Source: Squalus acanthias (lineage: Eukaryota). Taken from it: DNA of 64,000 nt. The notes under the pieces were generated by a model. The model had not been told where the DNA came from and did no database searches. It saw nothing but the letters and a program-made list of their open reading frames with translations. The stretch spans positions 63,550,001 through 63,614,000 of the forward strand of contig CM059439.1 in assembly GCA_030390025.1 (NCBI GenBank), given 5' to 3'. Below, piece after piece: positions 1 through 64,000 of this stretch (positions are counted from its first letter, which is position 1; each line of letters opens with the position of its first letter). The position numbers were made by a program, and so were the translations under genes.

Positions 1-905
1 TTCGCTGATGATTGCACAGTGTTCAGTTCCATTCGCAACTCCTCAGATAATGAAGCCGTCTATGCCTGCATGCAGCAAGACCTGGACGACATTCAGGCAT
101 GGGCTGATAGGTAGCAAGTAACATTCGCGCCACACAAGTGCCAGGCAATAACTATCTCCAACAAGAGAGAGTCTAACCACCGCCCCTTGACATTCAATGG
201 CATTATCATCATCGAATCCCCCAACATCAACATCCTGAGGGTCACCATTGACCAGAAACTTAACTGAACCAGCCACATAAATACTGTGGCTACAAGAGCA
301 GGTCAGAGGCTGGGTATTCTCTGGCGAGTGTCTCACCTCCTGACTCCCCAAAGCCTTTCCACCATCTACAAGGCACAAGTCAGGAGTGTGATGGAATACT
401 CTCCACTTGCCTGGATGAGTGCAGCTTCAACAACATTCAAGAAGCTCGACACCATCCAGGACAAAGGAGCCCGCTTGATTGGCACTCCATCCACCACTTT
501 AAACATTCATTTATTCCACCACCGGCACACCGTGGCTACAGTGTGTACCATCTACAAGATGCATTGCAGCAACTCGCCAATGTTTCTTTGACAGCACCTC
601 CCAAACTCACGACCTCTACCACCTAGAAGGACAAGGGCATCAGGCGCATGGAAACAACATCACCTCCAAGTTCACCTCCAAGTCACACACCATCTTGACT
701 TGGAAATATATCGCCGTTCCTTCATTGTCGCTGGGTCAAAATCCTGGAACTCCCTCCCTAACAGCACTGTGGGAGTATCTTCACCACATGGACTGCAGCG
801 GTTCAAGAAGGCGGCTCACCACCACCTTCTCAAGGGCAATTAGGGATGGGCAATAAATGCTGGCCTTGCCAGCGATGCCCACATCCCAGGAACGAATAAA
901 AAAAC
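1..905 (+). mobile_element. 3' part of CR1/L2-group non-LTR retrotransposon (RT C-terminus, 3' UTR, A tail)
   Basis: Begins at FADD RT motif (ttcgctgatgat). Same family as 39218-40803. Ends gaacgaataaaaaaa. Confidence 0.85.
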
Positions 906-908
906 TAC

Positions 909-1305
909 CAGCATCACAGCTAGTTCTGGAGCACAGGTCTTCAGCACTACAGCCGGGATGTTGTCGGGGCTCATAGACTTTGCTGTAGCCAGTGTGGTCA
1001 GCCGTTTCTTGATAGCACGTGGAGTGAATCAAATTGACTGAATACTGGATGGTGTGGACCTCACAATGAGGCCGAGATGGATCATCCACTCGGCACTTCT
1101 GACTGAAGATGGTTGCAAATGCTTCAGCCTAGTTTTTTTTATTCACGTACTGGGCTCTGCCATTGTTGAGGACGGGGATGTTCATGGAACCTCCTCCTCC
1201 CATTAGATGTTTAATTGTCCACCACCATTCATGACTGGATGTGGCAGGACGGCAGAGCTTTGATCTGATCTGTTGGTTGTGGGATTGCTTAGATCTGTCC
1301 ATTTA
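909..1305 (-). mobile_element. Inverted internal fragment of the same LINE family
   Basis: Reverse complement resembles 39270-39345 (GPDNIPA-VLKTCAPELA region) and extends upstream of it. Confidence 0.7.
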
Positions 1306-2262
1306 GTCACAAGTGGGATGGCCATGACGCCCACCACCTGGCACCCAATAATCTCCAGCACTCTATTTTCCAGCACAGACAGTGGTTGGGTGTCGGCTTG
1401 TCCCCCGCGTTCCTGCTCCCTCCTGTTGTGAGCCACCTTAGCCTGTAAGAGAAAGTAAGGTGTGTGAGTGAGTGTGGAGCAATGTGTTTGGGTGATGTGT
1501 CTGCCATAGTTGAATAGCTGTCATTGTGTGCAAGGTGTGAGATGTGGGTGTGAGGTAGAGATTGTTGGTGGGTGAGTGCTGGGGGTGTGGTGCTTTGACC
1601 AGTGTGTGCAGACTGTGGTTCAGACAGTGGTATGTAGTATTTGTTTAGACATTCACTCACCCTGACCACCCGAGTGAGGTCGTTAAATTTCTTCCTGCAC
1701 TGTGTGTGGGTCCTGGGGACCACAGTGCTGCCCAAGACCTGATGGGAAACCTCCCTCCACATTGCACAGAAGACTTGCGGCGAGGGCCTCCTGCCACTTG
1801 CCGGGTAGAGCACCACCCTCAGTCTCTCCACAGCGGACACCAACTCCTCCAATGCTTGGTCTGAAAATCTGCGGGCTCTCCCCCTGGGGCGTGGATCTGC
1901 CATGAGTACAGCTGGTTGAGTTGTCCAGCTCCTTGGACTTGGCCTGCTCCTGCTTGCTGACACAGGTTCATAGGCAGCAATGCTGAGAATGAGGTTCTGC
2001 AACATGAATGAACCTCCCCTTTCAGAACTGGAAAGAGCCTGTGGCAATGATGACTTGCGATCAGACTGCACCTGATATTGGTTAGCGCTTTGAGTGTAAC
2101 GCCTCTGAGCTAGGCCGTTAGCGCTTGATTTAGCGCTCCTATCATTTCTTTGAGTGATGACACTGAATTTTGTGTGCAGCGAGAGTCATTAGTGCCTGGC
2201 GCTAAATCTCAAACTTTTCCAAAGTTAGCGCCCATTCCTGGGCTATAATGAATTTCTCCCCC
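1306..2262 (-). mobile_element. Truncated PIF/Harbinger element end carrying a Myb/SANT-like (NAIF1/MSANTD-type) gene fragment
   Basis: Exon 1903-1661 encodes MADPRPRGRARRFSDQALEELV...W...RTHTQCRKKFNDL and ends at a gtgagt donor. Exon from 1442 encodes AKVAHNRREQERGG. TIR-like end aatttctccccc at 2251-2262. Confidence 0.75.
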
Positions 2263-2530
2263 TCTGTTTTAGTGATGTTGATTAAGGGATAAATATTGGC
2301 CAGGACACCAGGGGATAACTCCCCTGCTCTTCTTCGAAATAGTGCCGTGGGATCTTTTACATCTACCTGAGAGGGCAGATGGGGTCTCGGTTTAACATCT
2401 CATCCGAAAGATGGCACTTCCTCAGTACTGCACTGGCATGTCAGCCTAGATTTTTGCGCTCAAGTCTCTGGACTAGGACTTTGAACCCACAACCTTCTGA
2501 CTCAGAGGCGAGGATGCTACTGGCTGACAC
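2263..2530 (-). mobile_element. Deu-domain tRNA-derived SINE (SacSINE1-like), partial
   Basis: Contains the Deu core (gaagaagagcaggggagttatcccc, ggccaatatttatccct) and a tRNA B-box-like head. Confidence 0.8.
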
Positions 2531-2539
2531 ATTATTGAA

Positions 2540-3670
2540 TTTGCTTCCACCACCCTTTCAGGCAGTGCATTCCAGATCAGAACAACTCGCTGCGTAACAT
2601 TTTTTTTCTCATGTTACCTCTGGTTCTTTTGCCAATTGCCTTAAATCTGTGTCCTCTGGTTACCGACCCTTTTGCCATGGGAAACAGTTTCTCCTTATTT
2701 ACTCTATCAAAAGCATTCATGATTTTGAACACTTTTATCAATTCTTCTCTTAACCTTCTCTGCTCGAAGGAGAACAACCCCAGTTTCTTTAGTATCTCCA
2801 AGTCTTTCATCCCTGGTACCATTCTAATAAATTTCCTCTGCACCCTCTCCAAGGCCTTGCATCCTTCTAAAGTGTGGTGCCCAGAATTGGCCACAGTACT
2901 CCAGCTGGGGCCAGTGTTTTCTAAAGGTTTCGCATAACATCCTTGTTTTTGGACTGTATGCCTCTATTTATAAAGCCAAGGATCCTGTAAGCCTTTTTAA
3001 CAGCCTTCTCTACTTGTCCTGCCACCTTCAAAGACTTGTGTACATACACCCCCAGGTCTCTCTGTCCTGCAGCCCCTTTAAAATTGGACCATTTAGTTTA
3101 TATTGCCTCTCCTCATTCTTCCTACCAAAACGAATCACTTCACACTTCTCTACGTAAAATTTCATCTGCTATGAGTCTGCCCATTTTGCCAGTCTGTCTA
3201 TGTCCTCCTAAAGTCTGTTACTATCCTCCTTACTGTTTACTACATTTCCGAATTTCATGTCATCGGCAAACTTTGAAATTTTGCCTTTTATACCCAAATC
3301 CAGGTCATTAATATCAAAAAGAGCAGTGGTTCCAACACTGACCCCTGGGGGACACCACTGCACACTCCCCTCTAGTCTGAAAAGCAACTGTTCACCACTA
3401 CTCTCTGCTTTCTGTCACTTAACCAATTTTGTATCCATGCAGCCCTTTAATCCCATGGGCTTTAATTTTGCTAGCAAGTCTATTATGTGGTATTTTATCA
3501 AACACCTTTTGAAAGTCCAGATACACAACATCAACCGCACTACCCTGATCCACCCTCTCCGTTACTTCATCAAAGAACTTGATCAAGTTAGTCAAACACA
3601 TTTTGCCTTTCACACATCCGTGCTGACTTTCAGTTATTAGCTCATACTTTTCCAAATGCTAATTATTTCC
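2540..3670 (-). mobile_element. CR1 LINE fragment (HER1-like), degraded
   Basis: ORF fragments SQHG..KGK.CLTNLI.FF, VDVVYLDFQK, LERVQRKF.RMVPG. Confidence 0.85.
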
Positions 3671-3802
3671 GCTGGCTCACTCCACACGCAACAAGGAAGT
3701 GGCCCAGTGCACTGGACACAGAAAATATCCCAGGTAAGGTGCAGAAGACCCATGCATCAGAGCTTGCTGCTCCCTGAGCCAAGCTGCTCCAGTGCAATCA
3801 TA

Positions 3803-4475
3803 ACATAAGAACATAAGAATTAGGAGCAGGAGTAGGCCATATGGCCTCTCGAGTCTGCTCCGCCATTCACTAAGATCATGGCTGATCTTTGACCTCAACT
3901 CTACTTTCCTGCCCGATCTCCATATCCCTTGATTCCCCTAGAGTCCAAAAATCTATCTATCTCAGCCTTGAATATACTCAATGACTCAACATCCACAACC
4001 CTTTGGGGTAGAGGATTCCAAAGATTCGCAATCTTCTGAGTGAATAAATTCCTCTTCATCTCAGTTTTAAATGGCCGACCCCTTATCCAGAGACTATGCC
4101 CCCCAGTTCTAGACTCTCCAGCCAGGGGAAACAACTTCTAGGCATCTACCTTGTCAATCCCCCTCAGAATCTTATATGTTTCAATGAGGTCACCTCTCAT
4201 TCTTCTAAACTCCAGAGAGTATAGGCCCAATCTACTCAATCTCTCCTCATAGGACAACCGTCTCATCCCAGGAATCAATCAAGTGAACCTTCGTTACACC
4301 ACCTCCAAGACAAGTATATCCTTCCTCAGATAAGGAGACCAAAACTGTGCACAGTACTCCAGGTGTGGTCTCACCAAAGCCCTGTACAATTGTAGCAAGA
4401 CTTCCCTACTCTTATACTCCAACCCTCTTGCAATAATGGCCAAAATGCCATTTGCCTTCCTAATTGATTCCTAAT
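3803..4475 (-). mobile_element. CR1 LINE 3' end with (TTCTTATG)n-type tail
   Basis: MFPLAGESRTGGHSL...NLWNPLPQ. Tail cataagaacataagaa on the + strand. Confidence 0.85.
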
Positions 4476-4573
4476 GACAATGGCAACTACCTGTTGATGT
4501 AGAGGGTCACCTAGAAAAGCAAGATAAGTCTAACAGGGCCATGTATGACCTGCCCTGTCGACCCCCTTCTAAT

Positions 4574-5063
4574 ACACTGCTCCACGGAAGCTCAGCGTAA
4601 GCTCGAGGAACAGCACCTCATCTTTCGTTTAGGCACGCTACAGCCCTCTGGACTCAATATCGAGTTCAACAATTTTAGATCATAACCTCAGCTCCAATCA
4701 CATTTATATTTTATTTTATCCACCCTTTTATTTGTCCCCCCCACCTTTTTTTTCCTCCTAGAAGCTGGCAGCTGTCCTTCATTCTGCCAGTAGATTTCAC
4801 ACTTCATTCAGCCTTAATCTGTCACATTAACACCACCTCTAGCCTTGCATATCTCTTAATGTCTCTTAATGTCTCTTCATCTCCTCCTTTGTTCCTTTAT
4901 CCCCTCCCCCTTTTCCCAGCTTTACCCTGGCCTTAAATCTATTTGATTTCCAGCTCTTCCCAGTTCTGATGAAAGGTCATCGACCTGAAACGTCAACTCT
5001 CTTTCTCTCTCCACGGATGCTGCCTGGCCTGCTGAGTTTTTCCAGCGTTTTCTGTTGTTATTT
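4574..5063 (+). mobile_element. 5'-truncated Penelope-like element 3' end (GIY-YIG tail plus pLTR)
   Basis: Encodes EAQRKLEEQHLIFRLGTLQPSGLNIEF. 12-bp TSD cccccttctaat at 4562-4573 and 5064-5075. Confidence 0.85.
4961..4998 (+). ncRNA. Minimal type I hammerhead ribozyme (canonical GUC site)
   Basis: AGUU-CUGAUGA-A-AGGUC(AUC)GACCU-GAAAC-GUC|AACU: full core, stem II hairpin, stem I AGUU/AACU. Confidence 0.8.
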
Positions 5064-5094
5064 CCCCCTTCTAATCATCAGTTGAGTGATAACA

Positions 5095-5725
5095 CATAAA
5101 CTGCTGGAAATGCTCAGCAAGTCAGGCAGCATCTGTGGAAAGAGAAGCAGAGTTAATGTTTCAGGTCGATGCTCTTTCATCAGAACGTGAAACATTTACT
5201 CTGTTACTAGTGTCAGCTGTGGCTCAGTTGGTAGCACACTCACCTCTGCGTCAGAAGGTTTGTGGGTTCAAGTCCCACTCCAGGGATATATGCAGTGCTG
5301 AGGGAGTGCTGAACTGTTGGAGGTGCCGTCTTTCGGATGAGACGTTAAACCGAGGCCCCATCTGCTCTCTCAGGTAAAAGATCCCATGCCACTATTTTAA
5401 AGAACAGCAGGGAGTTATCCCCCGGAACCTGGCCAATATTTATCCCTCAACCAACATAACAAAAAAACAGATTATCTGGTCATTATCACATTGCTGTTTG
5501 TGGGGCCTTGCTGTGCGCAAATTGGCTGCCGTGTTTCCCACATAACAACAGTAACTCCACTTCAAAAGTACTTCATTGGCTGTAAAGCGCTTTGAGACGT
5601 CTGGTGGTCGTGAAAGGCGCTATATCAATGCAAGTGTTTCTTTCTCTTTCCGTAAATGCTGCCTGATTTGCTGCGTGTTTCCAGCATTTTATATCAGATC
5701 AGATATCGGCAGTATTTTGTTTTTG
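5095..5725. mobile_element. Fold-back Penelope pLTR derivative interrupted by a SINE; degenerate hammerhead on - strand at 5151-5186
   Basis: Inverted arms gctggaaa..cagca..caggcagcat / atgctgcctg..tgctg..tttccagc lie on either side of the SINE. Confidence 0.7.
5212..5645 (+). mobile_element. Near full-length Deu-domain SINE (SacSINE1-like)
   Basis: A box tggctcagttgg, B box ggttcaagtcc, Deu core, L2-like tail aaggcgctatat..atgcaagt. Confidence 0.85.
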
Positions 5726-5937
5726 AATCAGTGATAGTAGGAATCAGCAATAGTGCCATCAGACAACACCACTGAGCTATTCACCAATGCTAAGTTCAAG
5801 TTGACTAGTGGGCCTTTTCAAAAATGTGATCCAATGAATGGGCGATGCAAGATCATGTGGGGTGCTGTAGCCATTTCTCTGAGGCTGAATTTGACAAATC
5901 CACAGCATTGATTATTTTACATAATTTGAGCTGCAAG

Positions 5938-7320
5938 GTCCCCGGTCTCTCTCACCCCTCCGGTCCCCTCTCTCTTCCCCCTCCGATCTCCAGTCTCTAC
6001 CTTCCCCCCTCAGGTCCCCTCGCTCCCTCTCCCTCCTCTGGTCCCCTCTCTCTCTCTCCCTCCTCCGGTTCCCTTTCTCTCCCTCTCCCTCCTCTGGTCC
6101 CCTCTCTCTCTCTCCCTCCTCCGGTTCCCTTTCTCTCTCTCTCCCTCCTCCGGTCCCCTTTCTCTCTCTCTCCCTCCTCCGGTCCCCTCTCTCTCTTCCC
6201 CCTCCAATCCCCAGTCTCCCTCCCCCCTCCGGTCCCCTCTCTCCCTCCCTCTCCCCTCTGGTCCCCTCTGTCTCCCTCCCCCCTCCGATCCCCTCTCTCT
6301 CTCTCTCCCTCCTCCGGTCCCCTCTCTCCCTCCCCCCTCCGATCCCCTCTCTCTCCCTCCTCCTATCCCCTCTCTCTCCCTCCTCCGATCCCCCCTCTCT
6401 CTCTCTCCCTCCCCCCTCCGATCCCCTCTCTCTCTCTCCTCCGGTCCCCTTTCTCTCTCTCTCCCTCCTCCGGTCCCCTTTCTCTCTCTCTCCCTCCTCC
6501 GGTCCCCTTTCTCTCTCTCTCCCTCCTCCGGTCCCTTCTCTCCCTCCCCCCTCCGGTCCCCTCTCTCTCTTCCTCCTCTGGTCCCCACTCTCCCTCCCTC
6601 CTCCGGTCCCCCCTCTCTCTCTCCCTCCTCCGGTCCCCTCTCTCTCTCTCCCTCCTCCGGTCCCCACTCACTCCCTCCCTCCTCCGGTCCCCACTCACTC
6701 TCCCCCCTCCGGTCCCCTCTCTCTCCTCCAGTCCCCTCTCTCCCTCCCCACTCCGGTCTCCTCTCTCCCGCCCCACTCTGGTCCCAGTCCCCTCTCTCCC
6801 TCCCCCCTCCGGTTCCCTTTCTCTCCCCCCCCCCCCCCAACGCTCTCTTCCCCGTCCCCTCTCTGATCCCCTGTCTCCCTCCCTCCTCCAATTTCCTCTC
6901 TCCCTCCCTCGGTACCCTCTCTTCCCCCAGTCCCCTCTCTCTCCCCCCTCCGATCCCGTCTCCCAGGCCCGTCCAATTCCCTCTCTCTCTCCCTCCAATC
7001 CCTTCTGATCCCCTCTCTCTCCCTCCTCCGGTCCCCTCTCTCTCTCTCTCTCTCCCTCCTCCGGTCCCCTCTCTCTCACACACCCCTCCAATCCCCTCTT
7101 TCCCCCCCAGTCCCCTCTCTCCCCCCTCCGATCCCCTCTCCCTTCCCTCCTCCGGTCCACTCTCTCTCTCCCCCCTCCGATCCCCTCTTTCCCTCCCCCC
7201 TCCGGACCCCTTTCTCCCTCCGGTCCCCTCTTCTCTCTTCCCCCTCCAATCCCCAGTCTCCCTCCCCCCTCTGGTCCCCTCTCTCCCTCCCCCTCCGGTC
7301 CCCTCTCTCCCCCCACCCCC
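5938..7320. repeat. Polypyrimidine minisatellite, unit approximately (CT)n-CCCTCCTCCGGTCCC, about 20-28 bp; resumes at 8256-8345
   Basis: Directly visible. It generates the low-complexity Pro/Ser/Leu and Gly/Glu/Arg ORFs. Confidence 0.95.
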
Positions 7321-7321
7321 C

Positions 7322-8255
7322 GGTAAGAAATAGCTGCTAGACTCAAAAATGGGGTTTTGATTCTTAGAACAGAGACTGATAACAAACTGAAGAGTTGCGG
7401 CCGGGAATGCATGGCAGGAATGTCAGCAAGGTCAGATAACAAGCACAAAAAGACAAATGGCCGAGGCCAGGGCATGGAAGTGATAAGGGAGTCGTAAAAT
7501 GCAAGACAACACAAGATGGTAGAATGATAGTTAGACAATATGGAGCCAGAAAGTCATAAAATGTCCTTAAAGAAACATAACAAGACATTCCTCAGAAAGA
7601 TAAGAGGAAGGCCTTGTCAGCCATGATTGACACCAGGTAATCACCAGCCCACCGAAATAACATATAAAATAGGGGACCGAGAAAGAAATAGTCAGACAGC
7701 TAGGGGCGAAGGCTTCCTCAAGGTGGAAATCAATGCTGGCTTATGCCTAACACCTCGAGGGACGAACTAACAGAAGTGACCAATACAAAAGCAAAATACT
7801 GCGGATGCTGGAAATCTGAAATAAAAAAAGAAAATGCTGGAAATACTCAGCAGGTCAGGCAGCATCTATGGAGAGAGAAACGGAGTTAACGTTTCAGGTC
7901 GATGACCCTTTGTCAGAACTGGAAAAAGCTGGAGATAGAACAGGTTTTTAAAAGAGACAAACGGAAATCTCGTCGGAGAGAAGAGCAGAACTTCTTCAAG
8001 GTGGGCATTCTTAGAACAGAAGTGACTGTTGCTGTAAGCTGCAGAGATCCGCCGACCCGAGACCTCCACACTGTCTCATTGGGCTTCGGGGGTCGTAGAT
8101 CGCTCTCTACTGTCATGGGTTGTATGACTATTATACTTATCTTAACCACATGTAATATCTGATTATGCTTTAAACTGTAGCTCTTTAATAAAAAGCCTTA
8201 CAACTCCTAAGACCCTTTGGGTAATGTGTGTGTGACCTGTGATCTAAACCCTCCA
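7322..8255 (+). mobile_element. Probable solo LTR inserted in the CT-rich repeat
   Basis: Unique sequence interrupting the repeat. TATA (catataaaa, about 7661), AATAAA (about 8186), GT-rich tract, CA end. No clean TG start or TSD. Confidence 0.5.
7781..8014 (-). mobile_element. Internally deleted Penelope mini-element (ORF start fused to pLTR end); hammerhead at 7884-7920 with CUGACAA core mutation
   Basis: MPTLKKFCSSLRRDFRLSL matches the start of the 57057 ORF. Flanked by aacagaagtgac at 7769-7780 and 8015-8026. Confidence 0.8.
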
Positions 8256-8339
8256 GTCCACTCTCTCCCCCACCTCCGGTCCTCTCACCCTCCACCTTCC
8301 GATTTCCTCTCTCTTCCCCACCCCCGGATCCAGTGACCC

Positions 8340-8580
8340 TCTCCTTACGGAACCGAAGAAAGCGCGGCCCAAACGGCAGGCCACAACTATTTAGTACTGC
8401 GCAGGCGCAGAAGGCCGCAGCGATGTTGGCGCAATCACTCCGTTTGGGTCACAATGAGAGTGAGCGGACTGCGCCTGCGCGAGTTCTCCCCCCATGGAGC
8501 GGTTCGTGCTGAGGGGCAGCGCCGCCGGCCCAGCGCAGCCGGCCAAGGTTTACCGCCAGGCAACGCTCGAGTCTTTAAAG
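8340..8580. promoter_or_regulatory. CpG-rich TATA-less promoter of TCEANC2 with two NRF1-type motifs
   Basis: High CpG density. TGCGCAGGCGCA at 8398-8409 and TGCGCCTGCGC at 8470-8480. Confidence 0.75.
8494..8580 (+). CDS. TCEANC2: TCEANC2 coding exon 1 (MERFVLRGSAAGPAQPAKVYRQATLESLK)
   Basis: Resembles recalled vertebrate N-terminus MDKFVIR...KVYKQATIESLK. Phase-0 donor aag|gtgaag. Missing from the ORF track. Confidence 0.9.
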
Positions 8581-9705
8581 GTGAAGTCCAGAGCTTCTCA
8601 ATTGCGCGGTGGTTTGTAGATGGTGTAAGCTTAAAATCTGGTGTTTGTAAACCCGTGAATCATAGGCCGATCGCAGGTTCCTCGATTTCCTTGAAGACTT
8701 CTCACTGAAGTCTTTTCTGTGTGAGCTTGTTTTGTTCACATTTCCCGGTAATCCTTTGCCGAAGGAGGAAGAAAAACTATTCGTGGTCAGCCAAAAGATT
8801 CTTCTGTGTGGGTATATTTTTTAAGTCTTAATCGTTTTGAGGATCCAGGAGAGACTAGAGTTATGAGTTAATTGTAGTTGCAGATCAATACAGTATGCAA
8901 AATGAACTGTGCAAGTGACCTAGAGGATGGAAAATAGTTTTGGATGGAACGGATGAGGATCTGCACTATTGGTATGAAGGAGGCTCCAAGCACATCTCTT
9001 TGGGCACAGGTATTGGCAGCAAGAACATTTGGTGTTTCAGGAGACCTTTCTGCAGGCAAAAGACACTGCATGAAAAGGGCCCTCGAAACAAGATCTTTCT
9101 TGAAAGTAAATGCTCTTGGGAACAGATGTTGGATTGGAAATGGAAAAATGAATAAAGTCTTTGTTATCGAGTACCAGTTGATTGTTTCTCAACATTTCTG
9201 TCGTGGCCTTGAGTTGCCTGAAAGGTAAAACAATTATGATTTGTTTGAAAACAAATTTGAAAATGCCTCAAAAGATGATAATTAAAATAGAGAAAGTAAA
9301 AACTAATTACATGACAAATGAAAGCTTCCAGGAGTAGATTTAAAATGTGAATGAAATTTGGGGCAAAGACTAGACCAAAATATGGTCTTATGAAAACCAA
9401 TAAAAATAAGATTAAAATTAAAAAACAAAGACAAAATTAAAGTTAATTTTATGGAACTAAAACATCATTCCCAACTCATTCCCTTATTACTCTGTACTGC
9501 CAGATATAAAATTTGTATACATATACCATAGCCCAGTAATTTGAAAACACAGGGAAAATACATTTTACTCTGTGATTTGAATCAAGAATGCCCATGTTCA
9601 TAAGATGTAAAATAGTCCCTATTGATTCCTCTCCAAAATCTTAAACACATTTACACTGAAGTAGTGTTTAAGTGGTAAATTATGTGTTTTTTATTCTCAA
9701 AACAG

Positions 9706-9847
9706 AGGGTTGTGGTGATTGAAGATATTAAGAGATTTAAATCTATATTGGAACTGCCTAGTCAAACAAAGGAAAACTTAATGGAAGCATTACTAGAACT
9801 AAAGAAGAAAATACCATCTCAAGAAGTGTTACGCTCAACTAAAATAG
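9706..9847 (+). CDS. TCEANC2: TCEANC2 coding exon 2 (TFIIS N-terminal-like domain start)
   Basis: cag|[48 protein letters not shown]|gtaaag, 142 bp. Confidence 0.95.
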
Positions 9848-10342
9848 GTAAAGATTATAATGGTACAGTTTTTTGTTTTCAACATTGTAATTTTTCTTCT
9901 GCTAAAATCTTTAAAATGTTGACATTGGATTAAATTATGTCTTTGTAACTTGTTATTTGCATTATTAAAATTGTGCTTGTGCTGCTTATGCCTTTCGAAT
10001 CCAATATTTTGAAGTGTGGCTCATTCCACAGTACCAGTAGGGGAATCAAAACTGGATTGGTGGATTTTTTATCACTGCTGTTGATGCCATTAATTGAGGA
10101 AAAAGAATAGTTTGGGAATTCCTCCAATTTTGTCTCACTGTTTTCCCTCACCCTAAGGGAGAGGTGTCCAAGCATTTTGTTTTCAAGGGCTGTATATACA
10201 AGGGCTCAAGTTGCTGATACTAACGGATGTTGGTATTCTGATTAGAAGTTAATCATCAATAAGGCTACAGACCTTTCCAAACCTCAATTGAAAACAGCAC
10301 AAACCTGCAAATAAGAGATATAAGCACAAATAGGAATGAGTT

Positions 10343-10545
10343 ACAAAGATAAAATACTGCAGATGGTGGAAATCTGAAACATAAACAGAAAATGCTAGAA
10401 ATACTCAGCAGGTCAGGCAGCATCTGTGGAAAGAGAAACAGAGTTCACGTTTCAGGTTGGTGAAAGGACTGAAATGTTAACTCTGTTTCTCTCTTCACAG
10501 ATACTGCCTGACCTGGTGAGTATTTCCAGCATTTTGTGTTTATAT
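10343..10545. mobile_element. About 200-bp fold-back mini-element made from the Penelope pLTR end
   Basis: Inverted arms of about 75 bp. 14-bp TSD aataggaatgagtt at 10329-10342 and 10546-10559. Confidence 0.85.
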
Positions 10546-10777
10546 AATAGGAATGAGTTGCCTGGGCTTTCAGGACAGGGATTGCCCAAGCTTGGCAGTC
10601 GCCTGTTTAGACAATCTGAACTAAGGAGATGTAGAAATTTGCTACTGCAAAATTCTTCACCTACTGGCCTAACTATTGGATGGGAAAGCTGTTTATTGAG
10701 AAGAGTGGATGTATAATGACAGCGTAGGTTTCACACATGGACTCTGGGCAATCAGTTGTACAAACACTTTCATGTTA

Positions 10778-12680
10778 TCAACAGCAACTTATATTTATAT
10801 AGCGCCTTTAACGTAATAAAATGCCCCAAGGTGCTTCACAGGAGTCTTATAAAAAAAACAAAATTTGACACTGAGCCATAAGGAGATGTAAGGGCAGATG
10901 ACCAAAAGTTTGGTTGAAGAGGTAGGTTTTAAGGAGCGTCTTAAAGGAGGAAAGAGAAGTGGAGAGGCAGCGAGATTTAGGGAGGGAATTCCAGAGCTTA
11001 GGATCTAGGCAGCTGAAGGCACGACCACCGATGATGGAGCATTTAAAATCGGGGATGTTCAAAAGACCAGAATAGGTGGAGCGCAAAATCATGGGGGATT
11101 ATAGGGCTGGAGGAGATTACAGAGATAAGGAGAGACGAGGCCATCGAAGGATTTGAAAACAAGGATGAGAATTTTAAAATCGAGGCGTTGCTTAACTGGG
11201 AGCCATTGTAGATCAGCAAGCATGGGAGATGGGTGAGTGTGACTTGGTGCAAGTTAGAATAAAGTGGCAGAGTTTTGGATGACCTCAGGTTTATGGAGGG
11301 TAGAACTAGGGAGGCCGGCCAGGAGTGCGTTGGAATAGTCAAGTCAAGAGGTGGTAAAGGCCTGGATGAGGGTTTCATAAGCAGATAAGTTGAGATAAGG
11401 CTGGAGACGGGCAATATTACAAAGGTGGAAATGGGTAGTCTTCATGTTGGAACGGATATGAGGTAGGAAGCTCAATTCGTGATCAAAATTGACACCAAGG
11501 TTACGAACAGACTTGGTCAGCCTTAGACAGTTGCTGGGGAGAGAGATTGAATCAGTGGAAAGGGAACGGAGTTTGTGGTGTGAACCGAAGACAATGGGCT
11601 GGATTTTGATACTGGGGCGGGTTGGGGTTGTGTCATCCGCTTTTCGTGTTATCCACCCGACTGCAATTGGATGTGGGCGATTGATGCAATTTTCACCTAA
11701 TTGGGCAATTGAGTTCCAGCATGTGGGAACCCATGAACCAATTAGTGTTTTCAGTCTGAAAGTCGCCTCTGATGATGTCATCATTGCTGCTGCATTGAAG
11801 GTCTTCAGAGACTGCCTGGCCTTTGCTGTGAGAGGACCTGGATGCAAAATGAGCAGCAACTCAGAGAGAGAGAGAGAATTTTTTTTGCACCAGCACTCCC
11901 AGATATGTCTCCTCCATCACTCCCAGATGCCTGCCAGCCATTCACTCACTGATAGTAAGCCCAGCCACTGATAGTCAGCTATCCAAATGTGCTCCCGCCA
12001 GGTTTCACAATCGTGGTTCAGAACAGGCGTGCTTCACGTAGAACAAGGGTTAACATCACAAAGGCCTTTCAAAATGGCATTATAGAGCCAATTTAGTGCT
12101 TGTTAAGGGTCTTAACAGCCTATCCCGTCTCTTAAAGGCGGGACGCAGTCGGGACCAGCAGACACGATTTAATGAAAATTGCGTGGAGGCGGGATGGAGG
12201 CGGACTTGTGCCCGCCCGCCAGTTTTTGCAATTTTAACCCCCCACACGCCTCCAAACCCACCTCCACGGGTCAATGAAAATCCAGCCCAATGGCTTCGGT
12301 CTTCCTGATATTTAATTGGAGAAGATTTCTGCTCATCCAGTGCTGGATATCGGACAAGCAGTCTGATAGTATAGAGATGGTGAAGGGTTTGAGAGAGGTG
12401 GAGGAGAGATAGAGCTGGGTATTATCAGCGTACATGTGAAAACTCACGTTGTGTTGCCAGATGATGTCACTGAGGGGCAGCTTGTAGTTGAGAAATAGGA
12501 GGGGGCCAAGGCTCGATCCTTGGGGGACACCAGAGGTGACAGTGCGGGATCAGGAAGAAAAGCCATTGCAGATGATTCTATGGTTACGACTGGAAAGATA
12601 GGAATGAAACCAGGCGAGTGCAGTCCCATCCGGCTGGACGACGGTGGAGAGGCGTTGGAGCAGAATTTTGTGGTCAACTC
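10778..12680 (-). mobile_element. L2 LINE 3' portion, interrupted by a MITE
   Basis: VRNLGV.FD.ELSF.PHI, ETLIQAFTTS, GGRAFS...PKLWNSLP..FKTLLKTYLF. Tail caacttatatttatatagcgccttt on +. Confidence 0.85.
11596..12288. mobile_element. PIF/Harbinger-type MITE
   Basis: Perfect 12-bp TIR gggctggatttt/aaaatccagccc with 3-bp TSD AAT. The host L2 rejoins as gaagacAATggcttcgg. Confidence 0.9.
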
Positions 12681-13679
12681 GCCTTTATTTGTAACCCTCA
12701 CGTTTCTAAAATTTCACACCCATCACAGTTTCATCAATAGGTAGTCCTATAAAGAGGAACTGATCAGCTGACTGGTTTAGTAATATGCTGTGACATTGCA
12801 TGGTTGGACTGAAAATTATGTTTGCAATTTGCACAACTAGATCCTGTTCTCAGTAGATAGTGCAACCATTGAGGTAGCATCAAGTGGAGAAGATGAACTT
12901 CCACTGAGCGAAAATGATAAGATTCAGGAGGAAGCATAAGGGACCCAAGAGTGTACAGCTAAAAGTCTTAAAAAAACAAGACGAAAGAATGAAAATAAAT
13001 GGACAGATCAAAGTACTTGTGTGTCCAGGTTTGAAGCACGGTACGAACTCTCAAAATCTTCTAGCCATAGCATCCTACGTGACTCCGAAAAGGTGATAGA
13101 TATGTTGTGACCAATGCAGAATAAGATTGTTGTGGGGTTACTTAATGGATCAATGAAAGAGTAACTGCATTGCATGGTACAGGGGCTGAAACTTACAGGT
13201 CAGCAAGATCCCAGGTTTGATCTTTGGTCTGTGATGAGTTTGGTGATTTGTGCCTGGGCAGCACTGGGTGCTGTATTTGGCATTGATGTCTCTCTGCTGG
13301 ATAGAAGTTCCTGTAATGGAAATCCGTCCTATTTCCAATTATAACATTTCTACATTCTGTGCTTTCAATTAGATTGTAGCAAAGTTAGAGCTCTGGGATT
13401 TAAAAATTGAAGTCCTGGCTGCTGCTTCTGTAGTTTTCCTTTGTCCTTTTGGCTTCAGAGCCTATTGGCAAAGCAAAAATACGCTTCTGTCCTGAAAGTT
13501 TACATATTGATGTCAAAGTGTGATCCTAATGCTGTGGAAGGTCCTGTGGTTGAGATTGCCTGCAGTGAGCAATAAATAGCTCATTTTTAATTACAGATGT
13601 AGCATCAGCCATCCTTTCTTATCAATAGCATCCTGCTTTGACTTATGTTGATTTGAATCTACCTCCTCTCATTTCTCAG

Positions 13680-13873
13680 GGCACACTGTGAACAAGATGC
13701 GTAAAAATTCAGACCCCGAAGTGGCCGAGCTTGCTCAAGTTGTTTTCACAATGTGGAAAACCTTCATAAAAGAAAATAGAAATAAGCAATCCATAGAGGT
13801 GCGATGTGATTCTAAAACGGAGAGTCTTAGGAGGAATGCGCGAAAACTGTTAACTGCAGCCTTGGAACTGGAG
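13680..13873 (+). CDS. TCEANC2: TCEANC2 coding exon 3
   Basis: cag|(G)HTVNKMRKNSDPEVAELAQVVFTMWKTF...SIEVRCDSKTESLRRNARKLLTAALELE|gtaatt, 194 bp, phases consistent. Confidence 0.95.
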
Positions 13874-14860
13874 GTAATTTAAATAAAAAGCCCTCTACAC
13901 TGAGTTCTAGAAAGAGATTAAAACAGGATTTCTATATGTATATTTTAAATTGGAGGCTTAAAGGGGAAGAAATGCATTTTTTACCCAACGTGGTCCCATT
14001 GTTTATACATTTGTAGAAGAAAATAAGTCTTACCAGAAAACCTTTGACTTTATTAAAAAAAAATTGCCAAAATGGAAACTTTATAGTAGGGTCTCACTCC
14101 ATGTAAGCCTGTTCATCAATTGTGGGGTGTGGAGTTGTTCAATTGCGCTAGCCTTAGGGCTACTTCACACTAGCCCAACGGCAGCACAAGAGCCTCCGGA
14201 CTTCAGGGAAACAACAAGCTGGGATTTCTTTTTGTTCTTGGGCTCTGGGTAAGCCAGTATTTATTGACCATCCCTAGTTGCCCTGAAGACATTAAGAGTC
14301 AGTCATATAGTGTGGGACTGGAGTCGCATGTAGGCCAGATTGGGTAAGGACAGCAGGTTCTCTTCCCTGAAGGACATTAGTGAACCAGTTCGGTTTTTAC
14401 AATAATCCAGCAGATTTCATGGTCATTTCCCAGCTTGTAGCATGGGCTGGATAAGTCTGGAGCAGTCCTTGGGCCAATTTGAAGTCACACCCTTGCTATT
14501 TGTAATAGGCATCCCAGGACATTCCTTGTAATTGAGGTCACTAAAGCACCCTATGAGGGAGGGAGGAAAACCCTAATCAGAATGAGCATGTCTTCCACAT
14601 CGCTGCATTTAAAAAAAAAAGGCAGTCATTTTTGACTTGTATGAATAGGCATGCTTTGTTGCATTACTTCTAGTCATCTACTGTGCTACATAACCTTCCA
14701 ATGAGTTTCACTGTTTGTAACCACTATTTCAGGGTACTTTGTGTGGATGTGCTGCTTTTAGCATTTAACGTCAGATTATTAGTTTGTACAGGTCTTGCAT
14801 ATTTTTACCACTGCCTACTATAAATAAATACATTGTTCAATTATATAATCTTTTTTATAG

Positions 14861-15049
14861 CATGATCACCCTCTGATTGAAAACATAGAGCGAGAGGTTT
14901 TTCATCAGTGTTCTCGTCTGATCAACATCTCCTACCGACGGACAGTACGAGCGCTGGTCTTTACTTCAAAACATAAGCCTGAAGTCCGAGAGCAAGTTAA
15001 AACCTACAGACTCCCAGTGAAGCAGCTTGTTGAAAACCACAAGAAATGA
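14861..15049 (+). CDS. TCEANC2: TCEANC2 final coding exon
   Basis: tag|[62 protein letters not shown]. Total CDS 612 nt = 203 aa. Confidence 0.95.
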
Positions 15050-15191
15050 TGACTCGTAGTGGGTTTTTAAAAATTATGTATATACATATAAATTGTGAAC
15101 TTCTAGAACTGCTGTGGCCTTTTTTAAACTGTAAGCTCATTTTTCTTTATTTTTGGAGGAATGTCAATGAGTCAAATTTGTGAACCTTATT

Positions 15192-15197
15192 AATAAA
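15192..15197 (+). terminator. Candidate TCEANC2 polyadenylation signal
   Basis: AATAAA about 140 nt after the stop, followed by GT-rich sequence. Confidence 0.55.
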
Positions 15198-15654
15198 TTC
15201 CTTGTGTTTGTACAGAGCTGTCAGCATTCTTTTGGTCTGGTTTGTGACTGCTGTAAAAGCAATATTGCACTGATACATAGTCTACGCAGCAAAGTAAAAT
15301 GTATTTGTTCTATCTGTAAAACACAAAGGAATCCATGCAACTGATGATAAGAGGGAACTGAAAATAGCAATGTATCCAAGAATTCTAAAGAATGTTTTTA
15401 GGAAATGAGAAATGTATATGATCAAGCAGCACTATCCATAATTGGATGATGACATAAGGTTGGCAACAAATGTAAAACTTACTCTTCTGGGGTCTCTTGA
15501 GGGAATCTTTTTGGGTCAGTGGTAATTAGTTGGGTAGAAGAAACTGATTGCTTTGATGCAAATTAATGTATTTTTTTTAACTGCTTATAAGGCAGTTTGG
15601 TGCATTTGACTGTAACTTGTTCTGTCACATCTTTAAGAACATAAGAATCAGGCT

Positions 15655-16005
15655 CCCCCTGATGGTGCAGAGGTGTAATCAAGGCATACAGACTGGTTAG
15701 GTTTCAGTTCTGATCACCAGTCTGTCCTGAGTTTGCTGACCTTAGCTGGGTCTCTGGTAAAAGCTGTACAGTTAGTCACAGGACCCGTGGAGGGAAAGCT
15801 TTAGCCTTGATTCCAGCTCAATCGCCATACACTGACCTCCTTGACAGGAAAGTGAGCATATGTGCAACACTGGATGAGGACAGGATTGGACTGAGCTGCA
15901 ATGTCCTCCACACATGAAGAATGACCACCGTGTGGGTGTACAGGAGGCTGACAACTACCCGTGGCACCACACCCATATACTTTTAGGGGAAGGGAGGACA
16001 AGAAA
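15655..16005 (+). mobile_element. Old tRNA-derived SINE, family B (not identified by name)
   Basis: Shares motifs ggaaagtg..gtg, gaggacaggatt, cacatgaagaatg with copies near 19000-19440(-), 25200-25420, 31000-31350(-), 34400-34830, 37590-37960, 54050-54300 and 55400-55610. Confidence 0.6.
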
Positions 16006-16139
16006 AGGTAATTAGTTCCATCAAGCTCATCATCTTTTCACAGAATAACCCTACCTACCTATCTTACCGTATCCCTAAATCCATTCTCTCCTCCAAAACA
16101 TATGTATAGTAATTGGCTCTTGAACCCGTTTATTTTTGG

Positions 16140-16345
16140 GCAATGCTCGCAAGGCCATATTTATTGCCCATCCCTAGTTGCCCTGAGAAGGTGGTGGTGG
16201 GCCTTCCTGAACCGCTGCACTCCTTGTGCTGATTGCGTTCCCACAATGGTGTTGGGTCGGGAATGCCAAGGTTTTGACCCAGTGACAAAGAAGCAATGGC
16301 AATTATATATCCAAGTCAGGCTGGTGGGGAACTTGAAGGCAACGG
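16140..16345 (-). mobile_element. 3' tail fragment of the LINE family at 1-905
   Basis: atttattgcccatccctagttgccctgagaaggtggtgg is the reverse complement of the 820-860 region. Confidence 0.75.
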
Positions 16346-17581
16346 TTTTCCTACTTCGATGGAACTTATTTTACCTTTTGGATGCTAAAAATGTAAGAAG
16401 GCTCTACTTTTAAAAAAATGTTTATTTTTGACTTTGAACTTATTAAAACTTTGAACCTTTTTTTATTCATTACAAATTAACTAGTGATGCTTTACAGTGC
16501 CTGATATTAGCTACCAGACGTCTTGGATAAATTCTGTTCCAGGATGAACTGGATCAGAAAAGAGGAGTACATAAAGGAAACACTGAAGCTCACTGGTTTA
16601 CCAGAAAATGAGTGATATCTGATGAATGACCTGACGCTGGTGTTTTTAAAAAATAAGGTGACAACTCCTGCCCTCTCCTGTTTGTGCCACATGTTGAGCA
16701 CCGTAACGTGATTTTTTTTCAGCTTTATTTTGGGAACACGAGCAAGCAGTCTGCGCTATTGTCATATGGAAATTCAGTTTGGAGGCAGGCTGGATGCTGT
16801 GTATATTGTGGGGCACTTAAAATCTTGTGTTATTCTGTCAGCAAACTTTATTGTACAAAAGAGAATGATTCCAAAGGTTGCTGTCATTGGTAGAGCAGAA
16901 CACCACCCGTTATAGAACCCACCTGACTCATCGGGCGGGTTCTACAATGGGCAGGTGATGCGCCGCGCCAGGTTACCGCCCAGACGCGAAAGTTTCAAAT
17001 TACCCCCTTGTCTCCAACGTGAGTCCAATTTATTGCACATTTTGATAGCTGTGTAACTGGAACTACTTTTTACCTTCCAGACTTAAAAGTCTATTCTGTG
17101 GTATTAACCTGTACACCAGGTGATGATAAATGTTACTCTTGCACCACTTCTGCTTCCCAGTACATCCTTGCGTTTGCATCATTTCGCATACTCTTTGTTT
17201 GCAGAATCCATTTGTTGTTCATCACCTGCTGAATTATTCCTTGTATATTACTCGGAATGTAAAGGCTCTGGATAAATGGGATAGAATCCCAGCGGAGGCC
17301 ATATTCTGCATTTCCCCCCCCCCCCTGTAGAAATGGGACTTAACATCCCTTCCCAACCAAAGGATTTCAGGGCCATGGTTCTTCCATTATCAATAAAAGG
17401 TGTGACACACAAATCATGACAACAGGAAGTAAGGGTAACATGGATAGGAAGTGCACACCATACACAGGACTTTTAATATATTATTAGATGTTATAAAACT
17501 TTTATATAGATTGTAAACTTTTTTGTCTAACTACACTACTCCCATGGTATGTGAAAGACCATTAAATTCTACCCTGGTTAC

Positions 17582-18303
17582 TGTCGCAACAAAGGGTTCT
17601 TAGTCCTGCAACAATAAGTTCCGCGTGATTCTGGCTCGAGTGGTTTGAAACAACAAGCTTTAATATCTATTGACTAATAACAGTATTATTCTTATACAAC
17701 TGTTCTACAGTATTCTATTAAATGACAAGCAAGTAATACAACCTGGTTCCTAGGCCCAAAGTGATCAGTTACAGCTCTCTAGGCTGCCTGCGTGGCTGTG
17801 GACTTCCGACCGTCCTGAGAATTCTAACTTTCAAAGGGGGAAAGTCCTAGCTTTATACTATTCAGCTACCTTAGGCTGCACGTAGACACCCCTGTTCTTA
17901 TCTTCTAATTATAAATTATCCCATCATTCTAGCCCTGCTTCAGCTGACTGCTGATGTCATGGCCCCAACTCTTAATCTTGGCTGGAGACACAGTATGTAC
18001 CTCTCAGGAATGCATGCAAGACTATGTTATCAAAGCACGAGTTATTTTATGGCCATCAAGTCCCACAAGCGAAAGCAGTTTCCCATGTCGGGTATGTGGA
18101 TCTCCTAGCAACCTGCTTTCTTATCGAGGTAAGGGTCACGTCTTGACTTAGGAGTTACAGCTAAGAGAACTTCCATTATTTGCAAGGACCAAGAACAAGA
18201 TTCAATCCCCACCCCCTTCCTTCATATTGCTCTCTGGCTAAAATGTTAATGCAAAGCTCGCTGGGATACTTGACAATTTAAACCATTAAAAAATATTCTA
18301 ACA
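17582..18303 (-). mobile_element. Probable solo LTR
   Basis: TGT...ACA termini. On the - strand, TATAAA near 17855 and ATTAAA near 17660. TSD not clean. Confidence 0.5.
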
Positions 18304-18305
18304 GT

Positions 18306-18932
18306 GGCTGGAATTTTTCCCTAAAATAAAGGGTAGGTTTGGAGCGTGGGGGCAGTTAAATTGTTAAAAATGTGATTCCCGACCTGATCCCACCTCCAAC
18401 CCGCCCACTTCTGGTTTTAACGGGTGGGGGCGGGCGACCAACCCGCTTCCCGGGGGTGGTACATCAATTTAAATATAATGAGGCTGGAAACCTTTTCTTC
18501 CACCTCCATTTTGAATTTAACTGCCTGTGGACGGGTTTCACACAATTCGTGAAACCCGACAGTTAAACCGAGGCAGTAAAAAGTGGCTTTATACCTACCT
18601 CCTGTATCCAGGGTCCCTGCCTAGCCCACCCTCCACGATCGGAGACCTCCCCACAAGGCCTCTGATCCCCACCATGAGGCCTCCCCCCCCACCCTCACCC
18701 CACAATCCTCCAGTGGCCGGCCCCCCCTGCTGATCCTCCGGCCAACCCCCCCCCACCCCCGCCGATCCCTGGCCGACCACGTAATCCCCCACCCCCGGAC
18801 CGACCCCTCGCTCCTTCTCTGCAGCTGCAGGCCTACCCGCCCGCAGCTAGCTAACCTCTCAATCTCCTGGGTTTCCCACCCGCCTCGGAGGCCCACCGCC
18901 CCCAACCCGCCTACCTGTAGAAAATTCCAGCT
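18306..18932. mobile_element. PIF/Harbinger-type MITE
   Basis: TIR ggctggaatttt / aaaattccagct (11/12), 3-bp TSD AGT, GC-rich interior. Confidence 0.8.
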
Positions 18933-18989
18933 AGTATGTCAGGTGCGATTCTGCTGATGTTGATGCTGATGTAGTTCCGTAATGAGACA

Positions 18990-19440
18990 AGAATTTCTCC
19001 TCCCCGACCTCCTCCAAACAGATGCATTGCTACTGTTAATATTTTTTTCCTCTTTAGTTTGCTCCTCTGCCCTGATATGTTAACTCATGCAGATATGCTG
19101 TTATTTACACTTCTGGTTTTTAATTCAAATGGCTATTCTTCATGTAGGAGACCAGTAAGTATTGGTAGGCTCTTTGACCATTTGGGGCATTCTTGGTCTG
19201 TGTCTGTCCACACACATACATACATTTTCCAGCAAGAATCACTGGATAGAAATCAGGAACAAGAGCTCTGGATGATTATTTTTCCCCCCTTCCCTTTCCC
19301 TACTTGAAACAGAGAGGTGTGGCCAGTTTTGTAGTGCCTCTAAATGCAGCCCGAGCTGAGATCAGTAAATTTATTTCAGACTTGGGTCCTTCTTGGTCTT
19401 GTGGCTCAGCAGCAGGTGATGCATTTACCTACCAATCTGT
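18990..19440 (-). mobile_element. Old SINE family B copy
   Basis: ccacacacata..ttttccagca, gctgagatcag motifs, as in other copies. Confidence 0.55.
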
Positions 19441-21082
19441 CACACAAGCTTACTTCTAGCATTTTTGACCCGTTGTATCATTATAAAACAACATATCATG
19501 CATGCACAGTGCTTGGTTGTCATGGTGACAGAAGTATGCAGAGAAAAGGGGTAAATTAAAAGATAAATGTCTATTTTGTTCATTTTAATTGTTGGTGGGA
19601 TGGAAAAGATTTTAACAAAGGAGCATTAAATATGTAAGGACCTTTAAAAACAGTTTCTATTGCCAATTTAAAAACCTAGTTTTTTTGGCTGTTTTGTTAT
19701 GTTTGTTATCAAAAATGGAGAATATAGAGAGAAATGCTAGAGCCCAAAAAACAGGATAAATTCAGAGAAAACCTGTAAAAATGAGTTTTTACACTGAAAG
19801 GCATTATAATAGGGATATGTGTGCTCCAACGTAATATCTATTTCCATGATCACAAAATACTTCAAGCTATTTTAGCAGTAAAATACATTTATAATACTTG
19901 TGAATGGACTGTGCACTGCATAGCTTACAGCTAAAATGCACGTTTAAAGTAGCAAATCACCACTATATCATGGTGTAGCACAAATATTTTCAAAGTTTGG
20001 CCAATATAAAATAGTTGATGCTAAAATTTAATTTTGAAGTATGTACTATGGTAAATTGTAATCATTTTGCTAATAACTAGTATTTAGTCATTATCGACAC
20101 TCTTCACGGACTTCATGTTGTAAATTCTGCTTCATCATTTCACAATATAATAGCTCTTAATGGCCATACATCTTGATACCCATTTCCATTTCTTTCTTGT
20201 TCCACCTCCATTATAAACCATAAATGCTTTTACTTTGCTTAATTGAGCCTTGGATGCTGATCTGTGGTGTACTTCAGGCTGATGCTTGGGTGGCCAATTA
20301 TCAGAATGTTGCCCATTAAGTGTGCAAACCTATTAAATTTTGTCACAATGCCTCCTTGCTCAACACCTTCATTTTCCTTTTGGGACCACAGGTCAGGTGT
20401 GATAGGCATGTGATGGCACTTAAACTCTCTTTCAAACTCTTCTAAGTAAGTGCTTAAAGAACTTACCTCAAGTTACTTCCCTTCCTGCCTTTGGCACTAA
20501 AGGTCCTGTGAAGCCACTGTATGAGTGATGTCATGTGCGCACGTTGCATATGTACGTCATCGTACAGCGTGCACGATGACATCACTGACTGAACATGCCA
20601 TATTTCGGGAAGCCCAGGGAGAATTCTTTTAGCAGGTCAGAAAAATCCCAGAATTCATTGGTGAAAATTGATTTTAAAAATCTCTGTATATACATCCTAA
20701 ATGAGTGAGGTATCAAACTCAGTCAGATGGTTATGTCTTGAATAACATGCAACAAAATAAGTATTCTCCTCACTTATAAAGCTCTTTGGCTGTGAGCTCT
20801 TCCTCATGTACAGTTTCTGTGTAGAAATTTTATTTCTTTGAAAGCCCAAGCCCATCTCTGAATTCCTGCCCCAAATTCATTATTACCATTATTAATTCGT
20901 AACTTATTTTAGGAATGCAGGTTTTCACTAGACATTAATGTCAACCTTCTTGCTCTGCAGATCACTTTCATTTAATCTACTAAATAGAATTTATATGATG
21001 CAGGATAGAATGTAACTTGGATGGTCAGGAGCCAAGGTCCAAAAATCAAAAAAAGAATTTGCATTTGTACAGCACCTTGTCA

Positions 21083-22412
21083 TAGGGTGACCATATTTTT
21101 TAAACCGAATCCAGGGACACACAGGATGGGAGCACAGCAAAGTAGCCAGGATGCGTTTCAAGAAAACCGGCATGACGACTTTGTTGCTTCGGCTAGTGGA
21201 ATACGCATGGAGACAACAGCATTTTCACTTTACACCGAATCTTGAACCTTGCATGTGTTCTGGCAATAATGCTGTACCATCTGCACTTGACCCGACTACC
21301 CTAACTTTCAATTTCTCAATTTTAAATCCGTTCCTAACAGACTGAGATTTTCCATATAATGTGTGAAACATCCTGTCTCAGAAGGTTTCAGAAACCCCTT
21401 CCCGGTGGGAGAATTTAGCTTGCCCTATTCAGTAAAAAAAAAACACCATGTACCATACTAATCTGAGGTAAAGTAAATCCACTCACCCACCAGCTCTCAC
21501 CGCGTCCTCGGCTTCTCCCGTGTATGTTAAAGGTTCCGCCCTCTGGCCAATCACTATTGGCTGAAACACAGGGTCAGGTCACTCAATCCCCCAGAGTACA
21601 GTGTGGCCCGAGCTATCGATGGGGCCTTTTCTCTGCCGTGCTGCATTGTGGGAAGTCAGGGCCGCCATCGTCGTCTCCATTCAACTGGCTCCTGGAATCC
21701 ATTCCTGAGCTCAAACCGGGTGGGAACGGGCCGAGAATCTCCCCCTGGGGTTTCTGTACATTTGCATTTAAAAAAAACAAAGACTCTCTACGGGGACGAG
21801 TTTTCTGAACCGGGGAGTTCTTCTGGGGATATTGTTTGAAAGAAGAAAAAAAGAATTTCAGCATTCATCCCTTGCTCCTTTTTAAAGTTGAAAGAAAGAA
21901 AGACTTGCATTTATATAGCGCCTTTCACGACCACCGGACGTCCCAAAGTGCTTTAATGCCAATTAAGTACTTTTTGAAGTGTAGTCACTGTTGTAATGTA
22001 GGAAACGTGGCAGCCAATTTGCGCACAGCAAACTCCAACAAACAGTAATGTGATAATGACCAGATAATCTGTTTTAGTGATGTTGATTGAGGGATAAATA
22101 TTGGCCAGGGATAACTCCCCTGCTCTTCTTCGAAATAGAGGAGGAAAATCTTTTACCGCCACCTGAGAGAGCAGATGGGGCCTCGGTTTAACGTCTCATC
22201 TGAAAGACGGCACCTCCAGCAGTGCAGCACTCCATCAGTACTGCACTGGAGTGTCAGCCTAGACTTTTGTGCTCAAGTGTCTGGAGTGGGACTTGAACCC
22301 ACAACTTTCTGACTCAGAGGCAAGGGTGCTACCAACTGAGCCACATTTGTCCGGGAACACAGTACCTAATCTGGGGGCTGTCCACAGGAAACGGGGACGT
22401 ATGGTCAGCCTA
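21083..22412. mobile_element. hAT (Tip100-like) non-autonomous DNA transposon containing a SINE
   Basis: TIR tagggtgaccata / tatggtcagccta. 8-bp flanks ccttgtca / ccttacca (6/8). Confidence 0.75.
21890..22345 (-). mobile_element. Deu-domain SINE (SacSINE1-like)
   Basis: Full tRNA head, Deu core and (CTTT)n tail on the - strand. Confidence 0.9.
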
Positions 22413-23278
22413 CCTTACCACGTCTCTGAGAAATGTCCCAAAGGACTTCACAGACAATAAATTACTTGGAAAGGCCGTGATTGTTGTGTAGGTAAACTTC
22501 AAAGTGTGAACAGAACCACAATAGAATAGAATATACAGGGCTGAACCCAGGTTTTAATGGATCTCAGCAGTTTTGTGCACAGTTTGACCACAACTGAAAC
22601 ACAAACTTGCATTGTGGGCAAAAGCGCAGGGCTGGCATGCCTTCTTTTGCCTGTAGGTACATTCCTGGTGTTTAGCAGAAATATCCAAATGTTTCACCAA
22701 CACTGGCACCCAGCAGATTGCCACATAGTTCAGCTGCTACAACATTTTTCTTCTGATAACTCACTTTCCTGTAATTCTCTCGGTCAAAGTGAAACATATG
22801 GTTTCTGCAGTGTTCTGTAAACAGAAAACCCACTCCTTGAATATGAATGACATTCTTTGCATTTTTTAATGTAACTTTCAATCTCGCTCATTGGAAATTT
22901 TGTCTCCCAATGGGATATAAAGCGCTATGGGACATCTTAAGATCGTGAATGGCACGATATAAATGCAAATCTTTCTATAAATCCAACATTGTCCCAGCAC
23001 CAATCTCTTGCTACCAACTTTAAATCCATGAAGACTGACTGCCTGAACTCAGCTGAATTTATGTCAACATTCAATGTTTATTGAGAATAAATACATTTCT
23101 TAAAGCTAAATGTAAAATTTCCAAAAACCGGTTATAATATTAATATTGTTAGCAATTGCGGTAAGGTTATGAATATCACAATGTTGGAGTCATAAATATG
23201 TGTTTCTCTAGATTAGTGGAGGGATTGGTAAAACATACAGGGACATTTAACATTGGTTGATGGAATAGTAAATAATAT

Positions 23279-23742
23279 AAAGAAAGAAAGACTTGCATTT
23301 ACATAGCGCCTTTCATGACCTCAGGATGTCCCAAAGCCCTTTACAGCCAATGAAGTACTTTTGAAGTGTAGTCACTGTTGTAATGTAGGAAACGCAGCAG
23401 CCAATTTGTGCACAGCAAGCTCCCACAAACAGCAATGTGATAATGACCTTTTTTTTTTAGTGATGTTGATTGAGGGATAGATATTGTCCAGAACACCGGG
23501 GAGAACTCCCCTGCTCTTCTTCGAAATAGTACCATGGGATCTTTTACCTCCACCCGAGAGGGCAGATGGGGACTTGGTTTATCGTCTCATCCGAAAGACG
23601 GCACCTCTAACAGTGCAGCACTCCCTCAGTACTGCACTCAGTGTCAGCCTAGATTTTTGCGCTCAAGTCTCTGGAGTGGGACTTGAACCCACAAATGTTC
23701 TGACTCAGAGGCGAGTGTGCTACCCACTGAGCCACAGCTGAC
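23279..23742 (-). mobile_element. Deu-domain SINE (SacSINE1-like)
   Basis: Same structure as 21890-22345. Confidence 0.9.
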
Positions 23743-26384
23743 ATTGTCAGTCTTGCTAGAATGTGTAACTCAAGCAGGCATTCCGGTTTCAAAACCACAT
23801 TGCATTTCTCCCACTTGTCCTCCTCCGACATATATTTGCCCATAGCTGCAGAGTAGTTCCAATGTTCAAATAAACCATGGTTTCATTCCACTGTATTTCT
23901 TCCCAAAAGTGATCAAGCAATTCTTCTACCAGGGAGGAGGAGAAGAAGGAAAATGAATTGTTGAACGCTGCTGGAGTAACAAGGATATTCTCAAGCACGG
24001 GGTGAATACAGATGATACTGACTGAGCATTGCAAGTGTATTTAGACACCTAAAGGAGAAGATTAGAAGAAACTTTTTCAAGCAGAGAATTATCGGAATGC
24101 AGGATGCTTTTCCACAAATGGTGATCAATGCCAAATCAGTTACAGCATCCAAAAAGCTACTAGATTAAGGAACATAAAAAGGAAATGGAGAAAGCAGGCA
24201 AATGGGCCTAGTTTCAGGAAAAAATAGGAAAATGAATTGTGCAAACACCAGCGTACAGAGAGGGCTTAGATACAGGCAAACATTGCCTCCCATGCTAAAA
24301 TTTGGATGTAAAATTTTAACAGCAAAAAAGTGATTTACAATGCCAAGAATCTTTACTTTTGGCTTAACATAATTTTTAACTAATCAACATTAACTGAGCT
24401 TCAGGCATTGGTAGGACAGTGCAGTACGGGTGGCAAAGAATGCAATGTCTGATAGAACAAGTGATGCTGGTGCAGTGCACTGGCTCTCCAGTAAGCTGTG
24501 CCATTGAGTAGTGGGACACAGGTTCAGCTATGCATTGCACAAATAATTGATTAAAAAGTAACTTGCAGAGTAGACTGTTTTCAGTGTAATGTACTTCCCA
24601 CCTCCACCAAAAAATAATTGCACTTCCCCTCTCCACGGAGACCTGAATTTGAAGTACTCCCCTCAGCGCAGGGAGCTGTTTAGTTGACACCTTCTAATTT
24701 CAGCCAGGGCAGTGGCTGTTAGGGGTGCTGCAACTGGGTCCCTGTGCCCTGGCCCAGAGAGCAGGAAAATCAGGATTCCCAGAGTGATCCCTGCTAGAAA
24801 ATCCTGCTCTCATCCAACACCAATCCGTCCTCCTGTCTTTTCCCCCCACGCACCCCCACCCCACTCCCAGTCAAATCACTTGTCCACACTTGCTGTCAAG
24901 GCTTATGGAGGAAGACTGGTTATTGGGTACCAGAGAGATTTAAAAAAAAAGAAAAGGCTATTTGGCATAACATCTAATTTTTGATTGATCTCAATCTTAC
25001 TTTCTCACCATATCCCTCAATCCCTGCACTCCTAAAAGTTGCTTCAAACCATCTATGCTGTCTGCTTCAATGGTTTCCCCTGGTAATTTATTGTATGAGT
25101 CAAAGAAAGTTTTACCTGACTTCCCTTCTGACTCCTTCCCAATGCTTAACTTGTGCCCCTGGTATTTGGATCCTTCTCCCCACCCCCACCCCCCAACACC
25201 ACCCATGCTGAATTGGTCAGCATTCCTGGGCTATGTAGGCCAAAATTGGCAGGGATTCTTGTTCCTGATCGCTATCCAGTGACTCCTGCTGGAAAGTGCA
25301 TGTGTGTGAACATCAGGTCACGGCATGTTCAATTTTGGTGTGTAATGCCCCATATGGTCAAATAGCTTGTTAATACTTTGATTTATACATGAAGAATGGC
25401 CACTTGAACGAGGTACTGGAGTGACTGTAAACTGTATCTACATGTCAGGCATGTCATTTTCATTTTTTTTGGGAGGGGGTGTTAGGAATCCTCTTTGTGT
25501 TTCCTTGGAAATTGGTATTTGTTGTCATCCTATCCACACACATACATTCTCCAGCAGGGGGCACTGTATAACAACTACAGTCGAGGTTCACACAGGAAGA
25601 ATATCTACTTGGCAAATGTACCAGAAGGCTACCAGTGTCTGTGTAAGTGTGCCCCAGCATAAGTCAGTGGCTTCAAGAAAGGAAATTAATGGAGTGTCAA
25701 ATTAAAATGCTTCATTATGTAAAGGATTTTAAGTTCATTCGCATTGTTTTGGATGTCCTATGGCATTGCTTCTGGTAAGTTGAAGGATATGCTGATTTAT
25801 AATGACTGGAGTATAATACCATAAATGATAGACGTGGTAAAAAGGCAGGTAATGGAGTTGAAGTCCATCAAACAGAGTTAGACTTGTTTTGATGTGTTAG
25901 AAGGTGGCACGGTGATGCCAAAATAAATATACTGAGTTCAATTAAAGCACTGAGGCATTTATTTTTGTTGCCACTGCTGCTATTCGTGCCTCTATTAATA
26001 AACTCATCTTACTCTATAACCAAGACCTGGTCTCTGTATTAGATATACCACCATCTTCTGACTGCATCGCCCTGACTGAGATCAAGCAGCTCAGCAGGAA
26101 TCAAACCGGATCTGTATGGCTCAGTACCACACAGGGCAGAACACTTACCAACCGAGTCCCTGGGGAACCTGCTGATCTTGTAATCTCTGCGTGATATTCA
26201 ATGAAATATTGAACAAAATAGTTTTACATAAAAACTGTGAAAAAAATGTAAACTTGCCACTGATCGCAGACCCCTTCATTCCACATTGTTATTGCTTTCC
26301 TGCAGCCCACATCTACTTTGCACAGCTGCAGTAAAATAACACTGTCACCTGGCACTTGAGAGAGGCCGGGCGCTATAGACAAAG

Positions 26385-28345
26385 GCGAACATACGAAATC
26401 GATGGGCTGGAAAAGACCAGCTGGCCCATCGAACCTATCCCACACAACCGCAATGCCTGGAGCATCACGATTAGGCACCCATACTCACCAGCACACATAC
26501 CCACCTGATCACCATTAGTCAGGTAATCTCCTGGGAGAGGCAAAAAAAAACAATGTCAATGAAAGAAAAAGAAAATGTGGGAAATTCCACTCCAACTCCC
26601 TTAGGCGATCGAAACAAGTTCAGGAGACTACGTAGACCATGCATATAGTGCTTGGCATTTTACTTACCCTTTATGACGTGACCTTCTTCCCAATCAGGAA
26701 CTGGATAAACGCTTTCTTGAAGACATGCAGGAGAATCTGCACTCATCACGTGAGCTGATAACTTGTTCCATAGGTCTACTATTCTCTGGGGAAAGAAACA
26801 TCTAACATCTAACCTAGCCCTACCCTTACATAAATTATACGCACGACCTCTGGTCTTCCCCAACCTATCGAGTTGAAATAGTCCCTCAAGCAGAACACAA
26901 TCAAGCCCTTTAATAATTTTGTATACCACTTTCAAATCATCCAGAAATCTATGCCTTTCTAAAGGGAATAGACCCAGCCTTTTAAACCTTTCTGAATAAC
27001 AACGGTCTTTTAAACTAGGGATAATCCTCATGGCCCTCCTTTGGACTTTTTCCAAAGCTTCTATATCGCCCACCAAAGAGGGACCAAAATTGGTGCAGTA
27101 TTCCAAATGCAATCTAACCAGGGTCTTGTACAAGGACAAGACAGTTTGTTTTATATTGAATAGTTCTATTTATGCAACATAATACCCTGTTTGCTTTGGC
27201 TACGGCTTCTCAGCATTGGTTATGAACCTTTAGAGTGTTACGAACAATAATGCCATGATTGGCAACTGATTTTAATTCGGTACCATGTAGTGTGTAAGTA
27301 CACTTGGTATTTATCTTGCCCACATGCATTACACTGCACTTATCAAAGTTAAAGGACATTTGCCAGAGTTTGGCCCAATCACCTAACACATTTAAATTTG
27401 TTTGCAGAAGTTTCTTCTACTGCACAGTCCTGACTCCCATACAAATTGTAGTGTCATTTGCAAATGTGCAGACCATTCCCCCAACATTTACATGTAGGGC
27501 ACTGATGAAAATAGTAAAAAGCAATGGCCCCAAGACCGATCCCTGTGGGACACCACTAGTAGCCAGCCTCCAAGCAGATCCATAGCCATTAACCACATCT
27601 TTCTGCATATGAGAATGTAGCCAATTCCTAATCCATGTCAGGCTTATGAGCCTGGAGTTCCCTGGATCTGACTTGTCACCCTTTTTGAAAATCGGCATCT
27701 TTCCAATCCAAGGGCACAATCCCAGACTCCAGCAAGCTGCTAAAGATAAGGGAAAGGGGCTTGCAAATCACACGTTCCAGCTCGGGTGGATGTCATCCGG
27801 ACCCGCAGCGTGATTGAATTTAAGGTGCTTTATTCTATTTAAGACATTTTCCTCTTTTATTGTAATATTCTCAATTTTCCTGTTTACAGCACAACCCGTG
27901 TCTAGTAGTTGGGTATCGTCCACGGGAGTGTAGACTGATGCAAAATAATCATTGAACACCTTTGCCATGCCCGAGATTCTACTTCCATTTTTTCTAAGGT
28001 GTCTCTTAGTGGTCCTAAGCAGTCCTTAATGGTCCGCTGACTATAAATTAACTAAAAATGCCTTTGCCAATACTCCTGCAATTATCAACAATCTTCTTTC
28101 CCATTAATCTCTTAGCTGCTCTAATAGTTACTTTTGTTACCCTTAATTGTGCGTGATACTTATCTCTATTTTCTTGTCAGTTATTTTCCTTCATCTATAT
28201 CTAGCCACGTTTCTGGAATACCTATGATGTCTAAATTCTCTAATGATGCACAGGACTGTAATTCCATCAATTTATCTCTAATACTCCTTGCATTTGCATA
28301 AAAGCATTTTAAGGGTCGATCTGTTATCTGAATTGAGGTTACTTT
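26385..28345 (-). mobile_element. CR1 LINE (distinct subfamily), heavily internally deleted
   Basis: EN start KCFYANARSI..IIGIPETWL, GPDDIHP, SGVPQGSVLGPLLF, LYKTLVR.HLEYC, 3' stem-loop tail. Confidence 0.85.
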
Positions 28346-28409
28346 CCCTTTGTATTCTTGCCCCTGGGCTATAGAATGGCTGGCTGGGTGTTTCATTGAG
28401 GTTACCTAT

Positions 28410-30132
28410 CCTAACAAGGTCTCAGGAGCAGATGGAATCCCCGCCGAGGCACTAAAGCATGGCGGAGAAGCACTACTGGCGCGAATTCATGAACTCATTT
28501 CTCTTATCTGGAAGGAGGAGAGCATGCCAGGGGATCTCAGAGATGCCGTAATTGTGACCATCTTCAAGAAAGGTGACAAGTCCGATTGCGGTAATTACAG
28601 AGGAGTTTCCCTGCTGTCTGCCACAGGGAAAGTAATTGCAAGAATCCTCCTCAATCGCCTTCTCCCAGTGGCCGAAGAGCTCCTCCCAGAGTCGCAATGC
28701 GGATTCTGCCCACTAAGGGGCACAATGGACATGATCTTCACCGCACGTCAATTGCAAGAGAAATTTAGGGAACAGCACCAACCGCTGTACATGGCCTTCT
28801 TTGATCTCACAAAGGCCTTCGACACTGTCAACCGTGAGGGATTATGGAGTGTCCTCCTTAAATTCGGCTGCCCTCAAAAGTTTGTCACCATCCTCCGCCT
28901 GCTTCATGACGACATGCAAGCCGTGATCCTGACCAACGGTTCCACCACAGACCCAATTCACGTATGAACCGGGGTCAAGCAAGGCTGTGTCATCACACCA
29001 ACGCTCTTCTCGATCTTCCTTGCTGCAATGCTCCATCTCACCCTCAGTAAGCTCCCCGCTGGAGTGGAGCTAATTTACAGAACAAACGGGAAACTGTTCA
29101 ACCTCCGTCGTCTCCAGTCCAGATCCAAGGTCGTCCCATCCTCTGTCGTCGAATTACAGTATGCAGACGACGCTTGCATCTGCGCTCAGTTGGAGGTCGA
29201 ACTCCAAACCATTGTCAACACCTTCACCGAAGCGTACGAGAGCATGGGGCTTACACTAAACATCCGTAAGTCAAAGGTCCTCTACCAACCTGCCCCCGCC
29301 ACACAGTACTGCCCCCCGATTATCTAAATCCACGATAAGGCCTTGGACAACGTGGACCACTTTCCATACCTCGGGAGCCTACTGTCAACAAGGGCAGACG
29401 TCGATGACGAAGTCCAACACCGCCTTCAGTGTGCTAATGCAGCCTTCGGTCACCTGAGGAAGAGAGTGTTTGAAGACCAGGACCTCAAACCTGCCACTAA
29501 ACTCATGGTCTACAGAGCAGTAGTAATACCCGCCCTCCTGTATACCTCAGAGACATGGACCATGTACAGCAGGCACCTCAAAGCACTGGAGAGGTACCAC
29601 CATCACTGCCTCAGCAAGATTCTGCAAATCCATTGGCAGGATAGGCGCACCAACGTCAGTGTCCTCGCTCAGGCCAACATCCCCAGCATCGAAGCTTTGA
29701 CCACGCTCGATCAGCTCCGATGGATGGGTCACATTGTCCGCATGCCCGATACGAGACTCCCAAAACAAGCGCTCTACTCGGAGCTCCAGCACGGCAAGAG
29801 AGCCCCAGGTGGGCAGAGGAAATGCTTCAAGGACACCCTCAAAGCCTCCTTGAAAAAGTGTAACATCCCCACCGACACCTGTGAATCCCTGGCCCAAGAC
29901 CGCACAAAGTGGAAGAGAAGCATCCAGGAAGGCGCCGAACACCTCAAGTCTCTTCGCCGGGAGCAAGCGGAAGCCAAGCGCAGGCAGCACAAGGAGCACA
30001 CGTCAACCCAAGCACCCCATCCACCCGCCCCTTCAACCACCGTCTGCCCCATCAGTCACCTGAGAACTCATTTTTAATGTGGAATCAAGTCATCCTCGGT
30101 TCCGAGGGACTGCCTAAGAAGACGGGAGAAGA
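28410..30132 (+). mobile_element. RTE-clade LINE (BovB/Expander-like), 5'-truncated
   Basis: NYRGVSLL, FFDLTKAFDTVNR, GVKQGC, LQYADD, LRWMGHIVRM..RLPKQ. One reading frame with two stops. AAG-type tail. Confidence 0.9.
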
Positions 30133-31424
30133 CAGTGTCTGTTTTTTTGCATTGAATAAGTTCACAAGTTTCACAAAAGCCAGCCTATGTTCTTCCAGTG
30201 GATCATACCGAAGCAAATAAACACATTTATAAATACAGCAACAAGAATCAAAACTATTGCAAAGACACTGAAGCTGAGAATCACCAGTAAGAAGTGATCC
30301 TTTTTAATATAACAGATACAGAGTTAAAATGAGAAGCTCCCAACTAAGACTGCACTATATAAAAACAAAACATCTGATGTTGTGAAGGTCAGAAAGAGAG
30401 GCTGTGACCCCGGTGTCAGATACAATATTTCCATCTGTCCATCCATAGCTGTGATTAAAACCATCTGCCATGAGATGCAACAAGATGCTTTGGGTTGCCA
30501 GTAACAAGACCTAGTACAAAAGACTGTTGGCCAACTTTCCCTCAGTGAAACAGACATACAAGGTGAAGAGTATCAGCACAATGAATTTGTTGCAGTCTCA
30601 TGTGGTTTGAGGGGGTATATTGTCTAACCAGCACTATCCATGTACAAACAATTACTGCACCTGTACTAAATCTCTCTGGGTCCTTTTGTAATGTAGGTCT
30701 TAACCCATTTAATGGCTGCAATAAAAAATAGAGTGATTTAGTATGATCATTTTAAAAGGGTAATTATGTGCTCCTATGTTCCCAGTGTTATAGTCCTAAC
30801 TCCAGCTCACGGTCTCATTGAGTATGTTGGCCCCACTGGGAGCATGGGATTGCAAAATTATCCACAAAGTAACGTCACTGCGGTTTCTTTTATGGTGCAG
30901 GTTTGTCATTGATAGGTTTGTTTAAGAGGGGCTGCAGCCAGTATTTCTTCCCTTCCCTCTTCTCCTGCAGTGACATATGCTGGAATATGGTTCTCGAACC
31001 ACTTGTATCCCCCTCCTAGCTCACTAAAATAGCCATTCTTCATTTGTAAGCCTAGACAGTGATTGTCAAAAAGCTATGCAACCATGGAGAGCGTCACAGC
31101 CAAGCCTGATTCTGCCCTCACTTGACACCCACACATGCGCAGTTCCCAGCAGGGGGTCACTCAGTAGCGACAAGGAGTAGAAACCCTGGTTGAATTTTCC
31201 CCTCCCTGTTGTGCTGGGCTGAGGCCAATTATAGCATCTTATCTGATGCCCCAGCTGAGATCAGCTAACTAAGCACAGGCCAGGGATGAATCCCGAGACC
31301 TTCCTGCTTTCAGTATCACACTGTACAGCACATTTACCCACTCAGCCATTGGGCGAGCAACTTATTTAAGCAGTAGGATCTCACTTGTACCACTTGTGGA
31401 TGAAAAGGACCCAATTCAGTAAGA

Positions 31425-31835
31425 AGTAAGCTGGGGTTGTTCTCCTTAGAGCAGAGAAGGCAATGAGGAGATTTGCTAGAGGTGTTTAAAATCATGATGG
31501 GTTTAGATCGAGTAAATAAAGAGAAACTGTTTCCAATGGCTGATGGGTCGATAACCAGAGGGCACAGATTTAAGGTGACTGTCAAAAGAACCAGAGGCGA
31601 CATGAGGAAAAACTTTTTTTAAAAACAAGTGGTTAGGATTTGGAATGTACTGCCTGATAGGGTAGTGGAAACAGAATAGCTTTCAAAAGGGAATTGGATA
31701 CATTTTTGAAGGAGAAAAAATTGCAGGGATGTAGGGAAAGAGCCGGGGAGTGGGACTAACTGGATTGCTCTTTGGAAAAACAGGCGCAGAGTCGATGGGC
31801 CAAACAGCCTCTTTCTGTGCTGTACTATTCTATGA
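31425..31835 (+). mobile_element. CR1 LINE 3' fragment
   Basis: LGLFSLEQRR..KLFPMA.GS.TRGHRFKV motif and CR1 tail. Confidence 0.8.
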
Positions 31836-32014
31836 TTTTTAGGAAAATGAACAAAAGGGAAGAATTTCACAGAAACCAGGATCTGCGACTGCTCTGAGAG
31901 TTTCCTGAAGAGAAGGGATTAAAATTTGCTTTTCAAAATGTTTGCTCTTAAAGACATTCCACCAGACTGATTAACACACCATTACAAGTCTAAACCTGTG
32001 ATCATCTCATATCT

Positions 32015-32335
32015 TTACAGCAGGACCAGACCTATGATAGCAATCAACATGAGAATTCCAGCCAAAACACAAATACCGATGAAGACAATGTCGCTGGTAT
32101 CTTGCATTCTGGAAACCTCTGGCCCATCTACCACCTTCGACTTCTCATGGTTTGGATCCACCAGACTCTCAGCCAGCTGCTGGAGCTGGTACAGTTCTGT
32201 GTCCGTAATGATGTTGTAAGAAGCTGCTTTTCTCTTGAGGTCACACTGCACCTCATATTCCTGGGTGTCTCCCCGTGTTCCATCAGAAAAGTTTATGTAC
32301 AAAATATTCACAAAGATGGTGATGTTCCTTCTTCG
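32015..32335 (-). CDS. CDCP2: CDCP2 final exon (rest of ZP-N-like segment, stalk, C-terminal TM helix)
   Basis: cag|RRRNITIFVNILYINF...EYEVQCD...QDTSDIVFIGICVLAGILMLIAIIGLVLL*. Confidence 0.9.
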   Translation of the reverse strand, partial: RRRNITIFVNILYINFSDGTRGDTQEYEVQCDLKRKAASYNIITDTELYQLQQLAESLVDPNHEKSKVVDGPEVSRMQDTSDIVFIGICVLAGILMLIAIIGLVLL

Positions 32336-33842
32336 CTGCAAAGCCAAAAACAAAACAGTGACCTAGTTTCCAATTGCATGTGGACTAACTCTGAAAGACA
32401 TAGAGCTCACAAGGGGACAGTGACACCATCTTCTTCATAAGAATGTAGGAAACCAAGGAATGGAAAAGGATATTCAGCCTTTGAAGCTGTTCATTTCACA
32501 GACAACGTACTCTACATTAAACATCAACATTAAACAAATTTGCAATTTACCTTAAGTTACAAGTTCAAGATCAATCTGTACTGACTAACTCAGTTTCTGC
32601 TTCCATGATGCACTCATTCAGCCAAAAACAGGGACAGTCTGGACCATGCTTTCATTTCATCACCAATATTGGTTGACAAGAGGCACACATAGCAGGGTGG
32701 AATAGATCCCTGAGCCAGCGTTCCTCACAAATCCACTCCTCCCCTAATTAAGATTGTGCACCCTGTTTGGAAAATGCCCAATCAAACAAAGCAAATAACT
32801 GGCAAACCTCACTCAGAGGCCAGTCAAGGTTAGGGTGTGAACTGTTGCGAGGCTAGGTTTGGCCTACTGGGGAGGGGGAAATCGAACTCGAGTTCAGGAA
32901 GGGGACCGAGCTGGGAACTGGAGAATGCCGACATATCTAGTCTGAAGGCCGAGCCAGGAACTGCACAGACCTTTAGGCCGAACCTGGAGGCTGAAGACGG
33001 GTGACAGAGGATCCTGGGAGCAAAATGGAAGTGGTCCTCCAAAGCCACTTTGGCTGATCTCAAAATGATTGGGGGGATCATGAACCACTGGGTGTGAATG
33101 CGTATTTTTCGAAATGTAAGTTTCATGTGCTGAATTTTTGTGCTCCTCAAGCTGAGCGATGTCGCCGTTTAGGAATAGAACACCTTCCCATTTAAGGCAC
33201 CCAAAGTCAACATCAAACAATCCCAGGTCAGGTGCAGCACAGGTTAGATCCACAGTAAATTTCTATTCTGGTGCAGCAATGTCCCTTAACTTAAACCTCA
33301 AAAGAGCACCTCCTATCACACCAGTGTGATGTTAGCATTTTCATTTTCCACACCAACCATCCTTACAGCCTTTGAGCAAGATTGCCAAATTTGTGCCAAA
33401 CTTTTAACTGGGCTGAAACTGCCTCAAACTCATTTTGTGTGAGACCCATCCAATCAGCAGAGAAGATTTTCATCCTATTGGTGTTGGCCTCAGACGTGAA
33501 ATGATCGCGTGCCAACTCAATTCATCACCTGATTTTTTAATGCGGTTTTAATGCAGTTACTGGCTACCTTCTGATATTTTCAATGCTTCCCTCCCTCCCT
33601 CTCCCCTCCTCTTTCACTCTATTTCTAGCCCTATGGCCAATGTATAGATCTCTGAAACAAAACATATGCCTTAACAGTATGGTGAAGGATGAGTGCTGCA
33701 GTCATACCGGAGGCGGTATGACTGGCACTCATCCCCTGTTAATTTTAATTTTTCAAAATACACACATTTTGTTTGTGGTCTTTTTAGTCTTGGTGCTTGA
33801 TTAGATTATTCCATTGAAAGGACACCTTTGACAGCCAATTAC

Positions 33843-34021
33843 CTGGGTCTTCGTTCCGCAGGCATCAAACCGTGAGATTATTTTGTATGCTGAGCCAAAT
33901 ACCTGGGCCGTACAGCCCTGCCTTCCTAGATAAATGTTGCTTCGACTGAGCGAAGGAAGAGCCTGCACAGCAATCTGAATCTGGAAATCTGTTCTAGTGC
34001 AGCTGATGTTCATGGGAACGA
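33843..34021 (-). CDS. CDCP2: CDCP2 exon 5 (ZP-N-like segment)
   Basis: (V)VPMNISCTRTDFQIQI...LGRQGC...RFDACGTKTQ, AG/GT boundaries, phase 1 to 0. Confidence 0.9.
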
Positions 34022-34114
34022 CTGAAACAAATAAAAGAAGCAAAACTCAATTAATACTCAGTAGCTCTGGCTGCATCTGTTACACAGAATAATCCGCAGA
34101 ATACTGAAGATTAG

Positions 34115-34385
34115 TGGGCCTGATTACTCAGTTAGTAAATACACTGCCCAGTGTGGTACTGGGCTCAGTGATTCAGTTAGTAAATACACTGCCCAGTGTG
34201 ATACTGGGTTCAGTGACTCAGTTAGTAAATACACTGCCCAGTGTGGTACTGGGTTCAGTGACTCAGTTAGTAAATACACTGCCCAGTGTGGTACTGAGCT
34301 CAGTGAATCAGTTAGTAAATACACTGCCCAGTGTGGTACTGAGCTCAGTGACTCAGTTAGTAAATACACTGCCCAGTGATACTAG
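34115..34385 (+). repeat. 45-bp minisatellite, about 6 copies, derived from a SINE tRNA head
   Basis: Unit actcagttagtaaatacactgcccagtgtggtactgRgctcagtg starting at 34126, 34171, 34216, 34261, 34306 and 34351. Confidence 0.95.
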
Positions 34386-34399
34386 GTCCATGGTTCAGT

Positions 34400-34830
34400 T
34401 GCCTTGTGTGCCAGGTGATTCAGTTGGTAAACGATGTGGTACTGAGCGACACAGACCAGGAAGATCCCTGGTTCAACCCCTGATCTGTGTTAAGTTAGTT
34501 TATCTCAGCTGGGGCAGCAGTAGGGACGCTACAAAAGACCTCAAGGTCCCCCATACCCCGGGTGAGGTAGGACAAGAATCAGCCAGTGCTCCCTCTCTGG
34601 ATCATTTTCTAGTTTTCTCTGCTGGAAAGTGTACACGTGTGGACGCAAGTGTAGATGAAAGGACAGGATTAAGCTTGGCTGTGTTGGCCCCCCACAGTTG
34701 AACAGCTTGCCAACACAACTCCATAGGTTCACACATAAAGAGCAGCCACTTGGGTAAAGTAACGGAGGGTGGCCTGTGCTTGTGGAACCTTACCACAGCA
34801 TGGTTAGGAAGAAAATCGGAGGAAAAATGA
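34400..34830 (+). mobile_element. Old SINE family B copy
   Basis: A-box-like tgattcagttgg, B-box-like ggttcaaccc, family body motifs. Confidence 0.65.
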
Positions 34831-35474
34831 AATACTGACTTTTAAAAAAAAACGTATTTAACATTGTAGTCTCAGAAAAATCAATCAATAGAATACAATA
34901 TGAAAGATCCCTGTGGATATCACAGCTAAGGGGATGCGAGAATCCTGGAACCAACAGAATCTGGGATTGCTAGTCTCTGTGCACATGTTCCCAATGCTTC
35001 CACGAGGCCTTGTTGCATCTGTCTATTATTGTGTTGTTATATTTTGACTATTTCTAAGATTTGGGACATTTAGCTATTTGACCTAGAAGGGATTCTGGCG
35101 TAATTAATAAGGTCAGATTCCAGTTACAAAGGATTAACTCCCAGAGATACACAATGTTGATGACAATGATGATTAGATGGGAGCACCAGACAGAAGAGCA
35201 TTTAAATTATGGACTTTCACATGTCACATTAGTGCTGCACTGGAGTGTCAGCCTAGATTATGTGCTCAAGTCTGTGGAGTGGGACTTGAACCCACAGCCT
35301 TCTGACTGGGAGTGCTACCACTGAGCCACACCATCAGAAGAGTTATAGTTCCTTAACTGAAATGGTCATTCCCACCATGATGCTTTCTTTGTCTATCAGG
35401 TACATCATTAGATAAATTTCCACCCAAATACCACACAGTTAATGATTCCTTGCCATGATGACCTCGCCACTTAC

Positions 35475-35828
35475 CACCGGTGTACGATACATGGAAGCCA
35501 CGAGAAGCTGTATTCCTGTCAGCAGACAACACAAATAGAAGTCTGTTCCCATTGGACAGCAGTGAAGGGGGTGAGTTCCGACCGCACCATTTCCCCAGCA
35601 ATGTGTCAGTCTCACTGTCTCCATCAAAGATCGCCAGAAAGTCATAGTCGCAGGCGTCACTGAGGCTGTCCCTGTCCTCTAGCTCAAAATCAATGAAGTG
35701 AACTTTCACCCTGTAACTGAGAGGCTGCTGGACTGTCCAATGACAGTTGATATTATTGGGGTATATATTTGGGTATCGGGGGCTGGAAAAATTCCCTTTA
35801 ATGGCTGTGAATACTTGCTGACATTCAC
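35475..35828 (-). CDS. CDCP2: CDCP2 exon 4 (CUB3)
   Basis: (G)ECQQVFTAIKGNFSSPRYPNIYPNNINCHW...CDYDFLAIFDG...GKWCG...SRGFHVSYTG, 354 bp, phase 1-1. Confidence 0.95.
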
Positions 35829-38130
35829 CTGAAGGAAATGAGACACAACATATAAATATTAACCCTTAAAAAATAAAATTTACAAATAAATAATTATTAG
35901 TACAGTTAGGCACGAAACAAAAACCACAACGTGGCTGCTACCTAGAATTGACAGTGATTCTTTGTGGATCTGTGAACGTGAAGGAATTGCCCTTTGACAA
36001 GCTGGTTACGGTTGGTTGGGAAACGTCTGTGCTCATCAAGGCAAGGGAATGTTGAAGGAAGGAAACGGAACACTTTCCGAATTAGAGCTCCCAATGTCAA
36101 CATTAAGTAGTCCCATGGCTAGCATACCATAGTTAGGTGCAGAGTAAAATATCTTCTATACTATCCCAACAATGGTCCCAAAGTTCTTCACATCCTGGTG
36201 GTCACGCCAGGATTGCAGCCCCCCACCCCCCCGCCCCGCGGATTCCCGGTGTCCTCCCGCACTGATCCTGACAGAGATTGCAGGGTCAGTGAGGGGGGCA
36301 CCCAATTAGCATGGGACAAGCACACTTTGCACAAGCCTCTGGTGTCCAACTGCCTCATGAGGCCAGAAATTTCAAAAATGGAGAGTCACAAGAAAATGTG
36401 TAACGGAGAGAGGTTGGACAAGGATTGCCAAACAGATGAGATTTTTCTTGTATCCTGTTTAGTAGAGTGAGAGAGTTGTTAGAAGAATCTCCTCAGATAT
36501 AGGAACAGTATTCAAGTCTTGGAGAGGCATGAACTTTGTAGAGAGTTAAGAAATCTTGAGGGGAGCAAAAATGTTCAGCAAGAAAGGAAGAAGCAACCTT
36601 CTTGGAAGGCAGTTTTATGAAAGGAAGACATTCAGGAGTTCCATTTGAGATCCCTAGCCCTCACCTCGCCTCTCCCTCTGCACGCTGGCATCAGTTGACA
36701 AAGTCCTTGCCCAGCGCTAACTTTATGCCGAGGACAGTTCCTTTGGGGCCCCGCCGTCCTGAGGCTCCCAACCCGATTTCCTGGTCAGTCCTGCCGGTTT
36801 CGGGAGGGACACTATCCTGTAATATTTAAAATGAGGCCCGGGAGTTAAAATGGCCCAGGCCTCTCGCTGAGATCCGCCTGGGGGTTTCTCTCCCACCTGC
36901 ACCGCCACCCATCCCGAACGCGACCCCCAGTAAAAATCGTGGCCGTAGTATCGCTGAATAATTGAAAGAAACAACGTTTTTGCTGCCTAAGAGATTGTCA
37001 AATTAGTGTCCATTAGTGGCAAATTATGGGTAATATTGTACTGTGCATCCACATCAGAGAGCAACTTGGTCGAGAGCCCAAGCTCATTTCATATAGGACC
37101 ATTCAACCCAACAGAGAGAAGGGTCTTTCCTCTCATCAGTCTCTGAGTTTTCTCTCTTTCCACCTCTTGCAAGGCAAATGGCGGCCTGGAGAGTGGGGGA
37201 CTTCCTACACCATGAGTTTCTGGCCCTGGCTTCAGAGGTGAAAGGACAGTATCTAATCCCCCATATCGCCCACCCACTACCGCCAACACCCCCGCCCAAT
37301 TCGTTCTTTCGAAATTACTTCTCAGAAAAATTGATACTTGATCCTCCACAGACCACAGGAAACATCTGTTTCATCGGTAAAGCAGATAACCTTGCTGTCA
37401 GCTCATACTCAGTGGGAGCAAACTTAAATAGAAAGAACTGTGACAGCAGCGACTCAGTCTGGAAATAGATCAGCTCCACTCACCTCACTGGCGAGTGTTG
37501 AACAAAGGTTCGCTATTCTACCTACTCCTCAGAGTCCATTTCTATAACTCCCCTGTTGTAAATGTACTGCATAGTGGGTTATTCAACTGCACAGATTTAG
37601 GAGACCAGGTTTCTACTGAGTTCGTGAATTTCAACTGAGGTAGCTAAAATTAGCCTCAGTGTCTTTAGGCTAAGGATGGAAAAATCCCACTCCTGATCTT
37701 AATCCAGTGATTCTTGATGGGAGGAGCACGCATGGATGTCAGGTGAGGACAGAATCAAACTTGGCTGCAACGCTCCAGTGGTCAAACAGCGCACCGGCAC
37801 TCGCTGTTGGGAGATTTTACAGTGTTAAAGACGCTGTATAAATACAGGTTGTGGTTGTTGTCTAGACCACATATTAAGAATGGCCACTTGGGCAAGGCAC
37901 CAAAGGACAGTTGACATCTGTGGAATTGGAGAGGGAGAGAAGGAAAGTTGAACAAAAAAATAATTACAGCCCTCACAGCCAGCGGTGGGTTACGACCTTA
38001 AATGGAAAACTATTTCTAATTTAATCAGGCTTATTAATGAACTCGGTGAACACAAGGAAAATATTAAAAGGCTGTCTATATCAAATTAGTTTGTTTGAAA
38101 ACAATTTCAAAGAATATTATCTTTTATTCA

Positions 38131-38586
<456 letters not shown>

Positions 38587-38904
38587 TCATGCAAGTCATC
38601 CCCCAGTATTTCTTCAATGTCACAAACCTGGGCCAATGCCCCATCTGGCCATTTGCTGAGTGCTATAAGGCAGCGAATGTTTGATTTTCACTGCTACTCT
38701 CTGCTTGGCACAGCTCAGACTGGGAACAGGAGGAAGCAAGCCTGAACTTATGTCCTCCTACTCTGCGTCACTCACTGCGCACAGTTGATGCCCTGATTTT
38801 TTTCAAGAGTCCAATATTATAGATTCTAAAATGCCAATCGCACTGGAGAGTTTGCAGTCTTTAATTGAAGAAAACAGAGTATGTGGTTGTGGGGGGGAAT
38901 CAAG

Positions 38905-41110
38905 CAACAACAAGAAGTTGCATTTATATAGCGCCTTTAACGTAGTAAAATGTCCCAAGGCGCGTCATAGGAGCGAATATCAAACAAAATTTGACACCGA
39001 GCCACGTAAGGAGATATTAGAACAGGTCAAAGAGGTGGTTTTAAGGAGTGTCTTAAAGGAGAAGACAGATAGAGAGGCGGAGAGGTTTAGGGAGGGAATT
39101 CCAGAGCTTAGGGCCGAGGCAGCTGAAGGCACGGCCGCCAATAGAGTAGTGATTAAAATTGGCAATGCCCAAGAGGCCAGAATTGGAGGGGTGCGGAGAT
39201 CTTAGAGGGTTGTAGGGCTTCAGCTGATTCGATTCACTCCACATGATATCAAGAAACGGCTGAGCGCACTGGATACTGTAAAGGCTATGGGCTCCGACAA
39301 CATCCCGGCTATCGTGCTGAAGACTTGTGCTCCAGAACTAGCCGCACCTCTAGCCAAGCTGTCCCAGTACAGCTACAACACTGGCATCTATCCGACAGTG
39401 TGGAAAACTGCCCAGGTATGTCCTGTCCACAAAAAACAGGACAAATCCAACCCGGCCAATTACCGCCCCATCAGTCTACTCTCAATCATCAGCAAAGTGA
39501 TGGAAGGTGTCATCGACAGTGCTATCAAGCGGCACTTACTCACCAATAACCTGCTCACTGATGCCCAGTTTGGATTCCGCCAAGACCACTCGGCTCCCGA
39601 CCTCATTACAGCCTTGGTCCAAACATGGACAAAGGAGCTGAATTCCAGAGGTGAGGTGAGAGTGACTGCCCTTGACATCAAGGCAGCATTTGACCGAGTC
39701 TGGCATCAAGGAGCCCTAGTAAAACTGAAGTCAATGGGAATCAGGGGGAAAACGCTCCACTGGCTGGAGTCATACCTAGCACAAAGGAAGATGGTTGTGG
39801 TGGTTGAAGGTCAATCATCACAGCCCCAAGACATCGCTGCAGGAGTTCCTCAGGGCAGCGTCCTAGGCCCAACCATCTTCAGCTGCTTCATCAATGACCT
39901 TCCCTCCAACATAAGGTCGGAAATGGGGATGTTCGCTGATGACTGCACAGTGTTCAGCGCCATTCACAACTCCTCAGATAATGAAGCAGTCCATGCCCGC
40001 ATGCAACAAGACCTGGACGACGTTCAGGCTTGGGCTGGTAAGTGGCAGGTAACATTCACACCACAGAAGTGCCAGGCAATGACTATCTCCAACAAGCGAG
40101 AGTCAAACCACCTCCCCTTGACATTCAATGGCATTACCATCGTCGAATCCCCCACTATCAACATCCTGGGGGTCACCATTAACCAGAAACTTAACTGGAC
40201 CAGCCACATAAATACTGTGGCAACAAGAGGTCAGAGGCTAGGTATTCTGCGGTGAGTATCTCACCTCCTGACTCCCCAAAGCCTTTCCACCATCTACAAG
40301 GCACAAGTAAGGAGTGTGATGGAATACTCTCCACTTGCCTGGATGAGTGCAGCTCCAACAACACTCAAGAAGCTCGACACCATCCAGGACAAAGCAGCCC
40401 TGCTTGATTGGCACCCCATCCACCACCTTAAACATTCACTTCCTCCACCACTGGCGTACCGTGGCTGCAGTGTGTACCATCTACAAGATGCGCTACAGCA
40501 ACTCGCCAAGGCTTCTTCGGCAGCACCTCCCAAACCTGCGACCTCTTCCACCTAGAAGACAAGGGCAGCAGGCGCACGGGAACACCACCACCTCCAAGTC
40601 ACTCACCATCCTGACTTAGAAGTATATCGCCGATCCTTCATCGTTGCTGGGTCAAAATCCTGGAACTTCTCACCTAACAGCACCACATGGACTGCAGCGG
40701 TTCAAGAAGGCGGCTCACCACCACCTTCTCAAGGGCAACTAGGATGGGCAATAATGCTGGCCTTGCCAGCGATGCCCAGATCCCATAAACGAATTAAAAA
40801 AAAGGAGGTTACTGAGATCGGGAGTGGTGAGGCCATGGAGTGCTTCGAAAACAAGGATGAGAATTTTTAAATCGAGGCGTTGCTCGACTGGGAGCCAATG
40901 TATGTCAGCAAGCACAGGGGTGATGGGTGAACAGGACTTGGTGATGGGTGAACGGGACTTGATGCGAGTTAGGATACGGGCAGCAGAGTTTTGGATGAGC
41001 TCAAGTTTACGGAGGGTGTAAGGTGGGAGACCGGCCAGGAGAGCATGGAATAGTCAAGTCTAGAGGTAACAACAGCATGGATGAGTGTTTCAGCAACAGA
41101 TAAGCTGAAG
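38905..41110 (-). mobile_element. L2 LINE 3' portion split by an inserted LINE (parts 38905-39217 and 40804-41110)
   Basis: GGRAFSCLGPKLWNSLP and AETLIHAVVTSRLDY. The two halves are collinear with 10778-11400. Confidence 0.8.
39218..40803 (+). mobile_element. CR1/L2-group LINE, 5'-truncated, with 322-aa open RT segment
   Basis: NYRPISLLS, LDIKAAFDRVWH, GVPQGSVLGP, FADD. A-rich tail. Confidence 0.9.
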
Positions 41111-41118
41111 ATATTATA

Positions 41119-41920
41119 GTAACGAATTGTTTGAACAAAATTATTTTTGGTCACAATATGTCGTTATTATTTTGTAGTCCCTCTTTGTATAGGAGTTTTT
41201 TTTTTCTTGTAGTCTTTCCAACTTCGGGAAGTACTAAAACTCTAACTCCTGGAATGCAATCCTGCATGTTTTGGTGAGAGTAGCTAACCAGAAGGTTCAT
41301 CTTACTCAATGATTTAAACAGTTCAGCCTGTAGAAGTGCAGTTTACTTCTAGACACAAACAAAATGGCTTTTCTGAGAAAAGAATTTAAAAAAAGGGAAT
41401 TCAAAATGGCCGACAGTAGGAGTCACCATAATAAGTAAATCATTCTAATTAGCTACAAGGATGGGGACAACTCAGAATTCCTTATCTAAGAAAAGCTTAG
41501 CAAAATAAGGCATCAATTAGTTCTAACCAGCTCAGGATGAGATAAGGTAAGCCATCAACCCACAGATTAGAGTTACATAGAGAATGAACATTGAACAAAG
41601 GGATCCCACAAGGAAGGTCTGGTTATCTGATCTTTAAGGAATTTCTGCTCGTTATTATAATGAAAACCTATGCAATAACTCACAAGTTTGTGCATCATTA
41701 ATCAGTATGTTTAATGCTGTCATATGGCCTGTTCTGTGTTCTTTTTGTATAAAGTATGTTCAAATCTTGTAAGATTCGAAGCATTCTGACATAGCAACTT
41801 GACTGTGTCAGAACCTTCCCTTGTAACAAGTAAACTTTATTAAAAAGCCTTCTTTGACACGATTCTATGTTTAAAAGAGTCCTACTCGGCATGTAAAACT
41901 TCGACAAGCCTACTTAAATA
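41119..41920 (+). mobile_element. Possible solo LTR
   Basis: TATAAA near 41748. ATTAAAAAGCCTT near 41839 resembles AATAAAAAGCCTT in the 7322 LTR. YY1-like caaaatggc twice. Termini degraded. Confidence 0.4.
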
Positions 41921-43247
41921 CGCCTCAAATAGTTGCTGGGGCTTGCTGGATATTAATAACTGTTAGCTCAATCCAAAAGGATCTTCCAGTCATACATATA
42001 ACTGAACAAATCATACACGTTTTCTTTTAATTTGGCTTGACTTTTCTCCTCAAACTTTCTATAGCTTTGGAGACTTCTGAATAAGCATTGCAACATTTGT
42101 ACCAAGTTAGGCTCAGGACATGATTCTGACTGCAGTTGATTTTTAAACTCCATATGCCATTTAACAGAGTTAAAGAGACCATTATCAAGCTAAGACTAGA
42201 CAAAAGTGCTTCTTTTTTTGTCACATCCTGGTCTCCACTCTGTCTCCCTGCTCAGCGCTGCTGTAACCAAGAAATCAGTGGCATGACAATGGATTGAAGC
42301 TAGGTCCTTCCATTCCACATCATCAAACATTGGCCCAGAATTTGGTGGAGCTGGGCATCTCACGGTAACCACAAGGTTGCTGGAAGTGTGAGCTGATAAT
42401 GGCACAGCGAGGGTAACAGGGCATCTAGGACCTTGATGACGGGACCAACAGGCAATGTTCCCCATAATTTTTCTTTGGCCCGCGTGGCCCCTTTAACGGG
42501 CTGTGCGGGCCATTCAAAATTCTGTGCATGCGCGATTTTTCTATTTAAAAGCCGGCTCACCGGCCCCCTGAAGTGCTGTGCATTCGCGCAGCTTAAAGGG
42601 AACATTGCCAACAGGGCATCTCCTTAACCAATGAGTTCTAAGGATTGAGAAATAAACAGAGGAAGAACTGAGACGGAGGGTGAATTAGAGTGAGTGAATT
42701 CAATGTCAAATCAGGTACAGAAAGAGAAATAAGACTGGAATTTTCTGACGCCCGTGCAGGTGGGAATGGAGGATTGTCGGGAGGGAAATTTGAAATACCT
42801 TGGAGCGGTTCAGCACCCCAACGTCATCCCGCCCCCACGCGTCTTTCCCTCGGGCGTGTTTGCCAGCGTGGCAGTGACCCAAACGGCAGAGGCGGCCGAG
42901 CTAATTCAGAATATTATTCGGTACTTGTTAGACCTTTCAAATTCCCTGGATGACCACGGGAATCATGCAGCTCGTGAACCACGTCTGTGAACCTGAGGCG
43001 GAAGGTCAGTGGCCATTGATCCAGCTCATTAGTGCACAGCATGGAAAGCACAATAAATACTCCCACCTGGTCACTTTCCTAAGGCAGATGCTGTTGCTGA
43101 CTGCATTGTCAGCAGAGATTTAGCTTTCTAGAGGTTGCAAGATTTTTCAGCGAAGTCGGGATCCACTGTCACCTCATTGGTACCACCTATCACACCATTG
43201 ACATTGCTTCTGTCATCTCTACTTGACCTGCCATCTATTACATCAGC

Positions 43248-44357
43248 ATGGGTGCTATTTATACAGTATCACCTTGGTCCTCAGAATCGGACCTCGATGA
43301 GCCCCAACACCAGCAGCACCAGGGACACCTGCAGCACTAACAACAACACCAACCTTCTCCTCATCAACCTAATGCTGCACAGGACAGAGGGCATTAACGC
43401 AGGGCTGCACCACGCTGGAGGCAATACCCCCAACACAGGGTATACAGGCAGAGGCTGAGCTTCCTCAACATGACTGAGCAGCAGTGCCAAAGGAGGTTCA
43501 GGCTACTGTGCCAGATCGTCGCAGACATTTGCAGATTGTTGGAGCAAGACCTGCAGCCCAGAGGAGCGGGTGGCCACACCTTACCAGTGGCTGTCAAAGT
43601 CACCAGCGCACTCAACTTCTTCGCCTCAGGCTCCTTCCAGGGATCTGCAGCAGACATTTGCGGCATCTCGCAGTCGGCCGCCCACAGATGCATCACACAG
43701 GCCATCGATGTCATGTTTGACAAGTCAGCCAATTATATCAACTTTGCCACTGATGAAGCCAGTGTTACTGAGTGGGCACTGGGCTTTGCCGCTCTGGTTG
43801 GCTTCCCACGGGTGCAGGGTGTCATCGACTGCACACGTGGCCATCAGGACACCCAATCATCACCCAGGAGTGTTTGTGAACCGCAAGAGCCTCCACTCCC
43901 TCAATGTGCAGCTCGTCATAGGAAGATCATTATGCATGTGTGTGCCAAATTCCCTGGCAGCTGCCATGGCTCTTTCGTCCTGCGCCAGTCCACCCTCCCT
44001 CAGCTCTTCGCTCCTCCAAATAGATTTTCTTGCTGGCTGCTTGAAGACAAGGGCTATATACTGAAGACGTGGCTCATGACACCCTTGAGGAGGCCAAGTA
44101 CTGAGGGCGAGGAGAGATATAATGAAAGCCACATTCCCACCAGATGTGTCATAGAGCAGACAATAGGCATGCTAAAAATACGCTTCAGATGCCTTGACAG
44201 ATCTGGAGGAGCCCTTCAGTATGCACCAGCCAGGGTCTCGAGAATCGCCATTGTCTGCTGCGCCCTGCACAACATAGCGCAACAGCAAGGATTAGCGCTG
44301 CATGAGGAGCAAGGCTCTGAGCGCACAGCCTCTTCAGAAGAGGAGGAGCAGGAGTAA
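43248..44357 (+). pseudogene. Harbinger DDE transposase (HARBI1-like), frameshifted
   Basis: [23 protein letters not shown]|HVAI..NRK..HSLNVQ (other frame), [46 protein letters not shown]. Confidence 0.9.
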
Positions 44358-44899
44358 CCTGCAGTCCAGATGCCACCAGCACCCGAGCACATTGCTGCCC
44401 GGGAAGCCAGAGCCTCATCATGGCCAGATTTACTTAACTTCAGGATTTACACCCATATGGCTGCCATATGCTGCGCCAGGTTCCCACCACCTCACAGCAA
44501 CACCATAAAGCATCCCTATAATGATTAGGCCATTCCTTTCACCCTGACCACCATTGCTGGAGGTAACGTAATGTCTCACCATTCACTCCAACTCACTAAG
44601 CCACTTCCAAATTTGCAGCCACAATTGGCATGACCGGAAAGTGGCGAAAATGATAATTTTTATCTGTCACATCACATTAACGGAAACTTCATGCAAACAG
44701 TTATTAAAATACCCAAGTGCTTACCCTTGTGCATCTACTTGTGTGTCATCTTTCTCTTACGCGTGCTTCTACGAGGTGCTACCCCATGGCTTCAGCAGAG
44801 ATAGAGGCAGCTCGCTCACTTCCCTGCTGCGACTGCATAGACACTTTCAGCGGACATCCTCTGGGTCTTGGAGCCTGTGATGGCCCTGCCAAAGTCTGC

Positions 44900-46667
44900 T
44901 CCGCCTGCGACTGTGCAGGGGCAGACTCAGCCATCGCGATCCCAGGAGGCATGTGGGGCTATGACTGAGGGGGAGGCAATGGGTGAGAAGTGTGGGCGCT
45001 TTGAGAAGAGCCCCCACTTCCATGTCCCCTCTCACCATCATCCCTCTTATGGGCCACCCGCACTTCCCTGCTAGCAAGGAGCTGGAGAGCACCTTGCTGC
45101 ACAGCAGTGGAGCCATGAGGACCTAAGTGTACGTTTACATCCCTCCTAGAGAGGAGGTCTATGAGCGTCTGCCATCTATTCTCCATTGATAGACATCCAT
45201 TCTCCGTAGATTCCATGTGCTCCTGTGAGTGGTGCATTAGCTGCTTCATGCAGGTGGCCATCCTTTCCATGGAAGAGCCTACAGTCGCCATCGTCTGCGA
45301 CACGGTGGTGCTCATGTTGGAGATGGACTCCTCCATTCTCTGCACACTTGCAGACATCGCAGGTCGCAAACCTGTCAGAGCCTCCTGCACTTCTTGCTGC
45401 ACCTCCAGGAACGTCCTCTTTCTGGATGGCCCCCGAGGCTCAGCGTCTGCATGCAGCTGAGCAGAGCTGGGAGTGTCCTGTGCCCTTCGGTGAGGAGTCT
45501 CCACTGCTGTCCCTGTCTCCACCATCTCCTCTTGCTCACTTGTGACTTGTGAGACACCAGGCGACAACATTAGTCTATCTTGCGTGGGACCCAATGAGGT
45601 GTGTGTATCTGCGCTGGTGCTGGGTGCGCTTATGTCTGGTGACGCTGCACCCTCAGAGGCTGGAGGCTCCTCTGAGCAGTCGTCTTCCTCTTCCTCCTGG
45701 ATAGTGGGGCGGGGGGGGGGGCGGAGGGGGGATGGCGGGGGCTCTTGATGGATATGTGGGAGAGTAAAGAGATGATTTAGAAATGTCATATCAAGAATGG
45801 GTAATGATACCATTATGCACATGATGAACATTCACTGGCTGCTGACATCAGTCCCCATATGAGTGACTTCTTTCTGCCATGTGGTTGTATGAGATGTAAT
45901 TCTGTTACCAGGTTGCTGAGATGTCCCCCGCTCTCCGTCTCCCACCGCCAGCTGCTCTGCGACTCCTGAGACTTCCAGGGCGACCTTCTCTGCTGCAGTT
46001 AATGATGGAAGGCACCTCTGGTTCTCTCCCTCTTCCTCTTATTGTGGGCTCTCTTCTCCTACAAGGAGGCAAAGAAGAAAAGTTTGAGTGAGAGTAATGG
46101 AATGAGTGTAAGGAATGGATAAGTAACATATTTAGAGGGTAACGATGATGGAATGGGGTGCCAATGCCAAATGGCCTCCTTGTGTGTTGTTGGTTGGTAT
46201 GATTGCATTAGGATGAGGATGAGTGCACGGGGTGTTTTGTCAGATGGGGATGTGATAATGCAGATAGAGAGAGAGGGATGGGTGGATCTGCAAGGTATGT
46301 TGGTGTTGATGTGCAGGACCAGGCTTGGGAAGGCAGAGTGATGGGGATATGATGAAGTTGAATTTGGCTTTGCACTCACCTTTCCTGAACTAATCAGATC
46401 ATTGAAGCATTTCCGGCACCACACCCAGGTTCTCCTGACAGCAACCCTGCTGTTGACCTCCTCTGCTATTTGGAGACAGGCTCCTTTGGTCTGTTGGGGA
46501 GGTCTCTTCTGCCCATCTGAAGGGAAGAGGACCTCCCTGCATGCTCTCACTCCCTCCACAAGCATATGGAGGGTTGTGCAGGCACTGTACTGCACCATTG
46601 GAGTACCAAGCATATGGAAGGAGTCATCTGAGAACCTGGGTGCAGCTCTCTGCCTCTGTGCAGTCAT
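44900..46667 (-). pseudogene. Harbinger Myb/SANT-like DNA-binding protein gene, spliced and degenerate (exons about 46667-46380, 46058-45910, 45745-44900)
   Basis: RAAPRFSDDS..LVEGV..REVLFP...RTWVWCRKCFNDL|gtgagt, then EKRAHNKRKRERTRG, then an acidic/coiled-coil region. Confidence 0.75.
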
Positions 46668-47432
46668 GTTTGCAAGTGTTTGGAACACTCCAATGGTGCA
46701 GTACAGTGCCTGCACAACCCTAGATGAACCTTCATATGCAATGTGACCATGGCTCCTTTAAATATCCCGGCTGAAAACACGTCATCGATGACGACATTAG
46801 ACCCGCACCATTTAATAGGGCCGGGTAATGCGCAGGGCTGCCTTAATAACTCAATATGTAAAAAGCCCAACAAGGGAGGATTCGCTATTGGATCTAGTAA
46901 TGGGGAATGAACCAGAGCAGATAAGAGAAGTAAAAGTAGGGGAACATATAGGCAATAATGACCATAATATAACATGCTTTAAGATGATAATTGAGAAGGA
47001 CATAAGTATGACGAAAACCAGGTTAATAGATTAGAGAAAAGCTGATTTTGAGCGGCTAAGAATAGAACTTAGGGGGGAAAAAAGGGCAACAGTACTGGCA
47101 AACAACGATGTAGAACAGCAATGGGAAACATTTAAAACGGTGTTCAACAGAGTGCAGGAAAAATATATTCCGCTAAAAGGAAAGAACAAACTAAACAATA
47201 ATGAGACTCCATGGATGAATAAAGCCATAAGGGAACAATTGAGGGTAAGGAAAGAGGCATACATTAAGTATATAGACAGCAGAAGAGTGCATGATAAGAG
47301 AGAATACGAAAAGATTAGGAGAGAAGTCTAAAAAACAATTAGGGAGGCAAAGAGGAACTATGAAATTAAATTATCAAGGAACATAAAACAAAATAGTAAA
47401 ATATTTTATAGGCACATCAATAAAAAAAGGAA

Positions 47433-48370
47433 TAGCAAAATACTGCGGATGCTGGAAATCTGAAATAACAACAGAAAATGCTGGAAACACTCAGCAGGTC
47501 AGACAGCATCGACGAAAGAGAAACAGTCAATGTTTTGAGTCGGGGACCCTTCGTCAGAACTGGAAAAGGTTAGGGAAGAGAGATTTTTAAGTAGGGACAG
47601 GGAGGAGGGGAGGAAAGAACAAAGGGAAGGTCTGTGATAGGATGGAAGGCAGGAGAGATTGACAAAAGGGATGATGGTGCAAGGCAAAAGGAGAGCTAAT
47701 GGGACAAGTTAAGAAACAAAAGATGGCTCTAGGTGAGGTGTGAATGATGATGACAGCATCATTAATAGCTACCATGTGAGGAAACAAGAGAAAAAAATTA
47801 AAAAATATAAAGAAATACAGGGGCCAATTTATAGTCTGAAATTGTTGAACCCTATGTTAAGTCCAGATGGCTGTAAAGTGCCTAATAGAAAGATGAGGTG
47901 CTGTTCCTCGAGCTTATGTTGAGCTTCATTGGAACAGTACAAGAGACCGAGGACGGAGAGGTCAGAGTGGGAGTGGAGGGGAGAATTAAAGTGACAGGCG
48001 ACCGGAAGCTCGGGGTCACGCTTACGGACTGAACGGAGGTGTTCCGCAAAGCAGTCACCCAATCTGCGTTTGGTCTCCCCAATGTAGAGGAGACCGCATC
48101 GTGAGCAGCGAATACAGTATACTAAATTGCAAGAAGTACAAGTAAATCACTGTTTCACTCTTCCCTAAAAACAAATTCTCCTGCCTTCCATCCTATCACA
48201 GACCTTCCCTTTGTTCTTTCCTCCCCTCCTCCCTGTCCCTGCTTAAAAATCTCTCTTCCCTAACCTTTTCCAGTTCTGACGAAGGGTTTGACCCGAAACG
48301 TTGACTCTGTTTCTCTCTCCTCGAATATGCCTGACCTGCTGAGTGTTTCCAGCATTTTCTGTTGTTATTT
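47433..48370 (-). mobile_element. Penelope fragment with inverted pLTR ends
   Basis: GIY-YIG C-terminal part on - (47829-48155). Inverted arms about 47465-47655 and 48178-48370. 14-bp TSD aataaaaaaaggaa at 47419-47432 and 48371-48384. Confidence 0.9.
48271..48306 (+). ncRNA. Minimal hammerhead ribozyme motif (variant stem II)
   Basis: AGUU-CUGACGA-A-GGGU(UUG)ACCC-GAAAC-GUU|GACU. Confidence 0.7.
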
Positions 48371-49624
48371 AATAAAAAAAGGAAGGTTGGAATGGGAATA
48401 GGGCCATTAAGGGATAGACAGGGTAATACCACAGGTAACGATAGAGAGATGGCAGAAATATTAAATAATTATTTTGCTTCAGTATTTACCAGGGAGATAG
48501 AACAGGTAGACATGACATTGGATGATGAGATTAGTAATGAGATAAGTGCATTTAAAATAAAAAAGGGGATACATTAAATAAACTAATCAAACTTGAAGAG
48601 GATAAAACCCCTGATCCGGATGGATTGCATCCACGCATTTAAAAAGAATCTAGGGAAGAGATAGCAGAGGCATTACTATGCATATTTAATAATTCATTAG
48701 AAAAAGGTGTAGTGCCAGAGGACTGGCAGATAACTAATGTAATACCGATATTTAAGAAGGGGGATAGAACATGTCCAGGGAATTATAGACCAGTCAGCTT
48801 AACATCGGTGGTAGGAAAAATGGAATCCCTACTAAAGGAGAAAATAGAAGAACATCTTGAAACCAAAAATATAATAATGAATAGTCAACATGGATTTCAA
48901 AAGGGAAAGTCTTGCTTGACCAACCTTATTGAATTTTTTGAAAAGGTAACAGAGAGAGTAGACAATGGTAATGCAGTAGATGTAATTTATCTGGATTTTC
49001 AAAAGGCCTTCGATAAGGTACCCCATAATAGACTGATGAACAAGGTCAGAGAATGCGGAGTCAGGGGACAAGTAGCAGAATGGATTGCTGGCTGGCTTCA
49101 GGATAGAAAGGAGAGAGTAGGAGTAAAGGGTAGCTATTTACAGTGGCAGAAGGTGGGTAGTGGTGTTCCACAAGGATCAGTGCTGGGACCACTGCTGTTC
49201 ACAATTTACATTAACGATTTAGACTTTGGAATCAAACACACAATTTCTAAATTTGTGGATGATGCCAAATTGGGGGGGATAGTCAGTACTGAGGAGGACT
49301 GCAATAAATTACAGGAGGACATTAATAAACTTGCAGAATGGGCATATAATTGGCAAATAAAGTTCAACACCTATAAATGTGAGGTATTACTTTTTGGTAG
49401 GAACAATAGGGAGGTCACTTATCACTTGGAGGGTGCGAGTCTAGGTGGGGTAGAGGAACAAAGGGATCTCGGAGTACAAATACACAAATCACTAAAAGTT
49501 GCGACACAGGTTAGCAAGACCATAAAAAAAGCAAACCAAGCACTAGGGTTTATTTCTAGAGGGATAATTAAAAAGTAGGGAAGTTATGATAAACCTGTAT
49601 CGAACCTTGGTGAGACCACACATA

Positions 49625-51364
49625 GGGCTGAATTTTGCCTGCGCTCAGAGTGCGGGTTTGGAGGCGGGTCCGCTGTCAAAATCAAAATGATTGACAGCGG
49701 GTTGGGAGCCCGCCTCCATGTAAGTTTCCAAAGCGTCAAGTCTGCGATTTCAGAACAGACCCGACACCAAGTGGCGGGGGAGACATTAATGCTTGTTAAC
49801 TACTATTTTGCCAGCATATTTCTATTTTACCACTTTTTTAACGAGGTTCACATCGTTCGGAGATCACGTCAGGTAAGTAGGTTGGGTTCTCTATGTCTCC
49901 CCATTGCTGTGAATAGGTGACAGCTGCAAAAGTGGTATGAAAGTTACCATTTCACAGCTGTTCACTTTCCAATGTCAGAGCTTGAGACTTCAGGACTTGG
50001 AAGACACTTTTGAGCTGTATGCAGTTTAGAAATGTTTGTAGTAAACTCTCTATCCACTGTTACCTCCTTGGAGCAAGCTCTCTCACCATTGACAGATCGC
50101 TTCTGTCATCTCAACTTCAGCTGCCATCTATTCCAGCAACATCGGTGTCCTTGAAAAAATCTCACCTTGGTCCTCTTAATCCCTCCACGATCAGCCCCAA
50201 CACCAGCATCACCAACAACAACACCAACCTTCTCCGCAATCACCTGATGCTGCACAGGACAGAGGGCATCAGCACCCGACAACATTGCTGCCTGGGAGGC
50301 CAGCGATGGCCTCATCATGGCCATATTTATTTCACTTGACGCTGTACACCCTGGCTGCCACATGATGCGCCAGGTTGACACTACCCCACACCAGCACCAT
50401 AAAGCATCCCTACAATTTCCAAGCCATTCCTTTCACATTCATCACAATTGGGGGGGTGGGGGGGGGGGACGGAAGTTATGTCTCAACATTCACTGGAACT
50501 CACTAAGACGCTTCTAAAGGTGAGCACAGATCTGTCCAATAAGGTAAAGTGTTGAAAATATAGATTTCAATGTTTGACAACACATTAACAGAAAATTTAC
50601 ATGAATATTGCATAAAACACCCAAGTGCCTACCCTTGCATGCTGTTAGTTGGTATGATTGCACCAGGATAAGGGTGAGTGTGAGAGGTGGCTAGTGAGAT
50701 GAGGAAGTGATAATGTAGATAGAGAGGGATGGGTGGAGGTGCAAGGTAAGTTGGTGTGAGTAAGGATGTGCAGGAGTAGGGTAGGGAAGGCAGAGTGATG
50801 TGTATGTGATGAGAGGCACAGCAGGGTGAGTTTGAGTGTGGCTTTGCAGTAACGTTTCGTGATCTACTGTGATCATTGAAAGGTTTGCGCCACTACAGCC
50901 AGGTCATCCTGACAACATCCCTGCTTGTGCTCTCCTGTGCAATGTGCAACCAGGCTGCGTTGGTGTCCTGGGGAGGTGCCTTCTGCCCATGGGAAGGGAA
51001 GAAAACCTCCTTGCGTGCTGTGACTCTCTCCATAAGCATATGGAGGGAGTAATGGGAGAGCTCGAGTGCAGCCATGCACCTTTGTGCAGTGTTTGCAGCA
51101 CCTCAATGCTGCAGAACACTGACAGAACAACTGTCAAAATATATGTGGCCATGGTCCCTTTAAGGAAACAGGCTGATGACGCGTCATCAAATGACGTCAT
51201 CAGACCAGCTTCCTTTTAATTGGCCGGGAACCTCGCAGGGCAGGCTTAACAAGCCCAATCAGGGCAAAATCCTTTTCACAGAGCGGCTGGAGCTGGGAGC
51301 GGGACCGGGACCTGCCAACGACCTCTCCCACCGTGATCCCGCCTCCGATGGCAAAATCACGGCC
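49625..51364. mobile_element. Non-autonomous internally deleted Harbinger derivative
   Basis: TIR gggctgaattttgcc / ggcaaaatcacggcc with ATA/TTA flanks, splitting the CR1 motif VRPH|LEYC. Retains a transposase 5' remnant (about 50090-50300) and a Myb exon-1 remnant (about 50850-51075, -). Confidence 0.85.
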
Positions 51365-52220
51365 TTAGAGTATTGCGTAGAGTTCTGGTCACCATATTAT
51401 AAAAAGGATATATAGGCACTGGAGAGGGTGCAGAGAAGTTTTACAAGGATGATACCAGAAATGCGAGGGTATACATATCAGGAAAGGATGAACAGGCTAG
51501 GTCTCTTTTCTCTTGAAAAAAGGCGGCTGAGGGGTGACCGAATAGAGGTATTTAATATTATGAGAGGTTTTGATCGAGTGGATACAGAGAGAATGTTTCC
51601 ACTTGTGGGGAAGAGCATAACTAGAGGTCATCAATATAAGATAGTCACCAAGAAATCCAATAGGGAATTCAGAAGAAACTTCTTTACCCAAAGAGTGGTG
51701 AGAATGTGGAACTCGCTACCGCAGGGAGTGGCTGAAGCGAATAGTATAGATGCATTTACGGGGAGGCTAGACAAGCATATGAGGGAAAAGAGAATAGAAG
51801 GTTAGGCTGATAGATTTAGATGAGGAAAGACGGGAGGAGGCTCGCGTGGAGCATAAACAGCGGCATGGACTGGTTGGGCTGAATGGCCTGTTTCTGTGCC
51901 GTATATCCAATGTAATCCATTAATGGAAAGTTGATCTCAGGTGTGGTATGGAATGAGCAGCGGGATCGCGACCTGCCACGGTGACCACCTGCACCCGACT
52001 CGCCTAGGTACAGAAAATCCCGGCCAAAGAGAGGGAAAGAAAGATGGGGTTAAGAGAGAGAGAAAAGAGACAGAAAGGAAAAGTAAGAAAAACATTTTAA
52101 ATTTAAAAATTTGACATTTTTAAAATTTCCAATAATTCACAACCTGAAGGAGTGAGACTCCACACTTTTAATTGTTCACTTTCTGGGCCAGAGAGGTTGA
52201 TTGGCAGTCATTAACAATTA

Positions 52221-52646
52221 TAGAAACATAGAAACATAGAATCTAGGAGCAGGAGTAGGCCATTCGGCCCGTCGAGCCTGCTCCGCCATTTAATACGATC
52301 ATGGCTGATCATCCAAATCCAGTACCCTGTCCCTGCTTTAATCCCCACAGTACACATATCCCACCCTACCCCCGTAACCCCACGTATTTAATTCCCCCTA
52401 ACATATCCCATCCTATCCCCATAACCCCACATATTTAATCCCCCCCCTAACACTAAGGGTCAATTTATCATAGCCAAATCAACCTAACCCGCACATTTTT
52501 GGACTGTGGGAGGAAACCGGAGCACCCGGAGGAAACCCACGCAGACACGGGGAGAATGTGCAAACTCCACACAGACAGTCACCCGAGGTCAGATTCGAAC
52601 CCGGGTCTCTGGCGCTGTGAGGCACCAGTGCTAACCACTATGCCAT
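52221..52646 (-). mobile_element. V-SINE, HE1-like, with CR1-derived 3' tail
   Basis: tRNA head, V-domain gtggagtttgcacattctccccgtgtctgcgtgggtttcctccgggtgctccggtttcctcccacagtccaaa, tail matching CR1 61215-61303. Confidence 0.9.
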
Positions 52647-53065
52647 GTCGTTAAAAGGGTATTTGCGCTGTTAATTCCTAGACTTCACTTTCTGTGGCAA
52701 GTTTAATGGGCAATTAATGTGCAAATCCACCAATTTCATGAAACTCACGGGGAGGTTAAGGGCGGGATGCCGTTTTTGCGAAGCTTTGGTAAATTGGCCA
52801 GCAACTTGTGACGATTCACAATTCACGGGGTATCTCTTCCTCGCCACAATTTGCTGGCTGATTTATGCATTAACAATGGCGTGCGTCGTTCAGACGCTGT
52901 TATTTTTTCAGTAAATTCTGGGCCATTATTGCTCCAATGCTCGCCGTTACAACATTGCCTAGTAAAGTCAGAATTCAAACTGTGTCACATTGGATCAAAC
53001 TGAACAATTGTTCACCAATTGAGCGTTTGATTCAATCTAAAAAATAAACTTTGTAAATAAGGTTA

Positions 53066-53443
<378 letters not shown>

Positions 53444-53659
53444 TCAAAAAATATCATTCTACTGCACAAGATTTACTTCAATACTTACAAAGCGTGTTAA
53501 TAATTTTACGTAGAAAATGGCCAGATGCTTTCTCAACAGCTCAGTGGTCGATGTAGCACCCAGTGTAGTACTGAGCCATTTGGGAAGTATGCAGGTTCCA
53601 GCCCTTGTCTGTGCTGAGTCAGCTGATCTCAGCTAGGACACTTTTGGCTTTTTACAATT

Positions 53660-54050
53660 GAAAGAAAGAACTTGCATTTATACAGCACCTTTCACGACCT
53701 CAGGATGTCTCAAAGCGCTTCACAGCCAATTAAGTACTTTTGAAGTGTAATCACTATTGTAATGTGAGGAAACGCAGCAGCCAATTTGAGCACAGCAAGG
53801 TCCCACAAATAGCAATAGGATTAATGACCAGGTAATCTGTTTTTTTAAGTTATGTTGGTTGAGGGATAAATATTGACCACGAAGCTGGTAGAACTCCCCT
53901 TCTCTTCAAATAGTGCCATGGGATCTTTTCTGTCCACCTGAGAGGGCAGAAGGGGCATCGATTTAATATCTCATCAAAAAGACAGGACCGCTGACAGTGC
54001 AGCATCTCCTCAGTACTGCACTGAAGTACCAGTCTAGATCGTCTGCTCAA
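53660..54050 (-). mobile_element. Deu-domain SINE inserted into an older family B SINE (53540-53655 and 54050-54300)
   Basis: Deu core and tail, with family B motifs on both sides. Confidence 0.8.
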
Positions 54051-54701
54051 TTGGATTCAATGCCCCTGGGATGAGACACATCAACCAGGATTCGCACTCC
54101 ACATCACTATCCAGTGACCCAATGACCATTTGTGGACATAAGGCGTGAACAGGATTTGGCTCGGCTGCGATGACCTTCACGATAGATTAGCCCAACAATA
54201 CCACTATACCACTGTCTAGACTCACAGGTGAAGAATAGTCTCGGGGTGAGGTACCAAATTCTGCCGACACGCACTCAGTGCCATCAAGAAAGGAGTACAG
54301 AAAACGGGGTTGGGGGGGCGGGGGGGGGGGGGGGGGGGGGATGATGGTGGGGTGAGAAGAAATTGGACAGACTGCAGGGGTGATCTTCAGCACCAGATTT
54401 TCATTTTCATTAAAATTACAGGTTTTAAAACTTGACCACAGTTTCACCCTGAAAACAAACACGTCTTTGACACAGTGAGCTGTGTAGTCAGTATTCTCTG
54501 AAATTTGTGCTTTTGTTTCTATTGGCCCTGAGTTCAACAGAAATCAGCTTAACATTGGTCACACAATGTTCTTATCAAGATTTAAAAGTAATTTCCTAAA
54601 AACAAAGGAAGAAAAGAAACAGAGAGAGAGTATATTATCAATTTAAACCCATGCAATATATATGTATCAGTTAAAACACACACAGATGATTGCTGCTTTA
54701 C

Positions 54702-54777
54702 CTGGTCTGGCTGTGACTCTGCAGTCAATCCACAATAACAACACTGCTACGGCAACCTGCCCTACACTATTTTGCAT
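54702..54777 (-). CDS. CDCP2: CDCP2 first coding exon (signal peptide MQNSVGQVAVAVLLLWIDCRVTARP)
   Basis: Hydrophobic core and phase-1 donor CAG|gtaaag compatible with exon 2. Full CDS 1620 nt = 539 aa. Confidence 0.75.
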
Positions 54778-56883
54778 TGCTGAGCATATAAAGAAAACTA
54801 AAAACCCAGACAGGAAAGGCAAAATTATATAATTCTTTACAGCAACATATGAAGTAACACACAATGGTTGTAGAATTAATAGTGGCATTAATAATTCACT
54901 AGTAGTCTGAATTAGAAACTTGATCCATCTCTGGTTCCTTTCAGTAAATATTAATGAGCTGGATCCAGTGTCCTCACCCTCCACACTGCACTATACAACT
55001 TGTTGTACAATCTTTGGAACAATGACGTAAATATTTAATTTGCTCAAGTCATAAATATTCTCTTGTAAATTTAGGAATGATCCCATATTCATTAATTACT
55101 TTATGGAAATCTTTACAATTTAACATTAAAAATTGATCCATTTAACAGATGCTGGTAAGTACAAAAGAACCCAAAGGGATTTTAAAAGCTCTGAGGTTGC
55201 TAGCTTTAAAGACTGTAATTAGAAGCCCATGGACATCGGGTCCATGAGTCCTCTCCCCTGCACCCCTCCCCAACCTTGGTAGTACCCCCCTTTTAACTCA
55301 AGTTTTCTTTTGATGATTTTGAATAATGATTTTTGAAAATCTTCGCAAAATTCAGTTCAATTTTCTCTTCTTAAGGCAATGACTGCACCTTATCAGTCCT
55401 AGGTAACCCTAGAAAGTATGCATGTGTAGATATTGAGGAAAAATATGATCGGGCTCAGCTGTGAGGATCTTCATGGTTGAACAGCTTGCCGACACTCAAT
55501 ATCTAAGCTCATACATGAAGAATAGCTACTTGGGCATGGTACTAGTAGACAGCTGGCACCCACGGAACATATCCTAGCAAGATTGGGCGTGTTCAGCAGA
55601 GGAGAGGAGAAAATGCATGCAAGAAAAGGGTGTTGGATTAAAAAAAGGAATGCAACAATTTATGTAGACCATCTGATCAGAATCAATAGCTCTTTTAATA
55701 ATTTAATCAATTTAGAGGTCAAATGGGGGCAGTTGTTTTGAGTGTGTTAGGAATGTGAGATTTTTATTCCCAGAATTGTAACTGAAAGGAACATTGCAGT
55801 CTGTCTGCTGTGTCTCCCTAATCCTGGCAGGAGATACTTCAACGTAGTGAACAAGAATATATTAATTTTCAGAATTTACCATATGGAGCGCAGTATCTTC
55901 AAAGCAAGGTGAAAAGTAATACAATGTCCATGTCTTACCATATCTTTCTTCACTGATTTAACTTTTAACTGTGACTAACATACTTGTTCCATGCTGTTCA
56001 ATTGAATGATCGCTTGATACCAACTGAGCCCTGGTGTGTTAAGTCTTGTAATTTACAGTCCAACCATCTCAGGCCTGGTCTTTCCCCAACCAGGATCAGT
56101 TACATCAATTTCTGATGGTACCAATCTACAGCCATCAGGCACGAATACCCTGCCCATCACAATCCGCTTGCTATAACACACTGTTAGTGTACACAGGCTA
56201 CTCCTCATACCTCCCCCCTTCCCACTGTCCAGGGCCCCAAACACCCCTTCCAGGTGAAACAGCGATTTACTTGTACTTCTTGCAATTTAGTATACTGTAT
56301 TCGCTGCTCACGATGTGGTCTCCTCTACATTGGGGAGACCAAACACAGATTGGGTGACCGCTTTGCGGAACACCTCCGTTCAGTCCGTAAGGGGGACCCC
56401 GAGCTTCCGGTCACCTGTCACTTTAATTCACCGCTTCACTCCCACTCAGACCTCACCGTCCTCGGCCTCTTGCATTGTTCCACGGAAGCTCAGCGTAAGC
56501 TCGAGGAATAGCACCTCATCTTTCGATTAGGCACTTTACAGCCTTCTGGGCTCAACATAGAGTTCAACAATTTCAGATCATAACCTCAGCCCCTATCATA
56601 TATATATATTTTTTATCCACACTCTTTGTCTGTCTTTTTTTTTCTTCCCCACATGGCAGCTGTCTTTCATTCTGCCAGCGCAATTTACACTTCATCTAGA
56701 GCCATCCTTTGTTTCTTAACCTGTCCCATTACCATCTCCTTTTGCCTTGAATATCTCTTAATGTCTCTTAACCTCTCCTGCCTTCTATCCTATCACAGAC
56801 CTTCCCTTTTGTTCTTTCATCCCCTCCCCCCTTTCCCAGCCTCTACACTTGCTTAAAAATCTGTTCCATTTCCTGCTTTTTTC

Positions 56884-56921
56884 CAGTTCTGACGAAAGGT
56901 CATCGACCTGAAACGTTAACT
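56884..56921 (+). ncRNA. Minimal hammerhead ribozyme in the 5' pLTR
   Basis: AGUU-CUGACGA-A-AGGUC(AUC)GACCU-GAAAC-GUU|AACU. Confidence 0.78.
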
Positions 56922-57056
56922 CTGTTTCTCTCTTCACAGATGCTGCCTGACCTGCTGAGTATCTCCAGCATTTTCTGTTTTTATCTCAGATTTCCAGCAT
57001 CTGCAGTATTTTCTTCTTGTATTAGTGTTTAATTCACTGCCACCTCTCTTCCAGGA

Positions 57057-59786
57057 ATGCCCACCTTGAAGAAGTTCTGCTCTTCTCTCCGATGGGAGTT
57101 CCGTTTGTCTCTTTTACCTTGTTCATCTTCATTGCTTTCTGTCTCCCTTCTCATGTTAGATCAGGTATCTACCAAAACTCGCTTTCACAGCCACAATACT
57201 TTCCTCAGCAACTGTTTCCGGCTCCGACTTACTCCACGTGGATTCCAACTGAAATTCCACCCTTTGTGTTTTGGATCCACCCAGGACTACAGATATCTCC
57301 AAGATATTCAGCGCTCCTCGAACCACTGCTCTCGCCGTATCCTGAGATCGACGCTGAATGCCATGCGCCGCCACATGAACACTCTCGACCTCTCTCTTCA
57401 GCAGCACCAACTCACTCTATCTCAAAGCTGTCCTGGTCCGCAGTTCCATTTCATCCTTCGCCTCATCCGGCACTTTAACAAAAAACTTTTTTTCTTCCTT
57501 TCAGGTGTCAAGGATCGCAAGCTTCAACAACTCTTGGACACCAACGGCCCTCTGGAACCTTCTTCCCCTTCACTTTCCTCTGACCCCATCCCTTCTCCCA
57601 ATCTCATCCCCTGCCGCGTTTTCAGTATCCCCTCTGACCTTCCCCTCTCTGACCCCGAACGATCAGTCCTTAGCAAAGGCCTGAGCTTCATCCCCTTACG
57701 CCCCCACCTCAATGAATTTCGAGCTCGGCACGATGCTGAGCTCTTTTTCCGCCGCCTTCGTCTCCGTGCCCACTTCTTTGGCCAGGAGTCTTCCCCACGC
57801 ATGGCTGACCCTTTCTCCCGCTTTCAGAATTCTCGTTCTACCTGGACCCCTCCCTCTGGCCTCTTATCCTCCCTAGATCTTTTCATTGCAAACTGCCGGC
57901 GTGACATCGGCCGTCTCCATTTCTCTGCTCCCCTCACTCACTCCAACCTTCCTCCCTCTGAACTTGCAGCACTCCATTCTCTCAGATCCAACCCCGACAT
58001 TGTCATTAAACCTGCTGACAAGGGTGGTGCTGTTGTTGTTTGGCGAACCGACCTCTACCTAGCGGAAGCTGAACGCCAACTCTCCGACACCTCCTCCTAC
58101 CTCCGCCTGGACCATGACCCCACCACTGAACATCAAGCCACCATTTCCAAGACTGTCACTGACCTCATCTCCTCTGGAGATCTTCCCCCCACGGCCGCCA
58201 ACCTCATAGTTCCCCAACCCCGCCCAGCCCGCTTCTACCTCCTTCCCAAGATCCACAAACAGGACTGCCCTGGTAGACCCATCGTTTCAGCCTGTTCTTG
58301 CCCCACAGAACTTATCTCTTCCTATCTCGACTCTATTTTTTCTCCCCTTGTCCAGTCTCTTCCCACTTACATCTGTGACTCTTCCGACGCCCTCCGCCAC
58401 TTTAACAGTTTCCTGGCCCCAACCGCCTCCTTTTCACCATGGACGTAGAATCCCTCTACACCTCCATCCCCCACCAGCATGGCCTGAGGGCACTCCGCTT
58501 CTTCCTTGAACAGAGACCCAACCAGTCCCCATCCACCACCACCCTCCTCCACCTGGCTGAACTTGTTCTCACATTGAACAACTTCTCCTTTGACTCCACT
58601 CACTTCCTCCAAATCAAAGGTGTTGCTATGGGAACCCGCATGGGTCTTAGCTATGCCTGCCTTTTCGTGGGATATGTGGAACACTCTTTGTTTCAGTCCT
58701 ACTCAGGTCCCCTCCCTCACCTCTTTTTCCGGTACATTGATGACTGTATTGGTGCCGTTTTCTGCTCTCGCCCTGAACTGGATAATTTCATTCACTTTGC
58801 TTCCAATTTCCACCCTTCCCTCACCTTCACATGGTCCAGCTCCGACTCTTCCCTTCCCTTCCTCGACTTCTCCGTCTCCATCTCTGGGGATAGGTTATTG
58901 ACAAACATTCACTACAAGTCCACTGACTCCCACAGCTACCTGGACTACACTTCCTCCCACCCCGCCTCCTGTAAGGACTCTATTCCATTCTCCCAGTTTC
59001 TCCGTCTCCGCTGCATCTGCTCTGACGATGCCACCTTCCATACCAGTGCTTCTGACATGTCTTCCTTTTTCCTCAACCGAGGATTCCCCTCTACTGTGGT
59101 TGACACGGCCCTTGACCGTGTCCGTTCCATCTCCCACACTTCTGCCCTCACCCCTGCCCCTCCCTCCCGGAACCACGACAGAGTTCCCCTTGTCCTCACC
59201 TTTCACCCCACAAGCCTCCACATTCAACGGATCATCCTCCACCATTTCCGCCACCTCCAGCGTGATCCCACCACCAAACGCATCTTCCCCTCACCTCCAC
59301 TTTCAGCATTCCGTAGGGACCGCTCACTCCGCAACACCCTAGTCCACTCCTCTATCGCCCCCAACACCCCCACCCCTTCGCCCGGCACCTTCCCGTGCAA
59401 GCGCAGGAGATGCAACACATGCCCTTATACCTCCCCCCTTCCCACTGTCCAGGGCCCCAAACACCCCTTCCAGGTGAAACAGCAATTTACTTGTACTTCT
59501 TGCAATTTAGTATACTGTATTCGCTGCTCACGAAGTGGTCTCCTCTACATTGGGGAGACCAAACGCAGATTGGGTGACCGCTTTGCGGAACACCTCCGTT
59601 CAGTCCGTAAGGGGGACGCGAGCTTCCGGTCGCCTGTCACTTTAATTCACCGCTTCACTCCCACTCAGACCTCACCGTCCTCGGCCTCTTGCATTGTTCC
59701 ACTGAAGCTCAGCGTAAGCTCGAGGAATAGCACCTCATCTTTCGATTAGGCACTTTACAGCCTTCTGGGCTCAACATAGAGTTCAG
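57057..59786 (+). pseudogene. Penelope RT plus GIY-YIG endonuclease ORF (frameshifts near 58410 and 59617, stop at 59728)
   Basis: KPADKG, LPKIHK, GRPIVS, MDVESLYTSIP, GVAMG, RYIDD, Cys linker CKRRRCNTC, NLVYCIRC..LYIGETKRRLGDRFAEH. Confidence 0.92.
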
Positions 59787-61303
59787 TAATAGAAATAGTA
59801 GATGCATTGCTGGTCATCTTCCAAAATTCTATAGACTCTGGAACAGTACCCATGGATTGGAGGGTAGCTAATGTTACCCCACTATTCAAAAAAGGTGGTA
59901 GAGAGAAAACGGGGAATTATAGACCGGTAAGCCTGACATCGGTAGTGGGGAAAATGCTAGAGTCCATTATAAAAGATGTAATAGCAGAGCACTTGGAAAA
60001 CAGTGACAGGATCGGACAAAGTCAACATGGATTTACAAAAGGTAAATCGTGCTTGATTAATCTACTGGAATTTTTTGAGGATGTAACTGGTAAAATAGAT
60101 AAGGGAGAACCAGTGGATGTGGTGTATTTGGACTTTCAGAAGGCTTTCGATAAGGTCCCGCATAAGAGATTAGCGTGTAAAGTTAAGGCACATGGGATTG
60201 GGGGCAAGGTATTGACTTGGATAGAGAACTGGTTGGCAAACAGAAAGCAGAGTTGGAATAAATGGGTCTTTTTCCGAGTGGCAGGCAGTGACTAGTGGGG
60301 TACCGCAGGGATCGGTCCTAGGACCCCAGCTATTCACAATATATATTAATGATCTAGACGAGGGAATTGGATGTAATATCTCCAAGTTTGCAGACGACAC
60401 AAAGCTGGGTGGGAGTGTGTGCCGTGAGGAGGATGCCGAGAAACTCCAGTATGATTTGGACAGGTTGGGTGATTGGGCAGAAGCATGGCAGATGCAATAC
60501 AATGTGGATAAATGCGAGGTTATCCACTTTGGTGTCAAAAACAGGAAGGCAGATTATTATCTGAATGGCAATAGATTGGGAGAAGGGGAAGTGCAACGAG
60601 ACCTGGGTGTCCTTGTGCACCAGTCGCTGAAGGTAAGCATGCAGGTGCAGCAGGCGGTTAAGAAGGCAAATGGTATGTTGGCCTTCGTAGCGAAAGGGTT
60701 CGAGTACAGGAACAAGGGTGTCTTGCTGCAGTTGTACAGGGCCTTGGTGAGACCACATCTTGAGTATTGTGTGCAGTTTTGGTCGCCTTATCTGAGGAAG
60801 GATGTTCTTGCCATGGAGGGAGTGCAGCGAAGATTCACCAGGCTGATACCTGGGATGGCAGGAATGACGTATGAGGAGAGATTGGGGCGATTGGGCTTAT
60901 ACTCGCTGGAGTTTAGAAGAATGAGAGGGGATCTCATTGAAACTATTCTAACAGGACTAGACACAGGAAGGATGTTCCCGATGGCCGGGGAGTCCAGAAC
61001 CAGGGGTCACAGTCTAAGGATAAGGGGTAAGCCATTTAGGACTGAGATGAGGAGGAATTTCTTCACCCAGAGAGTGGTGAACCTGTGGAATTCTCTACCA
61101 CAGAAGGCAGTAGAGGCCAATTCATTAAATATATTCAAGAAGGAGTTAGATATATTTCTTAAAGCTAAAGGGATCAAGGGATATGGAGAGAAGGCAGGGA
61201 CAGGGTACTGAATTTGGATGATCAGCCATGATCTCATTGAATGGCGGAGCAGGCTCGAGGGGCTGAATGGCCTACTCCTGCTCCTATCTTCTATGTTTCT
61301 ATG
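59787..61303 (+). mobile_element. Young CR1 LINE (HER1-like) inserted into the Penelope 3' repeat
   Basis: Largely open RT ORFs (YLDFQKAFDKVPH, FADDTK) and (CTATGTTT)n tail. Splits gagttca|acaatttcagat. Confidence 0.92.
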
Positions 61304-61614
61304 TTTCAACAATTTCAGATCATAACCTCGGCCCCTATCATATATATATATTTTTATCCACACTCTTTGTCTGTCTTTTTTTTTCTACCCCACATGGCAG
61401 CTGTCTTTCATTCTGCCAGCGCAATTTACACTTCATCTAGAGCCATCCTTTGTTTCTTAACCTATCCCATTACCATCTCCTTTTGCCTTGAATATCTCTT
61501 AACCACTTCCGTCTTCTATCCTATCACAGACCTTCCCTTTTGTTCTTTCATCCCCTCCCCCCTTTCCCAGCCTCTACACTTGTTTAAAAATCTGTTCCAT
61601 ATCCTGCTTTTTTC

Positions 61615-61652
61615 CAGTTCTGACGAAAGGTCATCGACCTGAAACGTTAACT
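61615..61652 (+). ncRNA. Minimal hammerhead ribozyme in the 3' pLTR
   Basis: Identical to 56884-56921. Confidence 0.78.
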
Positions 61653-62302
61653 CTGTTTCTCTCTTCACAGATGCTGCCTGACCTGCTGAGTTTCTCCAGC
61701 ATTTTCTGTTTTTATTTCTACTCCTCACTACTTTGGTGTTAGTCACTCTATCTTCTCTATTCCTCACAAGTGGCATAAAATGGTATATTGAACTTTCCTC
61801 ATTATGTATACTAGTTATACAACAAATTTATTGATTGAATTAGTAGGTATGTTTTAAAATTGAGTTTATTTTCATTAGGAGGATAAAAGGTGCCATGTGA
61901 TTTGCCCCACATAGTGACCGTTCACCCTTTGATATGACTTTATTACAGACAATGGAAAGTAGAGGTTGCTTTTCTGATCCTGAGAGAAGTGTCCCAATTA
62001 TACTATAGCTTTTGCATTAATAGTATGCAGTTTCCCTGTTGCATTATTGTGTAAAAGTGTGGTATAATTGGGCAGGGATGTTGTCAATCTGATGGTAGAT
62101 TAGGTTTTGGCAAGCGGTGAGAGTCCCTTTGTATTTGGACATCAATGAGCCAACCTCAGCGCCTCCATGTAAGCACATATGCATAAAGCTCCACTGTGCC
62201 TGCCCACAGCATGATGTGGAGCCAGCAGTATAACTCCATGCTGCCCGTATGACCGCTCGAAGTGGATACCAGTGTCAGTTTAACATCACCATTAAACACC
62301 TA

Positions 62303-62486
62303 AGTAAAAAGCAAAATACTGCAGGTGCTGGAAATCTGTAAACAAAAACAGAAAAAAGGTGGAAATACTTAGCAGCTCAGGCAGCATCTGTGGAGAAACA
62401 GAAGTCAACCTTTCGAGTCTGGCCTAAAACATCGATTTCTGCATCTACACAGATGTTGCCTGAGCTGCTGAGTATTTCCACCTTTT
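62303..62486. mobile_element. About 185-bp fold-back mini-element from the Penelope pLTR end
   Basis: Inverted arms aaaaggtggaaatactt..cagctcaggcagcatctgtg / cacagatgttgcctgagctgctgagtatttccacctttt. 15-bp TSD accattaaacaccta at 62288-62302 and 62487-62501. Confidence 0.85.
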
Positions 62487-62995
62487 ACCATTAAACACCT
62501 AGTTGAGATGGAGACGGCCTCACCTGATATCAGTGCAAAGAGGAAACATATTCACTGTTGTCCCCATTTTGATGAGCCCTAAAGGTACTAATATATAGGA
62601 GAAATATATGTCTATATAAATGTGTACCAACATAAACAATAACTGTCAGAGAGCTTTCCAGTGGTCCCTAGAAAATTAATTATTCAATGCTGTGCCAAAG
62701 CAAATCTCTGTGTGAGTGCAAGGGCTCAATGAGGGAGATACACAGCAAGGTTCGGTACTGTTTAGCTTCTATTTGTTGTCAAAATCGGACAAGTAGGCGC
62801 ACAAAACAATCTGTGCTCTTTAATCAAGTTTATCACTTGTTGAGACGGGACACTGCTTGCACGGAAACCAAAGAAAACAACTCCCCAAATATCAAAGCTG
62901 TCTTTTTTTTGATATATTGGCTGTTGGCTCTCTCGGCAGTCTGTTACAGATCTGAATGTAAATATTGTCTCATAGATGCGGTATGATATTTGTTT

Positions 62996-64000
62996 CATAG
63001 GAACATGAGTAGGCCATTCAGCCCCTCGAGCCTGTTCCGCCATTCAATGAGATCATGGCTGATCTGCGACCTAACTCCATATACCTGCCTTTGGCCCATA
63101 TCCCTTAATACCTTTGGTTAACAAAAAGCTATCAATCTCAGATTTAAAATTAACAATTGATCTTGCACCAATTGTCATTTGCGGAAGAGAGTTCCAAACT
63201 TCTACCACCCTTTGTGTGTAGAAGTGTTTCCTAATCTCACTCCTGAAAGGTCTGGCTCTAATTTTTAGACTATGCCCCCTAGTCCTAGAATCCCCAACCA
63301 GCGGAAATAGTTTTTCTCTATCGACCCTATCTATTCCCCTTAATATCTTGAAAACTTCGATCAGATCACCCCTTAACCTTCTAAATTCTAGGGAATACAA
63401 CCCTAATTTGTGTAATCTCTCCTCCTAACTTAACCCTTCAAGTCCGGGTATCATTCTGGTAAACCTATGCTGCACTCCCTCCAAGGCCAATATATCCTTC
63501 ATAAGGTGTGGTACCCAGAACTGCTCAAAGTACTCCAGGTGTGGTCTAACCAGGGTTTTGTATAGCTGCAGCATAACCTCTACCCCCTTGTATTCTAGTT
63601 CTCTAGGTATAAAGGCCAACATTCCATTAGCCTTTTTGATTATTTTCTGTACCTGTTCATGACATTTTAATGATCTATGAACCTGGACCCCCAAGTCCCT
63701 TTGGACCTCCACTGTTTTTAGCTTTTCACCATTTAGAAAGTACCCTGTTCTATCTTTTTTAGGTCTAAAGTGGATGGCCTCACATTTGCTTACATTGAAA
63801 TCCATTTGCCACAGTTTTTCCCATTCACTTAATCTATCGATATCCCTTTGTAATTTTATGCTTTCACCCACACTGCCTACAATGCCGCCTATCTTTGTGT
63901 CATCTGCAAATCTGGATATATGACTTTCTATGCCATCATCTAAGTCGTTAATAAATACGATGAATAGTTGAGGCCCCAACACAGATCCCTGCGGGACATC
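62996..64000 (-). mobile_element. CR1 LINE 3' portion (runs off the window)
   Basis: [38 protein letters not shown]1 tail. Confidence 0.92.

Follow-up and report, generated by a model that had tools for sequence, protein, structure and literature searches.

The window, by which we mean the whole 64,000-nucleotide stretch analysed here, contains a host gene whose exons encode the TFIIS helical-bundle (Med26) and TFIIS_M domains and which we take to be TCEANC2. The focal element (10343-10545) sits in an intron of this gene, flanked by its second and third coding exons (Table 1). Converging on the host gene is a reverse-strand gene with three CUB-domain exons (35353-35865, 38128-38586 and 53063-53443), presumably CDCP2, the neighbour of TCEANC2; two inserts, 47433 and 56208, and possibly a third, 62303, are located inside or upstream of that gene. 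The surroundings also include a DDE_Tnp_4 transposase frame (43398-44357, forward strand) facing a Myb/SANT-like frame, so that with the frames at 46059-46757 and 1307-2185 (both reverse strand) there are one transposase and two Myb/SANT-like frames in all, which we assume to belong to Harbinger-type elements. About 1.4 kb of a pyrimidine-rich tandem repeat with 23-31-bp units occupies 5900-7350.

Table 1. Coordinates of the features discussed in the text; inserts are called by their first position, and "parent" positions refer to the PLE at 56208-61717
Feature	Position	Strand	Remarks
Host gene coding exons	8494-8580, 9706-9847, 13680-13873, 14861-15049 (span 8494..15049)	+	
Focal element, left TSD	10329..10342	+	14 bp, AATAGGAATGAGTT, exact repeat
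Focal element, tail-bearing arm	10343..10463	-	parent 56900-57021; from hammerhead loop II to tail end
Focal element, junction	10459..10468	+	text read directly; putative assignment
Focal element, short tail-less arm	10469..10545	+	parent 56908-56984
Focal element, right TSD	10546..10559	+	exact copy of left TSD
Second small head-to-head insert, diverged subfamily	62303..62486	.	aligned to parent
62303, tail arm	62303-62419	-	junction in stem II/loop II
62303, short arm	~62421-62486	+	junction in stem II/loop II
62303, TSD	62288-62302/62487-62501		exact 15 bp
Older head-to-head insert	5088..5733	.	earlier given as 5095-5725
5088, tail-less arm	5088-5186	-	parent 56985 down to 56886; CTGATGA core intact
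5088, tail arm	5188-5208 + 5641-~5730	+	parent 56909-~57025
SINE-like repeat splitting 5088 tail arm	~5211-5640		
Longer head-to-head insert in LINE-like DNA	47433..48370	.	
47433, tail arm	47433-48158	-	parent 56254-57012+, including coding 3' end (330 bp)
47433, inverted arm	48159-48370	+	~200 bp
47433, TSD	47419-47432/48371-48384		exact 14 bp
Parent PLE, partial tandem	56208..61717	+	coordinate reference
Parent, truncated upstream copy (5' pLTR)	56208-57020		
Parent, coding region in two frames	57033-58448, 58406-59749		
LINE fragment interrupting parent	~59790-61305		
Parent, 3' pLTR	ends at 61717		without tail
Parent, TSD	56198-56207/61718-61727		10 bp
Minimal type I hammerhead motif	56885..56921	+	read directly from sequence
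Hammerhead, helix I	56885-88/56918-21		
Hammerhead, core CTGACGA	56889-95		
Hammerhead, helix II	56897-901/56905-09		
Hammerhead, GAAAC	56910-14		palindromic helix III; predicted cut after 56917
Candidate core promoter	56853..56891	+	TTAAA at -29 to -32, Inr-like CCAGTTC, +1 = A56885
Direct 5'-truncated tail-less PLE insert	4574..5063	+	12-bp TSD 4562-4573/5064-5075
Direct permuted short PLE insert	7781..8014	-	12-bp TSD 7769-7780/8015-8026

Seven PLE inserts were found in the 64-kb window, of which three are direct (4574, 7781 and the parent, with TSDs of 12, 12 and 10 bp). The parent has duplicated parts of 97% identity, and its coding region falls into Atlas RT/HTH_animal/GIY-YIG clusters at 0.96. 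Pfam returned GIY-YIG above the cut-off (E 7.7e-6) and RVT_1 below it (E 0.0034), and a PDB sequence search with the RT-EN frame gave no match. As judged from its frames, the parent is an EN+ PLE, with RT followed by a C-terminal GIY-YIG domain and a pLTR tandem carrying a hammerhead motif. The translation of its second frame has CX4CXXC upstream of GIY-YIG; since CX2-5CxxC in the RT-EN linker is described as a mark of Neptune/Nematis (Craig et al. 2021, PMC8557442), we place the parent in Neptune/Nematis by its linker and call it Neptune-type below. The insert at 7781 joins parent 57041-57116 upstream of 56853-57026 and could be a template jump or the monomer of an internally deleted, retrozyme-like tandem; it retains the whole hammerhead-like core. 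The insert at 4574 and the SINE-interrupted doublet at 5088 are only 12 bp apart (4574-5733 together), a spacing which suggests local re-targeting.

The hammerhead motif of the pLTR has the same design as the minimal hammerheads described from metazoan PLEs (Cervera and De la Pena 2014, PMC4209133). No hammerhead was matched by Rfam across the whole window, and the monomer fold is unremarkable (z -1.65); both are expected of a dimer-dependent motif. Overlapping its 5' end is a candidate core promoter, of which TTAAA and CCAGTTC are present in all six window copies that retain the region. The spacing of the two fits the TATA and initiator consensus. A sigma-70 promoter scan, whose model is inapplicable to a eukaryote, found no match. 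A rotifer pLTR with a TATA/Inr pair has been described (Arkhipova et al. 2013, PMC3846280), and from the promoter-like words and from the loose 5' ends that gather at this site in three of four sequencing runs (see below) we regard a transcript start near A56885 as an even prospect.

Aligned within the window against the parent, the focal element resolves into two head-to-head PLE-end arms, the tail-bearing one with 88% identity over 121 nt and the short one with 92% over 77 nt. This arrangement, inverted copies of the pLTR terminus with one arm longer, had been proposed in a first-pass annotation for four inserts, and alignment to the parent bears it out in all four: the tail, which corresponds to parent 56985 to about 57020 (30-40 nt), sits on exactly one arm each time. 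The long TSD then ascribed to each insert is exact in three (14, 15 and 14 bp), and an abutting exact repeat of at least 14 bp arose in only 22 of 20,000 random position pairs of the window; 5088 has an abutting repeat of only 4-5 bp, and a 7-bp repeat overlaps the element's own ends. Loss of the CUGANGA core, also proposed, holds for 62303. The core is intact in the tail-less arm of 5088, and at 10459-10467 the focal element probably keeps a decayed remnant that is like parent 56891-56899 at 7 of 9 letters. The letters there point to about five positions common to this remnant and the other arm's end, probably with a small deletion across stem II.

The insert at 47433, once listed as a larger relative, shares the head-to-head layout and the 14-bp TSD. 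By its sequence, however, it is no mini-element: it is an ordinary copy, truncated at the 5' side, which retains the coding 3' end and has an inverted arm in addition, and it bridges the direct inserts and the small doublets. When its empty site was sought among the other LINE copies of the window, only the locus itself matched. Its arms (47463-47656 against 48177-48370) differ in 16 columns, 15 of them clustered within 45 columns, which could reflect two source RNAs, inter-arm conversion or a mutation hot spot. The clustered stretch runs from helix II to just past GATG, with one difference in the 110 columns before it and none in the 40 after, and about four of the differences are CpG-type; the arms of 62303 have a similar inner bias. 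No additional doublet came up when the window was searched with a profile. A faint old PLE-end remnant lies at 33998-34080 (E 2e-4), abutting a 45-bp tandem repeat at 34081-34423.

The in silico fold of the focal element is a hairpin with some 75 pairs (-111.9 kcal/mol, z -15.7; none of 200 shuffles equalled it), and 62303-62486 folds at -91.8 (z -13.3), again with none of 200 shuffles as good. For the proposed dsRNA hairpin in TCEANC2 intron 2, the predicted fold is strong and the position is between coding exons 2 and 3, with the gene name being our presumption. In the Rfam search of the whole window the hairpin gave one weak match to a miRNA model (E 0.72, far under the gathering score). 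The arms of the focal element have no A>G excess (1 of 7 and 0 of 5 changes), and inherited A-to-I editing was rejected on these grounds.

Base-by-base reading of the junctions, carried out for the four elements, placed the inner ends of the two arms on the parent at 56900 and 56891-56908 in 10343, at about 56905 and 56905 in 62303, at 56886 and 56909 in 5088, and at 56254 and about 56760 in 47433. None of the six element pairs has a junction in common. The inner ends of all six small arms fall within 56886-56909, 8-32 nt upstream of the predicted cut; the tail-less arm of 5088 terminates exactly at 56886, and in 10343 and 62303 the two arms meet inside the helix II inverted repeat. None of the six ends at the predicted cut itself (56918), so that mapping the junctions against the cleavage site leaves the earlier link to the ribozyme a positional one. 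Run-off from ribozyme-cleaved RNA was rejected for the same reason, and ribozyme cleavage has no visible part in the formation of the doublets.

The arms of 10343 are 88-92% identical to the parent and to the 7781 copy and 72-75% identical to the arms of 62303. The two arms of 62303 jointly carry variants seen in no other copy, and those of 47433 do likewise. Because of this low identity and these element-specific variants, we place the elements in different PLE subfamilies and not under one fold-back ancestor. The notion that they form a family is not supported by these data: the four junctions differ, the subfamilies are distinct, and no junction dominated among the listed joints of four sequencing runs. 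A 21-nt motif of the pLTR had no match in viral contigs; its six matches in metagenome contigs were dismissed as chance (60-67% GC, only 21-31 nt matched).

The contigs of these runs, four of 24 listed, were aligned to parent 56600-57200 at 80% likeness: X1 and X5 (two samples of organism A), X10 (organism B) and X17 (organism E), with 67617, 51053, 92470 and 101483 contigs. The listing covers 15 joints out of 383 and 24 loose-end rows out of 2955; the contigs are fragmented in repeats, X1 is under-counted and depth does not equal copy number. Loose 3' ends occur at 56982-84 and at 57012 in all four runs (409+970 and 925 contigs in X1), and since the loose letters at 57012 continue the tail, its true end should lie near 57020. 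In the window the recurrent 3' end sites are about 56984 and 57012-57025, and the direct inserts end at the same two sites, those ending at 5063 and 61717 at the short one and 7781 with the tail. At 56885/56886, three of the four runs have an accumulation of loose 5' ends whose flanks are long and show no consensus (191, 305 and 237 contigs); the loose-end rows listed for X1 include no such pile-up. Flanks at 56885/6 are A-rich and the 3' flanks T-rich, where simple TSD-bounded solos would predict otherwise. Summed depth rises 6- to 16-fold from bin 56852-72 to bin 56894-914, and past bin 56999-57019 it drops 7- to 31-fold within one bin. Part of the step up in depth may come from other subfamilies whose upstream pLTRs differ, as consensus-bearing loose ends at 56878 suggest.

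Strand-changing joints number three among the 15 of 383 listed, and none of them is a window junction or is shared with one. Joint 56903/56939 was seen in 2, 1, 7 and 4 contigs of X1, X5, X10 and X17, and joint 56905/56938 in 2, 2, 10 and 4; combined as 56903-5/56938-9 they amount to 4, 3, 17 and 8 contigs (32 in total), in all four runs and three organisms. A 4-nt inverted match (56901-4/56939-42) adjoins this recurrent joint, and we do not claim it as the cause, as the joint's orientation is unfixed and the sums fit inexactly. The third, 56886/56946, is a single X1 contig at depth 507, where the X1 pieces listed have depths of 4-26, and was not seen in the second organism-A sample (55% read); it is possibly an amplified doublet. 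That no junction dominates across the run contigs is moderately supported for the joints listed, while a junction common to copies at 10% divergence could be hidden by blurring in the contigs. In X10, the only one of the four runs with this feature, two contigs (depth 186 and 119) jump back from 57089-57090 to 56918, over 172-173 nt and with 3-4 letters between; 56918 is the base after the predicted ribozyme cut, and a trace of cleaved or circular RNA or a small tandem repeat are possible explanations.

Taken together, we consider the doublets probably to be independent, extremely 5'-truncated insertions of Neptune-type PLEs in the inverted form that is usual for the class, and, with slightly more confidence, to be by-products that were dead on arrival. 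An understanding of how they might arise can be drawn, by analogy, from the biochemistry of an anole PLE, although that source element is a Poseidon and the parent here is Neptune-type. In vitro, both strands of the target are cut and extended by the anole protein, for which a dimer has been modelled; it uses two internal RNA start sites that bound the tail, requires RNA to +172 though starting at +111-118, and can dispense with ribozyme cleavage (Frangieh et al. 2024, PMC11167929). By the same logic, the PLE protein would nick both target strands 10-15 bp apart, which would give the TSD, and reverse transcription from two internal RNA sites 30-40 nt apart would give one tailed and one tail-less arm. 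If the transcript began near A56885, start sites so close to the promoter would limit the cDNAs to at most about 100 and 135 nt, which would explain inserts of about 200 bp with inner ends in the hammerhead; as the hammerhead would form the first 35 nt of the RNA, run-off within it would crowd the ends there. We hold this promoter-proximal step to be an evenly balanced proposition. With both nicks primed, the two cDNAs would be joined at their 3' ends, which would yield a TSD-flanked doublet some 200 bp long. Their inner ends could be held by short complementarity, most easily in the helix II inverted repeat, which would be the nearest for pairing two same-sense cDNA ends or one fold-back; such a manner of joining has, in our view, an even chance of being right, and we give the same odds to independent priming of the two arms over a fold-back. 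Where a unit is built like 56208-61717, the first start-site copy alone would have the downstream sequence that is needed. The small inserts should not move again, because they are without a TATA-like box and without sequence downstream of the start sites.

The double-priming model has its closest competitor in self-priming, in which a cDNA or antisense RNA would fold at the helix II palindrome and copy itself into the second arm, with an endonuclease resolving the far end to leave the tail on one side. This variant keeps the by-product status and is no exclusive alternative, and we consider it a serious, if somewhat less probable, route. The site at which the arms of 10343 and 62303 meet, the helix II inverted repeat, accords with it, as does the containment of the tail-less arm in the tailed one in 62303 and 47433, which a cDNA fold-back predicts; all four elements are one-tailed, for which an independent choice between two about equally used sites gives about 5% (X1 counts). 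Palindromes at inverted junctions were read as self-priming by Arkhipova et al. (2013), who favoured an antisense template (PMC3846280). Against this, the arms of 5088 each hold sequence absent from the other (56886-56908 in the tail-less arm only, the tail in the other only), and those of 10343 probably do likewise, so that the self-priming put forward earlier misfits 5095-5725 in its simple cDNA form. The model could be saved by a deletion that later removed the centre of the hairpin, or by antisense RNA as the template, but the short arm also ends where tail-less direct inserts end. As for the 5' pile-up, it is unlikely to mark the 3' splice site of a pLTR intron or RT stalling on a folded ribozyme. 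Positions 56884-56886 can be read as a pyrimidine tract plus CAG acceptor in 6/6 copies, the 47433 subfamily has a branch-like CTAAC, and an intron of D. virilis ends at the 5' end of helix I (PMC4209133). On the other hand, the loose ends have no common upstream exon (agreement 0.33-0.34), 56400-56884 contains a single donor-like word, which falls within coding sequence (56495), the 15 joints listed of 383 include none to 56887, and TTAAA stands at TATA spacing in every one of the six copies; an RT that stalls should do so on meeting the structure's 3' edge (56921) and not its 5' edge.

The first-pass annotation had left two origins side by side, a recurrent by-product, which we favour, and a non-autonomous hairpin retro-parasite, whose master fold-back RNAs would be copied in trans by PLE proteins and keep a fixed junction. 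Three small elements of like size and layout in 64 kb, the recurrence of 56903-5/56938-9 across runs and organisms, and the high depth of 56886/56946 in X1 would suit such a parasite, and both PLE-derived retrozymes (bioRxiv 10.64898/2026.07.22.740005) and pLTR-driven trans-mobilisation (PMC3846280) have been described. Yet no junction is common to the four window elements or the three listed strand-change joints, the elements come from different subfamilies, and the focal arms bear no editing scar. Moreover, the elements have no promoter box and none of the sequence past the RT start sites that the anole protein requires, and the recurrent joint reaches at most 10 contigs per row against about 1000 for single loose-end sites. 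We therefore give the parasite little probability, and no more to the narrower proposal that a minority of doublets form a replicating, retrozyme-like fold-back class with a fixed junction, for which 56903-5/56938-9 and 56886/56946 would be the candidates. Non-LTR retrozymes themselves were rejected on the head-to-head layout and the broken cores of 10343 and 62303. A MITE, or another derivative of a DNA transposon, with captured PLE ends serving as its terminal inverted repeats, would likewise be short, palindromic, non-coding and placed in AT-rich sites, but we consider it hardly credible and rejected it, since matching termini and a short fixed TSD are both absent. The arms are unequal, their termini differ by the tail and are not mutual inverted copies, and the small elements are continuous with 47433-48370, which has coding sequence. 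The earlier reading as retrotransposition products and not MITEs is thereby upheld: most of the copies have TSDs (three of four), these are long, variable (14, 15 and 14 bp; 10, 12 and 12 bp in the direct inserts) and unrelated in sequence, and both ends are PLE 3' ends.

Run-off combined with double priming would account for the size of the doublets, for the clustering of their junctions and for tails on one side, with no need of a new replicon. As objects, the doublets are ordinary for PLEs, and their value is that of a natural data set: the origin of PLE inverted copies and one-sided tails is called unresolved in PMC8557442 and PMC11167929, and with three doublets in 64 kb the genome offers many junctions for weighing double- against self-priming and promoter-proximal run-off. 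Such inserts are also easily misannotated as MITEs. Inverted Penelope copies yield siRNA in flies (PMC3681739), and by analogy intronic hairpins as dense as these, with their 75 or so pairs, could become substrates for editing or for siRNA pathways. A literature search (few subscription papers, without Repbase) found no description of a fold-back, retrozyme-like PLE parasite and no account of a palindromic PLE mini-family, of PLE twin priming, of a mapped pLTR start or of shark-type Neptune elements. What our study adds is the model of run-off and double priming and two candidate multi-copy junctions.

Among known systems, twin priming of L1 offers a mechanistic parallel: both target strands prime cDNA, which is joined by microhomology and leaves an inversion without duplication. 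Here, too, both strands would prime and microhomology would join the products, but the same 3' segment is present twice. The doublets are the published pattern of an inverted pLTR plus tail at its shortest (PMC3846280, PMC8557442). Typical PLEs are described with an inverted pLTR, a 31-bp one-sided tail and an 8-10-bp TSD in PMC3846280, and with an inverted copy, a one-sided tail of 30-40 bp and a variable TSD in PMC8557442 and PMC8969392. The canonical EN+ PLE unit of these accounts shares the head-to-head copy, the tail at one end, the long variable TSD, the palindrome or overlap at the junction and the partial tandem of the parent. It differs in that here both arms are cut to 65-135 nt and the unit is all hairpin, and the TSDs of the rotifer examples are 8-10 bp as against 14-15 bp. 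PAc, the Poseidon PLE of Anolis carolinensis (PMC11167929), resembles the present case in a hammerhead just upstream of two tail-bounding RT sites, in genomic ends on both sites, in AT-rich targets and in a ribozyme cut that is unused, whereas the parent has the Neptune/Nematis CX4CXXC linker. The metazoan PLE hammerheads of PMC4209133 have the same type I core, 4-bp helix I, extra base before helix II and palindromic helix III; among them are motifs paired across opposite strands at distances of 100-700 bp and many that occur singly, left by truncated PLEs, while neither arm of 10343 or 62303 has a whole ribozyme. Finally, the non-LTR retrozymes reported by Li et al. (2026, bioRxiv 10.64898/2026.07.22.740005) are, like the doublets, short, non-coding, pLTR-derived and hammerhead-related, but they are described as head-to-tail tandems with a whole ribozyme in each unit, where the doublets are head-to-head with broken cores.

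Follow-up and report, generated by a model that had tools for sequence, protein, structure and literature searches.

The 64-kb window (the whole stretch of DNA analysed here) includes a Penelope-like element (PLE) at 56208–61717, where the original prediction had placed a Penelope retroelement, and these limits are exact, being set by a 10-bp target duplication, CTACTCCTCA, on either side. The features of the element are listed below (pLTR, pseudo-LTR; RT, reverse transcriptase; EN, endonuclease).

56198..56207, + strand: left target-site duplication, 10 bp, identical to 61718-61727
56208..56986, + strand: 5' pLTR, corresponding to the 3' end of the element with a 5' truncation (97.8 % identity with the 3' pLTR) and containing the GIY-YIG C-terminus (Pfam GIY-YIG, E 8.9e-05), the 3' UTR and a hammerhead
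56509, + strand: stop within the GIY-YIG C-terminus of the 5' pLTR
56885..56921, + strand: minimal type I hammerhead of the 5' pLTR, predicted to be cut after 56917 (GUU)
56937..57023, + strand: conserved stem-loop and 'tail' of ~35 nt 3' of the cut, recognized from the hairpin and the insertion ends and paralleled in the Anolis element PAc (PMC11167929)
57057..58445, + strand: N-terminal half of the ORF, with the N-terminal domain, DKG at 58017 and the start of the RT; frameshifted near 58406-58445
58406..59785, + strand: C-terminal half of the ORF, with the RT core (YIDD at 58733), a CX4CX2C linker (59396-59422) and GIY-YIG; stop at 59728, preceded by a 1-nt frameshift near 59617
59428..59785, + strand: 3' pLTR, left part
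59786..61304, + strand: 5'-truncated LINE, a secondary insertion that split the 3' pLTR and duplicated 4 bp, TTCA (RVT_1, E 4e-17 and 2e-11; junctions)
61305..61717, + strand: 3' pLTR, right part, ending 69 nt past the predicted cut
61616..61652, + strand: minimal type I hammerhead of the 3' pLTR, predicted to be cut after 61648 (GUU)
61718..61727, + strand: right target-site duplication, 10 bp, the pair of 56198-56207

The element is almost certainly a dead genomic copy of a Neptune-type, EN+ Penelope-like retrotransposon of cartilaginous fish with the arrangement pLTR-ORF-pLTR. The Pfam match to RVT_1 (E 0.0034) was below the cut-off and that to GIY-YIG had an E value of 7.7e-06, the RT-EN half is 54 % identical to the intact homologue P0002, and the N-terminal half of the ORF shares 47 % identity with the same protein across 428 aa. 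The plan of a single ORF with RT and C-terminal GIY-YIG is present, though broken, and both the DKG motif and the CCHH zinc finger in the EN were found. No named reference PLE was among the protein matches to the element, the closest named proteins being from Rhincodon (70 %), Hypanus, Chiloscyllium, Mobula and Stegostoma. Between RT and EN, CKRRRCNTC (59396-59422) fits the CX2-5CxxC linker as defined by Craig et al. 2021 (PMC8557442), who describe it as shared by Neptune and Nematis and absent from Penelope/Poseidon. The assignment as Neptune-type, as against Nematis, is putative. The C-terminal GIY-YIG with CCHH, the linker and DKG are all as in Neptune (or Nematis), as are the partial tandem, the inverted 5'-truncated partners, the tail of 30–40 bp and the variable target duplication, but the targets here are not microsatellites, unlike those described for Neptune/Nematis (PMC8557442).

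The 779-bp pLTR takes in the EN end, target duplications in the family are 10–15 bp, and insertion ends fall in two clusters ~35 nt apart. The ORF starts with the ATG at 57057, in agreement with the MPTL start of the homologues P0005 and P0011, and this is 139 nt past the cut, close to the 140 nt originally proposed. The copy is dead, its ORF being frameshifted twice and stopped within the endonuclease and its 3' pLTR being interrupted by the 1.5-kb LINE, which is presumably CR1-like, judging by its tail type. Neither the broken ORF nor the splitting of the 3' pLTR by the LINE had been recorded earlier. The span from cut to cut is 4731 nt including the LINE, the unit without the LINE is 3208 nt, and the insertion is ~1.24 units long. 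The proposed release of a unit-length RNA does not hold in the sense of a functional RNA for the present copy, which has the LINE in that span as well as the frameshifts and the stop.

Each pLTR has a hammerhead because it simply duplicates the 3' end of the element. The 38-mers at 56884-56921 and 61615-61652 are identical, and the claim that each includes a complete hammerhead core was upheld, a strict descriptor matching both. They consist of stem I (AGUU/AACU), the core CUGACGA, stem II (AGGUC-AUC-GACCU), GAAA, C and the triplet GUU, with an extra unpaired A (56896) between 9 and 10.1, as in minimal type I hammerheads of PLEs. As had been predicted, a monomeric stem III is lacking, its place being taken by the loopless palindrome ACGU (15.1-16.1) at 56913-56916. 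The strict descriptor has four matches in the window, namely the two motifs of the element and those at 4966 and 48276, and none in 200 dinucleotide shuffles of the window, while a loose descriptor has 0.11 matches per shuffle. With 17 of 768 aligned columns differing between the pLTRs, 38 identical bases are expected with P=0.43, and identical motifs therefore do not point to selection. An Rfam scan of the window at E<=1 detected one chance microRNA match and no hammerhead family, the latter as would be expected for a loopless variant. Both motifs have A10.1-U11.1 where the consensus (above 80 %, not invariant) is G10.1-C11.1, the pair found in copy D (see below) and in related loci. In a fold model that leaves out tertiary contacts in the core, the active dimer, at -10.9 kcal/mol, is the least favourable fold, against -18.4 for two inactive monomers and -23.1 for the best cofold.

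The family is dense, with seven insertions in the 64-kb window. Those other than the element are as follows.

4574..5063, + strand: solo pLTR copy C; intact motif with a GUC triplet; 12-bp duplication
5088..5733, both strands: head-to-head G(-)/L(+), split later by a SINE-like insert; junction within the hammerhead; no clear duplication
7781..8014, - strand: copy F, 234 bp; ORF start fused to pLTR end; 12-bp duplication
10343..10545, both strands: head-to-head H(-)/I(+); 14-bp duplication; inversion point within the hammerhead
47433..48370, both strands: head-to-head E(-)/D(+); 14-bp duplication; motif intact in D with G10.1-C11.1, decayed in E
62303..62486, both strands: head-to-head J(-)/K(+); 15-bp duplication; hammerhead decayed, with the inversion point at its stem II

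Copy F is a deleted or template-jumped unit. A covariance model scan of the window revealed no further intact motif beyond the seven training copies and H/I, and missed the decayed J/K motif; three weak matches, at 1985, 53841 and 32555, had no hammerhead on inspection. All 11 family ends in the window lie at +56 to +69 or +99 to +110 downstream of the cut, none lies at the cut, and all read through it. A 27-nt match at 34054-34080 (E 0.004) was left out of this count. The ends at ~56986 and ~57016–57023 are probably reverse-transcription start sites. In a related family the ends are at +67, +70 and +119 to +126, with exceptions at +20 and +21, and all copies again read through the cut. Each of the four head-to-head insertions pairs a short end with a long end.

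Related loci were scanned with a covariance model built from the window copies. The motif lies ~105–115 nt past the endonuclease in five of the six that hold the EN end, the sixth, L003, having a decayed one. When the window pLTR is aligned locally with L005 downstream of its ORF, that is, in its 3' region, the best alignment has the hammerhead at its centre. When the motif was aligned jointly with distant relatives, an alignment that compares essentially two related groups, 91.9 % of cells were paired with eight double-sided changes, a level reached by none of 500 shuffles, and slid controls gave 14–50 % paired cells. On the 'further pair types' measure, 499 of 500 shuffles scored as high, as did 92 of 500 for covariation among the window copies alone. 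Mismatches in the core (2/66) are fewer than upstream (28/160, p=0.002) or at free motif positions (6/35, p=0.02), though not significantly fewer than in the downstream 47 nt (22/270, p=0.19), in a comparison where rows are not independent and two were found via the motif. Catalytic positions of the core are conserved over ~50 % protein divergence, together with the NUH triplet and the palindrome, with the core change U4C in six of eight motifs of related loci.

Minimal hammerheads of metazoan PLEs, thought to act as dimers, are not new: the motif, its cleavage as a dimer and a circle model were published by Cervera and de la Pena 2014 (PMC4209133), who reported it in Xena, Poseidon and Neptune elements of fishes, coelacanth, lamprey, Xenopus and reptiles, and dimer cleavage is also attributed to Lunse et al. 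(cited in PMC6765202). The shark motifs resemble those in PMC4209133 in occurring once per pLTR, in CUGANGA with one unpaired base, in the 4-bp stem I, the loopless palindromic stem III and the GUU/GUC triplets, and in the many solo copies and opposite-strand pairs; they depart from the consensus of Fig. S3 there in A10.1-U11.1 in place of G-C, though one coelacanth row also has A-U. Cartilaginous fish are represented neither in Table S1 nor in the inspected rows of Fig. S3 of that paper. A whale shark preprint notes an expansion of PLEs, and among the matches listed in a literature search there was no work on Penelope hammerhead ribozymes in sharks or other cartilaginous fishes, and none that describes inversion junctions.

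The only PLE reconstituted in vitro, according to Frangieh et al. 2024 (PMC11167929), is PAc, a Poseidon element of Anolis carolinensis, which has two internal start sites and a ribozyme that needed protein to cleave, yet was dispensable for insertion. Like PAc, the shark element has its hammerhead near the pLTR-ORF junction and a tail bounded by two internal end points 3' of the cut, but PAc, as a Poseidon, is without the linker finger and its ORF starts inside stem II, not 139 nt after the cut (PMC11167929). Non-LTR retrozymes are reported from one chondrichthyan genome, with a mean family length of 363 bp there, and Neptune and Poseidon PLEs from five vertebrate classes (PMC7229834; bioRxiv 10.64898/2026.07.22.740005). 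Retrozymes share type I hammerheads and a relationship to pLTRs with the present family, but are short non-coding tandem units of 170–400 nt. The element, by contrast, has a coding unit of 3.2 kb and is by design autonomous, and copy F alone resembles a retrozyme monomer.

The reading we favour, with a probability of about 0.55, is that this is a dead Neptune-type copy whose motif is under selection in source elements and cleaves weakly, and that insertion uses a template intact at the cut site. The conservation described above shows in part that active source elements would keep the motif by selection. Cleavage is most likely weak and between two molecules that pair through the ACGU palindrome and swapped stems I, and, to judge from the literature, the element's protein would assist. 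Insertions start internally, ~69 or ~104 nt downstream of the cut, and copy through it; the RNA used as template is therefore unbroken at the cut site and is most likely an unprocessed tandem or read-through RNA, and cleavage would trim or turn over multimeric transcripts and not make the template. With ends 56–110 nt past the cut and all reading through, linear cut-to-cut RNA is not the insertion template. That such RNA, cut at both motifs, directly templates target-primed reverse transcription is thus very improbable, despite motifs on both sides of the ORF and a start codon shortly after the 5' cut; none of 11 window ends is at the cut, and the related family too has ends downstream of it, which already contradicts the idea unless a product that stem I holds together lets the enzyme jump across the nick. 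Even less credible is a chance match or functionless relic. The present copy is indeed dead and now evolving neutrally, and the identity of its motifs follows from pLTR similarity, but the shuffles gave no strict matches and distant relatives have the motif at the same place with compensatory changes, so that conservation refutes this explanation for the family and leaves it valid only for the present copy.

The insertion ends may fit cut-and-religated circular RNA as well as uncut RNA. A circle, in which two motifs of one transcript pair, both cut and a ligase closes the ~3.2-kb unit, is possible but rather unlikely. Reverse transcription from +69 or +104 would then run more than once round the circle to give pLTR-ORF-pLTR, and the length of the insertion is in keeping with this. 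At 13 of 441 columns, the endonuclease stop among them, the two pLTRs have a base in common that differs from copies C and E, as expected if one template segment is copied twice, but these changes could equally well come from a tandem source locus or from gene conversion, or be subfamily-specific bases. A linear transcript of such a locus carries the downstream leader at its 5' junction alone, given that the 3' pLTR reaches no further than +69; if binding needs the leader, as in PAc, copying of the ORF would call for a circle or a longer tandem. However, metazoan minimal motifs are poor cleavers even as dimers (PMC4209133), eight of nine Xenopus dimer constructs were reported not to cleave (bioRxiv 10.64898/2026.07.22.740005), and for PAc insertion in vitro was unaffected by ribozyme mutants and no RNA-seq reads were reported to end at the cut (PMC11167929). 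We consider it improbable that the motif is mainly structural, as an RT pause or strand-switch site, a protein platform or a splice-linked element, with cleavage incidental. In three of the four inverted insertions of the window the junction falls within the 38-nt motif, at L003 one arm of an inverted insertion breaks off at -30 with short repeats of the motif after it, most motifs of the related family have U4C, and an AG after a pyrimidine tract at 56886, inside stem I, resembles the D. virilis intron end at helix I (PMC4209133). These junctions amount to four or five events, of a kind that any stable hairpin with short inverted repeats could give, a plain hairpin would not need the conserved core, triplet and palindrome, and the PAc motif does cleave when protein is present (PMC11167929).

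A doubtful further proposal is that the hammerhead of Neptune-type elements marks the DNA: each inverted insertion would arise from two primings on opposite target strands, one from the short (+69) and one from the long (+104) start, with cDNAs that both pass the uncut or re-ligated cleavage site and tend to stall and join in the ribozyme fold. If so, the abundant short palindromic MITE-like copies in sharks would be a fossil record of the ribozyme as a strand-switch point and of templates that are circular or unprocessed, testable in thousands of copies. A hammerhead layer is ordinary for PLEs and has been known since 2014, and the shark family is a further one that carries it. As one more vertebrate lineage with a general PLE feature, this dead copy matters little. 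The family is dense, though, and both the ends and the inversion points can be placed cleanly relative to the cut, so that the sequence of shark genomes by itself could test an uncut against a circular template as well as the ribozyme as a strand-switch site.

A search of 225 proteins for peptide images of the motif returned one match (0.165 expected by chance), in the read-through tail of the Stegostoma model P0116, which is suggestive only.

The hammerhead feature of the main element, a Penelope-like element (PLE) of Neptune or Nematis type, is real, its kind is already known, and it is carried by a dead copy. The two identical 38-mers of the original prediction (56884–56921 and 61615–61652) are present as described, each comprising stem I AGUU/AACU, CUGACGA followed by one additional unpaired A, GAAA, a GUU triplet, a 5 bp stem II with a 3-nt loop and, as stem III, the loopless palindrome ACGU. 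The predicted cuts fall after 56917 (5′ motif) and 61648 (3′ motif). A strict hammerhead descriptor gave four matches in the window, namely this pair, 4966 and 48276, versus none in 200 dinucleotide shuffles. An Rfam scan of the window returned no hammerhead model at E≤1. The four intact motifs all have plus-strand orientation and so run antisense to a CUB-domain gene, whereas each of the three full minus-strand motifs (E, F and G) is altered in core or palindrome, mostly by CpG-type changes; these numbers are too small to interpret.

Features of the main element and its surroundings
56208–61717, +, main element, bounded by 10-bp target duplications
56208–56986, +, 5′ pseudo-LTR (pLTR), a shortened copy of the element 3′ end including the endonuclease C-terminus
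57057, +, ORF start (MPTL), common to homologues
56509 (5′ pLTR) and 59728 (3′ pLTR), +, endonuclease stops, in both pLTR copies and missing from copies C and E
35356–35865, 38131–38586 and 53066–53443, −, CUB-domain exons of the host gene
43398–44354 (+), 46062–46757 (−) and 1310–2185 (−), DDE_Tnp_4 and Myb/SANT ORFs, as in Harbinger-type DNA transposons
near 28.3, 39.2, 48.6 and 63.0 kb, further LINE RT fragments

Because the CUB-domain exons are on the minus strand, the main element appears to lie antisense to this host gene, inside or upstream of it. The ORF encodes a DKG motif, a YIDD-containing RT core, a CX4CX2C linker and a GIY-YIG domain. By its linker the element belongs with Neptune or Nematis rather than Penelope/Poseidon (PMC8557442). 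The closest named relatives are shark and ray gene models (61–70 % identity), which makes a cartilaginous fish the most likely host. Several shark and ray models annotate pieces of the family as host genes; in one gene model, P0116 from Stegostoma, the 3′ UTR is read through and the terminal peptide is compatible with a translated hammerhead core. That the main element is dead was missing from the original prediction: the ORF is frameshifted near 58406–58445 and near 59617, the endonuclease has a stop in both pLTR copies, and the 3′ pLTR is interrupted by a 1519-bp 5′-truncated LINE flanked by a 4-bp duplication. RNA running from cut to cut would measure 4731 nt, or 3208 nt once the LINE is discounted. 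The stop common to both pLTRs hints that a template already defective was mobilised in trans, or that gene conversion took place. Past the 5′ cut and ahead of the main ATG is an upstream ORF of 30 codons (56940–57032). In copies A–F a pyrimidine tract plus AG (56876–56886) ends inside stem I, with GTAAG donor-like sites upstream in the pLTR (56387 and 56495); this candidate acceptor resembles the intron end at helix I of Drosophila virilis Penelope.

Minimal hammerheads with an extra base and a palindrome were described by Cervera and de la Peña in pLTRs of fish Xena, Poseidon and Neptune elements, with no activity as monomers and low activity as dimers (PMC4209133, in part). The dimer and circle model of the original prediction was already proposed there. 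Cartilaginous fish are absent from the species lists in the accessible portion of that paper. For one chondrichthyan genome, a 2026 preprint (10.64898/2026.07.22.740005) reports repeats that carry hammerheads, and it finds Neptune/Poseidon PLEs across five classes of vertebrates; reviews regard PLE hammerheads as a general feature (PMC6765202, PMC6155905 and PMC6431247). No dedicated report for sharks was found in the literature searched, most subscription papers and repeat databases lying outside its scope.

Identity of the motif between the pLTRs is uninformative on selection because they differ at just 17/768 columns of their alignment (for a stretch of 38 identical bases, P=0.43). The window contains six distinct full motifs; across them 92.3 % of cells are paired and one pair covaries, a result equalled by 92/500 shuffles. 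The core has fewer mismatches (2/66) than the upstream region (28/160; p=0.002) and than the free positions of the motif (6/35; p=0.02), with no significant difference from the downstream region (22/270; p=0.19); rows are not independent. A scan of genome contigs gave seven related loci (L001–L007; 45–52 % protein identity), labelled bacterial MAGs and probably animal DNA within bins; their elements are animal-type Penelope. Five of the six that hold the endonuclease end have a homologous motif ~105–115 nt past the endonuclease, decayed in the sixth, and when the window pLTR is aligned locally to the 3′ region of L005, the best match has the motif at its centre. Aligning window copies with these loci, a comparison of two related groups in which one measure was equalled by 499/500 shuffles, gave 91.9 % pairing and eight double-sided changes (stem I, U-A to C-G; stem II, A-U to G-C). 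None of 500 shuffles scored as high, and slid controls gave 14–50 % pairing. The motif is best read as truly conserved at family level, and ribozyme activity is predicted from sequence. Speaking against conservation, six of eight related-family motifs carry U4C in the catalytic core (L001 2612, L002 4116, L004 1988, L005 2059, L003 850 and L006 2644); hammerheads of other families occur at L001 4739 and L002 2187/295.

The window holds six additional insertions of the family, several as head-to-head pairs.

Head-to-head pairs
47433–48370 (E/D), 10343–10545 (H/I) and 62303–62486 (J/K), with 14–15-bp duplications
5088–5733 (G/L), duplication not clear

Counting G and L, which have no clear duplication, and excluding one weak 27-nt match, 11/11 3′ ends fall past the cut and form two clusters ~35 nt apart: a short one at +69 (main, C and D), +67 (I), +68 (G) and +56 (K), and a long one at +99 (E), +106 (F), +103 (H), +104 (J) and about +103 to +110 (L). 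Related-family ends are at +67, +70 and +119 to +126, apart from outliers at +20 and +21. As all 11 arms also include sequence upstream of the cut (set off by a SINE-like insert in L), the unit-length RNA cut at both motifs did not, in linear form, serve as the insertion template. Both uncut tandem RNA and a re-ligated circle fit. A circle is consistent with an insertion ~1.24 units long and with 13/441 diagnostic bases common to both pLTRs, including the endonuclease stop, though both signs would equally be expected from a source arranged in tandem or from gene conversion. Predicted folding gave −10.9 kcal/mol for the active dimer versus −18.4 for a pair of inactive monomers whose core is base-paired to the cleavage strand; the model omits tertiary contacts, and the energies would agree with weak or assisted cleavage. 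The two clusters match the tail pattern of the Anolis carolinensis Poseidon element, which Frangieh et al. trace to two internal reverse-transcription start sites; according to that paper (PMC11167929), cleavage needs protein, mutating the ribozyme left insertion unchanged and none of the reads had an end at the cut.

All four head-to-head insertions of the window combine a short end in one arm with a long end in the other, as does L003 435–961 inside a 17-bp duplication, where one arm stops at −30. The inversion junction is within the motif in three of the four (H −17/I about −9; J and K about −10 to −20; G about −32/L −11), producing MITE-like palindromes, and far upstream in E/D (−663/−143). 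Inverted partners and tails of PLEs and opposite-strand motif pairs are already published (PMC8557442 and PMC4209133, accessible parts); in the available portions of the literature searched on inversion junctions, no description of clustering inside the ribozyme was found. The junctions are few in number, and a hairpin carrying short inverted repeats would suffice as their generic cause. A single copy, F (7781–8014, −), joins the ORF start (about +134 to +199) to the pLTR end (−64 to +107) within 12-bp duplications, and arose either through template jumping or by copying of a deleted, retrozyme-like unit of 263 nt in which the motif was retained.
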